The translations under genes were made by a program, and so were the position numbers. Below are positions 1-64,000 of a stretch of DNA of 64,000 bases, one piece after another; positions within the stretch are counted from its first letter, which is position 1; each line of letters begins with the position of its first letter. The stretch lies in contig CAWHUW010000005.1 of NCBI GenBank assembly GCA_963832655.1, forward strand, positions 342,359-406,358. Direction: 5' to 3'. The stretch comes from an uncultured Thermoleophilia bacterium (GTDB taxonomy: Bacteria; Actinomycetota; Thermoleophilia; UBA2241). The notes beneath the pieces were generated by a model. The model was given only the letters and a program-made list of their open reading frames with translations, was not told where the DNA came from and did no database searches.

Positions 1-867
1 TGGTGGCTGGCCGACGCGCGGCGACGGAGGGCGGCGACTGTGCTCTATCTGCTCTGCCCTGCGGTCATCGTGCAGACTTGGGACGCCGCCCACCTCGAGT
101 CCGTGGCCGTCTTCTTCGTCGTGCTGGCGGCGGGCCTGCTGCTGCGCCGCCGCGACGCCGCCGCCGGCGTCGCCCTGGGCGTCGCGGCGGCGTTCAAGCT
201 CACCCCGCTCGGCCTGCTGGTGCCGGCGCTGCTCGGCGGGCGGGCCAAGCCCGCCCGCTTCCTCGCCGGCTTCGTCCCGGCCTTCGCGATCCCGTACGTC
301 CCTTATCTCGCCACCGGCGGCGCGACCGGCTCGCTCTTCGACAGCGGGACCGTCTGGACCGGCCCTGCGCTGCTGTTCTCGCTCGTCGCGTCGGCCACCG
401 GGGAGCAGGCCGCCCGCGTCGTGTGCGCGGTCGCCTTCGTCGCCGGCGCCGTGTGGCTCGCCCGCCGCCTGCGGGGGCGGGCGCTCACGGCGCCGGCCTT
501 CGCCTGGACGTTGAGCCTGCTCGCGCTCTGCCTGCCTGTCGTCCACGCCTGGTACTGGCTCGCGCCGCTGGCCCTCGCCCTGGCCGCCGGCCTGTGGCTG
601 CCGGTCGTCGCCGGTCTGCTGGCCCCGCTACCCGAGGCCTTTCCGTCGGCCTGGCCGTCCGCGTTGCCGCCGTGGCGGCAGGCGCACGACCCTCCTGATC
701 GCCCGGGCGAGACCATCGGAACCGGACCGCAGTTGTCCGCCTTGGGACGGTGCCTCATACTGGTCGCGCGCGACCGTCGACCGAAGGGCAGCCGTGACCC
801 ATCCTCCAGACCTGCGTCTCCACACCGGAGCCCGCGTGCTGGTCGTGATGGCCCGGCCGTCTGGTGA
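1..867 (+). CDS. C-terminal part of a polytopic membrane glycosyltransferase-like protein (DUF2029/GT87-like); 5' end lies outside the window
   Basis: Frame 1 is open from base 1. The translation is a series of hydrophobic helices (LGVAAAFKLTPLGLLVPALL, WYWLAPLALALAAGLWLPVV) typical of GT87/DUF2029 proteins. The last ~60 codons are Pro/Arg/Ser-rich and overlap the next gene, so the true stop is uncertain. Confidence 0.45.
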   Translation, partial: WWLADARRRRAATVLYLLCPAVIVQTWDAAHLESVAVFFVVLAAGLLLRRRDAAAGVALGVAAAFKLTPLGLLVPALLGGRAKPARFLAGFVPAFAIPYVPYLATGGATGSLFDSGTVWTGPALLFSLVASATGEQAARVVCAVAFVAGAVWLARRLRGRALTAPAFAWTLSLLALCLPVVHAWYWLAPLALALAAGLWLPVVAGLLAPLPEAFPSAWPSALPPWRQAHDPPDRPGETIGTGPQLSALGRCLILVARDRRPKGSRDPSSRPASPHRSPRAGRDGPAVW

Positions 868-2726
868 GAGGCGCGGTGAAGACGCGTCTCGCCGGGAGCA
901 TCGGCGACGACGCGGCGCTCGCCCTGTACGGTCGACTGCTCGCCGGCACCCTGGGGCAGGCCGAACGACTCGAGGGCGTCACGCTGGTGATGGCCGAGGC
1001 GGACCAGGGGCCGTCCCGCGACCCCCGACGGCGGCGCGCCGCCGACCCGCTCGCCGGACGGGCGCGCCGCTGGCAGCGCCTCGCGCAGCGCGGCGAGACC
1101 CTCGGCGAGCGTCTGGCCGCCGTGTTCGCCGACGCGTTCGACGCCGGCGCCCAGGCAGTCGTCGTGGTCGACAGCGACAGCCCGACGATCCCTCTCGACT
1201 ATCTCGAGCTGGCCTTCGCGCAGATGGGCGACCGGCGTCTCGTCGTCGGTCCGGCCGCAGACGGCGGCTACTACCTGGTGGGGCTCGACCGCTCGATGTG
1301 GCGCAGACACTCGGAGGCCGTCGTCGGCCTGCTCACCTCGTCCCCCATGAGCACGGCGTCGCTGCTCGCCTACACGGAGCGCGCTTCACGGGCGCGCGGT
1401 CTCGACCTCGTCCAGCTTCCCCTCTGGGTCGACGTGGACGACCCGGACGATGTCGCGCTGTTCGAGCGTCTCGAGGGCAGCGCTCTGCTGCGCGGTGAGC
1501 CGCTGCAGAGCCTGCGCGAGATCTACCTGCACGTCACCCACCGGTGCGGACGTGCCTGCCGTCACTGCTACAACACGGACAGCCTGTGGGATCCGGACGA
1601 GCTGACCACGGACGAGTGGAGGGACGCGATCGACCAGTGCGTCGCGCTGGGCGCCTCGAGCTTCGTGTTCATCGGCGGCGACCCGCTCCTGCGCGACGAC
1701 TTCGTCCCGCTCGTCGACCATATCACCGGCACACGCGAGGCGAAGGCACGCTTCTTCTTCAACAGCTACGTGGACGAGGCGCTGGCCGGCGAGCTCGCCC
1801 GGGTGGGACGCGGCCTGCTGCGGCCGCTGGTGAGCATCGACGGGCCGCGTGACATCAACGACGAGCTGCGGGGCGAGGGCTCGTACGACGACGTCATGGC
1901 ATCGATCGCGAACCTCCTCGCCGTGGGGCTCGAGCCGGTGGCGAACACGGTGCTGGTGCGGCCGGCGCTGCCCGGCCTGGCGCAGCTCGCGCGCGAGCTG
2001 CGCCAGGCCGGGGTCAGCCGGCTCCACCTGATCCTGCCCCACCAGGCGGGCGGCGTCGCCAGGACAGACGCCGCGCGACGCGGCGGCTTCGTGAGCGCCG
2101 GTCACGGGACCCGCGACGTCCCCGGCGGCCTCGACCTCGTCCCCTCCGGCGACGAGCTCCTGGCCGCCGTCCGCGAGCTGCTGTGCGCCGCCGCCGACAT
2201 AGGCTTGACGGTGGACAACCTGCCCTCGTGGCGCCGCCGCCTCGGGGCACGAAACGACCTCTGCGCGGCCGGCTGCAAGGACCTCTCCGTGGACCCGTAC
2301 GGGAACGTCCACGCCTGCGTGATCACCGCCGGCGACCCGGCCTTCGTCGCCGGCTCCTTGCGCGCGCTGCCGCTCGAGGACATCTGGCGCGCGTCCGGCA
2401 GCCTCCGGCTGCTGCGCGCCGCGCGCGCCCGCGACCGCGCCGAGTGCCTCGTCTGCCCCGTCGTCGACGCCTGTGGCGGCGAGTGCTGGGTGCAGGCGCA
2501 CTACGCCGCCCGCGCCAACGAGCGGCCGGCCGGCTACAAGGCCCCGTTCCCCTACTGCGACCTCGTGCGACCGATGCTGGAGGAGCTTGCAGCGGAGGCA
2601 GAGCGTGCCGTGGCGACCGCACAGGCCGCCGCTCCCGCAGCCGTCGCCTGCGGCGCCGCCTGCGAGGCCGGCGGCGGCCAATCCTCGGCCGGAGAAGCCG
2701 ACTACACGTTGTTCGACTGCATATGA
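864..2726 (+). CDS. Fusion protein: DUF2064 (TIGR04282-like nucleotide-sugar transferase fold) plus a radical SAM/SPASM domain
   Basis: The N-terminal half carries DUF2064 motifs (GAVKTRL, VVVDSDSPTIP, GPAADGGYYLVGL). The centre has the radical SAM cluster motif CGRACRHC. The C-terminal part has SPASM cysteines (CAAGCKDLSVDPYGNVHAC and CLVCPVVDACGGECW). The expected first beta strand (ARVLVVMARPS) lies in another frame from GTG 794, so the true start is probably 794 with a 1-nt frameshift near 860-870. Confidence 0.75.
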   Translation: MRGAVKTRLAGSIGDDAALALYGRLLAGTLGQAERLEGVTLVMAEADQGPSRDPRRRRAADPLAGRARRWQRLAQRGETLGERLAAVFADAFDAGAQAVVVVDSDSPTIPLDYLELAFAQMGDRRLVVGPAADGGYYLVGLDRSMWRRHSEAVVGLLTSSPMSTASLLAYTERASRARGLDLVQLPLWVDVDDPDDVALFERLEGSALLRGEPLQSLREIYLHVTHRCGRACRHCYNTDSLWDPDELTTDEWRDAIDQCVALGASSFVFIGGDPLLRDDFVPLVDHITGTREAKARFFFNSYVDEALAGELARVGRGLLRPLVSIDGPRDINDELRGEGSYDDVMASIANLLAVGLEPVANTVLVRPALPGLAQLARELRQAGVSRLHLILPHQAGGVARTDAARRGGFVSAGHGTRDVPGGLDLVPSGDELLAAVRELLCAAADIGLTVDNLPSWRRRLGARNDLCAAGCKDLSVDPYGNVHACVITAGDPAFVAGSLRALPLEDIWRASGSLRLLRAARARDRAECLVCPVVDACGGECWVQAHYAARANERPAGYKAPFPYCDLVRPMLEELAAEAERAVATAQAAAPAAVACGAACEAGGGQSSAGEADYTLFDCI

Positions 2727-2779
2727 GGGTACTGACGGCGCGGGCGTGACCCGCGCGACGCTGGGGCTCACGCGGCCGC

Positions 2780-2816
2780 GTAAGGGGCCGGGCGCCTGCG
2801 GCGCCCGGCCCCTTAC
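2780..2816 (+). terminator. GC-rich hairpin downstream of the radical SAM fusion gene (candidate intrinsic terminator without a T-tract)
   Basis: Perfect 17-bp inverted repeat GTAAGGGGCCGGGCGCC-tgc-GGCGCCCGGCCCCTTAC, about 55 nt after the stop at 2726. Confidence 0.45.
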
Positions 2817-2902
2817 GCCTGATCTGTCAACGCGTCGCCCTCGACACGGCAGCGCAATGGCCCTACTCTCGTCCCATCACGCACATCGTACTGGGGGGAA
2901 CG

Positions 2903-3901
2903 ATGCATCCGCTGAGCTTCGCCAGAGTGTCAAGGCTCGCCCGTCTCTCGCTCGTCTGCCTCGCCCTGACGCTCGTCGCCGCGCAACCGGCAGTCGCGTC
3001 CTCGTGGAGCGGCACGGTGACCGACGAGTCAGGCACCGCACTGCCCGGCGTCGAGGTGACGCTGACGTACCTGATGGAGCCGGATTGGATGGAGTGGGTG
3101 ACCGTCGATGAGGATCTGACGGACCTGAGCGGCGCGTACTACGTCACCCACAGCGGCTTCCGCTCGTTCAACGAATACGAACTCACGTTCCACGACCCGA
3201 CGGGCGCCCACCACGACTACGTGGCCGCCGTCGGGGACCCGACCGACTGGGGCAGCTTCACGCTCGATGTCATCATGAAGTCGACGGACGCGTGGCCCGA
3301 CACGACCCCGCCGGTGACGACCGACAACGCCCCTAAGGGGTGGGTCACCACGCCCGAGCACCTGAACATGGCGGTCAAGGTCACTCTGACCGCCACCGAC
3401 GACCTCAGCGGCGTCGCCGGAACGTGGTACCGAGTCAACGGTGGCGACTGGCTTCAGGGAACGACGCTCAACTTCGCGATCCTCGCGGATCACTCCGCCG
3501 ACGGCATCTGGTCCATCGAGTACTACTCCGTGGACGTGGCCGGCAACTTCGAGCCGCTGAAGGGATGCTACGTACGCATCGACACGACCGAGCCGGCGGC
3601 GTCGCTGCCAGCAGTGCAGTACTCGACAGGCACGGTGCAGCTCTCCGTCCTCGACGACCTGAGCCCGACGTGCACCGTGCGGATCGAGATGCTGCGCAGC
3701 GGCATGAAGCTGAGGAAGCACGCCCGCGACGAGGTGGTGGCGACGTTTGTCGTGCAGGTCCCGGCGGACGGGAGCCTGCAGACGGCCGACCTGCCGAGCG
3801 ACGTCGACTCGCGCTGGTACTCCCTGCGCGCCACGGCGACCGACCTTGCGGGGAACGTGCAGGCGACCGCCGCGACGGGGGTCGTGCACTTCAAGCGGTA
3901 G
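2903..3901 (+). CDS. Secreted hypothetical protein with signal peptide and Ig-like/beta-sandwich repeats
   Basis: ATG is preceded by GGGGGGAA. The N-terminus has a signal peptide (LSLVCLALTLVAAQPAVASS). A carboxypeptidase-regulatory-like segment (GTVTDESGTALPGVEVTL) and a YSVDVAGNFEP-type repeat follow. Confidence 0.6.
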   Translation: MHPLSFARVSRLARLSLVCLALTLVAAQPAVASSWSGTVTDESGTALPGVEVTLTYLMEPDWMEWVTVDEDLTDLSGAYYVTHSGFRSFNEYELTFHDPTGAHHDYVAAVGDPTDWGSFTLDVIMKSTDAWPDTTPPVTTDNAPKGWVTTPEHLNMAVKVTLTATDDLSGVAGTWYRVNGGDWLQGTTLNFAILADHSADGIWSIEYYSVDVAGNFEPLKGCYVRIDTTEPAASLPAVQYSTGTVQLSVLDDLSPTCTVRIEMLRSGMKLRKHARDEVVATFVVQVPADGSLQTADLPSDVDSRWYSLRATATDLAGNVQATAATGVVHFKR

Positions 3902-3961
3902 TGGCCGGACAAGGCCCTTGGTCAGCCCAGCCGCAGCGCCGCCCGCTCACCCGGGGGGCGA

Positions 3962-5071
3962 TCAGCCCACCCGCAGCACCGCCGACCCGCGCACCCTGTC
4001 TTCCTTGAGGTCGAGCAGGGCCTCGTTGGCCTGTTCCAGGTCGTACTCCTGAATGCGGCTGCGCACCGGCACCAGCGCCGCGTCGCGCAGCAGCTCACGG
4101 GCATCCTGACGCGTGGAGTTGGCGACGCTGCGGATCACGCGCTCGTGGTAGATCCACGGGTACTCGATGGGCGGGATGGGCGAGGAGTAGATCCCGCCCA
4201 ACGCGACGATGCCTCCCTTGTCGAGGTGGCGCAGCGCATCGACGGCGAGCTCGCCGGCGGGGGCGAAGACGATCGCCGCGTCGAGGAGGACGCCGGGATC
4301 CTCCGACGTCTCCCCGGCCCACGCCGCGCCGAGCTCGAGCGCCAGGCTGCGATGCTCCTCGCCACGCGTGAACGCGTAGACCTCCCAGCCGCGCCAGCGC
4401 GCGACCTGGGTGCAAAGGTGCGCCGCCGAGCCGAAGCCATAGAGGCCGAGGCGGCGCGGCGTCCGGGCCGGCTCTCGCCGGTCGCCCGCGCCGCCGTGGC
4501 CGTCCGGCAGCCCGGCGTCTTCGCCGACGATCCCGACGAGACGCAGGCAGCGGTAGCCGATGATCCCGGCGCAGAGCAGAGGCGCGGCGGCGAGGTCGCC
4601 CATGCCCGGAGGCAGCCGGTAGACGAAGTCCGCCGGCGCGACCATGTACTCGGCGAAGCCGCCGTCGACGTCCCAGCCGGTGAACAGCGCGTTCTCGCAG
4701 AGGTTCTCCTGACTGCGGCGGCAGAAGCGGCAGACGCCGCAGGTGCGGTGGAGCCACGGCACGCCGACGCGCTCGCCCAGGAGGGCGAGCGGTGCCCGGC
4801 CACCGCGCCGAGCGATCGCCGCCGGAGCGGCGACGCGGGGGCCGCCTTCGCCGAAGGCGACGACCTCGCCCACGACCTGATGTCCGGGGACGACGGGCGA
4901 GCGGTGCGGCGGCAGCTCGCCCTCGAGGATGTGCAGGTCGGTGCGGCAGACGCCACAGGCGCGCACGCGCAGCAGGACCTCGCCTGGGGCCAGGCACGGG
5001 ACCGGCAGCTCGACCAGCCGGAGCGGCCGCTCCGCGCGCGGCGCTCGGCGCCGCGAGCTGCATGGCCTCAT
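3962..5071 (-). CDS. Zinc-dependent alcohol dehydrogenase family oxidoreductase
   Basis: Motifs GEVLLRVRACGVCRTDLH, VVPGHQVVGEV and CGVCRFCRRSQENLCE (structural Zn). The start is uncertain: an MQLAAPS N-terminus in a neighbouring frame (about 5060) looks more like the family consensus, so an N-terminal frameshift is possible. Confidence 0.8.
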   Translation of the reverse strand: MRPCSSRRRAPRAERPLRLVELPVPCLAPGEVLLRVRACGVCRTDLHILEGELPPHRSPVVPGHQVVGEVVAFGEGGPRVAAPAAIARRGGRAPLALLGERVGVPWLHRTCGVCRFCRRSQENLCENALFTGWDVDGGFAEYMVAPADFVYRLPPGMGDLAAAPLLCAGIIGYRCLRLVGIVGEDAGLPDGHGGAGDRREPARTPRRLGLYGFGSAAHLCTQVARWRGWEVYAFTRGEEHRSLALELGAAWAGETSEDPGVLLDAAIVFAPAGELAVDALRHLDKGGIVALGGIYSSPIPPIEYPWIYHERVIRSVANSTRQDARELLRDAALVPVRSRIQEYDLEQANEALLDLKEDRVRGSAVLRVG

Positions 5072-5163
5072 CGTGGAGGATCGCCCGGCGGCGAGCAGAG
5101 CCCAGTGCTCCGCGCATCGAGGATCGTCACCCTCGCACCCGGCCCACCCGACTGTCCGCAGGC

Positions 5164-6086
5164 CTACGACAGCACATCCTTGCGGCGGAAGAGGAGCCAG
5201 GCCGCAGCGGTCAGCCCGGCGCTCCACAGGAGAACACCAGCACCGCCTTGCCGATCGGCCGCCACGCGATCGGATCGCGGAACAGGTTGACGTAGTCGTT
5301 GAAGTAGGTCGGGAAGACGTAGGGGGCGAGCCAGTCGAAGTAGCTGAAGGACACGAGAAGCTGGATGACGATGTAGAGAACGACCGTCGCGATCAGCGCC
5401 GTGAGGCTCGAGTCGGTGAGGGCCGAGAACAGCAGCGCGAGCGAGATCATGCAGGTCATGGCGGCGAGCGCGAAGACCGCCGTCAGGAAGATGAGGCCGA
5501 CGCCCTCGGGGATGCTGACGGTGCTGCCGGAGAGAGTGACCATGGGCTCGAGCCCGAAGAAGGCGGCGCCGAAGATGAGACCCCCGGCGGCGACGATGAG
5601 CAGCCCGACGAAGAGGTAGCTGACCGCCGTAACCCACTTCGCGAGCAGCATCGCGCCGCGGTCGACGGGGCGCAGCAGGACGATGCGCAGGGTCCCCAAC
5701 TCGGCCTCGCCGGCCAGCATGTAGCTCGCCACCATGATCGCGGCCAGCGGCAGGAAGAACGGCAGGAGGGCGGCGAGCGAGGCGAGCGGCACGTACATGC
5801 CGTTGTCGAGGACGCGAGAGAGGAACTCCGGCCCCTCGCCCGGTCCGGGCGGCGAGTCGGCGAGCTCGAGCGCGATGGTGATCATGAAGGGGATCGCCAG
5901 CAGGCCGGCCCAGATGACGTAGGTGCGCCGCGTGAACAGGAGCTTCGTCCACTCGCGGCGCAGCGGACCCCAGGCGCGGCCGGCCATCGGCGCTCGGGTG
6001 CTGCCGTGACGGCGATCGTCCGACCCGACCACCGGCTCCTTCGCCTGCGGGGCCGCCGGGTTGAGAGAGACGCCGGCGGGGCTCAC
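5164..6086 (-). pseudogene. ABC-2 type transporter permease, frameshifted near its C-terminus
   Basis: Six-helix ABC-2 permease-like translation. GTG 6086 overlaps the ATPase stop (GTGA); ATG 5987 is an alternative start. The frame changes near 5235: the reading frame ends ...AVLVFSCGAPG*, while the typical tail LLWSAGLTAAAWLLFRRKDVLS* continues in the +1 frame to TAG 5164. Confidence 0.7.
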
Positions 6087-7117
6087 GACCGCCTCCCGCC
6101 GGGCAGGCGCCGGGCCAGCCGGGCGAGACCGCGTGCCTTCGCCGGCGGCCTCTCCTGTGACTCGTCCGGCGCGGTGAGCTCGAGGAAGAAGTCCTCGAGC
6201 CCCTGATCGGTCGCCGGCACGACGGCGCGCACGTCGAGGTCGTCTGCGACGAGGCGCCGCACCAGCTCCGGCACGTCGTCTCCGGCCTTGACGATGAGAT
6301 AGCCGTCGTCTTCGGAGACGGCGCTGGGGCCGAAGGCCGAACGCGCCGTCTCGGCCGCCCGGCCCTGGTCGTCGGTCAGCACCTTGACGGCGAGCCCCTT
6401 CGGGCGCAGGTCGGCGACGGGGCCCTGCACGGTCACCCGGCCCCTGTCGAGGATGATCGCCCGGTTGCACACCTGCTCGACCTCGTGGAGGAGGTGCGAG
6501 CTCAGGAAGACGGTCGTGCCGCCGCGGCCCAGCTCCCTGATGAGCTCGCGCACGTCCTTCATGCCGCGTGGGTCCAGGCCGCTGGTGGGCTCGTCGAGGA
6601 CGATGAGCTCGGGGGCATGAAGCAGCGCCTGGGCGATGCCGAGGCGCTGCTTCATGCCGTGCGAGAACCCGCCGACGCGAGACCCGGCCCTGTCGGAAAG
6701 GCCGACGATCTCGAGTACCTCGTCGATGCGCTCCTCGCTGACCGGCCCCGTCATGCTGCCGAGCAGGCGCAGGTTCCGGCGCGCCGACATGAGGGGGTAG
6801 AAGGTGGGGTCGTCGACGAAGCCGCCGACGTGGCGCAGCGCGGCCTTGCGCTCACCCGGCACGCGGTGACCGGCGACCTCGGCGTGACCCTCCGTCGGGT
6901 GAATCAAACCGAGGACGAGACGGATGACGGTGGTCTTGCCGGCGCCGTTCGGGCCGAGAAAGCCGAAGACGTCGCCGCGGCAGACCTCCATGTCGAGGCC
7001 GTCGACGGCGCGCAGCGCGCCGAACTCCTTGGTGAGGCCGTGCGTCGTCAGGATAGGCGGGCGGCCCTCACAGGCCGGCGCCGCCGCGGTCGCGCCCCTG
7101 GACTCGCCCTCCGTCAC
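6083..7117 (-). CDS. ABC transporter ATP-binding protein
   Basis: Walker A GPNGAGKTT, signature FSHGMKQRLGIA and Walker B LIVLDEPTSGLD. GTG start lies 1 nt after the upstream stop. Confidence 0.9.
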   Translation of the reverse strand: MTEGESRGATAAAPACEGRPPILTTHGLTKEFGALRAVDGLDMEVCRGDVFGFLGPNGAGKTTVIRLVLGLIHPTEGHAEVAGHRVPGERKAALRHVGGFVDDPTFYPLMSARRNLRLLGSMTGPVSEERIDEVLEIVGLSDRAGSRVGGFSHGMKQRLGIAQALLHAPELIVLDEPTSGLDPRGMKDVRELIRELGRGGTTVFLSSHLLHEVEQVCNRAIILDRGRVTVQGPVADLRPKGLAVKVLTDDQGRAAETARSAFGPSAVSEDDGYLIVKAGDDVPELVRRLVADDLDVRAVVPATDQGLEDFFLELTAPDESQERPPAKARGLARLARRLPGGRRS

Positions 7118-7118
7118 G

Positions 7119-8492
7119 TCAGCGTACGGACGTCACGAATGCGACGATGTCGGCGCGCGGCACCATTCCGCCGGCGATGAGGGTCACGCCGTCCCGTTCC
7201 CACATGACGACCGAGCCCAGCGGCGTCACGACAGCCTTGGCCTGCGTGCCGCCCAGGTCGATGCTGTCGACGACCTCGGGAAGCTGCTTCATCTGCTCGC
7301 GGATCTCCGCTGTGGTCTTCGTCTGGGCGAGCACGATCGAGCCGAAACCCTCGCCGTAGAGCAGAACGGCGGCCGGGCCGGTCGCCGGCGGCGAGCCGCC
7401 TGTTGCGTCGCCACCCGTCCCGGCGTCCTGCCACTCGCACCGTCGAACCAGCCCGTCATGCCGACCATGTCGAACACGGGCGATCCGAGAGCGTTCACGG
7501 GCATGCCTTCGTCGAAGACGTACGCCCAGCGGAAGTCGCGTGCCGTGTAGTCGCGCGCCCAGGCGAGCGGGAAGTCGACCAGCCCGGCGGCCTCGGAACG
7601 CGTGAGCAGCGCCGTGCGCGCGAGCTTCTTCATCTGCTCCATCGCGTCGGCTGGCTTCGCCTCGTCGCCGGCCCCCGCCTGCGCGTCGCCTTCGGGATCG
7701 ATCGTCTCGCGCTCGACCTTGGCGCCCTCGGGGGGCGTGAACGCGAAGACCGCGTCGTCTACCGGTTCGTACGAGACGCGCGTGAAGCCGAACGACAACG
7801 TCGGCGTGTCGCTCCCCTTCGCGACGACCTCGAGGCGCAGCGGAACGAACGTACGGCCGTCGATCGCCGCCTCGATCTTGCCCAGCGCCGTGTCGGTCGC
7901 GGCGGGTGTCATCGTCAGGACGTACGCGTCGCGTCCGGCGACGAACGTCTGGTCGCCGACCTCCACCGTCATGAAACGCGCCGCTGCCTCAACGAAGCCG
8001 CTCACGCGCGCGGGTGTCAGCGTCTCCGGCGAAGCGCCCGCCTGCGGCTCGTCGCCGGGACCCGCCGCTTCACCGGCAGCCCACTTGTACAGGTGGGCGG
8101 TGTCGTCGACGAAGGTATACGTCCACAGCGTGCCGGCCTTCGGCGTCCGCGACGAGGACCTGGTCGCCGCCCTGGCCCTGCGACTCGAGACGGACCTTGC
8201 CTTCCTGCGCCCACATCCGGCCGGAGCCGCCGGCCATGAGCGGCGATGCCGCCGGCTGGGCCACATGGTCGGGCATGAAGGGCAGCGCGCCGAAGAGCTC
8301 GTTGGTCCAGGAGATGTCGCCGCTGATGGCCTGGGGCGCCTGCGCGTGATCGCTCATGCGTGCGATCAGCTCGGACGCCGACAGATCGGGCAACGTGGTC
8401 GTGTCGTCGGCGCCGGCGGCCGCGACGAGGACGCCGGCGACGGCAGCCGCTACGACGGCGATGGCGATCCAGAGGACGAGTCTGCTGCGCAT
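7119..8492 (-). pseudogene. LolA-like / DUF4367-type secreted protein, two frameshifts
   Basis: ATG 8492 has an AGGAGG RBS and an N-terminal anchor (LVLWIAIAVVAAAVAGVLV). The coherent translation is split over three frames (ORFs 8070-8492, 7289-8266, 7119-7334), with shifts near 8137 and about 7340-7440. Confidence 0.6.
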
Positions 8493-8554
8493 GGGGTGCC
8501 TCCTGAAGCTGTCGTTCTCCCTAGCTTATGCCTCAGGCTCGTGGATACCGAACC

Positions 8555-9823
8555 TCACGGCAGGGTCTGAACGTATGCGGTCCAGCCCTTCACGAACTCG
8601 TCCCAAGTCACCCCGAGCGTCTCCCTCGTGGCGGCGTCGAGTGCTGCCGGCGTGAGGTCAGAGTCGGCGACCGCGATCACCCAGGCCCTGAGCTCTTCCA
8701 GCTCCCACTCGTCGAGGATGTAGAGGACGACCGAGCCGGCCTCGAGGTAGGCGAGCTGGACCTCCTCGTCCGAGTTCCCGATCCACAGGCTGCCGACCGC
8801 GATCGCGGTCTCCAGCGGCACACGCTTGTTGCCGGCGGCCAGCTCCTGGCGCAGGGGCTCGTACGAGCGTCCTCCCTGGACCGCGACGGCGAGTCCCTCG
8901 GCGAGGAACATCGGGTCGTTCTCCGTTTCGGCGAACCAGTGGACGGTGAACGCGTGCGTGAGCTCGTGGGCGAGGAGCCCCGAAAGCCAGGCGTCGTCTC
9001 CCTCGAGGGCGGGGGCGAGGATGTTGACGTCGCGCGGCCACCACAGCGCAGCGGAGTACCGCTGGGCGGGCGCCGAGAAGAACTGAAAACGGCGATCGCG
9101 CGGACCGCCCGCGAGGGCGTCCGTCAGCTGCTTGCGCGAGGCATAGAGGTACAGCAGCACCGGGCGGTCCGGATCGATCCCCAGCAGGGCGAGCCTGTCG
9201 CGCGCCGCGTCCTCCGCGGCGACCAGGTCCTCCGCGACCGACCGCTCCGTCGCCTCGGTGAGCACGACGGCGGCGCGACCCTGCACCGCCTGCGGCTCTC
9301 TATACGCCATGAAGTACCGGCGGCGGAGGGCGGCCGGCGTCAGGTCGCCGGCGACGATGACGCGCTTCCCCAACACCTCGAGCTGCAGGACACGGTCGGC
9401 GACGAGCCGGTCGGCGGGGCCGACTCCGGCGAGCTCGCCGACGAGGCGCACGCGGTAACGTCCCGGCTGGGAAGGCACGGCTTCGACGACGGGGGCGAGC
9501 GAGGTCCACGGAAGGTGCCCGAGCGTCCGGAAGAGGTCTGAAGAAGCCTGGCGGGCGTCGTCGCCCGACGCGGGCAGCGCCGCCCGCCAGGCGTCTTCGT
9601 CACCCGACGCGAGCGCCGCCACAGCCTTCTCGAGGGCGGCCCCCGCCTCGGTCTCCGTCGCCGGGCGCGTGAGGGCGGTCGCGGCGGACGAGGTCGCCTC
9701 GTCCTGGAAGGCGAGCGGGAGCGAGACCGCCAGGACAACAAGCACGCCAAGGCCGGCGAGCAGGGTAACGGCCGCGACGAGCGCCGCGTGCGCGGCGCCG
9801 CCGGCCTGCCATCGAGCGCGCAT
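8555..9823 (-). CDS. Membrane-anchored hypothetical protein with an HExxH metallopeptidase-like motif
   Basis: N-terminal TM helix (LVAAVTLLAGLGVLVVLAV). Motif LLAHELTHAF followed by FLAEGLAV (possible third ligand). No closer family recognised. Confidence 0.55.
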   Translation of the reverse strand: MRARWQAGGAAHAALVAAVTLLAGLGVLVVLAVSLPLAFQDEATSSAATALTRPATETEAGAALEKAVAALASGDEDAWRAALPASGDDARQASSDLFRTLGHLPWTSLAPVVEAVPSQPGRYRVRLVGELAGVGPADRLVADRVLQLEVLGKRVIVAGDLTPAALRRRYFMAYREPQAVQGRAAVVLTEATERSVAEDLVAAEDAARDRLALLGIDPDRPVLLYLYASRKQLTDALAGGPRDRRFQFFSAPAQRYSAALWWPRDVNILAPALEGDDAWLSGLLAHELTHAFTVHWFAETENDPMFLAEGLAVAVQGGRSYEPLRQELAAGNKRVPLETAIAVGSLWIGNSDEEVQLAYLEAGSVVLYILDEWELEELRAWVIAVADSDLTPAALDAATRETLGVTWDEFVKGWTAYVQTLP

Positions 9824-9982
9824 GCGCGACGCCTTTCGTCAGCGGGTCGACGGGAGGGCGCCGGCGGCCGCCTGAGCTGGCGGCCGCCGGCGCCCTCCGC
9901 ACCCATTGTACCCCCGCCCCCGGCACGCGCCTCCCGCCCGCTGTGCGCCGCCCCCTCGCGGCGCGTACACTTGCCTTCGCCC

Positions 9983-10753
9983 ATGCGCCCCGAACTCATC
10001 CACATCGGCGACTTCACCCTGTACAGCTTCGGCCTCATGGCCGCGCTGGCCCTCATCGTGCCCGGGCTCGTCGTCGTTCTTCCTCTGCTGCGACGTCGCG
10101 GCGCCTCACCCGACTTCGCCTTCGAGCTTATCTTCGCCGGCGGCATCGGCGGCTTCATCGGCGCCCGCCTCTACTACATGGCCGAGCACTGGTCCCAGGT
10201 GAGCGACGACCTCTGGGGCAGCCTCACGTCGGGCTACGGCTTCACCTGGTACGGAGGCCTGATCGGGGGGTTCGTCGGCGTCGTCGTCTGGTGCCTCATC
10301 CGCAAGGTGCCGCTCGGCATCGTCGCCAACACGATGGGCCCGGCGGTGGCGCTCGGCTACGCGATCGGCCGCGTGGGATGCCAACTGGCCGGCGACGGCG
10401 ACTACGGCATCGAGAGCGACCTCCCGTGGGCGATGGGCTACCCGAACGGGACCGTCCCCACGGCGCCGGGGGTCACGGTCCACCCGACGCCGATCTACGA
10501 GATCCTCATGATGGCGCCGATCATCTGGGTGCTGTGGCGGCTTGCCAACAAGGACCACTCGGGCTGGTGGACCTTCGGCTGGATGCTCGTCCTCACCGGC
10601 GTGGAGCGCTTCGCGATCGAGTTCCTGCGCCGCAACGAGGTGGTCGCGCTCGGGCTCACGCAGCCGCAGTGGGTGGGGCTCGCCAGCGTGGCGATCGGGA
10701 CGGCGCTCGTCCTGGTCTTCCGCTCGCGCCCCGCGGAGCGGATCGACGCGTGA
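9983..10753 (+). CDS. lgt: Prolipoprotein diacylglyceryl transferase
   Basis: Lgt-type translation: LYSFGLMAALA, GGFIGARLYY, GRVGCQLAGDG, HPTPIYE and ERFAIEFLR. Confidence 0.9.
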   Translation: MRPELIHIGDFTLYSFGLMAALALIVPGLVVVLPLLRRRGASPDFAFELIFAGGIGGFIGARLYYMAEHWSQVSDDLWGSLTSGYGFTWYGGLIGGFVGVVVWCLIRKVPLGIVANTMGPAVALGYAIGRVGCQLAGDGDYGIESDLPWAMGYPNGTVPTAPGVTVHPTPIYEILMMAPIIWVLWRLANKDHSGWWTFGWMLVLTGVERFAIEFLRRNEVVALGLTQPQWVGLASVAIGTALVLVFRSRPAERIDA

Positions 10754-10772
10754 CCCCGGCGGACGCGACCCG

Positions 10773-11610
10773 CTAGACCAGCAGCTCCCCTGCGTCGATC
10801 GGCAGCGCGACACCGGTGATGTGCCTGGCGGCGTCCGAGGCGAGCCACACGACGGCCTCACTCACGGCGGACACCGGCACGGTGTCCACGGGAAGGACCT
10901 GCTCGCCGCGTGACACGAGGTCGAGATCGATCTCGGTACGCCCCGGACCGGCGAACGCCTCGTAGTACCCCGGATAGGTCACCATCGGCGTCTTCATCCG
11001 GCTCGGGCAGACGGCGTTGACCGTGATGCCGTACTCGCCGACCTCCATGGCGAGGCTGCGCGCGAGCCCGACGACGCCGTGCTTCGAGGCGACGTAATGG
11101 GCGATGTTCGGGCAGCCGCGCAGGCCGGCCGTGGAGCTCACGCAGATCACCGCGCCCGAGCCTTGCGCGATCAGGTGAGGCACCGTCGCCTTCAGGGTGA
11201 CCCACGTGCCCTTGAGATTCACGTCGATGGTCTCGTCCCACTGCTCTTCCGTGAGCTCCCAGAGGCGGCCCCAGGTGAAGATCCCGGCGTTGGCGACGAC
11301 GATGTCGAGGCGGCCGAGCCCTTCCAGGGCCGCCGCGACCGCCGCCGTCATGCCGGCGAGATCGGTCACGTCGGCCGTGAGCGCCAGACAGCGCCGACCC
11401 AGTCTGCTCGATCTCGGCGCGGACGGCCTCGAGGTCGTCGGCCGAGGCCAGAGCGTACGGCGTCGTATCCAGAGGCTTGCAGCGGTCGAGCAGGGCGAGG
11501 TCTGCGCCCGCCTCCGCAAGGCCGAGCGCCACCTCGCGGCCCACGCCGCGGGCGGCGCCGGTGACGAGCGCCACGCGGCCGCTCAGGTCCAGGCCACGCC
11601 GCCCGTCCAT
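10773..11610 (-). pseudogene. SDR family oxidoreductase of the mycofactocin-coupled/carveol-dehydrogenase type, one frameshift
   Basis: The N-terminal part (GRVALVTGAARGVGRE...TTPYALASADDLEAV) is in ORF frame 10858-11610. The remainder (RRCLALTADVTD...NAGI...YVASKHGVVGL...ITGVALPIDAG) is in frame 10773-11519. The shift lies near 11400 in a GGG/CCC run. Confidence 0.75.
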
Positions 11611-12362
11611 CCGTCGCGCTCATGATCCCACCCCCCGTCCACGAACACCGTCTCGCCGTCGACGTAGCGCGCCCCGTCGGAGGCGAGCCACAGGATCACG
11701 TCGGCGATCACCTCCGGGCCCTCGACGCGGCCGATCGGGACCTCGGCGGCGAGGCGCCGCTCCTCCTCCGTGTCAGTCATGGGGTTCATCGCCGTGCGGA
11801 TGTAGCCCGGCGCCACGGCGTTCACCCTGATGCCGTGCGGACCCAGCTCGAGCGCCATCGCCTTCGTCAACATCCGCACGCCGCCCTTGCTCGCGCAGTA
11901 GGCGGAGCAGCCCTCGGCGGCGCGCTCGCCGTAGATCGAGGCCACGGTGACGATGCTCCCGCCCTGACCGGCGGCGATCATCGCTTGCGCAGCGGCCTGG
12001 CCGCAGAAGAAGACGCCCTTGAGGTTGACGGCGAAGGTCGTATCGAGGTCCTCTTCAGTGACGTCGAGGAACGGTCGGTCGCGCGATACGCCGGCGTTGG
12101 CGACCATGACGTCGATGCGGCCGACGTCGAGACACGTCTCCACGAGGTGGTCCACGTCGGCACGCTTCGCGACGTCGACGACGACCGCGGTGCACTCGTG
12201 ACCGGCGGCGCGGACCAGGGCGGCCGTCTCCTCGAGCCCCGCGGGCACGACGTCGGAGGCCACGACGCGCGCGCCGGCCGCGGCGAACGCCGCGGCTGTC
12301 GCGCGCCCGATGCCGCTCCCTGCGCCGGTGACGGCGACGACTTTCCCGCTCAGCTCACCCAT
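11583..12362 (-). CDS. SDR family oxidoreductase (classical, glucose/3-oxoacyl reductase-like)
   Basis: Motifs TGAGSGIGRA, NAGV and YCASKGG. ATG 12362 overlaps the hyuB stop. Confidence 0.85.
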   Translation of the reverse strand: MGELSGKVVAVTGAGSGIGRATAAAFAAAGARVVASDVVPAGLEETAALVRAAGHECTAVVVDVAKRADVDHLVETCLDVGRIDVMVANAGVSRDRPFLDVTEEDLDTTFAVNLKGVFFCGQAAAQAMIAAGQGGSIVTVASIYGERAAEGCSAYCASKGGVRMLTKAMALELGPHGIRVNAVAPGYIRTAMNPMTDTEEERRLAAEVPIGRVEGPEVIADVILWLASDGARYVDGETVFVDGGWDHERDGWTGGVAWT

Positions 12363-14063
12363 CGCTTGCGCTCCTCCCATAGTCCCGCGCGGCAGCCTCG
12401 GGCGTCACGTAGCCGTTCTTGAGGTCCCACGCGAGCGCGTCGGGATCCCGATTCTCGGGCGGGCCCCACCCGCCGCCGCCCGCACCGCGTAGCGCGAGCC
12501 TGTCGCCCTGCTTCTTCTCGATGTTGACTCCGCGGGCGCGCAGCTCGCGTGCGTCGTCGCGCCCGGGGTTGTCGACGAACGCCGCAGGCCAGCCGCGATC
12601 GCCGCCGTTGAAGCCCCACGCCCGTGTCTCGTCCATCGTCTGGTCGCCGTACCATCCGGCGATCGTGAGCTGCGGCGCGATGACCTCATACCACCGTTCG
12701 ACGGCCAGTCCGCCGCGATACCTGCCGGCCCCACCGGAGTCGGGGACCAGCTCGGTCTTGAGCACGCGCAGCGGAGCCTCCAACTCAAGGGCCTCCGCGA
12801 ACATCATCGCGCAGTTGCCGAGGTGCGTGTCGATCGCCGAGAGGCCGTCGCCGCGGTCGTGACCACCCATGCCTCCGCCGACGATGTCCGCGCAGAGATA
12901 GGGCTCGCTGGTTCGCGGGTCGATGCCGGTCGCGCCGAAGGTCGGGAAGCTGACCGAGCAGCCCGCCGCGCTGCGCTCCGGCTTCGCCTCGCAGAGTGCT
13001 TTGAGCATGAGGTCGGCGACCTTGAGCGAGGTCGGGTGACGCACACTCACGGCCGCGGGCGCCACCGGGTTCAGCAACGAGCCCTCGGGCACCGTCCAGC
13101 TCACCGGCCGGTAGCAGCCCTCGTTCATCTCGACGTCCGCCTCGATCATGCAGCGCACGGCGTACCAGATCGCTGAGACCGTCGAGGAGAGCGGGCAGTT
13201 CATGCTGCCGCGGACCTGCTGCGTCGGTGCCGGTGAAGTCGGCGTGGATCTGACCGTCGCCCACGGTCACGGTCACGACGATCTTGACCGGCTTCGTCGC
13301 CGTAGAAGTCGGGGTCCATCAGGCCCTCGGCGTGATAGACACCCTCGCCCATGGCGCGGATCTCGTTGCGCACCATCGTCTCCGTGTAGGCCCAGAGGTC
13401 CTCGACGTATGCCTCGAGCTCGCTCGCGCCGTAGCGTTCGCAGAGCTCGACCCAGCGGCGCTCGCCGGTGCGGCAAGCGGCGATCTGCGAGCGCACGTCG
13501 CCCAGCGTCTCCTTGGGGATGCGGACGTTGGCCGCGAGCACATCCAGGAGGCCCTGGTTCGGCACGCCGCGGTCGTAGAGCTTGACGACGGGCAGCAGCA
13601 GGCCCTCCTGCCAGACCTCCGTCGCGTCCGCCGCCTCGGACGCCGGCGTCTTGCCGCCCACGTCCATGTGGTGCGCGTTGGTTCCGGCGTAGCCCATGAG
13701 CCGGTCGGCGTAGTAGATCGGCGTGATGACGATGAGGTCGTTGCTGTGGGTGGCGCCGAAGTAGGGGTGGTTCATGATGAACACGTCGCCGGGTCCCGTC
13801 TGCTCTGCGGGAAACTTGCGCAGCATGAACCTGATCGCGGAGCTCATCACGCCGAGCTGCGCCGGCAGGTTCTCGTCCTGGCTGATCAGCTCCCCTCCGG
13901 GGCCGAACATCGCGCACGAGAAGTCGAGCATGTCGTAGATGATCGCCGAGTAGGCGCTGCGCCGCATGGCGCGGCTCATCTCCTCGGCCGCCGAGGTCAG
14001 GCTGTTGGCCACCACCTCGCGGGTGATGGGGTCGACGGACCTGCCTGCGTTCGCGGGGCTCAC
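12355..14063 (-). pseudogene. hyuB: Hydantoinase B / oxoprolinase family protein, two frameshifts
   Basis: HyuB-type translation (DPITREVVANSL, MNHPYFGATHSNDL, ...TVTVGDGQIHADFTGTD..., MNCPLSSTVSAIWYAVR) is spread over three frames. Single-base shifts lie near 13285 and 13215. GTG 14063 overlaps the hyuA stop (GTGA). Confidence 0.85.
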
Positions 14064-16117
14064 TGCGCCACCTCCACGATGATGTTGCCGTAGCCGTCGA
14101 CGGTGGCGACGTCTCCCGGCGGGATCCACGTGGTCGTGTCGAGCTGCTCTACGATCATCGGGCCGGGGTATGGCCTGCACTCCTCGAGCCGGCTGCGGTC
14201 GAGCACGGGAGTATCGAGCCAGCCCTCTCCCTTGACGTAGACGGGGCGCCGCCGATCGTGCTCGTAGCGCGGCGCGATCTGTTCGCGCCAGGCGCCGCGC
14301 GGCACCGTGCCCACGCCCTCCACGCGCAGGTTGACGAACTGCGTGGGCTCGTCCTCCGAGTGGTGCCCGTAGGCCTGCTCGTGGTGAGCGTGGAACGAGG
14401 CCACGAGGCGTTCGACGGCGCTCTCCGGATGCTCTGCTCCAGGACCTGCCAGCATCTCGTCGCAGGGGATCGTCAGCTCGTAGGCCTGGCCGTGGTAGCG
14501 CATGTCGGCGTAGCGCCGGAACGAGATCGCCTCTGGCGGAATGCCATCCTCGATAAGCTTGCGCTCCGCCTCCGCGCGGAGCGCCTCGAGGATGCGCTCC
14601 GCCTCGACGAAGTCGGCTTTCTCGGTAGGCACAATGAACGGGGCCATCATGGGATGGCGGATGTCGGTCATCAGCAACCCGACGGCGGACGTGATGCCAG
14701 GGTGCGGCGGAACGATCACGCGAGGGATCCTGGCCTCGCGCGCCACACCGCAGGCGTGCATCGGACCGGCGCCGCCGAAGGCGACCAGGCTGAACCCGCG
14801 CGGGTCGAGACCCTTCTCGACAGTGATGAGCCGGATCGCACCGAGCATGTTGGCGTTGGCGATGGCGATGATGCCGGCGGCGGCGTCCTCGACCGACAGG
14901 CCGAGCGGGGCCGCGGCGTCCCGCTCGACGGCGGCGCGCGCGGCATCGGCGTCGAGCACCAGGTCACGGCCGAGGATCGTGTCGGCGCCAAGGACGCCGA
15001 CAACGAGGTTCGCGTCGGACACGGTCGCCCGTGTGCCGCCGCGCTGGTAGCAGGCCGGCCCGGGCACGGCCGAGGCGCTCTCCGGGCCCACCTTGAGCCC
15101 ACCGGCGGCATCCACGTGGGCGATGCTGCCGCCGCCCGCGCCGATCGTCTCGATGTCGACCATCGGCGTGCGCAGCGGGTAACCCTCGACGTCCTTGAGG
15201 TGCGTCCGTCCGGGCTCGCCGTGCACGACCGTGGCGACGTCGCAGCTCGTGCCGCCCATGTCGAAGGTGACGAGGTCCTCGAAGCCCGCGGAGACGCCGA
15301 AGAACGTGCCGCCGACGACGCCGCCGACCGGTCCCGAGAGGATCGTGTTCACCGGTCGTTCCTTGGTGGTCGTCGCCGTCATCAGACCGCCCGTCGACTG
15401 CATCACGTGCAAGCCGGCGCCGATGCCGTTCTCGCGCAGCTGCCGCTCCAGACGATCGATGTAGTTGAAGACCGGCGGCATGACGTAGGCATTGATGGTC
15501 GTGGTGCTCATCCGCCAGAACTCGCGGTACTCGGGGCTGAGGCTCGAGGACAAGGAGACCATGGCCTGCGGCATGATCTCCGCCGCAAGCTCCGCGAGGC
15601 GTCGCTCGTGGGCGTCGTTCATGAAGGAGAAGAGCAGACAGATGGCGAGCGACTCGACGCCTTCGGCCGCGAGTTCCTGGAGGGTGGCGCGCGCGGCCTG
15701 CTCATCGAGCGGCGTCACCACGCTGCCGTCATAGGCGATGCGCTCCGGGATATCGCGGCGTAAGTAGCGCGGAACGAGCGCGGGCCGCCTCGACTGCACG
15801 ACGCTGTACAGCTCGGCGCGCTGCTGCGTGCCGATCTCGAGCACGTCCCTGAATCCCGCGGTGGTCAGCAGCGCCGTCTTGGCGCCCTTGTGCTCGAGCA
15901 GCGCGTTGGTGGCGACCGTCGTACCGTGGACGAGGAACTCGACGCTGTCCGGCTCCGCTCCTGCCTTCTCGAGGCCGGCGAGGATGCCGTCGATGAAGCC
16001 GACCGACTGGTCGCCGGGCGTCGACGGCACCTTCTCGATCCACACCTGCCCAGAATCGGCGTCGAGGACACAGATATCGGTGAACGTGCCGCCGACGTCG
16101 ACCGCGAGCTTCAGCAT
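14060..16117 (-). CDS. hyuA: Hydantoinase A / oxoprolinase family protein
   Basis: MLKLAVDVGGTFTDICV N-terminus, then DMGGTSCDV and IGAGGGSIA motifs. ATG 16117 has a GGAGAG RBS. Confidence 0.9.
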   Translation of the reverse strand: MLKLAVDVGGTFTDICVLDADSGQVWIEKVPSTPGDQSVGFIDGILAGLEKAGAEPDSVEFLVHGTTVATNALLEHKGAKTALLTTAGFRDVLEIGTQQRAELYSVVQSRRPALVPRYLRRDIPERIAYDGSVVTPLDEQAARATLQELAAEGVESLAICLLFSFMNDAHERRLAELAAEIMPQAMVSLSSSLSPEYREFWRMSTTTINAYVMPPVFNYIDRLERQLRENGIGAGLHVMQSTGGLMTATTTKERPVNTILSGPVGGVVGGTFFGVSAGFEDLVTFDMGGTSCDVATVVHGEPGRTHLKDVEGYPLRTPMVDIETIGAGGGSIAHVDAAGGLKVGPESASAVPGPACYQRGGTRATVSDANLVVGVLGADTILGRDLVLDADAARAAVERDAAAPLGLSVEDAAAGIIAIANANMLGAIRLITVEKGLDPRGFSLVAFGGAGPMHACGVAREARIPRVIVPPHPGITSAVGLLMTDIRHPMMAPFIVPTEKADFVEAERILEALRAEAERKLIEDGIPPEAISFRRYADMRYHGQAYELTIPCDEMLAGPGAEHPESAVERLVASFHAHHEQAYGHHSEDEPTQFVNLRVEGVGTVPRGAWREQIAPRYEHDRRRPVYVKGEGWLDTPVLDRSRLEECRPYPGPMIVEQLDTTTWIPPGDVATVDGYGNIIVEVAQ

Positions 16118-16234
16118 GTCAGTCTCTCCTGTTCCTTTCGCCGGAATCGGACGACCACGGTTCTGCACCGGGTCCGGTCGTGTTCGGGGTCGTGTCGCTG
16201 CGGTTGGGACTCATGTGCCCTGGACGATGCGGCG

Positions 16235-17359
16235 TCACGTGCCGTCGAGGAGGCTCGAGTAGTCGATGTGCCGATAGCCCGTGGTGCAAGGGTTGCCGTC
16301 GGCGATCCACATGTGGCGATCCACGAGGTCCATCACGGCTGAGACCACCGTGGCCTCTTGCTCACCCACATCCGCGCCTTCACGGGGATGCGTACAGACG
16401 CCCGCGGGATGATTCGCGTGGAGACAGAACGCCTCTTGGAGCGTCTCAGGCGACAAGCTGCTCCCACGCGGGCGGAGGTGCTCAAGCACGGACTGCAAGC
16501 GGAAGGGACTGTCCGGCATCAGCCAGAGGCCGACGTCCTGTCCGGCGAAGCGCGGCGACACATAGTGGTTGGTGTGCGCCAAAAAGCCGTCGGTCGGCTG
16601 CTCGACGAGGAGCCGGGAGAAGCCGCCCGGGAGCGCTTCGACATCCACTGCCAGACCGTCCCTGTGGGCGAGCATGTAGTTAGCGGACGACGCCCGCGGG
16701 GCGGCTTGCAGCCGTGCCAGAGCGTCGCTGATGCTGGTGGCGTCGTGCAATGCGCGGAGAACAACGTGGTACGGCACAGCGGGCTCACCCAAGTCCATCT
16801 CGCACGCCATGGCGTTGGTGGCGATCCCCAGTCCGGCGGCGTTCATTCCGAACTTCGCGAGCAACCCAGCCTCGACGAGGGTGACGAACGAGGGACCGTC
16901 GTCTTGCTCGACCTCGAGGACCACCACGGTCTCGCGGGCATGCACGAGCCAATCCCAGTTCTGGCCGATGAGCGTGTGTCCGCCTGCGGCGGCAGCTGGG
17001 AGGACAGCCAGCGACGTGCACTCGCCGGAGCAAGAGCCCGCATGTCGCGCCTTGGCTGAGAACATGACCTCGGTCCGCACGTTGATGGAAAGGATGTCCT
17101 CAAGATCCACGCCGGCGCCTTTGGCGATCCCGCGCATCTCGTCGACGAAACGGGGATCGAAAGCCTCGATGGCCGGCACGTAGTCCACAGCCATGGCGCG
17201 CACGGTCTCCCAATCGACTGCGGCCCAGCTGCGAAACACGGCAGAGTATGCCTGGATGGACCGGCGCACTCGCTCCGACGTCTGCTCCCCGTACTGCACC
17301 CCTCGTTCGTACGGTGCACCGCGGACACGAACGTGCGGATATGGGTCACGCGTCGGCAT
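16235..17359 (-). CDS. C45 family autoproteolytic acyltransferase/hydrolase (acyl-CoA:6-APA acyltransferase-like)
   Basis: Family-like layout with the candidate nucleophile in GECTSLAV and IGQNWDW, HTNHY motifs. Confidence 0.75.
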   Translation of the reverse strand: MPTRDPYPHVRVRGAPYERGVQYGEQTSERVRRSIQAYSAVFRSWAAVDWETVRAMAVDYVPAIEAFDPRFVDEMRGIAKGAGVDLEDILSINVRTEVMFSAKARHAGSCSGECTSLAVLPAAAAGGHTLIGQNWDWLVHARETVVVLEVEQDDGPSFVTLVEAGLLAKFGMNAAGLGIATNAMACEMDLGEPAVPYHVVLRALHDATSISDALARLQAAPRASSANYMLAHRDGLAVDVEALPGGFSRLLVEQPTDGFLAHTNHYVSPRFAGQDVGLWLMPDSPFRLQSVLEHLRPRGSSLSPETLQEAFCLHANHPAGVCTHPREGADVGEQEATVVSAVMDLVDRHMWIADGNPCTTGYRHIDYSSLLDGT

Positions 17360-18152
17360 CGCCGGACCGTGCCACTTTCACGGACGTCGCCACTTCGCGT
17401 GCAGTCGCGATGCGGACGTCGTCCTGCGCCCTGACGAAGTCGAGGAAGGCGTCGAGCATCCGCAGCCGTCCGGGCCGGCCGATGATCTGAGGATGCATGG
17501 TCAGCACGGTGAGCCCGCCAAGCGCGTGGATGCCGAGGAACTCCTCCTGCCAGATCTCGCGAACCTCCGACGGCCGCGAGATCTTCTTGGTCCACGTGGC
17601 GCCGTCGAACCAGAAGTGCGGCGCGTCGTCCAGGAGCCACTGCACGGGCAGCTCGACGATGCCGAAACCCTCGTGCACGTATGGGCGGATGTCGTCCATC
17701 ATGTTCGAGGAGTAGATCAGTCCCGCGGACGAGAGCAGCGGGAGCGTGTTCTCGCTGAAGTCCCAGGAGGGCGACCGGTAGCCAACCGGCTCGGCACCGA
17801 GGCCGCGGAGGATGGCCAACGTCTTCGTCAGCTCGTCCTCTTCCTCGTCTCTGGAGAGGTTCGTGGGCGAGCGATGGGTGTAGCCGTGGACCGCCACCTC
17901 GTGACCCTCGGAGATGATCAGGCGAACCTTGGCCGGGTGACGTTCCGCCACCCTGCCTGGGACGAAGAACGTCGCCGCGATCCCCTTGTCCGACAGCATC
18001 CGGAGGATGAGGTCGACCGCGACTTTGGCGCCGTAGGTCCCTTGAGACAGGACCCCTGGGCGAAACGCGTTCGCGGGATCCTCGCCGATCCAGACCTCCT
18101 CGGCGTCGAAGTCGAAGGTCGGAACGAACGTGGAGCCCCTAGGATCGGTCAC
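17346..18152 (-). CDS. Polysaccharide deacetylase family protein
   Basis: Motifs FDFDAE, ATFFVPGRVAERHP, HGYTH and YRSPSW. GTG 18152 is preceded by AAGGAGG. Confidence 0.85.
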   Translation of the reverse strand: MTDPRGSTFVPTFDFDAEEVWIGEDPANAFRPGVLSQGTYGAKVAVDLILRMLSDKGIAATFFVPGRVAERHPAKVRLIISEGHEVAVHGYTHRSPTNLSRDEEEDELTKTLAILRGLGAEPVGYRSPSWDFSENTLPLLSSAGLIYSSNMMDDIRPYVHEGFGIVELPVQWLLDDAPHFWFDGATWTKKISRPSEVREIWQEEFLGIHALGGLTVLTMHPQIIGRPGRLRMLDAFLDFVRAQDDVRIATAREVATSVKVARSGDADA

Positions 18153-19278
18153 TGCCCGCCTCCTTGCTCGGTTCCTCACTTTGGGCGACCACCGGGGCCC
18201 CGGACAGCTCGTCGTCCTTCGGCGCTGCGTTCGCTTTGCGCTGGTCGGCGTTCATCCAGTCGCGGAAGCGCACGCTCAGCGGGCCGAAGAGCCTCACGAT
18301 CCCCGTGGGCTGCAAGACCAGGATGAGCAGAAGCACGACGCCGAGGATGAACATGCGCCATTCGTCCGTCCCGCGCAGGAGCTCGGTGAGGATCATCACG
18401 ACGATCGTCCCGACGATCGGACCGCTGACCGTCCCCATGCCGCCGACGATGATCATGAGGACGAGAAGTGACAGCGGCGTCAACCCCATCACCGTCGGGG
18501 AGATGCTGGAGAAGTGGAAGGCGTAGAGGGCGCCCGCGACGCCTGAAAGGACTGCCGACAACGTAGTGGCGGCCACGTAGTACACGCGCATGCTGACGCC
18601 CAGGCCGGAAGCGTAGCGGCTCGAGTCGCGCAGGCCCTGGAAGGCGACGCCGTAGGGAGAGTTCATCACCCGCTGGATGATCAGCGCGGTGACGATGCAG
18701 ACGATGAGCGCGAACCAGTAGAAGACGCGCTGTTCCGTGATCGTGGACAGGCTCTCGAACGGGCTCACGATGCCGCTGAGGCCGTACACCCCGCCGGTCA
18801 CCCCCGACGAGTCGTTGATGACGGCCAGCCGCACGACCTCAGCGAACGAGAAGGTCAGTAGGGCGACGTAGATGCCGCGCAGGCGCATCGAGGGGAGGCT
18901 GAGGATCACGTTCGCGACCCCGGCGGCCACGGCGCCGATCACGAGAGCTATCCAGGGCGAGACGCCGAACTCGATCTCGGCGATACCGGCGGCGTAGCCG
19001 CCGATCGCGAAAAGGGCCAGCTGCCCGAAGTTCCACGCCCCTGTCATTCCGAGCGTGAGGTTCCACGCCTGGTTCAGGACCGCGTAGATGAAGATGAGGA
19101 TCAACAGGTTGATGAGGTAGGAGTCGGTGGTCGCGAACGGGATGAGCGCCGCCAGGATGACCACGGGGGCGACCACCGCCAAAGGCACGGCATGCCAACC
19201 GAGCAGCCGACTGACCTCGCGGCGCGTCGGCGCCGCGACCCGTGCGTCCGGCGCGACCAGCTCGGGCCGCGCGCTCAC
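18139..19278 (-). CDS. Branched-chain/amide-type ABC transporter permease (LivM family)
   Basis: LivM-like helices (NLTLGMTGAWNFGQLALFAIGGY). GTG 19278 overlaps the upstream stop (GTGA). Confidence 0.85.
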   Translation of the reverse strand: MSARPELVAPDARVAAPTRREVSRLLGWHAVPLAVVAPVVILAALIPFATTDSYLINLLILIFIYAVLNQAWNLTLGMTGAWNFGQLALFAIGGYAAGIAEIEFGVSPWIALVIGAVAAGVANVILSLPSMRLRGIYVALLTFSFAEVVRLAVINDSSGVTGGVYGLSGIVSPFESLSTITEQRVFYWFALIVCIVTALIIQRVMNSPYGVAFQGLRDSSRYASGLGVSMRVYYVAATTLSAVLSGVAGALYAFHFSSISPTVMGLTPLSLLVLMIIVGGMGTVSGPIVGTIVVMILTELLRGTDEWRMFILGVVLLLILVLQPTGIVRLFGPLSVRFRDWMNADQRKANAAPKDDELSGAPVVAQSEEPSKEAGSDRS

Positions 19279-20159
19279 AGCCGCTCCTCCTGCGGCATGC
19301 CAAACAGGCCGTTGGGACGGACGATGAGCACCACGATGATGATCGCGAACATGATCGTGAGCGACCATCCCGTGCCCACGTACGTCGACGCGAGCGACTC
19401 GACGAGCCCCATGAGGAATGCCGCGTAGATCGTGCCGCGGATGCTCCCGAGGCCGGCGAGGATGGCGACGATGAGGCCCTTGAGGAGAGGCAGGTCGCCC
19501 GAGACCGGATTGATGAAGTAGAGCGGCGCGAGCAGCACGCCGGCGATCCCCGCCAGGCTGCCGGCCAGCGCCATCGTCAACATGTAGACCCTCTTGGGGT
19601 CGACGCCGTTGAGCCGCGCTGCGTCGTGGTCCTGGGCGACGGCGCTCACCGACAACCCGTGCCGCGTCTTGTTCAGGAACCAGCTCAGGCCGGCGAGAGC
19701 GATGAAGGTGATCACGAGGATCACGACCGACTGCCAGGTGAGCGTGACGCCGGCGAAGCTGATGCTGCCTTCGACGAGCGGCGGGATGCCCTTGGACTGG
19801 GCCCCGAACATGAGGAGGGCGGCGGCCGACAGGATGATGGTCACCGCGAGTGTGGAGATGTAGGCGGTCATCTCGAAATCGATGTCCTTGCGGCCGACGA
19901 GCGGGCGCACGGATGTGATCTCCGTCGCCACCCCGAACAGGGCGGTCACCATGATGGCGAACACGAGCCCGATCCACGGGCTCAGGCCGAACCTCTCGTA
20001 GAGCACGAAGGCTGCGTAGCCGCCCACCATCACGTATGAGCCCTGGGCCATGTTGAGTGTCCGTAGCGACCCGTAGACGAGGGTCAGGCCCACGGTCATG
20101 ATGGCGTAGATCGCGCCGATCACGACGCCGCTGATCAGCGCCTGAAGAAGCACCGTCAC
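19275..20159 (-). CDS. Branched-chain/amide-type ABC transporter permease (LivH family)
   Basis: LivH-like translation (GVVIGAIYAIMTVGLTLVYG, NMAQGS, GSIRGT). Confidence 0.9.
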   Translation of the reverse strand: MTVLLQALISGVVIGAIYAIMTVGLTLVYGSLRTLNMAQGSYVMVGGYAAFVLYERFGLSPWIGLVFAIMVTALFGVATEITSVRPLVGRKDIDFEMTAYISTLAVTIILSAAALLMFGAQSKGIPPLVEGSISFAGVTLTWQSVVILVITFIALAGLSWFLNKTRHGLSVSAVAQDHDAARLNGVDPKRVYMLTMALAGSLAGIAGVLLAPLYFINPVSGDLPLLKGLIVAILAGLGSIRGTIYAAFLMGLVESLASTYVGTGWSLTIMFAIIIVVLIVRPNGLFGMPQEERL

Positions 20160-20169
20160 AGTCGACCCC

Positions 20170-20874
20170 CTAGGTTCCCAGATAGACAGACCGGAGGCGC
20201 TCGTCGCCCATGAGCGCCGCGACCGTACCCTGATGTACCACGCGCCCGTTCTCCATGAGGTACACGTAGTCGGCGATGTCCAGGATGTTCTCGAAGCTCT
20301 CCTCGGCGAGCAGGACCGTGGCCTCGTCGCGGGCGATCTTCCGCAAGGTCGCGTAGACCTCCTTGACGAGCACGGGCGCCAGCCCTAGGGCGGGCTCGTC
20401 CACCATCAGCACCTTCGCCCTGCTCATCAGGCCACGGCCGATGGCGCACATGCGCCGCTCGCCGCCCGAGAGCGTGCGCGCCTGCTGCCGGCGCCGCTCC
20501 CCAAGCCGCGGGAACAGCACGAAGACCCGCTCGAGGCCCTCGAGGCGCTTCTTCCAAGCGTCGCTCAGGTAGGCGCCCATGAGCAGGTTCTGCTCGACGG
20601 TGAGATCCTGAAAGAGAAGGTCGCCTTGGGGGATATGGACCAGGCCTTGGGCGACGATCGCGCCGGGAGGCTGATCGAGAAGCGACACGCCATCGAGGAC
20701 AGCGGTGCCGCCCCACGCGGGCACGAGCCCGCTGAGCACGCGCAGCAGGGTCGTCTTGCCGTGTCCGTTCGGCCCCGTCAGCACGACCAGCTGACCTTGC
20801 GCCACCTCGATGCTGACCTCGGACAGCACGCGTGTCTTGCCGTAGCCGGCGGTCACGTCCTTGACGCTAAGCAT
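20170..20874 (-). CDS. ABC transporter ATP-binding protein (LivF family)
   Basis: Walker A GPNGHGKTT, signature LSGGERRM and Walker B LMVDEPALGLAP. ATG 20907 is an alternative start. Confidence 0.85.
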   Translation of the reverse strand: MLSVKDVTAGYGKTRVLSEVSIEVAQGQLVVLTGPNGHGKTTLLRVLSGLVPAWGGTAVLDGVSLLDQPPGAIVAQGLVHIPQGDLLFQDLTVEQNLLMGAYLSDAWKKRLEGLERVFVLFPRLGERRRQQARTLSGGERRMCAIGRGLMSRAKVLMVDEPALGLAPVLVKEVYATLRKIARDEATVLLAEESFENILDIADYVYLMENGRVVHQGTVAALMGDERLRSVYLGT

Positions 20875-21673
20875 TGCGAGCCCCCTGCTCGTCGCCTGCT
20901 GCGACACCCGCGGACCCCAAGTAGAGCCTGACCACGTCGCGATTGGCCACCGCGTCTTCAGGACTACCCTCGAAGATCTTGCCGCCCTGGTGCATGATCA
21001 TCACGCGGTCGGACACACGCATGAGGATGCTCATGATGTGTTCCACCAGGATCACCGTGACGCCGGTCTCCTTGACCTTCGTCACGTAGTCGATCAGCTG
21101 CCAGCCCTCGCTCTCGGTGAGCCCGGCTACGGGCTCGTCGAGCATGAGGATGGTCGGCGAGGTGGCGAGGGCGGCGGCGACCATGAGCCGCTTGCGCTCG
21201 AAGTCCGAGAGCAGGCTGGCCAGCGTCCCCATGCGCTCGCCGAGCCCGAGTACCGCGGCCAGCTCATATGCCCTGTCGATCTCCTCCGGAGCGAAGCTGA
21301 GCCGCGCTAGCCTTCGGCCATGGTGGCCGAAGTGCAGCCCGGCCAGGATGGTTCCCAGCACGGTCTGCGAAGGCAAGATCGCGGCGACCTGGAAGGTGCG
21401 CGCGATGCCGCGCTGGCAAATCGCCGCCGCCGTCATCGTCTGGATCTCCTCGCCTCCGAAGCGCACGACGCCGGCGGTCGCCCGCAAGTGCCCCGTGACC
21501 AAGTCGAACAGCACCGTCTTGCCGGCCCCGTTGGGTCCGGCGATGCCGAGCGTCTCGCCCTCTCGCACCGCGAAGCTGAGGTCGTTGACGGCGGCGAGCG
21601 CGCCGAACTGCTTCGTCAGCCCCTCGACCTCGAGGATCGACGACCCGCCCGCGCTCGACTCCGTCACAGCCAC
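20867..21673 (-). CDS. ABC transporter ATP-binding protein (LivG family)
   Basis: Walker A GPNGAGKTV and Walker B LMLDEPVAGL, with the LivG-type C-terminal extension. Confidence 0.9.
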   Translation of the reverse strand: MAVTESSAGGSSILEVEGLTKQFGALAAVNDLSFAVREGETLGIAGPNGAGKTVLFDLVTGHLRATAGVVRFGGEEIQTMTAAAICQRGIARTFQVAAILPSQTVLGTILAGLHFGHHGRRLARLSFAPEEIDRAYELAAVLGLGERMGTLASLLSDFERKRLMVAAALATSPTILMLDEPVAGLTESEGWQLIDYVTKVKETGVTVILVEHIMSILMRVSDRVMIMHQGGKIFEGSPEDAVANRDVVRLYLGSAGVAAGDEQGARNA

Positions 21674-22992
21674 GGCGGTAGCACGAACTGCCCCTGCGTG
21701 TACGGATCCGGGAACATGAGCACCTGCTGGCCGTCCTGGATCTGGAAGGTCAGGTTGGGCATACCCAGGCTGGTGTCCATCGTGTAGATCTCCGGGTCTG
21801 TCGTGCCCGGATACGAGAGCGCCGTCAGGTACTTGGGGCTGAAGTTATACGTGCCGCAGACGCCGCGGAACGTGTACCCCTTGAGCATCTCGATGACCTT
21901 GGCGTGGTCGTCCGGGTCGCCCGCCCGCGCGGCGGCAGACCACCAGAGGAAGACGGCGTCGCGCTGGGCTCCGGCGAGGCTCAGGCCAGGCGCCTCGTTG
22001 AACTTGGCCTCGAAGTCCTTCTTGTACTGCTCGCCGATCGCGTCGGGGATGATCCCGATGGTGGTCGACCAGATCACGCCGTTGGACGCGTCCCCGGTCA
22101 GCTTCAAGTACTCGGGGACCGACGGCCCGTACTGCTCGTAGAGCAGCGACGGGGTCGGGTCCGCACGGAACTGCTTCGTGAACGAGGCGAGGTCGCCGAC
22201 GATGTAGTCGGCGTGGAAGACGACGCCGGGCGGATCCGCGCGGATCTTGGCCAGGATCGGGCCCCACTCGGAGAGCGGCGCGTTGACCTTCTCGTAGATC
22301 GGGACCTTCCAGCCCTTCGCCTCCATCGCCACCTTGAACTGCTCGGCGATGTTCAAGGAGTAGGCGTCGAGGCTCGTGATGATCGCCGCGGTCTGCTTGC
22401 TCGGAGTCCACTGCTTCGTGTCCTCGAGGGTCGTCAGCAGGCTGGCGAAGGTCGGGCCGTACGGGATCTCGGTCGGGCAGATCTGGAAGATGCTGCCGCG
22501 TGCCTCAAGGTCTTTGGCGACCCACTTGGCATTTGCCATGAGCGTGTTGTTGTGGAACGCCGGGATACCCGCCTCGACGATGGCCGGGTACTCGGCGCTG
22601 CTCGTGGTCGTGTAGCCCATGAAGAGGGCGGCGGGATTGCCGCTGAGGAGCCGCTCAACGGCGTTGACGACCTTGTCCGTCGAGAGATCCTCGATATCGC
22701 CGATCTCGACCGTCAACTCCCTCCCGAAGAGCCCGCCGAGAGCATTGACTTGGGCGATGCCCATCTCGACGCCCATCTTCATCTGTGCGCCGTCTCCGGC
22801 GCCCCAGCCCGTCAAAGGATATGCCGCGGCGAGCTTGATCGGCTCGCCCTTGGCTGCCGTGCCCCCCGTCTCCTCGTCTTTGGGGGCAAGGCTGTACCCT
22901 GCGATCCCACCTATGGCGAGGCCCGCGAGACCCGCTCCGCCCGAGACCACGAGCTCTCGGCGTGTCATGCCGTCTTGTGACTTCTCACTCAT
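21664..22992 (-). CDS. ABC transporter substrate-binding protein (type I periplasmic binding fold, amide/urea/branched-chain family) with a Tat-like signal
   Basis: MTRRELVVSGGAGLAGLAIGG twin-arginine-like signal followed by a PBP1 fold translation. It is the first gene of the importer operon. Confidence 0.85.
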   Translation of the reverse strand: MSEKSQDGMTRRELVVSGGAGLAGLAIGGIAGYSLAPKDEETGGTAAKGEPIKLAAAYPLTGWGAGDGAQMKMGVEMGIAQVNALGGLFGRELTVEIGDIEDLSTDKVVNAVERLLSGNPAALFMGYTTTSSAEYPAIVEAGIPAFHNNTLMANAKWVAKDLEARGSIFQICPTEIPYGPTFASLLTTLEDTKQWTPSKQTAAIITSLDAYSLNIAEQFKVAMEAKGWKVPIYEKVNAPLSEWGPILAKIRADPPGVVFHADYIVGDLASFTKQFRADPTPSLLYEQYGPSVPEYLKLTGDASNGVIWSTTIGIIPDAIGEQYKKDFEAKFNEAPGLSLAGAQRDAVFLWWSAAARAGDPDDHAKVIEMLKGYTFRGVCGTYNFSPKYLTALSYPGTTDPEIYTMDTSLGMPNLTFQIQDGQQVLMFPDPYTQGQFVLPPWL

Positions 22993-23097
22993 CAGCGCAT
23001 CCCCCGATCGGTGACGTTCCGGTGGAACGTGGCCGACAGTGACATCAGGCGCGGGGGACGGCGCCGCAAACCCCCTTCGCATTGCGCCATGTCGGCC

Positions 23098-23117
23098 TAG
23101 TTCGAACGTTCGAACTA
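23098..23117. promoter_or_regulatory. Perfect 20-bp palindrome, candidate TetR operator in the divergent promoter region
   Basis: TAGTTCGAACGTTCGAACTA equals its own reverse complement. It lies in a locally AT-richer stretch between the SBP start (22992, minus) and the TetR start (23182, plus). Confidence 0.45.
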
Positions 23118-23181
23118 TACGGCCGGATGGTACCGCAGTAACATTCGCTGTCAAGGCATGTCTCGATGAGAGGGAGGGGGG

Positions 23182-23904
23182 TTGGACTCAGTCAGCCAGC
23201 CCGAAGGTGCCTTCACGAAGGAGTTGCCTGGAATCGCCGCACGGGTGCGCGACGCCGCCAAGCGGATCCTCGCTCGCGACGGCTTCAGCGGCGTCACCAT
23301 CAACTCGGTCGCCGAAGAGGCCGGCGAGTACCGGACGGCAGTCGCCTACTACTTCGGCGGCAAGCGCGGTCTTCTCGAGGCCGTGGCGGATTCCATCACG
23401 CCGTACGAGGCCTGCGTCGAGGCCGTAGCGCGGTGCGACGCCCTTCCCCCGGGGCCTGAGCGAGTTGCGGCCCACGTCTCGGCACTGCGTGCAATGGCGG
23501 AGGACCAGGAGTCCTTTCGGGCCTTCTTCGAACTGTTCCCCCACCTCCTTCGAGAGGAGGGCCTGCGACAGCACTTTGCGGACCTCAACGAGTGGTACAG
23601 GGCACTCGATGTGCGCATGCTCGGCATCACGCCACGAGATCCTGAGGAGCTCAGATACGTAGCCTCGATCCTGGTCGCCTCCGTGGATGGTCTTGCCTTC
23701 CAGGCCTGCCTCGACCCAGATCGCGTCGACCTCAAGAAGGCCTTCGCCGTGCTCGAACGTGCCGTCACGGCGCTTCTCCCGACCCTCGCGGCCGCCGAAC
23801 CTGTGGAGCCTGTCGACGCCGGCGTACCGCCCAAAGCCGCCACCTCCAGGCCCGGGGCAGCCTCGTCTCGACGGCCGTGGCATTCCCAGGACGGCCAAGC
23901 GTAG
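23182..23904 (+). CDS. TetR/AcrR family transcriptional regulator
   Basis: HTH segment ITINSVAEEAGEYRTAVAYYFGGKRGLL. TTG start is preceded by GAGGGAGGGGGG. Confidence 0.85.
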   Translation: MDSVSQPEGAFTKELPGIAARVRDAAKRILARDGFSGVTINSVAEEAGEYRTAVAYYFGGKRGLLEAVADSITPYEACVEAVARCDALPPGPERVAAHVSALRAMAEDQESFRAFFELFPHLLREEGLRQHFADLNEWYRALDVRMLGITPRDPEELRYVASILVASVDGLAFQACLDPDRVDLKKAFAVLERAVTALLPTLAAAEPVEPVDAGVPPKAATSRPGAASSRRPWHSQDGQA

Positions 23905-23968
23905 GACCCTCGGCAGAGAGGCGGCCGGCAATCAGGGCGTCGTCGCCGGGCATCTCCTGGCTTCTAGC

Positions 23969-25000
23969 TGTTCTGCATCACGAGGTTGTTGACCTGAGCC
24001 TGCTCAGCGGTGTGTCGCCTTCCAGACCGCCGTGTGGTCGGTAGCCATTGTAGTAGGCAAGGAAGCCCGGCAGGGCGGCGATCCGTTCGGCGGTCGAGTG
24101 CTAGGGCCGCTTGTAGGCCCAGCCGTTCTGGACGATCTTCACGAACGCCTCCGCCTTGCCGTTCGTCTGCGGCCGGTAGGGCAGCGTGTGCCACAGCCTC
24201 AGACCTCGCTCCCGGGCTGCCGCCGCGAAGCGGTGCGCTCGGTAGCAGTTGCCGTTGTCGGTCAGCAGGCGACGCACCGCGATGCCATGGCTCTCGAAGA
24301 AGGCCAGGGCACGTTCCAGGAAGGCGACCGCCGTCCCGGCGCGCTCGTCGGCGAGCTCCTCGGCGTAGGCGAGGCGCGTGGCGTCGTCGACGGCCACGTG
24401 GACGTAGTCCCAGCCGATGCCGCGGTGCGTGGTCTGCGCCTTGTAGTCGGCGAGGCGGCGGCCGCCGCCGGGGCCGATGCGGGCGAGGCGCTTGGTGTCG
24501 AGGTGCACGAGGTCACCGGCGGCCGGCCAGCAGTAGCGCACCACGGCCTCACGCGGCTCGAGGAGGCGCAGGCGGTGCAGCCCGCGGCGGCGCAGGGCGC
24601 GGTAGACGGTCGCCGACGCGAGGCGGGTCCGCCAGGCGATCCAGGCGGGGCCGCGGCGCTTGCGCAGACGCAGGAGCACGACCTTTCGCAGCAGACGGCC
24701 GACCACGCGCAGGGCGATGCGCAGCGGCCGCGAGGAGCGATCGAGCAGGCCGGATGCGCCCTCGGCCCGCCAGCGGGCCAGCCACTTGCTCGCCGTCTGG
24801 CGGCTGACGCCGGCGGCCGCGGCGGCCTCACGGATGCTCCAGCCCTGCACCTCGACCCGCTTGCAGAGCAGCAGACGGCCGTGCGGGGTCAGTCTCGCGT
24901 TACGATGCGCCATGAGGGCTCTCCTTCGGTTCGGGTCTTGGACAACCACAAACCGATAGGCAGAGCCCTCACTCTGTCAACAACGTGGTGACTCAGAACA
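23969..25000 (-). mobile_element. IS481-family insertion sequence (1032 bp)
   Basis: Imperfect 25-bp terminal inverted repeats, TGTTCTGCATCACGAGGTTGTTGAC and TGTTCTGAGTCACCACGTTGTTGAC (21/25 identical). Flanked by TCTAG repeats at 23963-23967 and 25001-25005. Contains a single DDE transposase gene. Confidence 0.8.
23978..24913 (-). pseudogene. IS481-family DDE transposase interrupted by an in-frame TAG
   Basis: MAHRNARLTPHGR N-terminus with HTH, then the DDE core (HLDTK..., HVAVDD..., TDNG...). TAG at 24101-24103 sits where the family has Tyr (WAYKRP*HSTAERIAALPGFLAYYNGYRPHGGL). The same frame stays open to TGA 23978. Confidence 0.8.
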
Positions 25001-25001
25001 T

Positions 25002-25806
25002 CTAGACCGCCACCGGCACCAGGTACACCGGGCAGGGCGACGACTCGAGCAGGGCGCGCACGACCGGGGCGCGGTCCTTCGCGAGGCTGCCGCGCCACGA
25101 GATGACGACGAGCTCGGCGTCGAGATCGCGGACCTCGCGGATGATCGCCTTCGCCGGGTCGCCGACGCGCACGCAGACGCGGTGCCGTCCCCCCTCGACG
25201 CACTGCGAGAAGCGCATCGTGAACTCCTCCTGCCAGGCAGCCCATTCGTAGTGCTCCTGGTCGACGATGCGCGGCGCCGGCAGGCTGCCGGGCTCGAGGG
25301 GAGAGTCGCTCGTCACGACGTGCAGCATGACGATCTCGCGTCCGCGGGCGCAGAAGGCGTCGTCGGCGTGCTGCATGGCGGCCGACGCCGACGGGCTGCC
25401 CTCGAGCGGCACGACGAGCCGGCGCAGGCGGTCGACGGCCCGCATGCCGGGCCGCACCACAAGCATCGGGACATCGAGGCGGTCGAGAAGGGCGAGCGCG
25501 ATGCGGCCGATGCCGGGGGCGGGCGTGGCGCGGGCGCCGAAGGCGACCGCGGCCACTCCCGCCATGGCGAGGCGGCCGACCTCCGCCGTGACGGCGCCCT
25601 CGGCCTCGAGCAGCTCGACGCCGTTGAGATCGAGGCCCTCGAAGGAGGCTGCGCGCCCGGTCGGCGCCTGCGGCTCGCGGACGTGCACAGCGCGCAGAGG
25701 CCAGCCGGCGGCCGCGGCCGACGCCGCGGGCTGCCTGCAGCAGCTCGGCGTCGCCCGGGCCGCCGCTGAGTGCGAGCAGCAGGGTCACTGCTTCTCCTTG
25801 GCCCAT
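25002..25806 (-). pseudogene. Tandem universal stress protein (UspA family), one frameshift
   Basis: ATG 25806 has a GGAGGTG RBS and gives MGQGEAVTLLLALSGGPGDAELL. The frame changes near 25715-25740 into ORF 25002-25688 (VVPLEGSPSASAAM..., GDPAKAIIREVRDLDAELVVISWRG). Confidence 0.65.
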
Positions 25807-28800
25807 CGGCCACCTCCGCTGCGGGTGAAGACATGGCGGCCGGGAGCGAGCGTCCGCTCCTTGCCGTCCAGCACGACGCGCACCGGCGCCTGTTCCACGG
25901 TTATACCCAGGCGTTCGGCACCGCGGGGCCGGCCGCGTTTCACCTCGACCTCGAGGCGCGCGCCGCGGAACCACAGCGGCACGCTGAACCGGCGCCACTT
26001 GGGCGGCAGCGCCGGCTCGACGGCGAGCGCCTCGCCCCGCCGCCGGATGCCGGCGAAGCCCATCACCGCGGCCTGCCAGAGGCCGCCCATGGCGGCCATG
26101 TGCAGGCCGCGGGCGGCGTTGCCCATGTTGTCGGCGAGGTCGATCGCCGCCGCCATGGCGAAGTCCTCGAGCGCGGTCTGCATGTCTCCGAGGCGCGCCG
26201 CCACGGCGGCGTGCGATGCCGGGCGAGAGCGACGAGCCGTGGCAGGTGATGGGCTCGTAGTAGTGCGTAGTTGGCGCGCGTCACCTCGAGGGGGATCTCG
26301 TCGGCGAGCGCGTGGCAGAGCATGACCACATCGGACTGCTTGACCACCTTCGACATGACCGTCACGTCACGGCCGAGCAGCAGGTCGGCGGCCATCGGCC
26401 GCGGGCGCAGCTTCTCGATGGGGACCTCGTCCATGTCGTGGAACCCGGCGAACTGCTCGTAGATCAGCGTGTCCGGGTCGAAGCCGTCGACGAGCGCGTC
26501 CGCGACCTGGGCCCACTGCGCGAGCTCGCGGTCCTTCAGACCGAGCCGCTCGCGCAGGGCCCGGGCGCGCGGCACGGTCCTCGGTCTCGAGCCACTTCAG
26601 CGCTTCCGCCGCGCGGCGCATGTTCCAGCGCGCGAGGACGTTGGTGTAGGCGTTGTCGTCGACGCCCTCGTGGTACTCGTCCGGGCCGACGACGACGCGG
26701 ATGTGTCGCCGCCCGTCGGCGTCGCGGCTCGTGCGCGAGACCCAGAAGCGCGCCGTCTCGAGCATGATCTCGACGCCCATCGTGGCCATGAACTCGTCGT
26801 CGGCCGTCCCCTTCCAGTACTCCCAGACGGCCCACGCGACGTCGGCCGAGATGTGGTGCTCCATGAGGCCCGAGAGGATGGGGATCATGTCGCCGTCGGG
26901 CCCGAACCCGTACGGCGGCGTCGTCTCGACGCCCTTGTCGGCCGACTCCCAGGGGTAGAGCGCGCCGCGGTGCCCCATCAGCCGGGCCTTGGCGCGCGCG
27001 CCGTCCAGGTTGCGGTACCGGTACGCGAGCAGCGTGCGCGCCGTCTGCGGGTGGGAGTAGATGAAGAACGGCAGGACGAAGATCTCGGTGTCCCAGAACA
27101 CGTGCAGGAAGTAGGACATGCCGCCGAGCCCGCGAGCGCCGATCGAGACCCGCTCGTTGGTCGGATGTCCGGTGCTGACGAGGTGGAAGATCGAGAAGCG
27201 GAGGGCGCGCTGAGCCTCGTCGTCGCCTTCGACGACGAGGTCGGCATCGCGCCAGCGCTCGCGCCACGCCGCGCTGTGGCGCGCGAGGAGCTCGTCGAAG
27301 CCGAGCGTCTCGGCCCGCGCCAGGGCGCGGCGGGCGACGTCCGGCGACGGCACCCGCGGTGCGCCGCGCGACGATCGCCGCGAGGCGGTCGACGGTCGCC
27401 GGCTCTCCGGGCTCGAGGCGGCCGCCGATGACGTCGCGCGCCTGCTGCACGCGGCGCGCGATGGGCGACCCGGCCGTCGGGCGCGTGGTCACCGCGAGCG
27501 CGTGGCCGCCGCCGGCTCTCCCCTTGGAGAGCCGATGAAGCCGGGCTCGTCGCCGAGCGCCTCGAACGTGGTCTCGCGAGTCGGCCCCCCGGCGTGGCTC
27601 ACACCGATGAGGCCCTCCCAGACGAGGTGCCCGCCGAAGTCCTCCGGTACGGCCTCGGCGCGGATCGCCATGACCGCGCGATCGTCCATCGAGGCGAAGC
27701 GCGCCGTGCGCACGGCGATCGTCCGCCCCGCGCCGTCGCGCTGCCGCCAGAAGCGGTAGACGACCCCGTTGCGCATGTCGAGCACCCGCTCGTGGTCCAG
27801 CACCTCGCCGTTGCTCAGCGTGAGCCGCATGTCGCCGATCTTGAGGCGCAGGCCGAGCCAGTCCGGCGCCGGCACCGGCTGGCGAAAGCGCGGCTCGCCG
27901 GTGCCGTCGCCGAAGACGCCGGCGACGAAGGTCGCCGGCGTCGAGACGGCAGAGCCCTCTTCGAGCGAGCCGCGCGTCCCCGTGGCGCCGTTGGCGACGG
28001 TGAGCCACGTCTCGACCTCGCGCTCGCGGAAGGGGTCGAAGCCGGGGACGATGAAGCGCCAGGCCGGGTCCTGCGACCGGCACCGGGAACGCGGCCCGGG
28101 CCCGGCGGCCGCGGCGCGCGATCTGCTCCTCGAGCACGGCGAGCAGGCCGGCCGAGCCTCCGCCCAGGGCCTGGACCTTGGGCGGCAGCTCGACGCCGAG
28201 CTCGCCGACCGACACCACGGTCGCGCGCCGCAGCTCGGGGATCACGAGCGACGGGTCCGGCGCCGTCCGCCCCGGCGCGTCGCCGAAGCGCGGCCGCCAG
28301 CGCCAGCAGGTCCTCCGGCCGCGCGGCCGCGCCCGGCGACGAGGTTGCGCACGACGTAGCGCAACGCGTCGGCCTCGTCGACCAGCCCGATCTCGACGTG
28401 AGTCGGCCGGGCGGCCACGCTGACGTGCGCGAGGCCCGCCTCGCGGGCGAGGTCACGCGCAAGCGTGGCCGCGGCGCCTCGTCCGGCAAGCCGCGCTCGC
28501 CGAGGCGCGCGCCGCCGTCGCCTCCAGCTCTCTTCGTCGTGCGTCTCGCCCAGCGACCGCGGCGACGCGGACGATGCGCCGGTCGGCGGGGGCGAACGCG
28601 AGGTCGGCGGCGGCACCGGCGGCGGCCAGCCGGGCGCGCAGCGCCTCGGCCGCCGCCGTGAGCGCCGCCGCCTCGTCCGCCGACGCCTGCCGGCGCTCGA
28701 GCAGTCGCGGCCCGGTCGGCCCGACCACGTACGCCTCGGCGCCACGCGAGAGGAGGAGGAAGAGGCGACCCTCGACGGGCGGCCGGGCGCGCAGGAGACC

Positions 28801-29045
28801 GTCGACGGACGCCGACCCCTTCGTCGGCGAGCACGGCGACGTCCACGCCGAGCGCGGTCAGGCGCTCGATCGCGCTGCAGAGCGCCGGCCGCACCGAGCG
28901 CGCGGGCCACGTCGTCACCGACCTGCGCCTCGCGCGAGTCGGCCGTGGCGGCGCTCCCAGTCGACGGCCACCACCGCGAAGTCGCGGTCGAGGGCCTTCT
29001 CGGCCGCCGCCACGCCACGCGCCCGCTCTCGTCCGTCGCCGCCAT
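25785..29045 (-). pseudogene. HAD-like domain / glycoside hydrolase family 65 (kojibiose-trehalose-maltose phosphorylase type) protein, at least 13 frameshifts
   Basis: A colinear GH65-type translation can be followed only by switching frames repeatedly. It runs from the HAD-like N-terminus (DFAVVAVDW, GRLFLLLSRGAEAYVV, HVEIGLVDEAD) through the GH65 N-domain (WRFIVPGFDPFREREVETWLTVANG). It continues into the catalytic domain (RFSIFHLVS, FWDTEIFVLPFF, GALYPWES, GPDEYHEGVDDNAYTN) and the C-domain (HMAAMGGLWQ). Confidence 0.8.
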
Positions 29046-29193
29046 GCCTCGCGGCGTCCTTCCCCTCCGGCGCGCACGCCGTCCTGCTGCGGGTCCGCCT
29101 CCGCGGATGCTACACGGTAGACTACTCGGCCGAGGAGTCGAAGCCGCGGAGCCGCGCCTGCATCCGCGCCGCCGGAACGAAAGGAGATCGTCG

Positions 29194-30485
29194 ATGACGC
29201 AGTTCGACGTCGCCTGGGTGCGCGGCCAGTTCCCCGCCCTTTCGCGCACCATCAACGGGCATCCGGTCGCCTACCTCGACGGCCCCGGGGGGACGCAGAC
29301 GCCGCAGCGCGTCCTCGACGCCGTGCGCGACTACCTGGTCGACCACAACAGCAACACGCACGGCTTCTTCGCCACCACCGAGGAGACGGACCAGATCATC
29401 CTCGAGGCCCGCGCGGCCATGGCCGACATGTTCGGCTGCTCCCCGGACGAGGTCTCGTTCGGCGCCAACATGACGACGCTGTGCTTCATGCTCGCCCAGT
29501 CGCTCGGCAGCAGTCTCGGGCCCGGGCGACCAGGTGCTGATCACCGAGATCGACCACGAGGGCAACCGCGGCCCGTGGCTGCGGCTCGCCGAGCGCGGCG
29601 TGCTCGTGCGCGAGGTCCCCGTCCACACGTCCACCTGCACGCTCGACATGGAGGCCCTGGAGCGCATGGCGCACGAGGGCCGCACGCAGGGTCATCGCCG
29701 TCAACTACGCCTGCAACGCGGTGGGCACGATCAGCGACGTCAAGCGCGTCGCCGACGATCGCCCGCACGCGTCGGGCGCCTTGTCGGTGGTCGACGCCGT
29801 GCACTACGCGCTGCACGGGCCGATCGACGTCAGGGAGATCGGCTGCGACGTGCTGCTCTGCTCGGCCTACAAGTTCTTCGGGCCCCACATCGGCGTCATG
29901 TACGTCCGCCACGACGTCGCCGAGCACATCGACGCCCTGCGCCTGCGGACGCAGGAGCCCGACGCCGCCGGACAAGTTCGAGACCGGGACGCTCGACCAC
30001 GAGGGGATCGCCGGCACCGCCGCCGCCGTCGACTTCATCGCCGAGATGGGCCGCCGGCACCTCGATCTCGGTCGACGGCCGACCTGCCCGCGAGGGCTCA
30101 GCGGCCGCCGCCGCGAGATCGTCGCCGGCATGCTCGCCAACGAGGCCTACGAGCAGCCGCTGGCGCGCTACCTGATCGGCCGAGCTCGCCGACGACGCAC
30201 GGCGTCACCCTCTACGGGCCGCCGGCCGGTCACCCGCGCACGTCGACCGTATCGTTCACCATCGACGGCTACACGCGCGATGGAGGTCGGCGCGTAGCGC
30301 TGGGCGAGCGCGGCCTCTTCGTCTGGGACGGCCACTTCTACGCCGTGCGCCTCGTCGAGCGCCTCGGCCTGATCGAGCGCGGCGGCCTGGTCCGCGTCGG
30401 CCTGTGCCCGTACACGACGCGCGAGGAGCTCGAACGGCTTCATCGTCGCCGTCCGCGGGCTCGCGACCTCGCTGATGACCGCTGA
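29194..30485 (+). pseudogene. Class V aminotransferase, cysteine desulfurase-like family, at least 4 frameshifts
   Basis: ATG 29194 has an AAAGGAGA RBS. The translation MTQFDVAWVRGQFPAL... VLITEIDHEGN... DAVHYALHGPIDV..CDVLLCSAYKFFGPHIG... FETGTLDHEGIAG... FVWDGHFYA is spread over three frames, with shifts near 29520, 29690, 29960 and 30180. Confidence 0.75.
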
Positions 30486-31568
30486 CCGTAGGACGTCCGA
30501 GATCCGCCAGCACCGTCAAGCTCTGCCTGCTCGGCTTCGGCAACGTGGCGCGCGGTCTCTGCGCGCTGCTCGCGACAGCAGGAGCGCGCGCTCGCCGACG
30601 AGCACGGCCTGCGCGTCGTCGTGACGGGCGCCGGGACGCGGCGCGGCAGCCTGCTCGCACGCGAAAGGAATGGAGCCGGCCGCGGTGCTGGCGGCGGCGC
30701 CCAAGGGGGCGCCGCTGCCCGAGCCGCCGCGGCCGGCCGCCGAGCTCCTCGCCGCCTCCGGCGCCGACGTGCTCGTCGAGCTCACCGTCATGGAGGAGGA
30801 CTTCGCCCCGGTCGCGACCGGCCACATCGAGACCGCCTTCGACCTCGGGATGGACGTCGTCACCGCCAACAAGGGGCCGATCGCCTGGAACTGGGGGCGC
30901 GTCGCGGCCAAGGCCGCAGAGACGGGGCGCCGCATCCGCTTCGAGAGCACGGTCATGGACGGTCTGCCCGTCTTCAGCCTGCTCGAGTTCACGCTCATGG
31001 ACTGCCGTCTGCACGGCTTCGACGCCGTCTTCAACAGCACGACCAACTTCATCATCGACGCGATGGCGCGCGGCGAGAGCTTCGACGGCGGCGCTGCAGG
31101 CACGCCCAGGACGAGGGCTTCGCCGAGGCCGACCCGAGCCACGACATCGACGGCTGGGACGCTGCCTGCAAGGCGGCGGCGCTGGCCAACGTGGCGATGG
31201 ACGCCGGCATCACGCCGGCGGACGTCGAGAAGCAGAGCCTGCGCGACGTGCCGCTGGCGCGCATCGAGGCGGCGTACGCCGCCGGCAAGCGCCTGCGGCT
31301 GGTCACGAGCGTGTGGCGCGAGGGCGCGGGCGGGTCGGCCGGCGCCGCGGCCGCGAGCGGCCGCCCGGCCGGCCCGGTCCGCGCCCGCGTGCGCGCCGCC
31401 GAGCTCGACATCGACCATCCGCTCGCCCCGCTCGGCGAGGAGTCGCTCGGCGTCGTCCTGCACACCGACCTCATGGGCGACGTGGTCGTCGCCGAGATGG
31501 GCGCCCTGGTGCCGCAGACCGCCTACGGGGTCTACGCCGACCTGCTGCACCTGTGCCGGAGGACCTGA
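30475..31568 (+). pseudogene. hom: Homoserine dehydrogenase-like protein, at least 4 frameshifts
   Basis: The segments VKLCLLGFGNVARG, VVTANKGP, FESTVMDGLPVF, FNSTTNFII, GFAEADPSHDIDGWDAACKAAALAN and LVPQTAYGVYADLL are colinear but lie in three frames. Confidence 0.7.
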
Positions 31569-32698
31569 CGACGCAGGACCGCACCGGCGGCGCCCGCGCG
31601 CCCGTCGCGCGCCGCTGGAGCGCCGCCCCGGCAGCACCCGTCCGGCGCCCCGCCGATCCCTGGCGACGGGCGCGTCCTGCTCGCGCTGCTCGTCCTCGTC
31701 GTCGGCGCCGCCCTCGGCGCCGCCGGCTTCGCCGCCGAGCAGCGCGCCTTCGTCTGGAGGCCCGACGTGACGGCGCTCGTCGGGCGGCGGCTGGCGCGTG
31801 ACGGGCTCGGCGGGCCTGCGGCCCGACGCGCCCGCCATCGCCGGCGGCCGCCTCGTCTGGGGGCAGGGCGCCTACACGTGCGTGCTCGACCTCGACGCCG
31901 GCGACACCACGTCATCGGCGCCGCCCCGCGACGGGACTCGATCGTGGCCGCCGGCCGCCGGCGGGCGCTACGTCGCCTGGATCGAGTCAGCCCGAGCACC
32001 GGTCGGCGAGCCGGCGCGCCTGTGGGTCTACGACGCCGACCGCGGCGCGCAGGCAGAGCTTCGCCGTCGGCGCGGGCGCCGCCACGACTGCCGTCGCCGG
32101 CGACCTCGTCGCCTGGTTGACGACGCGCAGCGGCGTCGCCGCGCGTCGTCGACGCTCGACATGAGGACGGGTCGCCGCAGCCGTCATCGCCGAGGGCACG
32201 ACGTCGACTTCCCGGTGGTCGCCGGCGACGGCGACGTCGGCTGGCTGGTCAGCCGGCGGCGAGGGCGCGCGCCCGTCGGTCGTCGTCCGCGAGATCTGCG
32301 GACCGGTCGACGACGACGACCGTCCCGCTCGCCGCCGACGGCAGCGGGCTCACGCGTCGGCGACATCCAGATGGCCGGCCAGGACCCTGCTCTGGACGCT
32401 CCAGTCGCGACCGGCACGAGCACGATCGTCGTCCATCGACCTCGCAGCGGGCGCACGCGCACGGTCGCCAGCGGGACTGTGGTCCAGAGCCCTGCCACCG
32501 ACGGCGAGGTCGTGGTCTGGGCGGCCGCGGACGATGCTCTCCGGCACACCTGCTCGTCCGTGGACGTGACGCTCGCCGACGGCGCGCCAGCTCGAGGTCG
32601 TGGCCGGCCCGCAGACGTGGCCTACGTCCCTCGCCGTCGGCGGCGGTTGGGCAGCCTGGATCTCGACGACGGCTCCTGGTCGTACCTCGAGGCCGTGA
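31569..32698 (+). pseudogene. Hypothetical membrane-anchored repeat protein, several frameshifts; start not identified
   Basis: A TM segment (VLLALLVLVVGAALGAAGFAA) is followed by recurring G-x-x-V-(A/V)-W strands (GGRLVWGQG, GRYVAWIE, GDLVAWLT, GDVGWLVS, GEVVVWAA, GGGWAAWIS) distributed over three frames. No canonical start codon occurs in the first open frame. Confidence 0.3.
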
Positions 32699-32704
32699 GA
32701 TCCC

Positions 32705-33064
32705 GTGAAGGCCGCGCCGATGAAGGTCCCGCGCCGCTACATCCCGCCGCCTCTGGGCGAGACCGGCCAGCGCGTCCTGCTCCTCGTCCTCGTCGAGCTC
32801 TGCCTCCTCAACATCGCCGACTTCGCCCTCACCCGGTACGCGATGTGGCTCGGCTTCGCCACCGAGTCGAACGGCGTCATGGACTTCTTCTTCAGGCAGA
32901 GCGACGTCGCGGCGGCGGTCTTCAAGTTCAGCATGGTGACGGGCGGCGCGGTGGCGCTGTGGTTCCTGCGCCGCTACCGCGCCGCCCTCCTCGCCGGCGC
33001 GCTGCTCGCCGCCGTGTTCGCCGCCGTGGTCGCCTACCAGGCGCTCTGGATCCTCAGCCTCTAG
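32705..33064 (+). CDS. DUF5658 family small membrane protein
   Basis: LLNIADFALTRYAMWLGFATESNGVM motif and three or four TM helices. ATG 32720 is an alternative start. Confidence 0.6.
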   Translation: MKAAPMKVPRRYIPPPLGETGQRVLLLVLVELCLLNIADFALTRYAMWLGFATESNGVMDFFFRQSDVAAAVFKFSMVTGGAVALWFLRRYRAALLAGALLAAVFAAVVAYQALWILSL

Positions 33065-33108
33065 TCGCCGCGGCCAAGTCCTCGCCGCTCGTGCACGTGG
33101 AGCCGGCC

Positions 33109-34470
33109 TCACGCCGCTGCCGGCACTCCCAGCTTCTTCTTGACGATCTTCAGCGACGTCTCGAGTACGTTCAGGCTCTCGTCGACGTCTTGCTGCGTGT
33201 GTGCCGTACAGGCGAAGAAGCGCTCGAAGTTGAAGTTGTGGAAGTACACGCCGCGCTCCTGGCACTCCGCCTGCCACTCGCCGAAGAAGGCGGAGTCGCA
33301 GGCGCGCGCCTGGCGGGAGCGCGTGACCGGTTCCTCGTAGCCGAAGAACACCTGCCACATCGGGCCGACCTGGTTGATCCACGCCGGGATGCCCTGCTCC
33401 GCGAGCATCTTCTTCGTGCCGTCGACCATCGCGTCCGCGATCTTGTTCAGGTGCCCGTAGACCGCGTCCGTCTCGCCCAGAAGCTTGTCGAGGGCGGCGT
33501 TCATGCCGGCCAGGGTCATCGGGTTGGCGCTGTAGGTGCCGCCGTGGAGCACCGTGCCGTCGGCCTCGATCTCCATGAGCTTGGCCGAAGCGCCGAAGGC
33601 CGCCGCGCCGGGCGTACCGCCGCCGACCGCCTTGGCGACGCAAGTGATGTCGGGGATCACGCCGTAGCGCTCCTGGGCCCCGCCCAGAGCGACGCGAAAG
33701 CCGGTGATGATCTCGTCGAAGATCAGCAGCACGCCGTGCTCGTCGCAGAGGTTGCGAAGGCCCTCGAGGAATCCGGGCTCGGGCGGGATGATCCCGCAGT
33801 CCGCGAGGATCGGCTCGGCAAGCACGGCGGCCAGATCGTCGGCGTTCTGCCTGATCAACTGCTCGGTGCTGTCCAGGTCGTTGAAGCAGCCGACGATCAC
33901 CGTGTCCTGGAACGCCTTCGGGATGCCGGCCCCGGAGGGCTGCGTCTTCGGGGACTTCTCGGCCCCCGCTGTCGCGATGTCCGCGATGTGAGAGAAGGCA
34001 TGGGGGTCCAGGAAGCCGTTGTAGCTCCCCTCCCACTTGAGGATCTTGTCCTTGCCGGTGTAGCCACGCGCCAGGCGCATCGCCGCCTGCGTGGCCTCGG
34101 AACCCGAGTTGGCGAAGCGGAGCTGCTCGATGCCGGGGACGGCCTGCACGATCTTGCGGCCCACCTCGTAGTCGAGCTCGTGGGGGAACGTGTAGAGCAT
34201 GCCGCGCTCGGTGATCTGCTCGGCGATGGCGTCGACGATGAAGGGGGGCCGATGCCCGAAGATCATCGGCCCGTACCCGATGCACCAGTCGATGTAACGG
34301 TTCCCGTCGACGTCGTAGAAGTGGGCGCCCTCGCCGTGGCTCATGACGATGGGCCGCGTGCCGATGAGGCGAGCGTAGCTCGACTCCCCGCCGGCGATCA
34401 CCTCCTGGCACTTGCCGAACAACTCGGCCGTCTTGGGGAGATGGGCGTTGTCGATCAGATGCTCTTTCAT
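33109..34470 (-). CDS. Class III aminotransferase (glutamate-1-semialdehyde 2,1-aminomutase-like)
   Basis: Motifs IAGGESSYAR, FANSGSEATQAAMRLARGYTG, LIFDEIITGFR and the PLP lysine context ITCVAKAVGGG. ATG 34470 has a GAAGGAG RBS. Confidence 0.85.
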   Translation of the reverse strand: MKEHLIDNAHLPKTAELFGKCQEVIAGGESSYARLIGTRPIVMSHGEGAHFYDVDGNRYIDWCIGYGPMIFGHRPPFIVDAIAEQITERGMLYTFPHELDYEVGRKIVQAVPGIEQLRFANSGSEATQAAMRLARGYTGKDKILKWEGSYNGFLDPHAFSHIADIATAGAEKSPKTQPSGAGIPKAFQDTVIVGCFNDLDSTEQLIRQNADDLAAVLAEPILADCGIIPPEPGFLEGLRNLCDEHGVLLIFDEIITGFRVALGGAQERYGVIPDITCVAKAVGGGTPGAAAFGASAKLMEIEADGTVLHGGTYSANPMTLAGMNAALDKLLGETDAVYGHLNKIADAMVDGTKKMLAEQGIPAWINQVGPMWQVFFGYEEPVTRSRQARACDSAFFGEWQAECQERGVYFHNFNFERFFACTAHTQQDVDESLNVLETSLKIVKKKLGVPAAA

Positions 34471-34731
34471 GGTGCGCGGCTCCTTCTCCGACCGGCGGTC
34501 AGGACGCGACCACCCGAGGATGGCATCCCGCTGCCGCAGCGCTGCCTGGTTGCGGCCGAGCGACACCTCCGCGTCCACCGTCGTGCTCCGATGACCGGCT
34601 GAGGTGGGACAGCCATTCTGACAGGCTTGCCGAATGTGTGTCCAGGACCGTCAACGGCCCGGTCCGTGCCCTGGCGGGCGACCCGGGAACAGCGGCGGCG
34701 GAGGCAAGACGGCGCGGTCGGTGAGGCCGCC

Positions 34732-34774
34732 GCAAAAGAAGGGGCGCCCGGCGCGTATCGCGCCGGGCGCCCCT
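34732..34774 (-). terminator. Intrinsic terminator of the APC permease gene
   Basis: Perfect 16-bp stem AGGGGCGCCCGGCGCG/CGCGCCGGGCGCCCCT with a 3-nt loop (34740-34774), followed on the minus strand by TTCTTTTG. Confidence 0.6.
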
Positions 34775-34820
34775 CGTGCCGACGGCGCTCACCGCGCCGT
34801 CGGTCACACGCGTCGTTGCC

Positions 34821-36453
34821 TTATTCAGGCGGCAGCTCGCCGTAGGTCATGGACACGTCCACGCCCACAGCCTTGCTCCGCGACCTCCAGAAGTAGTACC
34901 AGATCACGCCCAGCACCCAGACGCCCACGAAGAGGTAGATCGATTCCGTGGTGAACTGACGGGCGGCCTCGTTGAAGATGAACACGTAGAGCAGGATGAG
35001 CAGGTAGGCGATGTCGACGAGCGCGCCCCAGACCACGACCGGCAGGCCGAGGAAGGTCCACTTCTTGTAGGGCGAGGAGTCCCAGATGCCCCTGCAGCGC
35101 TTCATGTACGGGAAGAGCAGGGCGGCGAACGCCGTGGGCAGGAACACCGAGGTGACCTGCAGTCCGGTGACTACGACGTTCTGCATCACCGCGAAGCTCG
35201 AGAACGAGTAGATCACCAGCAGGATCTCGCTGAGGACGAGACAGAGCACGAAGTTCTTGACCGGGCTCGCCCAGCGCGGGTTGATGTCGGTGAACCACTT
35301 GGGGCCCATGCGGTCCATACCCCACGCGAAGAGGATGCGCGGGAAGGCCAGATACGACAGCGCCAGCCACCACAGGGTGAAGGCGACGTACGAGAGGCCC
35401 ATCAAGAAGGCGAGCAGCTTGCCCCAGGAGCCCAAAGCGGCGGTGGCGGCCCCGAGACAGTACACGGCCAGCGAGATGAAGTCGCTGGCGAAGGGCATGT
35501 TGTAGCCCTCGATGGCGCCGTTGTTGTCCATCCACGAGGCGGCCTGGATGAACTGGTAGCCGACGGTCTTGTTGACCACGATGGCGATCCAGAACATGAA
35601 CAGGAAAGGCACCAGGATGGCGAACACGTTGGCCCAGATGATGGTCTTGTCGGGGCGCTTCACCTCTCCGGCGATGAACGAGATCGAGTACGCGTAGGCG
35701 AAGAGCCAGCTCATCACGACCATGGTGCCGAAGGTCGCCGCCCAGGTCCAGGTGGTCGGCATGGTCTCGCCGGCGGCCTCGCCGATCTTGGCGATGTACT
35801 CCTCATAGCGGAACGAGCCGGTGTCGGCCGCCGCCTGGTTCCAGTTGGCGATGAAGGTCGCCTTCGAGGTGAAGCGTGAACACGAGGCCGATGATGATGG
35901 CCCCGCCGATGCCGAACAGCATGACGACCTTCTGGGTGAGCGCGAAGATCTTGATGCCGAAGACCACGAAGAGGAAGGCGACGAAGTTGAAGACGCTGGC
36001 CAGCAGGAAGGTGATCCAGGTAGAGCTGACCACCCAGTCCGCCGCCCCCGTCCAGCCCAGGTAGCTGAACGTGACCGTCAGGCCGGGGTCGATGCACAGC
36101 GGCGCCAGCACGTAGAGCCACATCAACCAGATGACGGCGTCGCCGAAGCTCTGCGCGATACCGAACACCGGGTGGATGATGCGCGAGTTGTAGATGTACT
36201 CGCCGCCCGACCGCGGCATGCTGCCGCCCAGGACGCCCCAGACGATCGGGAAGCCGATCCCTGCCATGACGAGAGAGATGAGGGCGGCGACGACGAGGTT
36301 GCCGCCGAGGAAGGTACCCAGGCCGAGCGTGAAGATCAGCCAGATACTGGGCGTGATGCCCTGGTTCATGAAGCCGACGGCGAAAGCGTCCGTCATGGAG
36401 AGGCCGCGGACCAGGCCGCTGGCCTTGCGTGCGAATGCGAGTTCTTCTGCCAT
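34821..36453 (-). pseudogene. APC superfamily amino acid/polyamine permease, one frameshift
   Basis: ATG 36453 has a GAAGGGGGG RBS. The twelve-helix APC-like translation is split between ORFs 35803-36504 and 34821-35762. The shift lies near 35870 (...GLVFTLH | KATFIANWNQAAADTGSFRYEEYIAK...). Confidence 0.8.
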
Positions 36454-36632
36454 GTTCCCCCCTTCTGCTGCTGGTCCGTCCGATCGACTCGACGGGCGTT
36501 CCACAGTTCAGTCCGACCTACATGCACCCCTCAAGATCACTCTCAGCCGAGCACCCCCTCCGCGTCTCGAGCCGCACTGGCCGAAGCGCTGCCACAGGCG
36601 GCAGCCCCGGGCCCAATCCGTTCGTCACTCTT

Positions 36633-36659
36633 GTTATAGGTATGCCTGAGCTTTGTCAA
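36633..36659 (-). promoter_or_regulatory. Candidate sigma-70-like promoter of the APC permease
   Basis: Minus strand reads TTGACA, a 15-nt spacer, then TATAAC, about 180 nt upstream of ATG 36453. The spacer is shorter than optimal. Confidence 0.3.
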
Positions 36660-36813
36660 GGACCGCGGCCTCACCTGGGCGCTGTCGACGCGCCCGTCTT
36701 CCGGCCGCTCAGATGCCGGACCGGCACAGAGAGCCGCCGCGCGCGGACCTGTGCCACCCTCCGTCTTGCGGCGGTCGCCCGGGGCCGCGAAGCCCGTGTC
36801 CAGTCACCGCCCG

Positions 36814-38124
36814 TCATCCGATCTCGACCTCTTCGTGGGAGGGGCGCGGCGCCAGCTTCTCGATGAGACGCGGCCAGCGCAGGACCACGTGCTGCAGCGG
36901 GCTGCGTCTGAGCGCGACCATGTAGACGGCCCAGCCGACGACGAAGCCCACGGCGAGGTTGCTGACGACGAGCCCCAGGACGGCGACGAGCAGCGCGCAC
37001 ACGACCTCGTCGACAGTCGTGAGGTCGGCGATCAGGAGGCAGTGCTCGACGCCGACGAAAAGAAGCATGCCGGCCAGCACCGCGCCGGGCACGAGCAGCG
37101 GCGAGATGCCGAAGGCGGCGGCGGCGGCCAGCGCGGCGAAGAGCGCCGCCGCCAGGAGAGTGGCCCCCGCGGTGCGCGCGCCCAGGCGGTAGTGGGCCGT
37201 GGCGCCGCCGGCGCCGTGGCAGAGCGACATGCCTCCGGCCGCGCCGCAGACGAGGTTCATCAGACCGAGACTGAAGAGGAGGCGTTTCGCCGTCACGCGG
37301 CGCGCGGCGGCGCCGTAGTAGCCGCCCACGACGTCCTCGGTCGCATAGACGGAGTTGCCCAGGGAGAGCGGCAGTTGCGGCAGCACCAGGACGAACAGGG
37401 CGAGCCAGGCGTCGTGGGCGTTGGGGAGGTGCGCGAGCGGCAGAGCGGGTGCGGCGGGGACGGCGACAAGCTGGGAGACGCCGGCGACGACGAGAGCGAG
37501 ACCGCCGGCGGCGCCCATGCCGACGACCACGAGGCTTGCCGGCAGGCGCCGGCGGCGGCGGCCGGCGAACAGCGCGGCGGCGGCGGCCAGGGCGACGAGC
37601 AGGCCGAGCGAGAGCCGCGCGCCCCCGACACTGACGCCGAAGTGCAGGCCCGGCAGGGCCTTCGCGCCGTTCGCCGCGACCAGGCTGCCCTTCAGGAGGA
37701 GAAGCCCGACCGACAGCTGGATGCCACGCAGCACCGCCTTGGGGAAGAGGCGCGCGAGGTACCGGGCGACAGGCGTCACGGCGAGCAACAGCAGGAAGAG
37801 GGCGACCTCGACGCCGGCCGCAGCCACGACCGGAGCCGAGAGACCGAGCACGACGATGGTCGCGCCCATCACCTTCATCGGCTGCACCGGGAGCGGCACG
37901 CGAAAGACGAGGGCGCTCGCGGCATAGCTTGCGGCGACGCACAGGAAGATGCTCACGAGGCTCAGGCGCGCGACCGCGGCGACGCCCACGGCCAAGGGGA
38001 TCATGACGCCTATGTCGCCGATGCTGCCCGCCAGCTCGTGGCGGTCGAAGCGCAGCGGCAAGAGGCGGGAGGGGCGCACGGAGGCGCTGAGCGTCTTCTC
38101 ACTCTGCATCAGCATCACCGGCAT
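36814..38124 (-). CDS. MOT1/MOT2-type (sulfate-permease-related) putative molybdate transporter
   Basis: N-terminal FDRHELAGSIGDIGVMIPL motif and about 10-12 TM helices. It is the last gene of the Moco-maturation operon and overlaps the yqeB stop. The start is ambiguous (ATG 38124, 38115 or 38109). Confidence 0.65.
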   Translation of the reverse strand: MPVMLMQSEKTLSASVRPSRLLPLRFDRHELAGSIGDIGVMIPLAVGVAAVARLSLVSIFLCVAASYAASALVFRVPLPVQPMKVMGATIVVLGLSAPVVAAAGVEVALFLLLLAVTPVARYLARLFPKAVLRGIQLSVGLLLLKGSLVAANGAKALPGLHFGVSVGGARLSLGLLVALAAAAALFAGRRRRRLPASLVVVGMGAAGGLALVVAGVSQLVAVPAAPALPLAHLPNAHDAWLALFVLVLPQLPLSLGNSVYATEDVVGGYYGAAARRVTAKRLLFSLGLMNLVCGAAGGMSLCHGAGGATAHYRLGARTAGATLLAAALFAALAAAAAFGISPLLVPGAVLAGMLLFVGVEHCLLIADLTTVDEVVCALLVAVLGLVVSNLAVGFVVGWAVYMVALRRSPLQHVVLRWPRLIEKLAPRPSHEEVEIG

Positions 38125-38983
38125 CCCGAGAGGTCGCGAGCGTCGCTGCCCTGAGGCGGACGCCGCCGAGCAGGGCACAGGCCGCCTCGAGCACGCCGCC
38201 GGCGACCGCCAGGGCCTTGTCCGACGCGGTGAAGCAGTGCTCTCGAGCAGCGCGGGGGTCCACGTCGCCCAGCTTGAAACCGCGAGTCACCTCGAGGCCA
38301 GGGTGGAGGAGGCCGCGCAGCACGCCGTCCAGCCGCGAGCAGACCGGGACGTCGCCGACGTGACCGACGATCTGACCTGCGACGACTCGGTCGCCGATGT
38401 GGAGGGAACTCCGGAAGACCCCGGCGGCGGGTGCTCGCAGAAGCCGCTCCTCGGTATGACCGCCCACCTCTCCGGGGATGCCGGTGTCGGGCAGCGCCTC
38501 GCCGTGCGTGATCACCCGGCCGAGCGTGTGACCACGATTCGTCTCGATGACCGCGTGTGCATCACGGCCGGCGAAGAAGCCCGGACCCAGCGCGACGACG
38601 GCGGGCGCGTCGGCGATGCTCGTCCCGAGATTGCGTTTGGCCATGATCGCGTCGACGAGCAGGGAAGGCCTCACCTCGTGAAGCGCGGCACCCTCGGGAT
38701 CGACGACGACGGCGATCGCCCTTTGCCGCATCACGGCCTCGATCCGGCCGGGAGCGTCCACCTTGACGCCCTCGACTCCTTCGACGACCGTGCGCCCCTC
38801 GTACACGGCTTCAGCGAACGCCACCGTGCGTCGCACCACAGTCGGGCGAGCGATCTCGGTCATGACGACGGCGAACCCCGAACGGGAGAGTCGCAGGGCG
38901 ACACCGGTGGCCAGGTCGCCGGCGCCCTTGATCAGCGCCCGTGGGCGCGCGCCGCCGACGGCGTCGTGCGCGGCACCGGTCAC
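38099..38983 (-). CDS. yqeB: YqeB/EF2563-family selenium-dependent molybdenum hydroxylase system protein
   Basis: LIKGAGDLATGVALRLSRSGFAVVMTEIARPTVVRRTVAFAEAVYEG, AIMAKRNLGT, HAVIETNRGHTLGRVI and GDVDPRAAREHCFTASDKALAVAGGVLEA match my recollection of this family. GTG 38983 overlaps the xdhC stop (GTGA). Confidence 0.7.
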   Translation of the reverse strand: MTGAAHDAVGGARPRALIKGAGDLATGVALRLSRSGFAVVMTEIARPTVVRRTVAFAEAVYEGRTVVEGVEGVKVDAPGRIEAVMRQRAIAVVVDPEGAALHEVRPSLLVDAIMAKRNLGTSIADAPAVVALGPGFFAGRDAHAVIETNRGHTLGRVITHGEALPDTGIPGEVGGHTEERLLRAPAAGVFRSSLHIGDRVVAGQIVGHVGDVPVCSRLDGVLRGLLHPGLEVTRGFKLGDVDPRAAREHCFTASDKALAVAGGVLEAACALLGGVRLRAATLATSRDAGDADAE

Positions 38984-39819
38984 GGCGCGGACTCCTCGAC
39001 CGCGGTCTGTCCCTTCACGACCGAGGGCATGCGGCCGCCGACCTTGCTGTACTGCTCGGCGACGATCTCGGCCATGATGCAGAGGGCCAATTCCGCTGGC
39101 GTCTCGGCGCCGATGTCGAGGCCGATCGGCGCGTGGACAAGGTCCAGCCGCTCGCCGGCGACTCCCTCACCGCGAAGCCGCGCGATGATGGTCCGGACCT
39201 TGTTTCGGCTGCCGATCATGCCGATGTAGGCGGCCGGCGAGTCGATGACCGAGCGGAGCGCCGACTCATCGTGCTCGGCCGAATGCGTCAGTATGACGAC
39301 GTTCGTGTGTTCGTCTATGTCATACAGGTCGGCCGTGCGCGCCGGGTCGCCGCAGATCAGCCGGTCGGCCTCGGGAAAGCGTTCGGACGTGACCATGTCC
39401 TCTCGTGAGTCGAGGACGACGACCCTGAAGTCGAGCGTGCTGGCACAGGAACACAGCTTCTGGCCGACGTGCCCCGCGCCGATGACGAGCAGCGCGCGAC
39501 CCGGGCGATGGGGCTCGAAGAACACGGTGACGTCGCCCCCGCACAGGCTCCCCAAGGCGTGCTCCCCCTCCGTACGCAACTCGTACGTCCGGCTGCACGA
39601 CGCGCCCGAGGCGAGGCAGGCGCGAGCCTCGGCGATCGCCTCGCGTTCAAGCACGCCTCCGCCGATGGTCTCCTCGGTCGTCCCGTCTCCGAGGATCAGC
39701 ATCTTCGCCCCCACGTGCCGCGGGCTTGAGCCCTTGACGTCGGTGACGGTCGCCAGCACGAACGGGGTGCCGCGCCCGGCGAGTTCAGCCATCCGCGCGT
39801 AGAGATCGCCGGCCTTCAT
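38980..39819 (-). CDS. xdhC: XdhC/CoxI family molybdenum hydroxylase accessory protein
   Basis: FVLATVTDVKGSSPRHVGAKMLI, the LLVIGAGHVG Rossmann motif, and IGMIGSRNK / APIGLDIGAETPAELA. ATG 39819 overlaps the mocA stop (ATGA) and follows GAGAAGGAGAAGG. Confidence 0.85.
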   Translation of the reverse strand: MKAGDLYARMAELAGRGTPFVLATVTDVKGSSPRHVGAKMLILGDGTTEETIGGGVLEREAIAEARACLASGASCSRTYELRTEGEHALGSLCGGDVTVFFEPHRPGRALLVIGAGHVGQKLCSCASTLDFRVVVLDSREDMVTSERFPEADRLICGDPARTADLYDIDEHTNVVILTHSAEHDESALRSVIDSPAAYIGMIGSRNKVRTIIARLRGEGVAGERLDLVHAPIGLDIGAETPAELALCIMAEIVAEQYSKVGGRMPSVVKGQTAVEESAP

Positions 39820-40443
39820 GCGTCCTTCTCCTTCTCGTACCCGCAGGGCGAGTCGATATCCACGAGTTCGTGGGGGTCGTCGATGGGGACCATACAGACT
39901 TCGTCCGCCCGGCGCTCGATGACGCGCCGGCCCCCGAAGTCGCCGCTGCTCCCCGGCAAGCTCGGCGAACAGCGTCGCTCCGACGAGCACGGGGTTGCCC
40001 GGGCGCCCATCCACCGACGGCCGCACGATCCGCTTCTCGCAACGCGCGAAGCGATCGATCAGCGCGTCGAGGAGCGCGGCGCTGACGAAGGGCTGGTCGC
40101 CGAGCAGGATGAGGGCCCCGCCGGCCGCCGGGTCTACCGCCGAGAGTCCCGTGCGCAACGACGTGCTCATGCCTTTCGCGTAGTCCGGGTTCAGCACCAC
40201 GGTGACCGGCCGGCCGGCCAGGGCTTCCGAGATCTTCTCCGCCTCGTTGCCCACGACGACGATGGTCTGCGAGGCCTTCGAGCCCAGCGACGCGTCGACC
40301 ACGCGCTGGATCATCGACCGCCCGCCGACGGGCAACAGCAGCTTCGCGCCCCCCATGCGGGTGGCGCGGCCGGCGGCAAGGACCACGGCCGCAACGACGC
40401 CACGGCCGGCCGCGTGCCGGGACTCGCGCGCCACGTCGCTCAC
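39816..40443 (-). pseudogene. mocA: Molybdenum cofactor cytidylyltransferase-like (MobA/MocA NTP-transferase), one frameshift
   Basis: VAAVVLAAGRATRMGGAKLLLPV and LILLGDQPFV motifs. The family C-terminus (GSSGDFGGRRVIERRADEVCMVPIDDPHELVDIDSP) is in the frame of ORF 39816-40010. The shift occurs in a G4/C4 run at 39951-39954, and the unshifted frame reads through into xdhC. Confidence 0.75.
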
Positions 40444-41291
40444 GCCTCCTCCGCGACGACGGCGAAGCGGCCGGCGCGCAGGCTGCCGACGACGACGGAA
40501 TCTGGGCGCCCCCCGGAGACGCCGGCCACACGATCTCCCTCGCCCTCCGGCCCGACGCCCGCGCCCTGACGCCCGAGAAGCCGCAGCGCGATGTCGAGTC
40601 CCGCCGCCTGCGCGTCCGGCGTGTCGGCCTTGTTCAGCAGGACGACGATGCGGCAGCCCGCGTTTGCTTGCCGCAGATGCCCGACTTGCGCCAGCAAGCC
40701 GTCAGCCACCACTCGCGTCGTGACTTCCGAGCCCAGCGGGATCCCCAGGATCGAGGCGAGCACATCGGCGCGATGGACGCGCCCCTCAGTGAGAGCGGCC
40801 CCGAGAGCGTCCAGTCCGGCGACGTCGACGATCGTCGTGGCCACGCCAGGCACCTGGGGCTCATGCGGCCCAAAGGCCTTGAACGGCAGGCCCCGGCTCC
40901 CGTCGGCCTCGACGATGAGGTAGTCGGCCAGCCCGTGCGCCCACAGCCGGTCGACCGAGGCCGGAGACAGGCCGACCACTTTGCCTCCTTCGCCGTCGGA
41001 GTGCGCGACGGCGGCAGCATGTCCGTCCGCCAGCACCCCCTTCAGTCTGGGGACCAGCCGCCCCCCTTCCGTTCGCCTCAGCACCTGCCCGGTGACCGCC
41101 ATCTCGCTCAGGAGCATCGCCGTCGTCGTGGTCGTGATCACGCGGGCGCCGCCTGCCGTGAGCTCCGCGCCAAGGAGGCGCAAAGCAGTGGTCTTCCCTC
41201 CGGCCCCCACGAGCGCGACCACCTCCACAGGGCCAAGGCCGAGGGCGCCGGCGAGCGTCTCCTGTGCGATCGCGTGCACTGTTGCCTCCAC
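40440..41291 (-). CDS. yqeC: YqeC-family selenium cofactor biosynthesis / selenium-dependent hydroxylase accessory protein
   Basis: P-loop VALVGAGGKTT, ITTTTT, LIVEADGSRGLPFKAFGPHEPQVP and VVLLNKADT. GTG 41291 has an AAGGAAG RBS. It is the first gene of the operon. Confidence 0.7.
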   Translation of the reverse strand: MEATVHAIAQETLAGALGLGPVEVVALVGAGGKTTALRLLGAELTAGGARVITTTTTAMLLSEMAVTGQVLRRTEGGRLVPRLKGVLADGHAAAVAHSDGEGGKVVGLSPASVDRLWAHGLADYLIVEADGSRGLPFKAFGPHEPQVPGVATTIVDVAGLDALGAALTEGRVHRADVLASILGIPLGSEVTTRVVADGLLAQVGHLRQANAGCRIVVLLNKADTPDAQAAGLDIALRLLGRQGAGVGPEGEGDRVAGVSGGRPDSVVVGSLRAGRFAVVAEEA

Positions 41292-41580
41292 TCACTTCCT
41301 TGACGCTCTCGAGCGCTGTGTGTCGCGCCGAAGCGACACACTCGGCCGGCGGTCAGCCCGAGAACAGCGTTCCCCGGAACCGTAGGGTGGCGAACCGCCT
41401 TGTGTCGCCTCTTGCACATCGGCTTGGCCACAGGCACCATGTCGGTACCGCGACATTGTAGACGGGAACAGGATTCCTTGCTACACATATAGCGAATATG
41501 CGACAATGGGGCTTTCCGCGGGTGCCTTCAAGGACTCCTGGCAGACACTGACGGACCATCTCGGAAGAGAGGTTGCAGGT

Positions 41581-43945
41581 ATGGAATCGCGCTCGTTCGC
41601 GACCGTGGGCGCGGTGACGCGGCGAAAGGACGGGCTGGCGAAGGTCACGGGTGGCGAGGTCTACCCGTCCGACATGATCCTGCCCTATATGCTTGCACGC
41701 ACGCGTCCTGCGGAGCCCCCATCCCCACGCCCGGATCGTGTCGATCGACACGACCGAGGCGGAGAAGATGGGGGCCGTCTGCATCACCGCCGACGACGTG
41801 CCGCAGAAGCGGTACAACGAGCGCCAGGTGAGCATCCCGGCCAAGACCTACCGCGACCGGACCGTCCTGCCGCACGTGGTACGTCAGGTCGGCGAGGGCG
41901 TCGCGGCGGTGGCGGCCAGGACGGAGGCTTTGGCGGAGCGGGCGCTCCGCGCCATCAAGGTCGAGTACGAGGTGCTGCCCGCCGTGTTCGACCCCTACAA
42001 GGCGATGGAGCCCGACGCCCCGCGGCTCTACGAGGACGTCATGCTCGGCGACGTCGAGCTGCCCATCGAGCGCAACATCGCCTGCGAGCGCCAGGTGTCG
42101 GTAGGCGACGTCAACGTGGGCTTCGCCGAAGCCGACCTCGTGGTGGAGCGCGAGTACCAGACCGGCCGCGTCTACCACGCGCAGATGGAGCCCAAGTCCG
42201 TCATGTGCCGGCCGCAGGCGGACGGCGGTATCGAGCTCTGGGCCACGGCGCAGTCGATCCACAACACCCGCCAGCTCCTGGGCCGGATATTCGACATCCC
42301 CCTGAGCAAGGTGATCGTCCATCGCTCCTCCATCGGAGGCGCGTTCGGCTCGAGCATCCAGATGAACACGCCGATCGCCATCTGCGTGGCGCTCGCCCTC
42401 AAGGCGCGCAAACCGGTCAAGCTCGTGCTTACGCGCGAGGAGGACATGTACGACCACTGCAAGTACCCCGCCATCATCAGGCTGAGGTACGGCGTCAAGA
42501 ACGACGGCACGATCGTCGCCGGCGAGCTGAAGACGCTCGTGGACGTGGGCAGTCATAACATCCAGGGCTATCCGCTGCTCGGCTGTATGTCGGGCTGGTT
42601 CGTCTCGCTGTACCGCATGCCGCACATGAATTTCGAGGGAACGGCGGTGTACACCAACAAGGCGCCGGCGTGCGCCATGCAGGGCTACGGCAACCCGGAC
42701 GTGTCGTTCGCCGTCGAGTCGCACATCGACATCATCGCCGAGAAGCTGGGGATGGACCCGATCCAGCTGCGGATCAAGAACTACGTGGGCCTGGGCGAGA
42801 CGTTCTGGGGCCAGGGACCGACGGTGCGGTCCATCATCCGCAGCTGCGGCGTCGAGGAGATGCTCGAGAAGGGCGCGCCGATGATCGGCTGGAGCGAGCG
42901 CGGGCGTCCCGAAGAGAAGACCGGTCGCTTCCGGCGCGGCATCGGCGTGGGGCGGACGTTCCACACTTCGGGGACCGGCGCCGCCATGCCCGGCGAGGTG
43001 ATCGACTACTCCACCGCGATGGTGAAGGTGAACGAGGACGGCTCCGTCGACTTCTCGACCGCGCTCATGTGCCACGGAGGCGGCACGCTCGACGCCTGCG
43101 CCAAGTTCGTGGCCGAGGAGATGGGCGTGCCGTTCGACAAGGTCGGCATCTCTCCCGCGAGCACCACCGACACCGGCTACGACGTCTGCACGCACGCCAC
43201 CCGCGGCGTCTACTGCGGCGGCGGGTCGGTCGTCGAAGCGGCGCGCTCCGCCAAGGCGCGCCTGCTCGAGTTCGCCTCGCGCCTGATCGACGTCAACCCC
43301 GAGGCGCTGCAGATAGCGCCCGACCCGGAGACGGGGCAGGGCGTCATCTTCCTCGAGGGCGCGGCCGACAAACGGATCACTGTCGCCGAGGTGGCCAAGA
43401 CGGCCCAGCTCAAGGGCTGGGGGACGGCGATCGCCGTCGAGAGCCACCGCATGGTCAACTGCCCGCCGTGCTTCGTGACCAACTTCGTCGAGGTCGAGGT
43501 CGACACCTGGACTGGCGAGGTCGAGGTCACGCGCGCCGTCTGCGCCGTCGACGCCGGCACCGTGGTGAACCCCGACCTGGCCGCCGGTCAGCTCGAGGGA
43601 GGCCTCTGCAGGGGCATCGCGCAGGCGCTCCTCGAAGACACCGACTACCGCCCGGACACCGGCGAGCTCACCTGCGGCGGCACGTACATCGACTACAAGC
43701 TGTACACCGCCGCCGACATGCCGCCCGTCAAGGACGTCAAGACGTTCTTCGCCACCACGTTCGAGCCCTCGGGCCCGTTCGGCGCCAAGGGCATCGGGGA
43801 GGCGGCGAACAACGCGGTGGCCGCCGCCGTGATGAACGCCCTCTCCAACGCGCTCGGCATCCGCTTTCAGTTCATCCCCATCACGCCGGAGATGATCCTG
43901 GCCGCGATCCACGGCTGGTCGTGCCGGGGGGTGATCCCGGAATGA
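41581..43945 (+). pseudogene. Xanthine dehydrogenase family molybdopterin-binding large subunit (set 1), 1-nt frameshift after codon 37
   Basis: The N-terminus MESRSFATVGAVTRRKDGLAKVTGGEVYPSDMILPYM (frame of ORF 41506) continues as LHARVLRSPHPHARIVSID in ORF 41693-43945. One extra base lies between ATG-C-TTG at about 41692. The remaining 750 codons are intact (GGAFGSS, RGIAQAL, GAKGIGEAA). Confidence 0.85.
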
Positions 43946-44832
43946 GCGCGCCGGTCATCAACACGAGGGTCCTGGTCAACGACTTCGAGTACATCCTGGC
44001 GTCATCCCTCGACGAGGTGCTCGCGCTTCTCGACAAGCACGGCGAGGACGCCAAGGTCCTCGCCGGTGGCACGGACCTGGTCATCCAGATGAAGCTGGGC
44101 CGCCGCGCGCCGCGCCTCGTGGTCGACATCTCCAAGCTGGAGGAGCTCAAGCAGCTCGACGTCGGCGAGACGGTCCGCATCGGCGCCGGTCGCCGCTACA
44201 TCGACGTCCTGCGGTTCCTCCGGGAGCTGGGCTGCTACCACGGCCTCGCCGAGGCGATCGAGGGCATCGGCAAGATCCAGGTGCTCGCCGTGGGCACCGT
44301 GGGAGGCAACCTCAGCAACGGGTCGCCCGCGGCGGACACGGCGCCGCCGCTCCTCACCTATGACGCGCGCGTCCGCGTGATGAGCGCCCACGCCGAGCGG
44401 GTCATCCCGCTGCGCGAGTTCTACACGGGCCCCGGCGCGACGGTGATGGCGCCCAACGAGATCATGATCGGGGTCGAGTTCGACGCGTTCCCCGACGGCC
44501 GCGCGGGCGCCTTCCAGAAGATCGCCCGCGTCGCCTGCGACATCTCCAAGCTCACCTGTGCCGTCGCCGTGCAGCGGGACGGCGAGACCTGCACCCACTG
44601 CCGTGTCGCGCTCGGCGCCGTGGCGCCGACCCCGGTGCGGGCGCACGCCGTCGAGGCGGCGCTCGAAGGCCGGCAGATCGACGCGCACGTCGTCAGCGAG
44701 TGCGCCGCCCTCGTCGACGAGGACATCTCCCCGATCAACGACATCAGGTGCGGCGAGCTCTACCGCAGGGAGGCAGCCGGGGTCCTGTTCAGAGATGCTT
44801 TCGCGACAGCATGGGAGCGTGCAAGATGCTGA
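43942..44832 (+). CDS. Molybdenum hydroxylase FAD-binding medium subunit (set 1)
   Basis: Motifs LAGGTDLVIQMK, VGTVGGNLSNGSPAADTAP and a CO-dehydrogenase flavoprotein C-domain. The ATG overlaps the upstream stop (ATGA). Confidence 0.85.
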   Translation: MSAPVINTRVLVNDFEYILASSLDEVLALLDKHGEDAKVLAGGTDLVIQMKLGRRAPRLVVDISKLEELKQLDVGETVRIGAGRRYIDVLRFLRELGCYHGLAEAIEGIGKIQVLAVGTVGGNLSNGSPAADTAPPLLTYDARVRVMSAHAERVIPLREFYTGPGATVMAPNEIMIGVEFDAFPDGRAGAFQKIARVACDISKLTCAVAVQRDGETCTHCRVALGAVAPTPVRAHAVEAALEGRQIDAHVVSECAALVDEDISPINDIRCGELYRREAAGVLFRDAFATAWERARC

Positions 44833-45356
44833 CCACCTGCTCCAACGCCATCGTCCTCAACGTCAACGGCGAGGACCACATGCTCGTGGTCGAGCCCAAC
44901 GAGCTGCTCATCAACGTGCTGCGCAACGAGCTCGGTCTGACCGGCGCCAAGTACGGCTGCGGCACGGGCCAATGCGGCGCCTGCACCGTGCTCGTCGACG
45001 GCGAGCCCGTGCTGAGCTGTATCACCCTCGCGGTCGCCGTCGACGGCAAGGAGATCGTCACGATCGAAGGGGTGGCCGGGCCCAACGGAGAGCTCACCCC
45101 GATCCAGGAGGAGTTCCTCGACGAGAACGCCGTGCAGTGCGGCTTCTGCACTCCCGGCATGATCCTTGTGGCGGGCGACCTGCTGCGCCGCAATCCCCAC
45201 CCCACCGAGAGCGAGATCCGCCACCACATCAAGGGCAACATCTGCCGCTGCACCGGCTACAACGGCATCGTGCGCGCGATCCAGAAGACCGCGAAGCTGC
45301 AGGAAGAGCTGGGCGGCGACGGCATCGCCGACCGGGAGAAGGAGGTCTCGCGGTGA
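44826..45356 (+). CDS. Molybdenum hydroxylase (2Fe-2S) small subunit (set 1)
   Basis: Motifs CGTGQCGACTV, CGFCTPGM and CRCTGY. Confidence 0.9.
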   Translation: MLTTCSNAIVLNVNGEDHMLVVEPNELLINVLRNELGLTGAKYGCGTGQCGACTVLVDGEPVLSCITLAVAVDGKEIVTIEGVAGPNGELTPIQEEFLDENAVQCGFCTPGMILVAGDLLRRNPHPTESEIRHHIKGNICRCTGYNGIVRAIQKTAKLQEELGGDGIADREKEVSR

Positions 45357-46291
45357 CTGACACGCGCTATCTGCGCCCCCGGAGCCTGAAGGAAGCGCTG
45401 GAGATGATGGGGGAGCACTGGCCCGGGGCGAAGCTCCTGGCAGGCGGGACCGATCTGATCCCGCTCTTCCGCGCGGCGAAGTACTCCAGCGACTCGAGCT
45501 CGGCCAGCCTGGGCCTACAGGGCGGCTGCAAGTGCGGTGATTGCCGGATAGAACCCTTCCCCGACGTGCTCGTCGACGTCGGCGACCTGGATGAGATCAA
45601 GGGGATACGCAGGAACGATGGCGTTCTCGAAGTCGGAGCTGCGACCGTCATCGCCGATATCGCCTCGGATCCGCTTCTGAACGAGACGGTCCCTATCCTG
45701 GCCGATGCGGCCAGGTCTATCGGCAACCCTCTCGTCAGGAATCGGGCCACGATCGGGGGCAACCTTGCCACTGCCGCCCCCTGCGCCGATACGGCGCCAC
45801 CTCTCCTCGCCCTCGATGCGATCGTCCAACTGGCGAGCCCTGAAGGCCGACGAGAGATGCCCATAGCGGACTACTTCCTCGAGTACCGGACCACCAGCCT
45901 TCGGGAGACCGAGATGATCGAAGGTCTCCTCATTCCCATCCCTTCGGAGGAGTGGGCTGGAGGCTTCGAGAAGGTCAGATTGAGGAGGTCCGGCGCCATC
46001 AGCGTCGCGTCCGTCGCCGCGATGGTGCAGTCAGACGGAGCGACGTGTCTGAGCGCGAGGGTCGCCCTGGGCTCGGTCGCGCCGATCCCGCTGCGCGCGG
46101 CGGCCGTCGAGGCGGCCCTCGAGGGACGGCGCATCGACGCTGAACTCGTCATGGACTGCAGCAGGCTCGTGCAACAGCACATCTCCCCCATCGACGATCT
46201 CCGCGGCTCAGCCGAGTACCGGAGATGGGTGACGGAGGCGGTCGTCGCTCGGACCCTCTTGAGGGCGGCCGGGATCGAGGGGACGAACTGA
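45353..46291 (+). CDS. Molybdenum hydroxylase FAD-binding medium subunit (set 2) with a Cys-rich insert
   Basis: Motifs LAGGTDLIPLFR and ATIGGNLATAAPCADTAP. GTG 45353 overlaps the upstream stop (GTGA) and follows GAGAAGGAGG. An extra segment, YSSDSSSASLGLQGGCKCGDCRIEPF, lies after the first FAD motif. Confidence 0.85.
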   Translation: MTDTRYLRPRSLKEALEMMGEHWPGAKLLAGGTDLIPLFRAAKYSSDSSSASLGLQGGCKCGDCRIEPFPDVLVDVGDLDEIKGIRRNDGVLEVGAATVIADIASDPLLNETVPILADAARSIGNPLVRNRATIGGNLATAAPCADTAPPLLALDAIVQLASPEGRREMPIADYFLEYRTTSLRETEMIEGLLIPIPSEEWAGGFEKVRLRRSGAISVASVAAMVQSDGATCLSARVALGSVAPIPLRAAAVEAALEGRRIDAELVMDCSRLVQQHISPIDDLRGSAEYRRWVTEAVVARTLLRAAGIEGTN

Positions 46292-46779
46292 TGGGAAGCT
46301 ACAGCATTGCGATCAGTGTGAACGGTCAGTGGATGAAGACAGAAGTGACCGCCCTCGACACGCTTCTGGAGGTCCTGCGCAGCAAGTTCGGGGCGCTCGA
46401 CGTGAAGAGCGGCTGTGGCCAGGGCGATTGCGGGGTCTGCACGGTGCTCCTCGACGGCGTCGCCGTCAATTCCTGCCTGACCCTGGCCGTTCAGGCCGAC
46501 GGCAGAGAAGTGACGACGCTGAAGGGGCTGGGCACGCCCGACGACCCCCACCCTCTGCAGGAGAGCTTCGTGAGGCACGGCGCGATCCAGTGCGGCTTCT
46601 GCACGTCGGGGATGGTGCTCACCGCCAAGGCCCTTCTCGACGAGAACCCGACTCCGTCGCGGAGCGAGATAAGGGAAGCCATCTCCGGCAACATCTGCCG
46701 GTGCACGGGCTACACGAAGATCGTCGACGCGATCGAGGACGTGGCCGGGCAGCGCGAGCGCGTGGGGAGGCGGTCCTGA
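46291..46779 (+). CDS. Molybdenum hydroxylase (2Fe-2S) small subunit (set 2)
   Basis: Motifs CGQGDCGVCTV, CGFCTSGM and CRCTGY. The ATG shares one base with the upstream TGA. Confidence 0.9.
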   Translation: MGSYSIAISVNGQWMKTEVTALDTLLEVLRSKFGALDVKSGCGQGDCGVCTVLLDGVAVNSCLTLAVQADGREVTTLKGLGTPDDPHPLQESFVRHGAIQCGFCTSGMVLTAKALLDENPTPSRSEIREAISGNICRCTGYTKIVDAIEDVAGQRERVGRRS

Positions 46780-49208
46780 TGGCGACCACGATCCAGACTC
46801 CTGGCCACGAGACCGTCTCGCCGCCGGCAGACGCCCAGGGGTCCGCGTACAAGATCATCGGGCGGCCCATGCCGCGTCACGACGCTCGTGACAAGGTGTT
46901 CGGCCAGACGAAGTACGCCGACGACTTCGAGTTGCCCGGGATGCTCTACGGCAAGGTGCTGCGCAGCGAGCACCCAGCCGCGAGGCTGCTCGCGATCGAC
47001 ACCAGCGTCGCCGAGCACATGCCCGGCGTGCGGGCGGTGCTCACGGCCAAGGACGTCCCCTGCAACGAGACCACCAGCAAGTTCGGGCAGACCCACTCGG
47101 CCGGCGGGTTCGAGGGCCTTTACCGCGTCCTCGCGGACGGCAAGGTCCGCTATATGGGCGAGGCGGTGGCGCTCGTCGCGGCCGAGACTCTGGAGCAGGC
47201 GGAACGCGCAGCCAGAGCCATCCGCGTCGACTACGAGCCGCTGCCGGGGGTGTTCGATCCCATCGAGGCCATGAAGCCGGACGCCTACCGGGTCGGAGAA
47301 GAAGACACGAACGTCGTCTGCACCTACAAGGTCCGCAAGGGAGACGCCGAGCAGGCCCTCGAGGACGCGGACGTCGTCGTGGAGAACACCTACCGCGTCC
47401 CGTTCGGGGACCACGCGTACCTCGAGCCTGAATCCGGCGTCGCCTGGATCGACGAGGACGGGGTCATCACCATCCGGGCCTCGACTCAGGTCATCGAGCA
47501 CTTCCGCGATGTCGCCGACATCCTGAAGGTACCCCACAACAAGGTGAGGGTCATCGCCCCCATGCTGGGCGGCGGGTTCGGCGGCAAGGAGGACATCACC
47601 GTCGAGGCCTACCTCGCGCTGCTGACGAACAAGACCAAACGTCCGGTGAAGCTGACGTACACGAGGGAGGAGTCCCTTCTCGCCCACTCCAAACGTCATC
47701 CGTACTTCATGACGTACCGGACGGGAGCCAGGGCGGACGGCACGCTGGTCGCGATGGAGGCCGAGCTCGTCTCCGACGCGGGAGGCTACGCCTTCCTGAG
47801 CCCTTGGGTCCTGCTCTACTCCACCGTCTGCGCGACGGGGCCGTACAAGATGCCGCACGTGAAGGTCGACAGCTACGCGGTCCTCACCAACAACACCTTC
47901 ACCAGCGCCTATCGAGGCTTCGGCGCGCCGCAGGTGTGCTTCGCCTACGAGCTCCAGATGGATGCGCTGGCCGCCAAGCTGGGCCTCTCGCCGCTGGAGT
48001 TCCGCCGGCGCAACTACCTCCATACCGGGGACGAGACGGGGACGGGCCACGCCGTGCAGACCGCAGTCTGGACCGACGAGACGGCCCAGCAGGCGCTGGC
48101 GGCGCTGGGTGAGCCGTCACCGCCACGGTCGTCGCGGGAGAGGGTCGGCCGGGGGCTGGCGTCGGGCATGCAGAGCTACGGCAGACTGATCTACATGCAC
48201 GATTCCTCGCGCTCGTTCGTCGGCTTCGAACTGGACGGCACGGTCGTGGTGCGCTGCGGTGTCCAGGACATCGGAGGCGGTCAGGCGTCCTCTCTCGCTC
48301 AGATCGCGGCAGAGGTGCTGGGCGTCACGATGGACGACGTGACGGTCTACTTCGGCGACACCGCGTTGACGCCGCTGGCCGGCACGACGACCGCCACGCG
48401 TCAGCTCTACATGTCGGGCAATGCGACGCTGAAGGCCGCGAGGGCCGTGAGGGACGAGCTGGCCAGGAAGGCCGGCGAGATCCTCGGCGTCGACCCCGAG
48501 CGGCTCGAGTTGAGAGACAAGGCGTTTCACGTGCTCCCGGCCGACGGACTCGAGGTCGCTGCGGGGGGTAAGGGTCAGGACGCGCTCCAGTCCGGACAGT
48601 TGCCGCTGAGAGAGGCGCTGAAGGCTTGCGCCTCGGCAGGGGTGCCGCTGGGCAACCTCGCGCAGTTCAACGCGCCCGCTCGGGAGGTGGGCGACGTGCA
48701 GAACGTGCACGGCCAGATCTTCCCGGACTTCACTTTCGGCACGCACGCCGCGGAGGTGGCCGTCGACATCGACACGGGGCAGGTCGAGGTGCTCAAGTTC
48801 GTGGCGTCGTTCGACGTGGGGCAGACGATCAACCGGCTGAGTGCCGAAGGCCAGCTCGAAGGGGGGTCCGTCTGTGGACTGGGCTACGCTCTCCTCGAGG
48901 ACCTCAAGCTGAGCGAAGGAAGGACGGTCACGTCGGCGCTCGACACCTATCTCGTGCCGACGTCCATGGATACCCCCGACGTGGTCCCGATCCTGATCGA
49001 GTCCAAGGGAGGTGTGGGGCCGTTCGGCGCCAAGGGCATCGGCGAGCCTTCGTCGACGTCCGGCGCACCGGCGATCGTCAACGCGGTCGCCGACGCGATC
49101 GGCATCTGGATCACCGAGCTCCCGGTCACTCCGGAAAGGGTGCTCAGGGCGCTGAGGGAACGCGACGATGAAGCAGGGCATTCTTCGCAGGGAGACCGTG
49201 CGCCGTAG
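46779..49208 (+). CDS. Xanthine dehydrogenase family molybdopterin-binding large subunit (set 2)
   Basis: Motifs RHDARDKVFGQTKYADD, MLGGGFGGKED, YRGFGAPQ, GGGQASSL and GAKGIGEPS. The ATG shares one base with the upstream TGA. Confidence 0.9.
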   Translation: MATTIQTPGHETVSPPADAQGSAYKIIGRPMPRHDARDKVFGQTKYADDFELPGMLYGKVLRSEHPAARLLAIDTSVAEHMPGVRAVLTAKDVPCNETTSKFGQTHSAGGFEGLYRVLADGKVRYMGEAVALVAAETLEQAERAARAIRVDYEPLPGVFDPIEAMKPDAYRVGEEDTNVVCTYKVRKGDAEQALEDADVVVENTYRVPFGDHAYLEPESGVAWIDEDGVITIRASTQVIEHFRDVADILKVPHNKVRVIAPMLGGGFGGKEDITVEAYLALLTNKTKRPVKLTYTREESLLAHSKRHPYFMTYRTGARADGTLVAMEAELVSDAGGYAFLSPWVLLYSTVCATGPYKMPHVKVDSYAVLTNNTFTSAYRGFGAPQVCFAYELQMDALAAKLGLSPLEFRRRNYLHTGDETGTGHAVQTAVWTDETAQQALAALGEPSPPRSSRERVGRGLASGMQSYGRLIYMHDSSRSFVGFELDGTVVVRCGVQDIGGGQASSLAQIAAEVLGVTMDDVTVYFGDTALTPLAGTTTATRQLYMSGNATLKAARAVRDELARKAGEILGVDPERLELRDKAFHVLPADGLEVAAGGKGQDALQSGQLPLREALKACASAGVPLGNLAQFNAPAREVGDVQNVHGQIFPDFTFGTHAAEVAVDIDTGQVEVLKFVASFDVGQTINRLSAEGQLEGGSVCGLGYALLEDLKLSEGRTVTSALDTYLVPTSMDTPDVVPILIESKGGVGPFGAKGIGEPSSTSGAPAIVNAVADAIGIWITELPVTPERVLRALRERDDEAGHSSQGDRAP

Positions 49209-49266
49209 ACGCTGGTGAGCTCCGAGCACTCCCGTGCAGCCGATGGCCGCGCGACGAGGCCGAACG

Positions 49267-49926
49267 TCAGCGCCCGTTGGGCGGATCGCCCAAGGACGCG
49301 GAACCCAGAAGGCGTGAGGCGAAGTCGAGGCACAGACCCTCGGCCATCGACACCGTGACGCCCTCGATTCCGATGAGGCAGTGCAGCCAGGCGCCTTCCA
49401 TCATGGCGATGAGGCCCCTGCCCGCGGCCGCGGTGTCGACGTCGTGGCGCTCACCGGCGGCGGCATCGATGAGCCTGCCGAGGTAGGCGCCGATCTCCTC
49501 GTAGAGCGCGTTGTTCAGCCGTGCGATCTCGTCGTCGCTGCGCGCCAGCGCCCAGAACCCGAGCCAGGCATACTGGTAGTCGCGAGCGCCCTTCAGCCGC
49601 TCGAACATCGGCAGGATCGCCTGGCGCAGGCGGAGCACGGGGTCGGCCTCGGCCTCCGTCTCGTCGTCGAACATCCCCAGCATCCGGCGGAAGTTGTCGG
49701 CGAGAAGCTGGAACGCTTCAGAAAGAAGACGGTTCTTGCTGCCGTAGTAGTGGCGCACCAGACCCCGCGACACGCCCGCCCTGTGGGTGATGCGTTCGAT
49801 GGATGCCCCTGCGACTCCGTCGTTGGCCATCGAGGCGATGGTCGCCTCGAGGAGGCGGAGACGCATCTGCTCGCCGCGCTCGGCCCTGGTCGGGGAGGCG
49901 GCGGCTGGTGCCTTCTCTGCGGTCAT
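49267..49926 (-). CDS. TetR/AcrR family transcriptional regulator (BetI-like)
   Basis: HTH segment ASIERITHRAGVSRGLVRHYYGSKNRLL. Confidence 0.85.
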   Translation of the reverse strand: MTAEKAPAAASPTRAERGEQMRLRLLEATIASMANDGVAGASIERITHRAGVSRGLVRHYYGSKNRLLSEAFQLLADNFRRMLGMFDDETEAEADPVLRLRQAILPMFERLKGARDYQYAWLGFWALARSDDEIARLNNALYEEIGAYLGRLIDAAAGERHDVDTAAAGRGLIAMMEGAWLHCLIGIEGVTVSMAEGLCLDFASRLLGSASLGDPPNGR

Positions 49927-50131
49927 AGTCGCAGCATATCAATCGCTCGGCGAGCTGGTCACCACCCCCGAGCATCGCGGGGTCCCGTGAGGAAGACACG
50001 GCCGAACCCTTCCCGGTCTTGTCATACATAGAGCGAGCGTCTGACTATCGCGTGTGGGGGGTCGGGCCGTTGACCCCGCGCCCGAGTCCCTCGACGGAGC
50101 ACGCCCAGGCAGCGATCGAGGGACGAACGCC

Positions 50132-50592
50132 ATGAGCACGACCGACGGACGCTACGGGCGCCGTGGCAGCGTCCGTGGCCGAGCCGAGGGCACGGTGCTT
50201 CGCTCGTCCCATGGCATCTGCTTCTGCCTCGTGGAGCCGGAGTCGGGTGTGATGACGGAGAAAGGGCACCCGCTCAACGGCAGGTCCACGGCCGGCGCAG
50301 TCCTCGTCCTCCCGATGAGCAAGGGTGGCTCGGTCTTGCCGCTTGACGGCCTGTATCAGCTCGTGAAGCATGGGGTGGCACCCCGGGCCATGGTCGTCCA
50401 GAGCCCCGACACCGTGCTGGTGGCCTGCGCCGTGATCATGGAGATCCCCTTGGTCACGGAGGTGGACGCCACGTTCCACGAGCACGTGTCCGATGGTCAG
50501 CAGGTCGCCGTGGAGGCGGACGAGGGATGGCTCGTCGTCCCGCAGGACCGCACGGCCGATCTGGCAATCTCAACCGGGAGCCGGACAGATGA
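50132..50592 (+). CDS. DUF126 (aconitase X swivel-domain / AcnX small-subunit-like) protein; 3' end uncertain
   Basis: GRAEGTVLRSSHGICFCLVEPESGVMTEKGHPLNGRSTAGAVLVLPMSKGGSV and GVAPRAMVV..DTVLVACAVIMEIPLV fit DUF126. The reading frame has no stop until 51298. A TGA in the +1 frame at 50590-50592 overlaps the next ATG (ATGA), which suggests an indel near 50520-50590. Confidence 0.55.
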
Positions 50593-51857
50593 AGGTACTC
50601 AAGGAAGCCGCGAAGGCCGCCGCGAACGCGGGGGACGTGACCGACCTGGTCACAAGGCTCATCGCACAAGTCCGGGCCGGTGGCGATGCGTCGGTCCTGG
50701 AGCTGACGGAGGAGTTCGACGGCGTCGCTCTCGAGGCGCTCGAGGTGCCCCGGAAGGCGCTCAAGGACGCCTACGATCGAGTCGGGGCGGAGACCGTCGA
50801 GAGCCTGGGATTCGCGGCCGAACAGCTGCGCGCGTTCGCGGCGAAGCAACTCGACTGTTTCTCGCCGCTGCGCGTCGAGACGCTGCCGGGCATCACTCTC
50901 GGGCACAGACTCGTCCCGGTCAGATCCGTGGGGGCCTACGTACCCGCCGGCCGCTATCCCCTTCCCTCGACCGCGCTGCATTCGGTCATCCCGGCGAAGG
51001 TGGCGGGGGTGGCCCATGTCGCCGCGTGCTCGCCGCCTTCCAGAGGCTACGGCGGCGTCCACCCCGCCGTCCTCGTCGCCCTCGACATCGCCGGGGTGGA
51101 CCGGGTGTTCTGCATGGGCGGCGCGCAGGCGATCGCCGCGTACGCGTTCGGGACGGAGTCTGTGCCCGCCGTGGACATGGTCGTCGGTCCCGGCAACAAG
51201 TACGTGACCGAGGCGAAACGTCAGGTCTCGGGCCGCGTCGGGATCGACCTGCTGGCGGGGCCCAGCGAGGTCCTCATCATCGCCGACGACTCCGCTGATC
51301 CCCGGTGGGTGGCCGTCGACCTGCTCGCCGGGTGCGAACACGATCCCGACTCCATCGCCTGCCTGGTCACGACCAGCCCCGCCCTGGCGCAGGCCGCGCT
51401 CGACGCCATTCCCGTCGAGTGCCACACGCTTGGCACAGGCGAGATGGCGTTGCGGACCTGGGACGACAACGGGCGCATCATCCTGGCCGACTCCATGGAG
51501 GAGGCCGTCGCCGTTGCCGAGGACTTCGCCCCGGAGCACCTCCAGGTGATGACCCAGGACGACGACGCGGTCGTCGAGATGCTGACCAACTTCGGCTCGC
51601 TCTTCGTCGGGCCGTACGCCCCGGTGGCGTACGGCGACTACGTCTCGGGGACGAACCACACGCTCCCGACGATGCACTCCGCGAAGTTCATGAACGGCCT
51701 CTGGGTCGGCACGTTCCTGAAGACGTCGTCCATCCAGATGCTCACCGCCGAGGGGTCCGACCAACTCGCGAAGCACTGCGCGCATCTCGCCGGCGTCGAG
51801 GGTCTGCTCGCCCATCAGCGCTCAGCCGAGCTGCGCGTATGGCGGGCAAGAGCGTGA
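50589..51857 (+). CDS. Histidinol dehydrogenase family protein (HisD paralog)
   Basis: Motifs GAYVPAGRYPLPST, MGGAQAIAAYAFGTE, VGPGNKYVTEAKR, GPSEVLIIAD and GDYVSGTNHTLPT. The usual SQAEHD motif reads AGCEHD. Confidence 0.85.
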   Translation: MKVLKEAAKAAANAGDVTDLVTRLIAQVRAGGDASVLELTEEFDGVALEALEVPRKALKDAYDRVGAETVESLGFAAEQLRAFAAKQLDCFSPLRVETLPGITLGHRLVPVRSVGAYVPAGRYPLPSTALHSVIPAKVAGVAHVAACSPPSRGYGGVHPAVLVALDIAGVDRVFCMGGAQAIAAYAFGTESVPAVDMVVGPGNKYVTEAKRQVSGRVGIDLLAGPSEVLIIADDSADPRWVAVDLLAGCEHDPDSIACLVTTSPALAQAALDAIPVECHTLGTGEMALRTWDDNGRIILADSMEEAVAVAEDFAPEHLQVMTQDDDAVVEMLTNFGSLFVGPYAPVAYGDYVSGTNHTLPTMHSAKFMNGLWVGTFLKTSSIQMLTAEGSDQLAKHCAHLAGVEGLLAHQRSAELRVWRARA

Positions 51858-51932
51858 CGGCGAGCACGGTCTCGCCCCTGGGAACAGTGGTCGCCCGACG
51901 ACGTCATTCGACACCGAGGACGTCCGACGAGA

Positions 51933-52442
51933 TCACCCGACAGCAGACAGCCCGTCCTCGGCCGTGACGAGACCGAGGCACTCGACCGAGAGTCGTGGCA
52001 CGGTCGAGGTGACGAGCGAGACGATCGCTGCCAGCTCGCCTCCTTCGCGCTCCAGCAGGTTGCGCACGGCGGTCGAGAACTCCCATTTGTGGACCCTGTC
52101 GGCGACGAACACGCCTCGAGGGTTCGCCGGGAACGCGCCGGAGGCGCCGACGAGGCCTTCGAGGTTGAGGGCCCGCACGAGGGGGAGCGCGAGTTCGCGC
52201 GCGACGACGAACCCGAGGATGAGGTCGTTCGCGCCCTCGCCCACGACGACGAGGTTCGGGTGGACCGTCCGGGCCTTGTCGGCCAGGAGGATGCCGAGCC
52301 GGTCCACGCCGGCAGGGTCGAGCATGCCGTGGTATCTGCCCACCAGGACCGGTTCGCCCTTGCCCGCGCCCGTATCAGAGGCAGGTACCTCCACCGACAG
52401 ACCGCCCCGGCGGAGCATCGCCCAGATCTCTTGACTCGTCAC
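51933..52442 (-). CDS. Phosphoribosyltransferase-fold protein with a degenerate PRPP-binding motif
   Basis: GTG 52442 is preceded by GGGAGGA. The layout resembles type I PRTases (LILGFVVARELALPLVRA ... RGVFVADRVHKWEFSTAVRNLLEREGGELAAIVSLV), but the acidic/TTG PRPP loop is not conserved. Confidence 0.4.
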   Translation of the reverse strand: MTSQEIWAMLRRGGLSVEVPASDTGAGKGEPVLVGRYHGMLDPAGVDRLGILLADKARTVHPNLVVVGEGANDLILGFVVARELALPLVRALNLEGLVGASGAFPANPRGVFVADRVHKWEFSTAVRNLLEREGGELAAIVSLVTSTVPRLSVECLGLVTAEDGLSAVG

Positions 52443-52669
52443 GTTGTCCTCCCGCCTAGATGAGACGAAGACGCCGGGGTGGTGCCCCTCGCAGCCGAGC
52501 CGAGGTGACACAACGGCGTGTTAACTGTTCGTTCTCGAGCCCACGCAACCTTGGTTATGCCCAGCGGGACTGATCGTCATGACCGGTGGCCCCCACCCCG
52601 GGGCGGCCGTCGGCCTCGTGCTCGTCGATGCCCCCGGGACACGGGCGTCGCAGCCGGTCGTCCGACGAC

Positions 52670-54055
52670 CTATGACACCGCCCGCCTGACGAACTGCCCG
52701 CGCGCCTCTCCCAGCGGCTCGCGGTCGGTCATGACGACCGAGCCGCGCAGGAGCGAGACGACGGGGGAGCCACGCAGCTCCATGCCTTCCAGCGGAGTGT
52801 GGCGCTGCACGCTGTGCAGCCGGTCGCCGCGGACCGTCCACTGCACGGACGGGTCCACGAGGGTCATGTCGGCGTCCGCACCCGGCTGGATCACGCCCTT
52901 GCGCGGGTACAGCCCGTAGAGACGGGCCGTGCCCTCGCTCAGCACCCAGCTCAGGCGCTCCGGCGTGATCCGTCCGGCGCACATGCGATCGATCATGAGC
53001 GGCGCCATCACCTCGACCGCCACCATGCCCGCCGGAGCAGTCGCGAACGGCTTGGACTTGTCGGCGAGCGTGTGGGGAGCGTGATCCGATCCGAGCGACG
53101 CGATCGTCCCGTCCCTGACCCCCCGCCAGAGCGCCTCGCGGTCGGCATCCTCCCGTACGGGGGGGAACGCCTTCATGGCGGAGTCGCGACCCTCGCAGTC
53201 ACCGGCCACGAAGAGCAGGTAGTGAGGGCAGGTCTCGGCCGTGACCGTCACGCCGTCGCTCTGCGCCAGCTGCACGAGGTGCGTGGCGCGCGCCGAGCTG
53301 ATGTGACACACGTGGAAGTGCGCGCCCGTCGCTCGCGCCAGCTCGATGCCGAGGGCGACGGAGCCGGCCTCCGCCACGTCGGGCCGGGCCGCCGCCAGCT
53401 CGGCATACCGCTCTGGCGCGTGGCCGAGCTGCCTCTGGGCGACGTCCAGGATGTCGCGGTCCTCACAGTGCGCCGCGAGGATCCCGTCCGCGCGGGCGAT
53501 CTCCTGGAGGATCTGCATGACCTCGCCGGTCGTGGCCGGCGGGATCACGTCGTCGCTGTCACCCGTGTTGTAGACGAGGCGCTTCGACTGCCGGTCCAGG
53601 GCGTAGCCCCAGAACAGCTTCATCGCCACGGCTCCCTCAGCGAAGAGACCCATGATGTCGCCGAGATTCTCCAGGCCGAGCGACAGCGCCCAGAGGCCGA
53701 AATCGACGAAGGCGACCCTCCCGTGTTCCTCGGCCCGCTCGCGGAACGAAGCCACGTCGGTCACGGGAGGGACGGCGTTCGGCATGACCAGGATCGTCGT
53801 GACACCGCCGGCCGCGGCCGCACGCGTCGCGTGCGCGAAGTCCTCTTTGTGCGTGTCGCCGGGGTCGCGCGCATGAAGGTGGGGATCGATGAAGCCGGGG
53901 AAGACGAGCAGGCCCGACGCGTCGAGCCGCTCGTCCGCCTTGGCCGCTTCGCCGGCGTCGAGGAGGGCGACGATGCGCTCGTCCTCGCACAGGACGTCCG
54001 CCCTGCGCTGTCCGTCCGGCGACACGACCGTTCCGCCTTGGACCAGGAGTCTCAT
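52670..54055 (-). CDS. Cyclic amidohydrolase (dihydroorotase/allantoinase/dihydropyrimidinase family)
   Basis: Motifs PGFIDPHLHARDPG, AMKLF (carbamylated Lys context), AAHCED, HVCHISS and LGSDHAPH. ATG 54055 has a GGAGG RBS. Confidence 0.85.
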   Translation of the reverse strand: MRLLVQGGTVVSPDGQRRADVLCEDERIVALLDAGEAAKADERLDASGLLVFPGFIDPHLHARDPGDTHKEDFAHATRAAAAGGVTTILVMPNAVPPVTDVASFRERAEEHGRVAFVDFGLWALSLGLENLGDIMGLFAEGAVAMKLFWGYALDRQSKRLVYNTGDSDDVIPPATTGEVMQILQEIARADGILAAHCEDRDILDVAQRQLGHAPERYAELAAARPDVAEAGSVALGIELARATGAHFHVCHISSARATHLVQLAQSDGVTVTAETCPHYLLFVAGDCEGRDSAMKAFPPVREDADREALWRGVRDGTIASLGSDHAPHTLADKSKPFATAPAGMVAVEVMAPLMIDRMCAGRITPERLSWVLSEGTARLYGLYPRKGVIQPGADADMTLVDPSVQWTVRGDRLHSVQRHTPLEGMELRGSPVVSLLRGSVVMTDREPLGEARGQFVRRAVS

Positions 54056-54294
54056 CCGCCGCCTCCGTCTCGAGCAGGGACCGCCAACGAGCGGGTACTC
54101 GCCGCTGCGAGAGACCCGCGTCATCTCACCTTCGTCGTTGCCACGGCTCAGCGAGCGGCGGCGTCTCCAGCATACTGCGCGCACGCCGCGGCCGGCTCGC
54201 GTACCCCGCGCCGGAGTGGCGGAGCCGGAGCTTCCCTCCGCCGAGGCGCGCGACGTCCCCCGGCGCAGCCGCTTTGGCCATCAGCGGCGCGAGG

Positions 54295-55878
54295 TTAGAG
54301 GACGGGCCCGGCTTCCGCGACCTCGCGCGGCACGCGGCCGTCGTACTGCGCGAAGTTGGCCCGGAACTCCTGGGCCAGCTTCGCGGCGGCGGCGTCGTAT
54401 GCTGCCGGATCATGCCACCCCTCCCGGGGATCGAGCTTGCGGGGCGCCACGCCCCGACAGCCGACGGGCACCAGGACCTTGAAGACCGGGTGAGGCGCGC
54501 ATTGCACGTCGTCGAGGGCGCCGTCCAGCGCAGCCTGGAGCAGGCGCCGGGTGAAGGCGATGCTCATCCGCGCGCCGACGCCGTAGGGACCGCCGCTCCA
54601 GCCGGTGTTGACGAGCCAGCAGCGCACATCCCCCGAGGCGAGCCGTTCACGCAGCATGGACGCATACACGACAGGGTCCCGCGGCATGAAGGGGGCTCCG
54701 AAGCACGTCGAGAAGGTCGGCTGCGGCTCCTTCACGCCGGTCTCGGTGCCCGCGACCTTCGACGTGAACCCCGAGAGGAAGTGGTAGCTCGCCATCTCGG
54801 CGGTGAGCTTCGAGATGGGCGGCATGACGCCCATGGCGTCGCACGTGAGGAAGAAGATGTTGCGCGGCAGCCCCGCGGTGCCATCCGTCACCGCGTCCGG
54901 GATATGCTGCACCGGGTACGTGGCGCGCGTGTTCTCGGTCACCGAGTCGTCGGCCCAGTAGACCGACCTCGTCAGCGGATCGACGACCACGTTCTCGAGG
55001 ACGGAGCCGAAGCGGAGCGCCTGGTAGATCTGCGGCTCGGCCTTCGACGACAACCTGATGACCTTTGCGTAGCATCCCCCCTCGAAGTTGAAGATGCCGT
55101 ACTGGCTCCAGCCGTGCTCGTCGTCCCCTACCAGGCGGCGGTGCGGGTCGGCCGAGAGAGTGGTCTTCCCCGTCCCGGACAGCCCGAAGTAGAGCGCCAC
55201 GTCGCCCTTGCGGCCCACGTTCGCCGAGCAGTGCAGCGGAAGGACGCCCCGGGGCGGCAGCAGGTAGTTCATGATCGTGAAGACCGCCTTCTTCATCTCG
55301 CCCGCGTACATCGTCCCGAAGATCAGGACCATGCGACGGCTGAACGAGATGCCGATGAACACCGCCGAGCGCGTACCGTCGACGTCCGGGTCGGCGTGAA
55401 GGGCGCCGCAATCGACGATCGTGAACCCGGGCACGAAGCCTTCCTGCTCGATCGGGATGGGCTGCAGAAAGAGCGTCTGGGCGAAGAGGGCGTGCCACGC
55501 GGTGTCCGCGACCACCCTGATGGGCAGACGATACGCCTTGTCGGCGCCGGCATAGCCGTCGAACACAAACACCTCGCGACTGTGAAGGTACGTGCTCGCC
55601 TTGCGCAGCATGTGGTCGAAGAGCTCGGGTGTGCACTGCTGGTTCACATCGCTCCAGGCGACGTCGTCCGCGGCGGGCTCGTCCACGATGTACCGGTCGG
55701 CCGGCGAACGGCCCGTGCGCGCTCCGGTCTGTACGACGAGCGCGCCGTTGGCGGCCAGGATGCCCTCTTGCCGGGCGAGAGAGCGCGCCGTGAGCTCGGC
55801 CGCCGGCAGGTTGCGGTGCACGCTGCCCACGGTGAGGCCGATGTTCTCCAGCTGCGCGCGGGCCTGCACGTTCTGCAT
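54295..55878 (-). CDS. pckA: Phosphoenolpyruvate carboxykinase (ATP)
   Basis: Motifs TGRSPADRYIV, FGLSGTGKTTLS, LVGDDEHGW and NTGWSGG. ATG 55878 has a GGAGGG RBS. Confidence 0.9.
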   Translation of the reverse strand: MQNVQARAQLENIGLTVGSVHRNLPAAELTARSLARQEGILAANGALVVQTGARTGRSPADRYIVDEPAADDVAWSDVNQQCTPELFDHMLRKASTYLHSREVFVFDGYAGADKAYRLPIRVVADTAWHALFAQTLFLQPIPIEQEGFVPGFTIVDCGALHADPDVDGTRSAVFIGISFSRRMVLIFGTMYAGEMKKAVFTIMNYLLPPRGVLPLHCSANVGRKGDVALYFGLSGTGKTTLSADPHRRLVGDDEHGWSQYGIFNFEGGCYAKVIRLSSKAEPQIYQALRFGSVLENVVVDPLTRSVYWADDSVTENTRATYPVQHIPDAVTDGTAGLPRNIFFLTCDAMGVMPPISKLTAEMASYHFLSGFTSKVAGTETGVKEPQPTFSTCFGAPFMPRDPVVYASMLRERLASGDVRCWLVNTGWSGGPYGVGARMSIAFTRRLLQAALDGALDDVQCAPHPVFKVLVPVGCRGVAPRKLDPREGWHDPAAYDAAAAKLAQEFRANFAQYDGRVPREVAEAGPVL

Positions 55879-55908
55879 GACGCCCTCCGCTGTCGTCGGG
55901 ACCGGGGT

Positions 55909-56883
<975 letters not shown>

Positions 56884-57048
56884 CGGAATGCCTCCTCCAC
56901 TCATTGGAAGTACGGTGGGGCATCATCCCACACTAGCTATATGTATAGCAACGTCTCGCGCATGACCACACTGGCTATTGTCTTCGAACAGATCGGGGAC
57001 GTCCACGAACGCGAGTACTCCTGGTTCGGTCTGCGGAAGCTGACGCGC

Positions 57049-57098
57049 GCGGGTCCGCCTCGCGGTGCGCCGAAACCGGCGCCGCGAGGCGGACCCGC
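57049..57098 (-). terminator. Long GC-rich hairpin after the MtmB-like gene (candidate terminator without a U-tract)
   Basis: 17-bp perfect inverted repeat GCGGGTCCGCCTCGCGG ... CCGCGAGGCGGACCCGC. Further pairing is possible in the 16-nt spacer. It lies 26 nt downstream of stop 57124. Confidence 0.5.
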
Positions 57099-57123
57099 AG
57101 CTTGCGCCGTGGATCAGACGCTT

Positions 57124-58515
57124 CTACAGCACCGAGTAGTCGATGCCGAGCTTCTGGATCTCTTCCTTCTTCTTGCGGTACATGTCGACGTAGAAGTCCA
57201 GGGGCTTCACGCGATCGAGGTCGTAGAGCTCGCTGAACGTCTTGCCGAGCGGGGCGTTCGGGATATCGCCACCGTACCTGGCAAGGATCTCCTTCACCAC
57301 CGTGTTGGCCTGGGCGCGGGTCATGCCCGACTTGGCGACGGCGTGGCACGTCTCGGCGCCGAGCCTCAGCTCCAGTGTCCCGATGTGCTCGGGGTTCTTG
57401 TCGCGGGCGATGCCGCCCTGGACGCTGTGCGCACCCGAGACCGTGTGCGCGATGGCGCCGTTGACCATCTCGTAGAACAGCATGTCGGTGGCCGGTCCGC
57501 CGGCGGCCATGGTGGTGCAGACGTTGAGCATGTTGCTGTTGCGGGCGATGGCCTGGCAGTACACGCTGACCAGCCAGAGCATCGGCAGAGTCGTGCTGCA
57601 GGTCTCACGGATGTCGATAGGGAAGCAGATGTGGTACTCGACATCGAAGGCGAGCAGCCCGAGGAAGAAGTGGGCGATCTGGACCAGCATCGTCCCTTCC
57701 GGGCCGCCGGCGTACCCGCCCATGAGCGGTCCGTAGAGCCCGGCCAACCCGAATCCGCACTCGCGCTGGAAGGCGACCTTGCTCATCCGCTCGTAATCGA
57801 CCTTGAGCTCGGCGATGGCGCCGTTCTGCGTGACGTCTCTGCGCAGCGCGCCGAAGGCCGGGTGGACGGACGCGATGATCGAGGCTGTGCTCTCGCCGAC
57901 CGACACGTGGGCGTAGAGCCCCAGCCCAGGCCGCCCCGCCAGCCGCGCCGCCTCACGGCGCTTGGTGATGTCCCACATGCACGCGGCGACCTCGACCGGA
58001 TGCCCGGACTTGATCGGGATGCCGCGGAACGTGTCATGAAGGGACACGCAGCAGAAGGCGTCCGCATACTGCTCCTGCGCCTGCGCCAAGCAGACTTTCG
58101 GGAACAGGTCCTGCTTCACCGGGACGCCGAGGTGAGAGAAGATGCAGGTCGGCGGCTTGGGGTCCTCGACCATCCGGGGACCCATGGTGTGCTGGTCGCG
58201 ACCCTCGCCGAAGACGTACTGCTTCTTCGCGTGCCGCACCGCCTCCTCGACCTCCTCGCGCGTGAAGCGCACGGCGCGCTGCGTGCTCGTGCAGTAGAAG
58301 CCGGTGGCTACGAACAACTCCAGGGCCGCCTGGTACGCACGGTCGGCGAGGCCGTCGTCGCTCGGCACGGCCGTCTCTCCATCGAAGTGGATGTCGTACT
58401 TCTCGATCAGCGCGCGCACGTTCTGATAGAGCATGGCGTCGAAGTCCGACTCCTTCATGCGCTCGCCGTGCGAGGTTCGCTCAACCACATCCCAGAAGGT
58501 GACCACTTCCTCCAC
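57124..58515 (-). CDS. Monomethylamine methyltransferase (MtmB) family protein lacking pyrrolysine
   Basis: Colinear with my recollection of Methanosarcina MtmB over the full length: GFYCTSTQR vs GIYCTDTHR, LAGRPGLGLY vs MAGRPGMGV-Pyl, PLMGGYAGGPEGT vs PIFGGYAGGIEET, GKTFSELYD vs GKTFQECYD. The 463-codon ORF has no internal stop. GTG 58515 or GTG 58506 is the start. Confidence 0.8.
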   Translation of the reverse strand: MEEVVTFWDVVERTSHGERMKESDFDAMLYQNVRALIEKYDIHFDGETAVPSDDGLADRAYQAALELFVATGFYCTSTQRAVRFTREEVEEAVRHAKKQYVFGEGRDQHTMGPRMVEDPKPPTCIFSHLGVPVKQDLFPKVCLAQAQEQYADAFCCVSLHDTFRGIPIKSGHPVEVAACMWDITKRREAARLAGRPGLGLYAHVSVGESTASIIASVHPAFGALRRDVTQNGAIAELKVDYERMSKVAFQRECGFGLAGLYGPLMGGYAGGPEGTMLVQIAHFFLGLLAFDVEYHICFPIDIRETCSTTLPMLWLVSVYCQAIARNSNMLNVCTTMAAGGPATDMLFYEMVNGAIAHTVSGAHSVQGGIARDKNPEHIGTLELRLGAETCHAVAKSGMTRAQANTVVKEILARYGGDIPNAPLGKTFSELYDLDRVKPLDFYVDMYRKKKEEIQKLGIDYSVL

Positions 58516-58605
58516 TCCTTTCGTCAGTGCGAGACCGGACCGTGCCCGCGGCTACTGCGGACGACGTGATGATCCGGGGTCGCAGCAAAGCTGACTCGGA
58601 CCTCG

Positions 58606-59277
58606 TCAACCGACCAGGTTCTTGGCGACCTCGATCGCAGCGAAGGCGTCCTTCGCGTACCCGTCGGCGCCGATCTCGCGGGCCCAGTCCTCCGTGACCG
58701 GGGCTCCCCCGACCATGACCTTGAAGTCCTTGCGCAGACCGGCCTCGGAGAGCTCCTCGATGAGCTCCTTCATGTACATCATCGTCGTCGTCATCAGCGC
58801 CGAGACGCCGATGATGTCCGTCTTCTCGTCCTCCGCCTCCTTGATGATGGTGGCGACCTTCACATCCCTGCCGAGGTCGACGACGTCGAAGCCGGCCGTC
58901 GACAGCAGGATCCTGAGGATGTTCTTGCCGATGTCGTGAACGTCACCCTGAACGGTGGCGACGATCACCTTGCCCGGGCGGTTCTCGGCGGCCTTGTCGG
59001 CCGGCATCGCCTCCTCGAGAACGGCGATGCCGGCCTTCATCGCCTCCGCCGCAAGCATCATGTCGGGGAGGAAGAGGCTTCCGTCCTCGAAGCCCTTGCC
59101 CACGACCTGCATGCCTGGAGCGAATCCCTCCTGGATGGCCTTCAGGGGCTCTACGCCCGACTCCAGCGCTTTCTTCGCGAGGTCGACGCACGCTTCTTTG
59201 TCCCCTCGGACCACCGCATCCTTCATCTCGTTGAAATCCGTCACCGCCACGACACCTCCATTCGACTCCTTGCCCAC
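58606..59277 (-). CDS. Cobalamin-binding corrinoid protein (MtmC/MtbC/MttC-like)
   Basis: B12-binding cap domain plus the DxHxxG motif (GDVHDIGKN), SALMTTT and GGAP. GTG 59250, 4 nt after GGAGG, is an alternative start. Confidence 0.85.
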   Translation of the reverse strand: MGKESNGGVVAVTDFNEMKDAVVRGDKEACVDLAKKALESGVEPLKAIQEGFAPGMQVVGKGFEDGSLFLPDMMLAAEAMKAGIAVLEEAMPADKAAENRPGKVIVATVQGDVHDIGKNILRILLSTAGFDVVDLGRDVKVATIIKEAEDEKTDIIGVSALMTTTMMYMKELIEELSEAGLRKDFKVMVGGAPVTEDWAREIGADGYAKDAFAAIEVAKNLVG

Positions 59278-59447
59278 GAAGCGCGGCCCCTGCGACGGAG
59301 ATCCAGGCAGGTGACCGGCTGGGACTGGCTCAGATGGCCGTTCTGGGCCGGACGTCGTCAGAGCGTCCGGCGAGCCTCACTGTCGAGCAGAATGCACTTC
59401 CCGCGACCTTCACCCCCCTCTGGTCTCACCATGCCGGTGCAGGACGC

Positions 59448-60152
59448 CTACGTGCCGGCGTCCGCAGTCTCGATGAGCGTCGCGTAGCGAGGGTGATCGT
59501 TGCCGGAGTCGCCCGCGCCCGCCGCGTTGTGCCAGACCCAGACCGCCCGGGCGGGGACATCGCCGGCGTTCCAGAACCGGTGGGGGGCGCTGGAGTCGAA
59601 CGCGATCGAGTCGCCGACCTCGAGGTCGAACTCGGCGAAGCCGATGGCGCCCCCCAGCCGCCCCTCCAGGACCAGGCCGTACTCCCAACCGTTGCGGCGA
59701 AAGAAGTCGTCGCCGTCGTGACCGCCGACCTCGTAGACGTACTCGACGAACTCGAATCCGTCCTCGATCGCGGGGATGAGCATCTCCCACTTGACTCCGC
59801 CCGGCAGGGAGATGCCGCGGCGGTCGGCAGACCGCACGATGCGGCCCGGCCACGGTCCGATGTCCGCCGTGTTCAGCGATGGTGTATCGGATGTCGCGGC
59901 GGCGAGGAGGTCGTCGAGGGACAGACCCAGCTCTCTGACCATGCTGAAGAGCGTGTGCACGGACGGGCTGGTCACGCCGCGTTCCACCTGCGAGATGTGG
60001 CTGGGCGAGCATCCCAGCCTGCCGGCCATCTCGCGCACGCCGATGCCTGAGGCCTCGCGCGCGCGGCGAAGGACTCGGCCGAGGGCCTCCAGGGGTATGT
60101 CGTGCGCGGACTCGGCGCTCGCGGTCTGTGGCTGTTCACTCACAGTGCACAT
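59448..60152 (-). CDS. XRE family transcriptional regulator with a C-terminal cupin domain
   Basis: HTH segment GVREMAGRLGCSPSHISQVERG. Cupin-like C-terminal half (GDSIAFDSSAPHRFWN). Confidence 0.8.
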   Translation of the reverse strand: MCTVSEQPQTASAESAHDIPLEALGRVLRRAREASGIGVREMAGRLGCSPSHISQVERGVTSPSVHTLFSMVRELGLSLDDLLAAATSDTPSLNTADIGPWPGRIVRSADRRGISLPGGVKWEMLIPAIEDGFEFVEYVYEVGGHDGDDFFRRNGWEYGLVLEGRLGGAIGFAEFDLEVGDSIAFDSSAPHRFWNAGDVPARAVWVWHNAAGAGDSGNDHPRYATLIETADAGT

Positions 60153-60233
60153 CCTGCGCCGAACGTCCGCATATCGTCAAGTACTGAAGAACGGTGACCG
60201 GTGACGCGGCGAAGAGGCGCCGGTCGTGAAGGC

Positions 60234-61094
60234 TCAGACGAGCGCGGCGAGCAGACTCACTCCGACGATGGTGCAGGCCAGCCCCACCCACTGATGGCGG
60301 CGAGGGCGCTCGTGGAGCAGGACGAAGCCGAGGATCACGGCGAACGTGCCGAACTGGGTGCTCGTGACGCTGGCGACGGTGGTCGGGCCGAGGGCGAGGG
60401 CGTTCGTCAGCAGCACGAGGCCGCAGAGCTCGAGCGCGCCGGCTCCTACGGCCTCGACGCGCAGGCCTTTGGGCAGCGCCAGGCCGCCGGTAAGAAGCGC
60501 CGCCGGCAAGGCGATACACAGGGACACCGAGCGCGAGATCGCGGTCTGCGACAGCCAGGAGATGTCGCCCGCGTTGCCGTAGAGCACCATGACGCAGGCG
60601 AAGAGGACGCCGGACGCGAACGCCCACGCCGCGCCCCGCGTCGCGCGGCCGCGACGCCCGTCGGCGGCATCGGGCCTGCCCCACTCCTCGAGCGACGTGA
60701 GGACCGCGCCAAACGCGCAGAGGGCGAGCGCTCCCCCGAGGGCGGGCGTGACCGGCGCGCCGAGCAGCACGAACGCCACCGTCGCGTAGGCGCCCATGAG
60801 CGAGTTGAGGGCCGAGATGAGGCCCAGGTCGCCGACCTGCAGGCCCCGCAGGAGGCAGAAGAAGGCGCCGAAGTAGGCGACGCCGCCGAGCGCAGCCAGG
60901 GCGGCTCCGCGCCACTCGGCGCCCTGCGGGAGACCGTCGACGAGCAGCGCGACCGGCAGGATGATGACGACCCCGGTGATGAGGACCCAGGCGACCTGCG
61001 AGAGCGGCCGCGTCCTGCGGGTGACGCGCTGCGAGATGAGGTCGCTGAGCGCGTACGAGAACGCCGAGGAAAGGCCGGCGAGGATGGTCAGCAT
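60234..61094 (-). CDS. DMT superfamily (EamA-like) transporter
   Basis: Ten-helix hydrophobic translation with duplicated EamA-type halves. Confidence 0.75.
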   Translation of the reverse strand: MLTILAGLSSAFSYALSDLISQRVTRRTRPLSQVAWVLITGVVIILPVALLVDGLPQGAEWRGAALAALGGVAYFGAFFCLLRGLQVGDLGLISALNSLMGAYATVAFVLLGAPVTPALGGALALCAFGAVLTSLEEWGRPDAADGRRGRATRGAAWAFASGVLFACVMVLYGNAGDISWLSQTAISRSVSLCIALPAALLTGGLALPKGLRVEAVGAGALELCGLVLLTNALALGPTTVASVTSTQFGTFAVILGFVLLHERPRRHQWVGLACTIVGVSLLAALV

Positions 61095-61166
61095 GCGGCC
61101 AGTCTATCGAAGCGCCGGCCGGCGACGTGCCTTGCGCGGCAGCACCGGGGCGGTGAGGATAGCGTC

Positions 61167-61958
61167 GTGGACGACAACGCCAAGCTCCCCGTCGCGGCCT
61201 CCTGGTTCTCCGTCACCTGGTTGACGGCGAGGACGGCCGTCCTCGCGGAGCCTCACGTCAACGAGTTTCTGCAGGGCAGCATCTGGTACCTGCGCGGCCG
61301 CGAGCGCGATCTGCTGGTGGATACCGGGAACGGAGTGGCGCCGCTGCGCCCGGTGCTCGCGCGTTTCACGCGCGGCGGCCGGCCGCGCGAGATCGTCGCC
61401 CTGTGCACGCACGCCCACGCCGACCACGTCGGCGGCTTCCACGAGTTCGACCGTCGGCTGCTGCACCCGACCGAGGCGGAGGCCGCGGCCCGAGCCGGTG
61501 ACGAGGCGCCGCTGCTCGCGGCGACGTGGGTGGCCAAGCTGGGTGAGGAGCTTGCCGAAGAAGGGCTTCCGCCCGTGCTCGTCGACGCCGCACCGCACGC
61601 CGGCTTCGACCCCGCCGCCTTCCGCATCACCCCCGCCGCCCCTACGCACTTCGTGCAGGGCGGCGACGTCATCGACCTCGGGGACCGGACGCTGACGGTG
61701 ATCGACCTCCCGGGCCACACCCCGGGCAGCGTCGGACTCCTGGACGAGCGGGAGGGCGCCCTTCTCTCAGGTGACGCCGTCTACGACGACGAGCTCATCG
61801 ACACGCTGCCTGAGTCCGACGTCGAGCAGTACGCGCGAACCATGGAGCGACTCCGCGCGCTCGAGATCGACGTCGTCTACCCCGGGCACGGGGAGCCTTT
61901 CGGGCCCGAGTGCCTGCGGCAGATCGCCGAGGCCTACCTGCGCCGCGTCGGCGGGTGA
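61167..61958 (+). CDS. MBL-fold metallo-hydrolase
   Basis: Motifs THAHADHVGG, PGHTPGS and GHG. The GTG 61167 start after GGTGAGGA is tentative. Confidence 0.8.
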   Translation: MDDNAKLPVAASWFSVTWLTARTAVLAEPHVNEFLQGSIWYLRGRERDLLVDTGNGVAPLRPVLARFTRGGRPREIVALCTHAHADHVGGFHEFDRRLLHPTEAEAAARAGDEAPLLAATWVAKLGEELAEEGLPPVLVDAAPHAGFDPAAFRITPAAPTHFVQGGDVIDLGDRTLTVIDLPGHTPGSVGLLDEREGALLSGDAVYDDELIDTLPESDVEQYARTMERLRALEIDVVYPGHGEPFGPECLRQIAEAYLRRVGG

Positions 61959-62000
61959 CGCGGCGCCTCGGGGCGAGGCCCGGCGCCTCGGTCTCTCGCC

Positions 62001-63215
62001 TCAGCCCGCCTCGTGGCGGCACACCGACGCGTCGGCGAAGCCACGCGGCTCCAGACCCTTGTGCTTCTCGGCGATCGTGTCGGCGAGCGCGTCGAGCGCC
62101 GCGAAGTCGGTCTCGCGCGGCATCCCCTTGACCATCACGGGCTCGAGGAGCTCGACCTTGAGCTTGGGCATCATCCCGACGAGCGTGTCCACCGTCTTGC
62201 CCGCCCAGCCGTACGAGCCGATCACGGTGGCGTACTTGGCCTGCGGCCGCAGGGCGTTGGCCAGGAACGCGGCGTGCGCGGCCAGCGGGTGCGGCCCGGT
62301 CAGCACCGTGGGCGTGCCGAGCACGATCGTGCCGGCGTGGACGAGCGAGCTCGCCAGCTCGCCGAGGTCGACCGTCGTGAGGTCGAAGCGCTCGACGGCG
62401 ACGCCGCGGTCGACGAGCGCCGTCGTGAGGTGGTCGACCATGAGCCGCGTGCTGTCGTGCATGGTGACGTACGGCAGACACACGATGTTGCGCGGCTCGC
62501 CACCTGCCCAGTCGCGGTAGGCGTCGATGATGAACCCCGGGTCGTCGTAGACGGGGCCGTGACTGGGGGCGACGTACGCGATGGAGAACTGCGTGACCTT
62601 GTCGATGTTCTTCGTCACCTGGGACCCGAACGGCATCATGATCTCGGCGTAGTAGCGCTTGGCGCCGTCGTAGACTTCGTGCTTGTCGGCGAACACGTCG
62701 CTGGTGGCGTAGTGCGAGCCGAAGAAGTCGCAGCTGAAGAGGACTTTGTCCTCCTCGAGGTAGGTACTCATCGTCTCGGGCCAGTGGACCCAGGGCGTGA
62801 AGAGGAACCTGAGCGTCTTGTCACCGAGCGAGAGCGTCTCGCCGTCGGCCACGACGTGGAAGCGCGCGTCGTCGACGTGGAGGTGGTCGATCAGCATGCC
62901 CTTCGCCTTCTCATCGCAGACGATGGTGATGCCGGGGTAACGCTCGAGGACGAGCGGCGTCGAGCCCGAGTGGTCCTGCTCCACGTGGTGGATGACGAGG
63001 TAATCGGGCGCGGGCAGCTCGTCGAGCTGCGCCGCCAGCTCCGGCCACTTGGCCGGGTCGACGGTGTCGAGCAGCACGCTCTTCTCGCTGCCCTTGACGA
63101 AGTAGGAGTTGTAGCTCGTGCCGTCGGGAAGCGGGATGAGGGCGTCGAACAGACGCCGGTCCCAATCGACGGCGCCGATGAGGTAGACGTTCGGGACGAT
63201 CTGACGTGGCTTCAT
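62001..63215 (-). CDS. Flavodiiron protein (FprA-type O2/NO reductase)
   Basis: Diiron motif VIHHVEQDHSG, TPWVHWPETM, and a C-terminal flavodoxin-like domain (TIVLGTPT, IGSYGWAG). Confidence 0.9.
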   Translation of the reverse strand: MKPRQIVPNVYLIGAVDWDRRLFDALIPLPDGTSYNSYFVKGSEKSVLLDTVDPAKWPELAAQLDELPAPDYLVIHHVEQDHSGSTPLVLERYPGITIVCDEKAKGMLIDHLHVDDARFHVVADGETLSLGDKTLRFLFTPWVHWPETMSTYLEEDKVLFSCDFFGSHYATSDVFADKHEVYDGAKRYYAEIMMPFGSQVTKNIDKVTQFSIAYVAPSHGPVYDDPGFIIDAYRDWAGGEPRNIVCLPYVTMHDSTRLMVDHLTTALVDRGVAVERFDLTTVDLGELASSLVHAGTIVLGTPTVLTGPHPLAAHAAFLANALRPQAKYATVIGSYGWAGKTVDTLVGMMPKLKVELLEPVMVKGMPRETDFAALDALADTIAEKHKGLEPRGFADASVCRHEAG

Positions 63216-63358
63216 GGCGCTCCTCGAGGGGTATCGAGAGATGGCGTACCGACCTGCCTCTGAGTATATCCGCGGAGCCCGGACTCACTCCCGACGAATG
63301 GACGAAAACGCGGGCGCGAGCTAGCCACGCGGTCAGGGCGACAAGAGGAGCGGCGGCG

Positions 63359-63781
63359 ATGGAACCACGGATCAGCGTGATCACCCTGGGCGTGGCGGAC
63401 GTGCCGAGGGCCCGAGCGTTCTACGAGGCCCTCGGCTGGCCGCTGAGCGGCGAGCCGGAAGCCGGCGTGGCGTTCTTCCGCAACGCCGGCTCGCGGCTCG
63501 CCCTGTACGCGCTCGCCGGGATCGCCGAGGAGGCCGGACAGACGCCGGCGCCCCCCGGGTCGATCCGCATGACGCCGGCGATGAACGTCGAGAGCAGGGA
63601 GCTCGTGGACGCCGCCCTGGACGAGGCGGTGCGGGCCGGCGGCACGCTGTTGCGGCCGGCCCAGGACCGCTTCTGGGGCGGCTACTCGGGCTACTTCGCG
63701 GACCTCGATGGCCACGCCTGGGAGGTCGCCTTCAACCCGTTCTGGCCGATCGGCGAGGACGGGCTGCCGGAGCTGCCCTGA
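63359..63781 (+). CDS. VOC (glyoxalase/bleomycin resistance) family protein
   Basis: ISVITLGVADVPRARAFYEALGW and GYFADLDGHAWEV motifs. The ATG follows AGAGGAG. Confidence 0.85.
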   Translation: MEPRISVITLGVADVPRARAFYEALGWPLSGEPEAGVAFFRNAGSRLALYALAGIAEEAGQTPAPPGSIRMTPAMNVESRELVDAALDEAVRAGGTLLRPAQDRFWGGYSGYFADLDGHAWEVAFNPFWPIGEDGLPELP

Positions 63782-63785
63782 CGGC

Positions 63786-64000
63786 CTAGCCGCTCCCGCT
63801 CAACGCCAGCAGTGTCACGGCGACCACCGTCGCCGTGATGCCGGCGATCTGCACTCTCGCCGGCCGCTCGCGCAGGACCGCCATGCCGAGGATCGCCGAC
63901 ATGGTGCCGGTCTGGGCGGCCAGGACGGACGCGGTCGCGACCGGGCCGATCGCCGTGGCCGCGACCCAGGCCGTGAAGCCGGCCACGTCGATCACCCCGC
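63786..64000 (-). CDS. C-terminal fragment of a DMT/EamA-like transporter; start lies outside the window
   Basis: Hydrophobic translation ending ...LRERPARVQIAGITATVVAVTLLALSGSG*. The frame is open to the window edge. Confidence 0.45.
   Translation of the reverse strand, partial: GVIDVAGFTAWVAATAIGPVATASVLAAQTGTMSAILGMAVLRERPARVQIAGITATVVAVTLLALSGSG

Follow-up and report, generated by a model that had tools for sequence, protein, structure and literature searches.

Of the routes by which biology uses selenium, the delivery of a labile selenium ligand to the molybdenum cofactor is still the one understood least. In the SDMH loci of E. coli K-12 (yqeB-yqeC-mocA, together with xdhABC, xdhD, ygfK and ssnA), C. 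difficile and E. faecalis, members of the families TIGR03309 (YqeB) and TIGR03172 (YqeC) and a MocA homologue are encoded next to XDH-family enzymes. That yqeB and yqeC occur together is the accepted signature of this trait, and YqeB or YqeC alone may serve processes unrelated to selenium (Peng et al.). TIGR03309 was detected in selD-positive genomes only, and the fusion of its members to XdhC, which is frequent, has been on record since 2008 (Haft & Self 2008). In C. difficile, a yqeB deletion resembles a selD mutant in growth on xanthine and urate, whereas a yqeC deletion has no phenotype; DOPDH purified from a selD mutant is inactive. The original prediction for the locus described here regarded the roles of both proteins as undefined, which by now holds in part only.

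The DNA analysed here is a 64-kb stretch (the window) from the Thermoleophilia genome of an uncultured soil actinobacterium, in which eleven genes lie at 36814-49208, all of them where the original prediction had placed them. Two xanthine-dehydrogenase-type Mo enzymes adjoin the known accessory genes for a Se-containing Mo cofactor (YqeB, YqeC, MocA and XdhC), with the same families and the same neighborhood as in the loci above, and the locus is a clear further example of the trait described in 2008; the type of system itself is not new. The predicted gene orders are borne out, with a minus-strand operon (yqeC-mocA-xdhC-yqeB and a MOT1-family carrier gene) diverging from six plus-strand enzyme genes (L-M-S, then M-S-L). 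As read from the sequence, the proposed chaining of the operon by 4-nt overlaps applies to yqeC/mocA (GTGA), mocA/xdhC (ATGA) and xdhC/yqeB (GTGA), but the yqeB stop and the carrier start overlap by 11 nt. Stop/start overlaps among the enzyme genes, also anticipated, are present at all five junctions: ATGA at L1/M1, 7 nt at M1/S1, GTGA at S1/M2, and 1 nt each (TGATG) at M2/S2 and S2/L2.

YqeB, the marker of the selenium-cofactor trait (38099-38983, minus strand), is a short form of 294 amino acids that scores 352.7 bits on TIGR03309 (cutoff 220) in an HMM search, covering profile positions 2-253 of 256. It is 50% identical to residues 272-527 of E. coli YqeB, and the XdhC-family cofactor chaperone encoded next to it (279 amino acids; 38980-39819, minus strand) finds its best pairwise match, at 35.5% identity, in residues 2-271 of the same protein. 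The XdhC-family assignment holds, as both Pfam domains, XdhC_CoxI (PF02625) and XdhC_C (PF13478), are present; the protein is below the equivalog cutoff of TIGR02964 (146.5 bits vs. 161.6). On sequence grounds, the "xdhC"-yqeB pair equals the fused YqeB of E. coli cut in two, XdhC being the detached N-terminal half and not the separate, extra component that had been proposed. The AlphaFold2 model of YqeB (pLDDT 83.6) contains a Rossmann-like domain and a barrel-sandwich-hybrid domain, and a fold search with it returned no whole-chain match in the PDB.

YqeC, encoded by the first gene of the accessory operon (40440-41291, minus strand), belongs to its family by TIGR03172 (153.7 bits, cutoff 73.05) and PF19842 (117 bits, cutoff 27.6). 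Its GTPase motifs G1, G3 and G4 are invariant, i.e., GxxGGKT (GAGGKTT), EADG and NKxD (NKAD), and the fold neighbors of its AlphaFold2 model (pLDDT 92.9) are BchL, MeaB, SRP54/FtsY, FlhG and HypB; YqeC is predicted from these to be a SIMIBI-class GTPase. The analysis gives no support to a specifically MobB-like role of YqeC, since the hhalign match was limited to the P-loop and MobB fell outside the top 50 fold matches. Among the best 120 YqeC homologues, 13 have YqeC and MocA fused in the gene order of the window, and MocA-YqeB and YqeC-YqeB fusions are found as well. MocA, the Mo-molybdopterin cytidylyltransferase (39816-40443, minus strand), clearly matches PF12804 (126 bits). Its gene is interrupted by a 1-nt insertion, and on TIGR03310 (cutoff 186.45) the protein scores 142.8 bits as written and, just short of the cutoff, 180.6 bits after frameshift repair, when the profile is covered end to end; the assignment to MocA is retained.

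The remaining gene of the operon (36814-38109, minus strand) encodes a MOT1-family (SulP-related) anion carrier, a putative molybdate importer, which scores 114 bits on PF16983 (cutoff 30), with both halves matching in two stretches, has no NCBIfam match in an HMM search, and is 82% identical to its orthologue in the relative L001. YqeB, YqeC and this carrier thus all exceed the curated cutoffs, in agreement with the original prediction, which would have been refuted by YqeB and YqeC scores below the cutoffs. The carrier is dispensable, because L010, the closest genome and otherwise colinear with the window, has no gene for it.

The six enzyme genes all lie on the plus strand. Enzyme 1 consists of the molybdopterin-binding large subunit L1 (41581-43945; 787 amino acids after repair of a 1-nt insertion; PF01315, PF02738 and PF20256), the FAD-binding subunit M1 (43942-44832; PF00941 and PF03450) and the 2x[2Fe-2S] subunit S1 (44826-45356; PF00111 and PF01799). 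Enzyme 2 consists of the FAD-binding M2 (45353-46291; PF00941 and PF03450), the 2x[2Fe-2S] subunit S2 (46291-46779; PF00111 and PF01799) and the molybdopterin-binding L2 (46779-49208; 809 amino acids), which has a xanthine-dehydrogenase-type active site. With the full domain set in each (Hammerhead, MoCoBD_1 and MoCoBD_2; FAD_binding_5 and CO_deh_flav_C; Fer2 and Fer2_2), both are complete XDH-family enzymes, as had been predicted. The catalytic Glu lies in GIGEAA in L1 and in GIGEPS in L2. L1 lacks equivalents of XDH Glu802 and Arg880, with FGSSI and MQGYG at these positions; L2 has both residues, and its active-site motifs are STQ, GGFGGKE, YRGFGAPQ and GIGEPS. In HMM searches, L2 scores 568 bits against a cutoff of 783 for pucD and 513 against 830 for Se_dep_XDH, L1 scores 481 bits on XdhA, and neither reaches any equivalog cutoff. 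In the PDB, L2 matches Eubacterium barkeri nicotinate dehydrogenase (NdhL, 301 bits; NdhM, 200 bits) and HcrA (325 bits). Across phyla, L1 orthologues retain the active-site motifs of L1, and L2 orthologues those of L2. M2 carries a lineage-specific Cys-rich insertion (GGCKCGDC, 45521-45544) that the window shares with L001 and L010 alone. Carrying the Glu/Arg pair of true xanthine/purine dehydrogenases, L2 is the better candidate for selenium dependence as well as for a purine substrate, although, as the original prediction noted, the sequence does not tell whether an enzyme depends on selenium, since the literature gives no diagnostic active-site residues.

The divergent intergenic control region between the two gene groups (41292-41580) was aligned for the window, L001, L010 and L025. 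A 31-nt block at 41477-41507 (TTGCTA-N18-GACAAT) is conserved in all four. At 41319-41340 lies a palindrome, TGTGTCGC-N6-GCGACACA. The region gave no match in Rfam or in a simple promoter scan.

The genomic context had been called unusual, but a homologue search with YqeB returned more than 7,800 proteins, and the same module is present in at least 14 species genomes of Actinomycetota/Thermoleophilia/Gaiellales. This gene set is shared by L001/L002 and L010 (Thermoleophilia), by L025 and by L060 (Atribacterota). In the last of these, the L-M-S-M-S-L array adjoins yqeC-mocA-yqeB-xdhC, and the large subunits are 55% (L1) and 58% (L2) identical to those of the window. Four more Actinomycetota genomes have the arrangement M-S-L-yqeC-mocA-xdhC-yqeB, and many loci have yqeB with no yqeC nearby. 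In a 2016 survey of cultured genomes, the yqeB/yqeC pair was found in just a few Coriobacteriia.

Taken together, we consider it fairly probable that the locus is a self-contained set to make and use a molybdopterin-cytosine-dinucleotide (MCD) cofactor with a labile Se ligand, in a probably anaerobic member of the Thermoleophilia. In this model, the MOT1-family carrier would import molybdate, as its family membership suggests, and MocA would join CMP to Mo-molybdopterin to form MCD, the family function established in E. coli. YqeC, translationally coupled and often fused to MocA, might serve at this step as a hand-over factor or chaperone that is gated by nucleotide. XdhC and YqeB would then hold the cofactor, swap its terminal ligand for Se taken from selenophosphate, made by a SelD whose gene lies elsewhere, and insert the selenated cofactor into the apo-enzymes, steps suggested by C. 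difficile genetics and comparative genomics. Enzymes 1 and 2 most likely catalyze two successive hydroxylations of an N-heterocycle, because they form distinct orthologue groups and the L-M-S-M-S-L array is kept from phylum to phylum.

Selenium use is something that we infer, because the 64 kb contain no selD: a tblastn search with SelD of E. coli found no match in the window, nor any within 10 kb of yqeB in the Actinomycetota relatives. This absence would also fit a reading in which YqeC-MocA-XdhC-YqeB is a general maturation system for MCD hydroxylases here, installing an ordinary sulfido ligand without selenium. The extreme abundance of YqeB homologues in environmental lineages, the many yqeB loci without a nearby yqeC, the caution of Peng et al. 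about each protein alone and the lack of a phenotype in the C. difficile yqeC deletion all point the same way. However, we regard such a selenium-free role as unlikely, as yqeB and yqeC stand together in one operon (38099-41291), the co-occurrence by which the selenium-cofactor trait is recognized (Zhang 2008; Peng 2016). Further, TIGR03309 was restricted to selD-positive genomes, the C. difficile yqeB deletion copies the selD phenotype, genomes in which selenocysteine is used as well mostly have selD far from yqeB, and SelD is present in the cultured Thermoleophilia Solirubrobacter and Conexibacter Iso977N (2016 survey).

The entry point of selenium could also be the carrier itself, if it imports a selenium oxyanion (or sulfate) instead of molybdate and feeds the selenium branch. 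Its gene is translationally coupled to yqeB, its family is SulP-related, for bacterial MOT1 homologues, including those in sulfate reducers, molybdate carriage is predicted only, and sulfate-type carriers also transport selenate. Yet the characterized PF16983 members are high-affinity molybdate carriers, the rest of the operon serves Mo cofactor assembly, and the gene is missing from L010 and from every other yqeB locus compared except those of L001/L002, so that selenium import appears quite improbable and molybdate import remains our preferred reading. The integrity of the locus was judged against L001, an 86%-identical, Illumina-assembled relative with intact MocA (208 amino acids) and L1, and tblastn with the L001 proteins showed two frames in both genes. 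In mocA, a 1-nt insertion near 39931-39944 places the last 42 codons in another frame, and therefore mocA and xdhC form one 487-aa ORF as written; in L1, a 1-nt insertion near 41684-41700 sets the first 37 codons out of frame with the remaining 750. If these frameshifts were real, the locus would be a decaying pseudogene cluster that has lost enzyme 1 and MCD synthesis, and neither insertion (~39935 and ~41690) lies in a long homopolymer. We consider this very improbable, since the protein downstream of each break is 86-92% identical to relatives (92% for L1 against the intact L001 protein) with a GC3 of 0.85-0.95, unrelated genes are broken alike throughout the window (hydantoinase B, GH65 in four pieces, carbamoyltransferase), and the matches in the related long-read genome L010 are fragmented too, a pattern that fits an indel-prone assembly. 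Because similar breaks occur window-wide, assembly errors are the most likely cause of both frameshifts.

The locus indicates that the trait is common in uncultured Actinomycetota of soils and sediments, beyond the gut anaerobes studied so far. Its clean split/fused comparison (XdhC plus YqeB equal to E. coli YqeB; YqeC-MocA fusions) points to partners for co-purification, and it yields the predictions that YqeC is a GTPase, that YqeB combines a Rossmann-like with a lipoyl-like barrel domain, and that L2 is a purine-type enzyme. To call it a compact model locus was an overstatement, as the organism is uncultured, the sequence contains frameshifts and no selD lies in the 64 kb; as a model it is of limited use in practice, given that genetic systems that can be cultivated already exist (C. 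difficile, C. sporogenes and E. coli). More speculatively, L1-M1-S1-M2-S2-L2 with yqeC-mocA-xdhC-yqeB might be a mobile cassette shared across phyla (Thermoleophilia, Atribacterota) for an uncharacterized, two-step, Se-dependent hydroxylation of N-heterocycles in anoxic soils and sediments, in which the YqeC GTPase gates the passage of newly made MCD from MocA to a selenation complex of XdhC and YqeB, with the metal supplied by a bacterial MOT1; we hold this extended scenario to be doubtful.

Compared with known systems, the carrier shares PF16983, in both halves, with plant and algal MOT1 and the predicted bacterial homologues, but its gene is embedded in a Mo-cofactor maturation operon. As in the Rhodobacter capsulatus XdhC system, an XdhC-family protein is encoded beside the enzyme genes, although its partner here is YqeB and not a cysteine desulfurase. 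YqeC-MocA resembles MobA-MobB in that a P-loop NTPase is paired, and sometimes fused, with a nucleotidyltransferase, whereas YqeC itself is similar to MobB in the P-loop only, and equally like MeaB, HypB, BchL and the SRP GTPases. NdhL and NdhM of E. barkeri nicotinate dehydrogenase (PDB 3HRD), a Mo-Se enzyme of characterized structure, together align with L2 over its full length and, with their scores summed, are its best structural relative; both enzymes are of the MCD type with FAD and 2x[2Fe-2S], but L2 is one unsplit chain and carries the purine-type Glu/Arg pair. Relative to E. coli, YqeB is 50% and YqeC 33% identical, and the window differs from the E. coli-type locus in that YqeB is split into XdhC and YqeB, the four accessory genes and the MOT1 carrier form one overlapping operon, two L/M/S enzyme sets with FAD stand in place of the Fe-S-fused XdhD/DOPDH type, genes for YgeW/X/Y, SsnA and YgfK are lacking, and the host is a GC-rich, uncultured member of the Thermoleophilia.

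The eleven genes of the locus lie between 36814 and 49208 as originally predicted, and HMM searches upheld every family assignment. Because the G+C content of the window is about 70%, raw ORF lists were crowded by spurious frames, and a third-position GC filter was applied to obtain a clean gene set, which comprises five minus-strand and six plus-strand genes in this interval. On the minus strand, both marker proteins scored above their cutoffs, as the original prediction required, with YqeB (38099–38983) reaching 352.7 bits against TIGR03309 (cutoff 220), and YqeC (40440–41291) reaching 153.7 bits against TIGR03172 (cutoff 73.05) and 117 bits against PF19842. The same strand encodes a MOT1-family carrier (36814–38109; PF16983, 114 bits, cutoff 30) and, between yqeB and yqeC, an ORF in which a MobA-like nucleotidyltransferase domain precedes XdhC_CoxI and XdhC_C domains. 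HMM searches of the plus strand recovered two full XDH-family sets of large (L), medium (M) and small (S) subunits, with the gene order L1-M1-S1 followed by M2-S2-L2. Direct sequence reading confirmed the proposed start/stop overlaps, with GTGA or ATGA at four junctions, but yqeB and the MOT1 gene overlap by 11 nt rather than 4; two further overlaps are of 1 nt, and that of M1 and S1 is of 7 nt.

Although all genes had been placed correctly, frameshifts in mocA and L1 had been missed. In L001, an Illumina assembly (ENA ERZ27297438) with DNA about 86% identical to the window and the same synteny, mocA (208 aa) and xdhC (279 aa) are separate and L1 is intact at 787 aa. In tblastn comparisons with L001, the window MocA changes frame near 39931–39944 and L1 near 41684–41700. 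One extra base lies behind each change, and as a result mocA and xdhC read as a single 487-aa ORF and the apparent start of L1 becomes a TTG at 41693. Past each break the protein is still 86–92% identical to that of L001, and the repaired MocA covers the TIGR03310 profile from end to end, with 180.6 bits (cutoff 186.45). Similar breaks, apparently single-base frameshifts, occur elsewhere in the window: hydantoinase B (12355–14180) is split at 13200 into two ORFs, a GH65 hydrolase (25785–27875) is in four pieces, a class-V aminotransferase/homoserine dehydrogenase fusion gene (29541–31767) is fragmented, and an aspartate-carbamoyltransferase-like gene runs into pckA near 56000 (break at about 55950–56050). 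So many broken genes outside the locus suggest an indel-prone assembly, and matches in the closest public genome, L010, a MAG with contigs named in the "contig_N" style, are likewise fragmented. Therefore, we infer that the frameshifts in mocA and L1 are indel errors of an error-prone assembly rather than signs of gene decay.

The nearest species genome is this same L010, an uncultured Thermoleophilia MAG (YqeB 87% identical), followed by other Actinomycetota, Thermoleophilia and Gaiellales MAGs and then by Anaerolineae, Thermoflexus, Treponema, Archaeoglobi and others. Among the 5,200 cultured genomes of a 2016 survey, YqeB was detected together with YqeC within Actinobacteria only in a few gut Coriobacteriia, and the cultured Thermoleophilia had SelD, SelA and SelB without YqeB or YqeC. 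The context described as unusual in the original prediction is therefore new relative to published surveys, yet far from rare in the metagenomes now available. Our YqeB search returned more than 7,800 homologues. The gene set itself is conserved, with the same eleven or ten genes in L001 and the related locus L002 and in L010, which lacks the MOT1 gene only. In a more distant locus, L025 (YqeB 60% identical), L1-M1-S1-M2-S2 extends to the end of the contig and adjoins yqeC-mocA-yqeB, while the Atribacterota MAG Candidatus Phoenicimicrobium oleiphilum (L060) has L1-M1-S1-M2-S2-L2-yqeC-mocA-yqeB-xdhC on one strand, its L1 and L2 being 55% and 58% identical to those of the window. The shorter array M-S-L-yqeC-mocA-xdhC-yqeB is present in four other Actinomycetota genomes. 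Separately, the Actinomycetes MAG MFD00032.bin.2.39 contains two yqeB loci on different contigs (L009 and L013), indicating paralogous maturation modules in some genomes.

Residues 2–271 of E. coli YqeB (541 aa) align with the window XdhC (35.5% identity) and residues 272–527 with the window YqeB (50%), so that the overlapping xdhC-yqeB pair is the E. coli fusion protein divided between two genes. Frequent XdhC fusions were already reported by Haft & Self. YqeC-MocA fusions, in the order of the window genes, occur in 13 of the 120 best YqeC homologues, alongside a single MocA-YqeB fusion and a single YqeC-YqeB fusion; some of these fusions could themselves be read-through artefacts of the 4-nt overlaps. 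AlphaFold2 models YqeC (pLDDT 92.9) as a SIMIBI-class P-loop NTPase with BchL, MeaB, SRP54/FtsY, FlhG and HypB as fold neighbours (TM about 0.4), and GTP is the nucleotide predicted from the invariant GxxGGKT, EADG and NKxD motifs. Homology of YqeC with MobB was not supported, as hhalign aligned only 24 P-loop columns at 25% probability and MobB was outside the top fold matches. The YqeB model (pLDDT 83.6) combines a Rossmann-like N-terminal domain with a C-terminal barrel-sandwich (lipoyl/biotinyl-like) domain and had no whole-chain relative in the PDB (TM 0.26 or less); PDB sequence searches produced nothing above noise for either YqeB or YqeC, and neither has a solved homologue by this measure. 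C250 and C269, invariant in the YqeB alignment, are not proposed as selenium carriers, since E. coli YqeB lacks them.

The selenium-cofactor interpretation, which is the standard one for YqeB/YqeC markers, is reasonable, and we consider it more likely than not that the locus makes such a cofactor. Published work lends indirect support: TIGR03309 was confined to selD-positive genomes, and selD is mostly distant from yqeB where other selenium traits exist. In tblastn searches of the window and 83 related loci with E. coli SelD, no match was found in the window or in any Actinomycetota locus, and selD near yqeB was confined to one Clostridia and three Treponema genomes. The window also yielded no tRNA genes, and hence no tRNA-Sec. 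Also in the published work, in C. difficile grown on xanthine and urate, deletion of yqeB resembles a selD mutant while deletion of yqeC has no phenotype, and the Fe-S-fused XdhD-type molybdenum enzyme DOPDH from a C. sporogenes selD mutant is inactive once purified. No active-site residue tells selenium from sulfur enzymes apart. The cross-phylum double-enzyme array, the split and fused relationships and the predicted folds are not surprises, but they offer useful leads.

Bacterial PF16983 homologues have been reported from sulfate reducers, with molybdate carriage as a prediction. The MOT1 gene is translationally coupled to yqeB; since only the window and L001/L002 carry it among 80 yqeB loci, it is an optional add-on to the module. 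A role in selenium oxyanion uptake is a less probable alternative. Rfam scans, run on the entire window at gathering thresholds and on the intergenic region at E≤1, detected no Moco riboswitch or other family, and a simple scan of the intergenic region for a sigma-70 promoter and terminator was empty. A 31-nt block upstream of L1 (41477–41507; TTGCTA-N18-GACAAT), conserved even in L025, probably serves the enzyme operon as promoter or operator. Just upstream of yqeC is a palindrome, TGTGTCGC-N6-GCGACACA (41319–41340), with a third TGTGTCGC copy at 41401–41408. These repeats are a candidate operator, and the TetR-family regulator encoded at 49267–49926 is one protein that could bind there.

That BetI-like regulator directly follows L2 and, with a divergent histidinol-dehydrogenase-family paralogue (TIGR00069, 474 bits), occupies 49267–51857. 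The minus strand from 51933 to 56904 encodes the aspartate-carbamoyltransferase-like protein, PckA, a cyclic amidohydrolase (dihydroorotase/allantoinase-like) and also a small uncharacterised ORF. These genes lie 10 kb off the yqeC module in the window and adjoin it in two close relatives, L003 (2755–7576) and L004 (1496–6790). They may encode a ring-opening catabolic route tied to the module, or the arrangement may simply be synteny conserved between related genomes. A hydroxylase-linked pathway was considered, but the synteny is limited to these two relatives and the scores are those of ordinary PyrB, PyrC and PckA, so that phylogenetic inertia may account for the link. At 57124–59277 (minus strand), an MtmB-family (monomethylamine methyltransferase) gene without an in-frame stop lies beside a corrinoid (B12-binding) protein gene, and in L003 (14816–16222) a dimethylamine methyltransferase homologue is split into 344 and 123 aa, as expected with an in-frame amber (perhaps pyrrolysine) codon; these enzymes may deserve closer study in Thermoleophilia. 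Elsewhere, a minus-strand region (10773–23154) with two short-chain dehydrogenases, hydantoinase/oxoprolinase A and B, a polysaccharide-deacetylase-family protein and a branched-chain-type ABC transporter with its binding protein is a possible lactam/hydantoin catabolic island. An IS481-family transposase (LZ_Tnp_IS481 and rve; 24101–24949, minus strand) marks a G+C shift from about 0.65 to about 0.73, and a 620-aa plus-strand ORF (864–2726) combines DUF2064 with a radical-SAM/SPASM domain.

M2 carries an insertion of about 25 residues (45485–45565), which includes a CxCxxC motif (GGCKCGDC) and is restricted to the window, L001 and L010. An additional Fe-S site, as in 4-hydroxybenzoyl-CoA reductase, was considered but set aside, as there are only three Cys and the L025 and L060 orthologues lack the insertion. 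L1 and L2 share only 34% identity, neither reached an NCBIfam equivalog cutoff, and each orthologue group retains its own active-site motifs across phyla: STQ, GGGFGGKE, (Y/N)RGFGAPQ and GIGEP in the L2 group, and (A/S/L)Q, GG(A/S)FGSSIQ, AMQGYGNP and GIGEAA in the L1 group. The corresponding elements of bovine XDH are Phe798-Gly799-Gly800-Lys801-Glu802, Arg880 in FRGFG, and Glu1261. The Glu/Arg pair typical of purine-oxidising enzymes is present in L2, whereas L1 has neither residue; the catalytic Glu is retained in both. L1 is farther from all solved structures than L2, which matches 4-hydroxybenzoyl-CoA reductase at 325 bits and both chains of nicotinate dehydrogenase (3HRD; 301 and 200 bits), itself a selenium enzyme.

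Follow-up and report, generated by a model that had tools for sequence, protein, structure and literature searches.

The window, by which we mean the whole 64-kb stretch of DNA that was analyzed, carries on its minus strand a gene for a pyrrolysine (Pyl)-free homolog of the methyltransferase MtmB, preceded by genes for a corrinoid protein and a regulator and followed by a hairpin. The features of this unit and the other genes of the window considered here are as follows.

33109-34578, minus strand: class-III (HemL-like) aminotransferase, a distal candidate partner
34821-36504, minus strand: APC-family permease, split into two open reading frames (ORFs), a distal candidate partner
36814-49208, no strand assigned: molybdenum-hydroxylase island, from family matches
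52670-54184, minus strand: amidohydrolase of the dihydroorotase/allantoinase/hydantoinase type
about 54295-55860, minus strand: PEP carboxykinase
about 56050-56904, minus strand: aspartate-carbamoyltransferase-type gene (NCBIfam), frameshifted
57047-57101, minus strand: G+C-rich hairpin, beginning 23 nt past the stop codon of the MtmB-family gene
57124-58515, minus strand: Pyl-free MtmB-family substrate:corrinoid methyltransferase (MT1) of the "Tyr clade" (PF05369, PDB match, AF2 model)
57913-57915, minus strand: TAC codon for Tyr201, equivalent to Pyl 202 of Methanosarcina barkeri MtmB (alignments)
58606-59277, minus strand: corrinoid (B12-binding) methyl carrier of the MtmC/MtbC/MtgC type (PF02607 and PF02310; TIGR02370)
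58927-58944, minus strand: DxHxxG motif of the corrinoid protein (residues 112 to 117, D112-V-H114-D-I-G117)
59448-60152, minus strand: XRE-family HTH and cupin regulator (HTH_31/HTH_3 and Cupin_2; weak PuuR match)
60234-61094, minus strand: EamA-family (drug/metabolite) transporter, directly upstream (PF00892)

The MtmB-family ORF encodes 463 amino acids when counted from its first GTG, and its GC3 of 0.92 matches the expectation for a real gene in this genome. The protein matched Pfam PF05369 with 289.7 bits (E = 5e-86; gathering cut-off, 25 bits) over its full length, residues 6-458 aligning with positions 2-450 of the 450-position profile, and its residues 8-458 matched the M. barkeri MtmB chains 1L2Q/1NTH with an E value of 3e-54. 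An AF2 model with a pLDDT of 94.2 superposed on 1NTH in Foldseek with a TM score of 0.94-0.95 and an rmsd of 1.7 A over 464 columns. The preliminary description of this DNA had called the protein colinear with archaeal MtmB and had proposed a PF05369 search and a comparison with the crystal structure as checks; both bear the assignment out. No NCBIfam model was matched by the protein at an E value of 0.01 or lower. Judging from the sequence, the true start is probably the GTG at 58506, which would give a product of 460 amino acids with the Pyl-site Tyr201 as residue 198; AGGAG lies 8 nt 5' of this codon, and the resulting N terminus agrees with that of homologs, which open with M-[IV]-x-F-W-D-V.

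The gene for the corrinoid protein lies 90 nt 5' of the MtmB-family ORF and probably starts at the GTG at 59250 or 59244. Its product scored 236.3 bits against TIGR02370 (cut-off, 215.3) and retains all the cofactor motifs, with SxL and GG following the DxHxxG motif, whose role is established for B12-binding domains; His114 is predicted to be the lower axial ligand of cobalt. Farther upstream, the XRE-cupin protein is presumed to be a small-molecule-responsive regulator of the operon, and a regulator of the same type adjoins MtmB/MttB modules in other loci (L004, L006, L007, L010, L013, L064, L081, and L245). Thus, the DxHxxG corrinoid protein and the XRE-cupin regulator described previously are both present. 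The earlier notion of a two-gene operon is better replaced by that of a conserved three-gene unit of regulator, corrinoid protein, and MtmB homolog. In relatives, a non-Pyl MttB module is usually attached to this unit. The EamA gene is syntenic in L003, and EamA genes are also found near the operon in L004 and L009, so this transporter is possibly linked to it.

The strong hairpin previously noted 3' of the MtmB-family gene was also recovered, with a minimum free energy of -63.5 kcal/mol for a 97-nt stretch (z = -5.3; none of 200 shuffled sequences folded as well). It has no U-tract, and the terminator scan gave no canonical call there; it is a probable transcript end or stabilizer. A SECIS_2 match within the hairpin (24 bits against a gathering score of 70 bits) was dismissed as chance, and, apart from this subthreshold match, no cobalamin riboswitch or other RNA element was found around the operon. 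The three intergenic regions contained no operator-like inverted repeats, and neither a sigma-70 consensus promoter nor a canonical terminator was found where expected, a consensus scan being uninformative for an actinobacterium of 70% GC.

We then asked which residue occupies the Pyl site. The alignment with 1L2Q/1NTH paired the Pyl "X" (residue 202) with Tyr201 in GRPGLGL-Y-AHV, as did two MAFFT alignments made independently. The column is anchored by the invariant GRPG motif, and all 41 true Pyl-type genes retrieved had a single in-frame TAG exactly at this column. In the AF2 model, barrel strand 199-200 has Tyr201 at its C-terminal end. The placement of Tyr201 at the Pyl-aligned position and its TAC codon at 57913-57915 are therefore as first described. 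The survey of TAG versus sense codons that had been suggested with them gave TAG in the 41 Pyl-type genes and an invariant Tyr, encoded by TAC (13 genes) or TAT (9 genes), in the 22 genes of the Tyr clade. The remark that TAC is one substitution away from TAG proved not to be a meaningful hint and was rejected as an evolutionary trace. Other clades likewise mix synonymous codons at this column (CAC/CAT, CAG/CAA, AAG/AAA), a single substitution separates the codon from TAG in only 29 of the 128 non-Pyl genes, and the Tyr clade does not lie beside the Pyl clade; the choice of TAC here is due to the GC3 of 92%.

Homologs of MtmB that lack Pyl are numerous and were already on record for years. Hundreds of uninterrupted homologs were found, with at least 560 loci among species-representative genomes. 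The family divides by the residue in the Pyl column into Pyl, Tyr, His, Val/Lys/Gln, Met, and Cys clades. The window protein falls in the monophyletic Tyr clade, which comprises sequences from Thermoleophilia, Spirochaetota, and Desulfobacterota and is placed in the tree among other non-Pyl clades (His, Cys, and Trp), not adjacent to the Pyl clade. Its identity to the Pyl-type enzymes is 27-32%. The 34 positions invariant across the whole MtmB family are retained. Among the residues around the active site that do not vary within the Pyl clade, E183, E205, E259, E273, and N234 are exchanged in the window protein for D182, S205, L260, G274, and A235, respectively, and the Tyr clade has its own fixed residues, E208, R243, H282, Y294, F298, and Y348. 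The Pyl-clade residues named here are reported to contact Pyl (Hao et al., 2002). The positions discriminating the clades were concentrated in the barrel-strand/C-end zone, which held 15 of 24 of them in 22% of the protein (P = 1e-5); barrel topology, taken from the secondary structure, suggests that the clade-specific residues are close to Tyr201. From the Pyl column onward, the window protein reads Y-A-H-V-S-V, and its sister subclade Y-A-M-I-S-C.

The gene is under purifying selection, with dN/dS values of 0.13-0.29 against its orthologs. Orthologs in Thermoleophilia metagenome-assembled genomes (MAGs) were 73-91% identical, and the operon region of L003 showed 95% nucleotide identity to the window. 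The lower identity of 72% obtained for L003 was an artifact of frameshifts in a long-read MAG.

To see in what company such genes occur, we compared 79 loci. The corrinoid gene lay directly 5' of the MtmB homolog in nearly all of them, and a B12-MtmB-MTTB-B12 cassette recurred in Spirochaetota and Desulfobacterota. In relatives, Tyr-clade genes belong to genuine methylotrophy systems, as in L006/L081, whose neighborhood comprised XRE-cupin, MTTB, B12, MtmB(Tyr), PotD-like ABC transporter, MtrH, URO-D, B12, and RACo genes. Non-Pyl MttB homologs were adjacent to the Tyr-clade gene in 11 of 21 loci and near the genes of non-Tyr clades in 16 of 55. The tests for enrichment around Tyr-clade relative to non-Tyr genes, which rest on small counts and ignore the phylogenetic non-independence of the loci, gave 6/21 versus 1/55 for class-III aminotransferases (P = 1.4e-3), 6/21 versus 0/55 for subunits of the XDH family within 8 kb (P = 2.5e-4; L245-L247 are examples), and 4/21 versus 1/55 for carbamoyltransferases.

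Genes of these kinds are also present in the window. The aminotransferase and the permease, about 21 kb from the operon, are 80-86% identical to genes that flank the operon's ortholog in L002, and L005 contains a match to the permease as well. The molybdenum-hydroxylase island contains a MOT1 molybdate transporter, XdhC/MocA (YqeB-like), YqeC, two XdhA/PucD-like large subunits, and a 2Fe-2S subunit. A link between the island and the operon would be a statistical one. Closer by, the catabolic-looking module at 52670-56904 (minus strand) may be functionally linked to the operon. A trio of carbamoyltransferase, carbamate kinase, and amidohydrolase adjoins the Tyr-clade gene in the Desulfobacterales locus L245, and in L003, a carbamate kinase sits between mtmB and the carbamoyltransferase. 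The neighboring carbamoyltransferase had been considered to be of the YgeW type; NCBIfam assigns it to the aspartate-carbamoyltransferase type. No MttB gene was found near the operon in the window. Several other window genes look frameshifted.

In agreement with the preliminary description, the window lacks the remaining components of a corrinoid methyltransferase system. Pfam scans of its approximately 56 likely genes revealed neither an MT2 of the URO-D, MtrH, or pterin-binding type nor a RACo/RamA activase, nor any pyl genes, and ARAGORN found no tRNA in the 64 kb. C1-pathway genes were likewise missing from the window, and neither they nor MT2 or activase genes were present within 10 kb in three Thermoleophilia relatives. 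An MT2 gene does adjoin more distant Tyr-clade genes (L006/L081, L026, L041, and L066), and a RamA/RACo-type activase is present in L006/L081 and L080. MT2 need not be encoded adjacently, since in split MtgB/C/D systems it is shared with methionine synthesis (PMC12478193).

The family and fold of the enzyme, the residue at its Pyl site, its partner genes, the purifying selection, and the clade-specific neighborhoods are thus established. We consider it likely that the locus encodes a Pyl-independent methyl-donor:corrinoid methyltransferase with its corrinoid protein and regulator, and that the substrate is a methylated nitrogen compound other than monomethylamine (MMA). In the mechanism we propose, the XRE-cupin protein would control transcription in response to a small-molecule signal, and the MtmB-family TIM barrel would bind the methylated nitrogen compound at its C-terminal face and present that compound's N-methyl group to the 23-kDa corrinoid protein in its Co(I) state, yielding CH3-Co(III). 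From there, an MT2 whose gene lies at another place in the genome would deliver the methyl group to tetrahydrofolate or a different acceptor, an ATP-dependent activase, likewise encoded outside this locus, would repair Co(II) formed by oxidation, and the demethylated skeleton would be transaminated or oxidized. Here we infer the direction of methyl flow, the acceptor, the ligand of the regulator, and the substrate class. The most probable substrate is an amine that can be activated without a Pyl adduct, i.e., a quaternary, otherwise cationic, or tightly bound N-methyl compound. Demethylation is probably stepwise, with a non-Pyl enzyme of the MttB family working together with this one.

The enzyme might demethylate a secondary or tertiary N-methyl intermediate, for example, the product of an MttB-family quaternary-amine demethylase or an N-methylated product of N-heterocycle or ureide breakdown. 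Demethylation would thereby be completed, giving a primary amine for transamination. Such a role would fit the two separate corrinoid carriers of the B12-MtmB(Tyr)-MTTB-B12 cassettes, the enrichment of aminotransferase, XDH-family, and carbamoyltransferase genes given above, and the carbamoyltransferase/carbamate kinase/amidohydrolase trio that neighbors the gene in Desulfobacterales (L245) as well as in Thermoleophilia (the window together with L003). We nevertheless regard it as unlikely, for it is drawn from gene context, MttB genes are frequent near non-Tyr clades as well, the partner genes in the window lie 0.2 to 23 kb away and are not clearly cotranscribed, and Pyl-independent corrinoid demethylation of non-quaternary amines has no known precedent except for a trace turnover of MMA by MtqB, the methyltransferase of Methanococcoides methylutens. 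The wider proposal that the whole Tyr clade is a dedicated demethylase of non-quaternary (secondary or tertiary) N-methyl compounds from the anaerobic breakdown of methylated amines or N-heterocycles, acting downstream of an MttB-family enzyme and upstream of class-III aminotransferases, molybdenum hydroxylases, or aldehyde oxidoreductases, is a bolder conjecture with a rather small chance of being right.

An identification with MtqB itself, as an orthologous tetramethylammonium/choline:corrinoid methyltransferase, has some appeal, MtqB being the sole characterized non-Pyl MtmB homolog and similar in size (459 amino acids) and in its adjacent corrinoid protein. Conserved Met, Cys, and aromatic residues are described near the MtqB ligand (PMC13044021), and a Met and a Cys are present in the Y-A-M-I-S-C of the sister subclade. 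The window protein has aromatic residues (Y201, Y294, F298, and Y348) but H203 and V206 at the places of that Met and Cys. Moreover, the MtqB clade is placed beside the Pyl MtmBs, the remaining non-Pyl clades being "of unknown function" (PMC13044021), while the Tyr clade in our tree is not adjacent to the Pyl clade, and no sequence named as Methanococcoides was present among the best 120 matches (at least 44% identity) or in further targeted searches, archaeal-weighted scans included, although other matches carried names derived from nr. On this indirect evidence, orthology with MtqB is improbable.

Databases label proteins of this kind "monomethylamine:corrinoid methyltransferase," the fold is nearly identical to that of MtmB, MtqB has a trace of activity on MMA, and a true MMA methyltransferase in which Tyr simply replaces Pyl might be imagined. 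By the established mechanism, it is Pyl that activates MMA. Because the Tyr at the Pyl site is invariant and the acidic residues fixed in the Pyl clade have been exchanged jointly, this role is very unlikely as far as the sequence can tell; in addition, identity to the Pyl-type enzymes is 27-32%, the lack of an NCBIfam match deprives the MtmB name of support, and the neighborhoods, with their transporters, aminotransferases, and MttB homologs, point to larger substrates. Least probable of all is a decaying remnant or a non-catalytic paralog, such as a gene pair that serves in regulation or B12 sequestration and transfers no methyl group. The lack of a nearby MT2 or activase and the frameshifts elsewhere in the window would suit such an origin, but the ORF is intact and constrained (see the dN/dS values above), the family-wide invariant residues and all the cofactor motifs of the corrinoid protein are kept, and other species share the conserved unit.

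The removal of methyl groups from methylated amines by corrinoid-dependent enzymes supplies both methanogenesis and acetogenesis, and in the gut and in anoxic habitats it clears compounds such as trimethylamine, choline, and betaines. Among relatives of MttB, the Pyl-free ones form a large toolbox for quaternary amines; the Pyl-free MtmB relatives are equally widespread, and only one of them has a known substrate. Thermoleophilia of soil or sediment are an unexpected lineage for such a locus, and the present example is intact and clean. The survey yields a residue-based clade map and a list of covarying active-site positions, and the clade-specific neighborhood (non-Pyl MttB, class-III aminotransferase, XDH family, and carbamoyltransferase/carbamate kinase) narrows the search for the substrate. 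Were the substrate choline or a betaine, the finding would be routine. A non-quaternary N-methyl substrate, if confirmed, would show how pyrrolysine chemistry can be bypassed, would provide a Pyl-independent route to chemistry that in methanogens depends on pyrrolysine, and would add Thermoleophilia (Actinomycetota) to the groups with corrinoid-dependent methylotrophy.

Of the known systems, M. barkeri MtmB (1NTH/1L2Q; EC 2.1.1.248) shares with the window protein the PF05369 family, full-length colinearity, the TIM barrel, the GRPG motif before the key residue, and an MtmC-type corrinoid partner. It differs in that the window protein, 26-27% identical to it, has Tyr (TAC) in place of the UAG-encoded Pyl and belongs to a bacterial host (Thermoleophilia) with no pyl genes or MtbA-type MT2 nearby; with no in-frame UAG at the equivalent of residue 202 and with the Pyl-clade invariant residues replaced, it is not a Pyl MtmB. 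The non-Pyl members of the MttB superfamily (MtgB for glycine betaine, MtcB for carnitine, MtpB for proline betaine, and MtyB for gamma-butyrobetaine, with MtgC/MtgA-type partners) offer the parallel of a Pyl-free relative of a Pyl enzyme that methylates its cognate corrinoid protein within a bacterial MT1-CP(-MT2) architecture; they belong, in contrast, to PF06253 rather than PF05369, and the fold is distant (TM about 0.5). CdmB, the chloromethane methyltransferase, was set aside as a member of the UroD superfamily, as were the mlp gene clusters (PMC10418091), which encode MtaA-like proteins and not MtmB.

A bacterial, Pyl-free MtmB homolog is also known from "Candidatus Formimonas warabiya" strain DCMF, where Ga0180325_111810, a non-Pyl MtmB-superfamily protein, was the one most induced by dichloromethane (PMC9768040). 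It differs from the window protein in this strong induction and in its Peptococcaceae host; at the level of this family, and not for Ga0180325_111810 itself, the sequences surveyed belonged to the Cys and Trp clades rather than to the Tyr clade. A further comparison is with MtqB of M. methylutens, whose characterization in 2026 (PMC13044021) supersedes the earlier remark that no characterized non-Pyl MtmB-family enzyme was known. MtqB demethylates tetramethylammonium and choline, methylating cob(I)alamin from either, with only a trace of activity toward MMA (PMC13044021). Like the window protein, it is a Pyl-free member of the MtmB family encoded alongside a corrinoid protein of about 215-216 amino acids; unlike it, MtqB works in a methanogen, passing the methyl group to coenzyme M via MtbA. 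Indirect evidence, from its published description, our tree, and the names of the best matches rather than from its sequence, would place MtqB outside the Tyr clade. MtqB shows that this family can act without Pyl on cationic methylamines.

The window has a G+C content of 65-75% and carries three consecutive genes on its minus strand, with a hairpin after the last:

57124-58515, minus strand, MtmB homolog, 463-aa ORF (PF05369)
58606-59277, minus strand, two-domain B12-binding (corrinoid) protein (Pfam B12-binding_2 and B12-binding)
59448-60152, minus strand, XRE helix-turn-helix plus cupin regulator (Pfam)
57047-57101, minus strand, G+C-rich hairpin of 55 nt, 3' of the mtmB stop codon (fold against shuffled controls)

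The 463-aa ORF matched the MtmB family along its whole length (Pfam; 289.7 bits, E = 5e-86), and among PDB sequences it matched Methanosarcina barkeri MtmB (1L2Q/1NTH; phmmer, E = 3e-54), in an alignment that set the pyrrolysine (Pyl) "X" opposite the Tyr of GRPGLGL-Y-AHV. This residue, Tyr201, is encoded by TAC (57913-57915, minus strand). The AlphaFold2 model of the protein was of high confidence (pLDDT 94.2, pTM 0.93) and superposed on the 1NTH crystal structure with a TM-score of 0.94-0.95 and an rmsd of 1.7 Å; in it Tyr201 sits where barrel strand 199-200 ends on its C-terminal side, which agrees with the published description of a barrel strand as the anchor of Pyl202 (PMC9842639). We then surveyed species-representative genomes with two profiles and translated every homolog through stop codons. 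Exactly one in-frame stop was found in 41 genes, always TAG and always at the Pyl column (…GRPGMG[IV]-TAG-GPETS…), in Methanosarcinaceae, Methanohalophilus, Methanimicrococcus, Hydrothermarchaeum, Desulfosporosinus, Dehalococcoidales, Desulfobacteraceae, and others, while all other surveyed family members had a sense codon there. The full-length match, the alignment, and the 41 TAG genes all bear out the assignment made in the preliminary description, that of an MtmB homolog with Tyr at the Pyl column. The proximity of TAC to TAG, one substitution apart, had been pointed out there; since every clade uses both synonymous codons at this column (TAC 13, TAT 9; CAC 36, CAT 27; CAG 5, CAA 4; AAG 1, AAA 6), it is evolutionarily meaningless here. 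True TAG (Pyl-type) mtmB genes occurred in bacteria at loci L125, L126, L129-L136, L147, and L161 (Desulfobacteraceae, Desulfohalobiaceae, Desulfosporosinus, Hungateiclostridiaceae, Bacillota, Dehalococcoidales), with a slightly different motif after the TAG (G[NS]ETSL / GPETPLT).

The corrinoid protein exceeded the cut-off of the NCBIfam model TIGR02370 (methyltransferase cognate corrinoid protein) and has all the cofactor motifs (DxHxxG, SxL, and GG), and in nearly all of 79 loci such a gene lay directly 5' of the MtmB homolog. From Shine-Dalgarno spacing and homolog lengths (460 and 212-220 aa), GTG 58506 is likely the true start of the MtmB homolog and GTG 59250 or 59244 that of the corrinoid protein. 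The hairpin reported after the operon is indeed strong (z = -5.3 against shuffled controls), but it has no U-tract. An Rfam SECIS_2 match within it (57067-57121, minus strand; 24.4 bits against a gathering score of 70 bits, E = 0.13) is most likely due to chance, because it lies downstream of the stop codon of a gene without an in-frame TGA. Pfam scans of the approximately 56 likely genes of the 64-kb window revealed no second methyltransferase (MT2; URO-D, MtrH, or pterin-binding), no RACo/RamA activase, and no pyl genes, and no tRNA genes were found in it. With these absences, the upstream corrinoid protein, and the regulator preceding it all recovered, every factual element of the original observation was confirmed.

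The neighbor-joining tree of a 170-sequence alignment split the MtmB family into clades distinguished by the residue they carry at the Pyl column: His (63 genes), Pyl (42, counting M. barkeri MtmB1 as a reference alongside the 41 TAG genes), Tyr (22), Val (11), Met (10), Gln (9), Lys (7), Cys (3), and Trp, Ile, and Leu (1 each). The Tyr clade was monophyletic and included the window protein, which has its closest relatives in MAGs of Thermoleophilia/Actinomycetes (73-91% identity), followed by those in Spirochaetota and Desulfobacterota (58-63%); its identity to the Pyl-type enzymes is only 27-32%. A position-by-position comparison of the clades shows that the residues which never vary among Pyl-type enzymes are exchanged as a set (E183->D, E205->S, E259->L, E273->G, N234->A), and that E208, R243, H282, Y294, F298, and Y348 are fixed in the Tyr clade instead. 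Fifteen of the 24 clade-discriminating positions fall in or just after barrel strands, a zone making up 22% of the protein (P = 1e-5). Because the invariant residues are replaced together and the discriminating positions are concentrated at the strands, the substrate pocket of the Tyr clade is, judging by the barrel topology, rebuilt beyond the single change at the Pyl site. The dN/dS values of the mtmB homolog against three orthologs were 0.13, 0.24, and 0.29, and the gene is under purifying selection.

Members of a separate, likewise Pyl-free Val/Lys/Gln superclade were also present in Thermoleophilia/Actinomycetota MAGs (L230, L232, L234, L240, L241), so that at least two lineages of the family occur in Actinomycetota. 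A striking local amplification was seen in Anaerolineales (L088/L118, CAYMWP010000010.1), with four tandem full-length Met-clade paralogs and a corrinoid gene among them.

The gene neighborhoods of the Tyr clade were compared with those of other MtmB homologs (loci L010-L088 and L245-L247). In Thermoleophilia relatives the unit adjoins an APC permease, a HemL-like class-III aminotransferase, IorAB, and a PaaK-like ligase, and in the closest of them (L001/L010, 89% identity) also a divergent module of an XRE-cupin regulator, a non-Pyl MttB, and a corrinoid protein. The window orthologs of the aminotransferase and permease of one such relative, L002 (80-86% identical), lie at 33.1-36.5 kb, about 21 kb from the operon. 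In Spirochaetota and Desulfobacterota a corrinoid-MtmB(Tyr)-MttB-corrinoid cassette is recurrent; on one contig (L006/L081) it is joined by a PotD-like ABC transporter, MtrH, URO-D, a third corrinoid protein, and RACo, which makes a complete methylotrophy island.

Neighbor enrichment within ±8 kb of 21 Tyr-clade and 55 non-Tyr loci with the same mean length. P values take related loci as independent and serve as leads only.
Neighbor; Tyr; non-Tyr; P (kinship ignored)
XDH-family large subunit; 6/21; 0/55; 2.5e-4
Class-III aminotransferase; 6/21; 1/55; 1.4e-3
OTCase-family (ATCase-type) carbamoyltransferase; 4/21; 1/55; 0.019
AFOR; 5/21; 3/55; 0.03
MttB; 11/21; 16/55; 0.053

As far as our literature searches show, the link of the Tyr clade with non-Pyl MttB, class-III aminotransferase, and XDH-family/ureide-catabolic genes is undescribed. 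The operon itself is directly flanked by an aspartate-carbamoyltransferase-type gene, PEP carboxykinase (PEPCK), and a dihydroorotase/allantoinase-type amidohydrolase, and in Desulfobacterales (L245) the trio of carbamoyltransferase, carbamate kinase, and amidohydrolase that L003 (below) also has stands beside the Tyr-clade gene. The 869-aa ORF at 54295-56904 (minus strand) is a frameshift artifact in which the carbamoyltransferase ORF (TIGR00670, 302 bits, above the 237-bit cut-off) runs into the PEPCK gene; the former loses frame near codon 283, with its true C-terminus in another frame, and is either a pseudogene or the product of an indel error, and PEPCK probably starts at MQNVQ….

Elsewhere in the window we noted:

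36814-49208 (36.8-49.2 kb), molybdenum-hydroxylase island
61200-61958, plus strand, separate metallo-beta-lactamase-fold protein

The island encodes a MOT1-type molybdate transporter, an XdhC plus MocA-like (YqeB-like) maturation protein, YqeC, two XdhA/PucD-like large subunits (750 and 959 aa), a 2Fe-2S subunit, and a TetR regulator, a set that resembles the ygeV-ygfT/xdh region of E. coli, which has been linked to the anaerobic breakdown of purines. Apparently split genes occur at 12355-14180, 26063-27875, and 34821-36504: hydantoinase/oxoprolinase B is represented by two overlapping ORFs, a GH65 glycoside hydrolase by two small fragments near an IS481-family transposase (24101-24949), and the APC permease is divided between two ORFs. 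These reflect either assembly indels or gene decay. A 620-aa ORF with DUF2064, radical SAM, and SPASM domains (864-2726, plus strand) is an unusual fusion or two genes run together.

The near-identical locus L003 (contig CAVPRQ010000009.1, uncultured Thermoleophilia MAG MFD00032.bin.2.201) showed 94-95% nucleotide identity to window positions 57041-64000 and 51930-54215 and 88% to 54284-56902, with the gene order preserved; its host is therefore a species-level relative of the window source. Two genes of L003 are missing from the window, which retains only short flank remnants: a carbamate-kinase-like gene (11440-12908; window ~56905-57123), which in L003 separates mtmB from the carbamoyltransferase, and a class I/II (aspartate-type) aminotransferase gene (15400-16680; window ~54190-54300), which separates PEPCK from the amidohydrolase. 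Together with PEPCK, the L003 genes would form a route from carbamoyl-aspartate through Asp and OAA to PEP with a gain of ATP. The gene at 62001-63215 (minus strand), with an ODP metallo-beta-lactamase fold and a weak match to anaerobic NO reductase flavorubredoxin, is flavodiiron/flavorubredoxin-like and hints at an oxygen-sensitive or microaerobic lifestyle; taken with the IorAB-like ferredoxin oxidoreductase of the relatives, it suggests an anaerobic or microaerobic one.

The window thus encodes an intact, selected MtmB-family TIM barrel of the substrate:corrinoid methyltransferase (MT1) type with its cognate corrinoid carrier, a regulator of ligand-responsive type, and Tyr in place of Pyl within a remodeled pocket. 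By analogy with established three-component corrinoid methyltransferase systems and the MtqB precedent discussed below, the enzyme would bind a methylated nitrogen compound, Co(I) of the carrier would abstract its methyl group, and the cycle would close through an MT2 and a reductive activase whose genes lie elsewhere. The split MtgB/C/D systems found in aerobic marine bacteria provide a documented case of a remote, shared MT2 (PMC12478193). Neither the Pyl machinery nor the residues fixed alongside Pyl are present, which makes monomethylamine an unlikely substrate. We conjecture that the fixed aromatics, the E208 carboxylate, and R243 would fit a cationic methylammonium, perhaps on a molecule that also bears an anionic group. 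Gene neighborhoods suggest a substrate that enters through an APC, SSF, PotD-like, or EamA transporter, is demethylated, in many cases with an MttB-family enzyme acting alongside, and finally undergoes transamination or oxidation.

The window protein shares its Pfam family with monomethylamine methyltransferase proper but fails that enzyme's defining features. The preliminary description knew of no characterized non-Pyl MtmB-family enzyme. Such an enzyme is reported by Kashyap et al. 2026 (PMC13044021): with choline or tetramethylammonium as the donor, MtqB from Methanococcoides methylutens Q3c, an MtmB homolog that lacks Pyl, methylates cob(I)alamin, and it has a little activity with MMA. In that study MtqB branches off alongside the Pyl clade, and the remaining non-Pyl MtmB clades of its 1,061-sequence tree are called "of unknown function" (PMC13044021). 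In strain DCMF, dichloromethane induces another non-Pyl homolog more strongly than any other protein (Holland et al. 2022, PMC9768040). Since MtqB branches beside the Pyl clade, the 120 best matches to the window protein (≥44% identity) included none named Methanococcoides, and the window protein has neither the Met nor the Cys found in its own sister subclade, a comparison through description and homolog matches suggests that the window protein is not an MtqB ortholog. The feature is real and was correctly read, and its kind is already described and abundant: the protein is a further Pyl-free MtmB homolog, of the Tyr clade, from Thermoleophilia.
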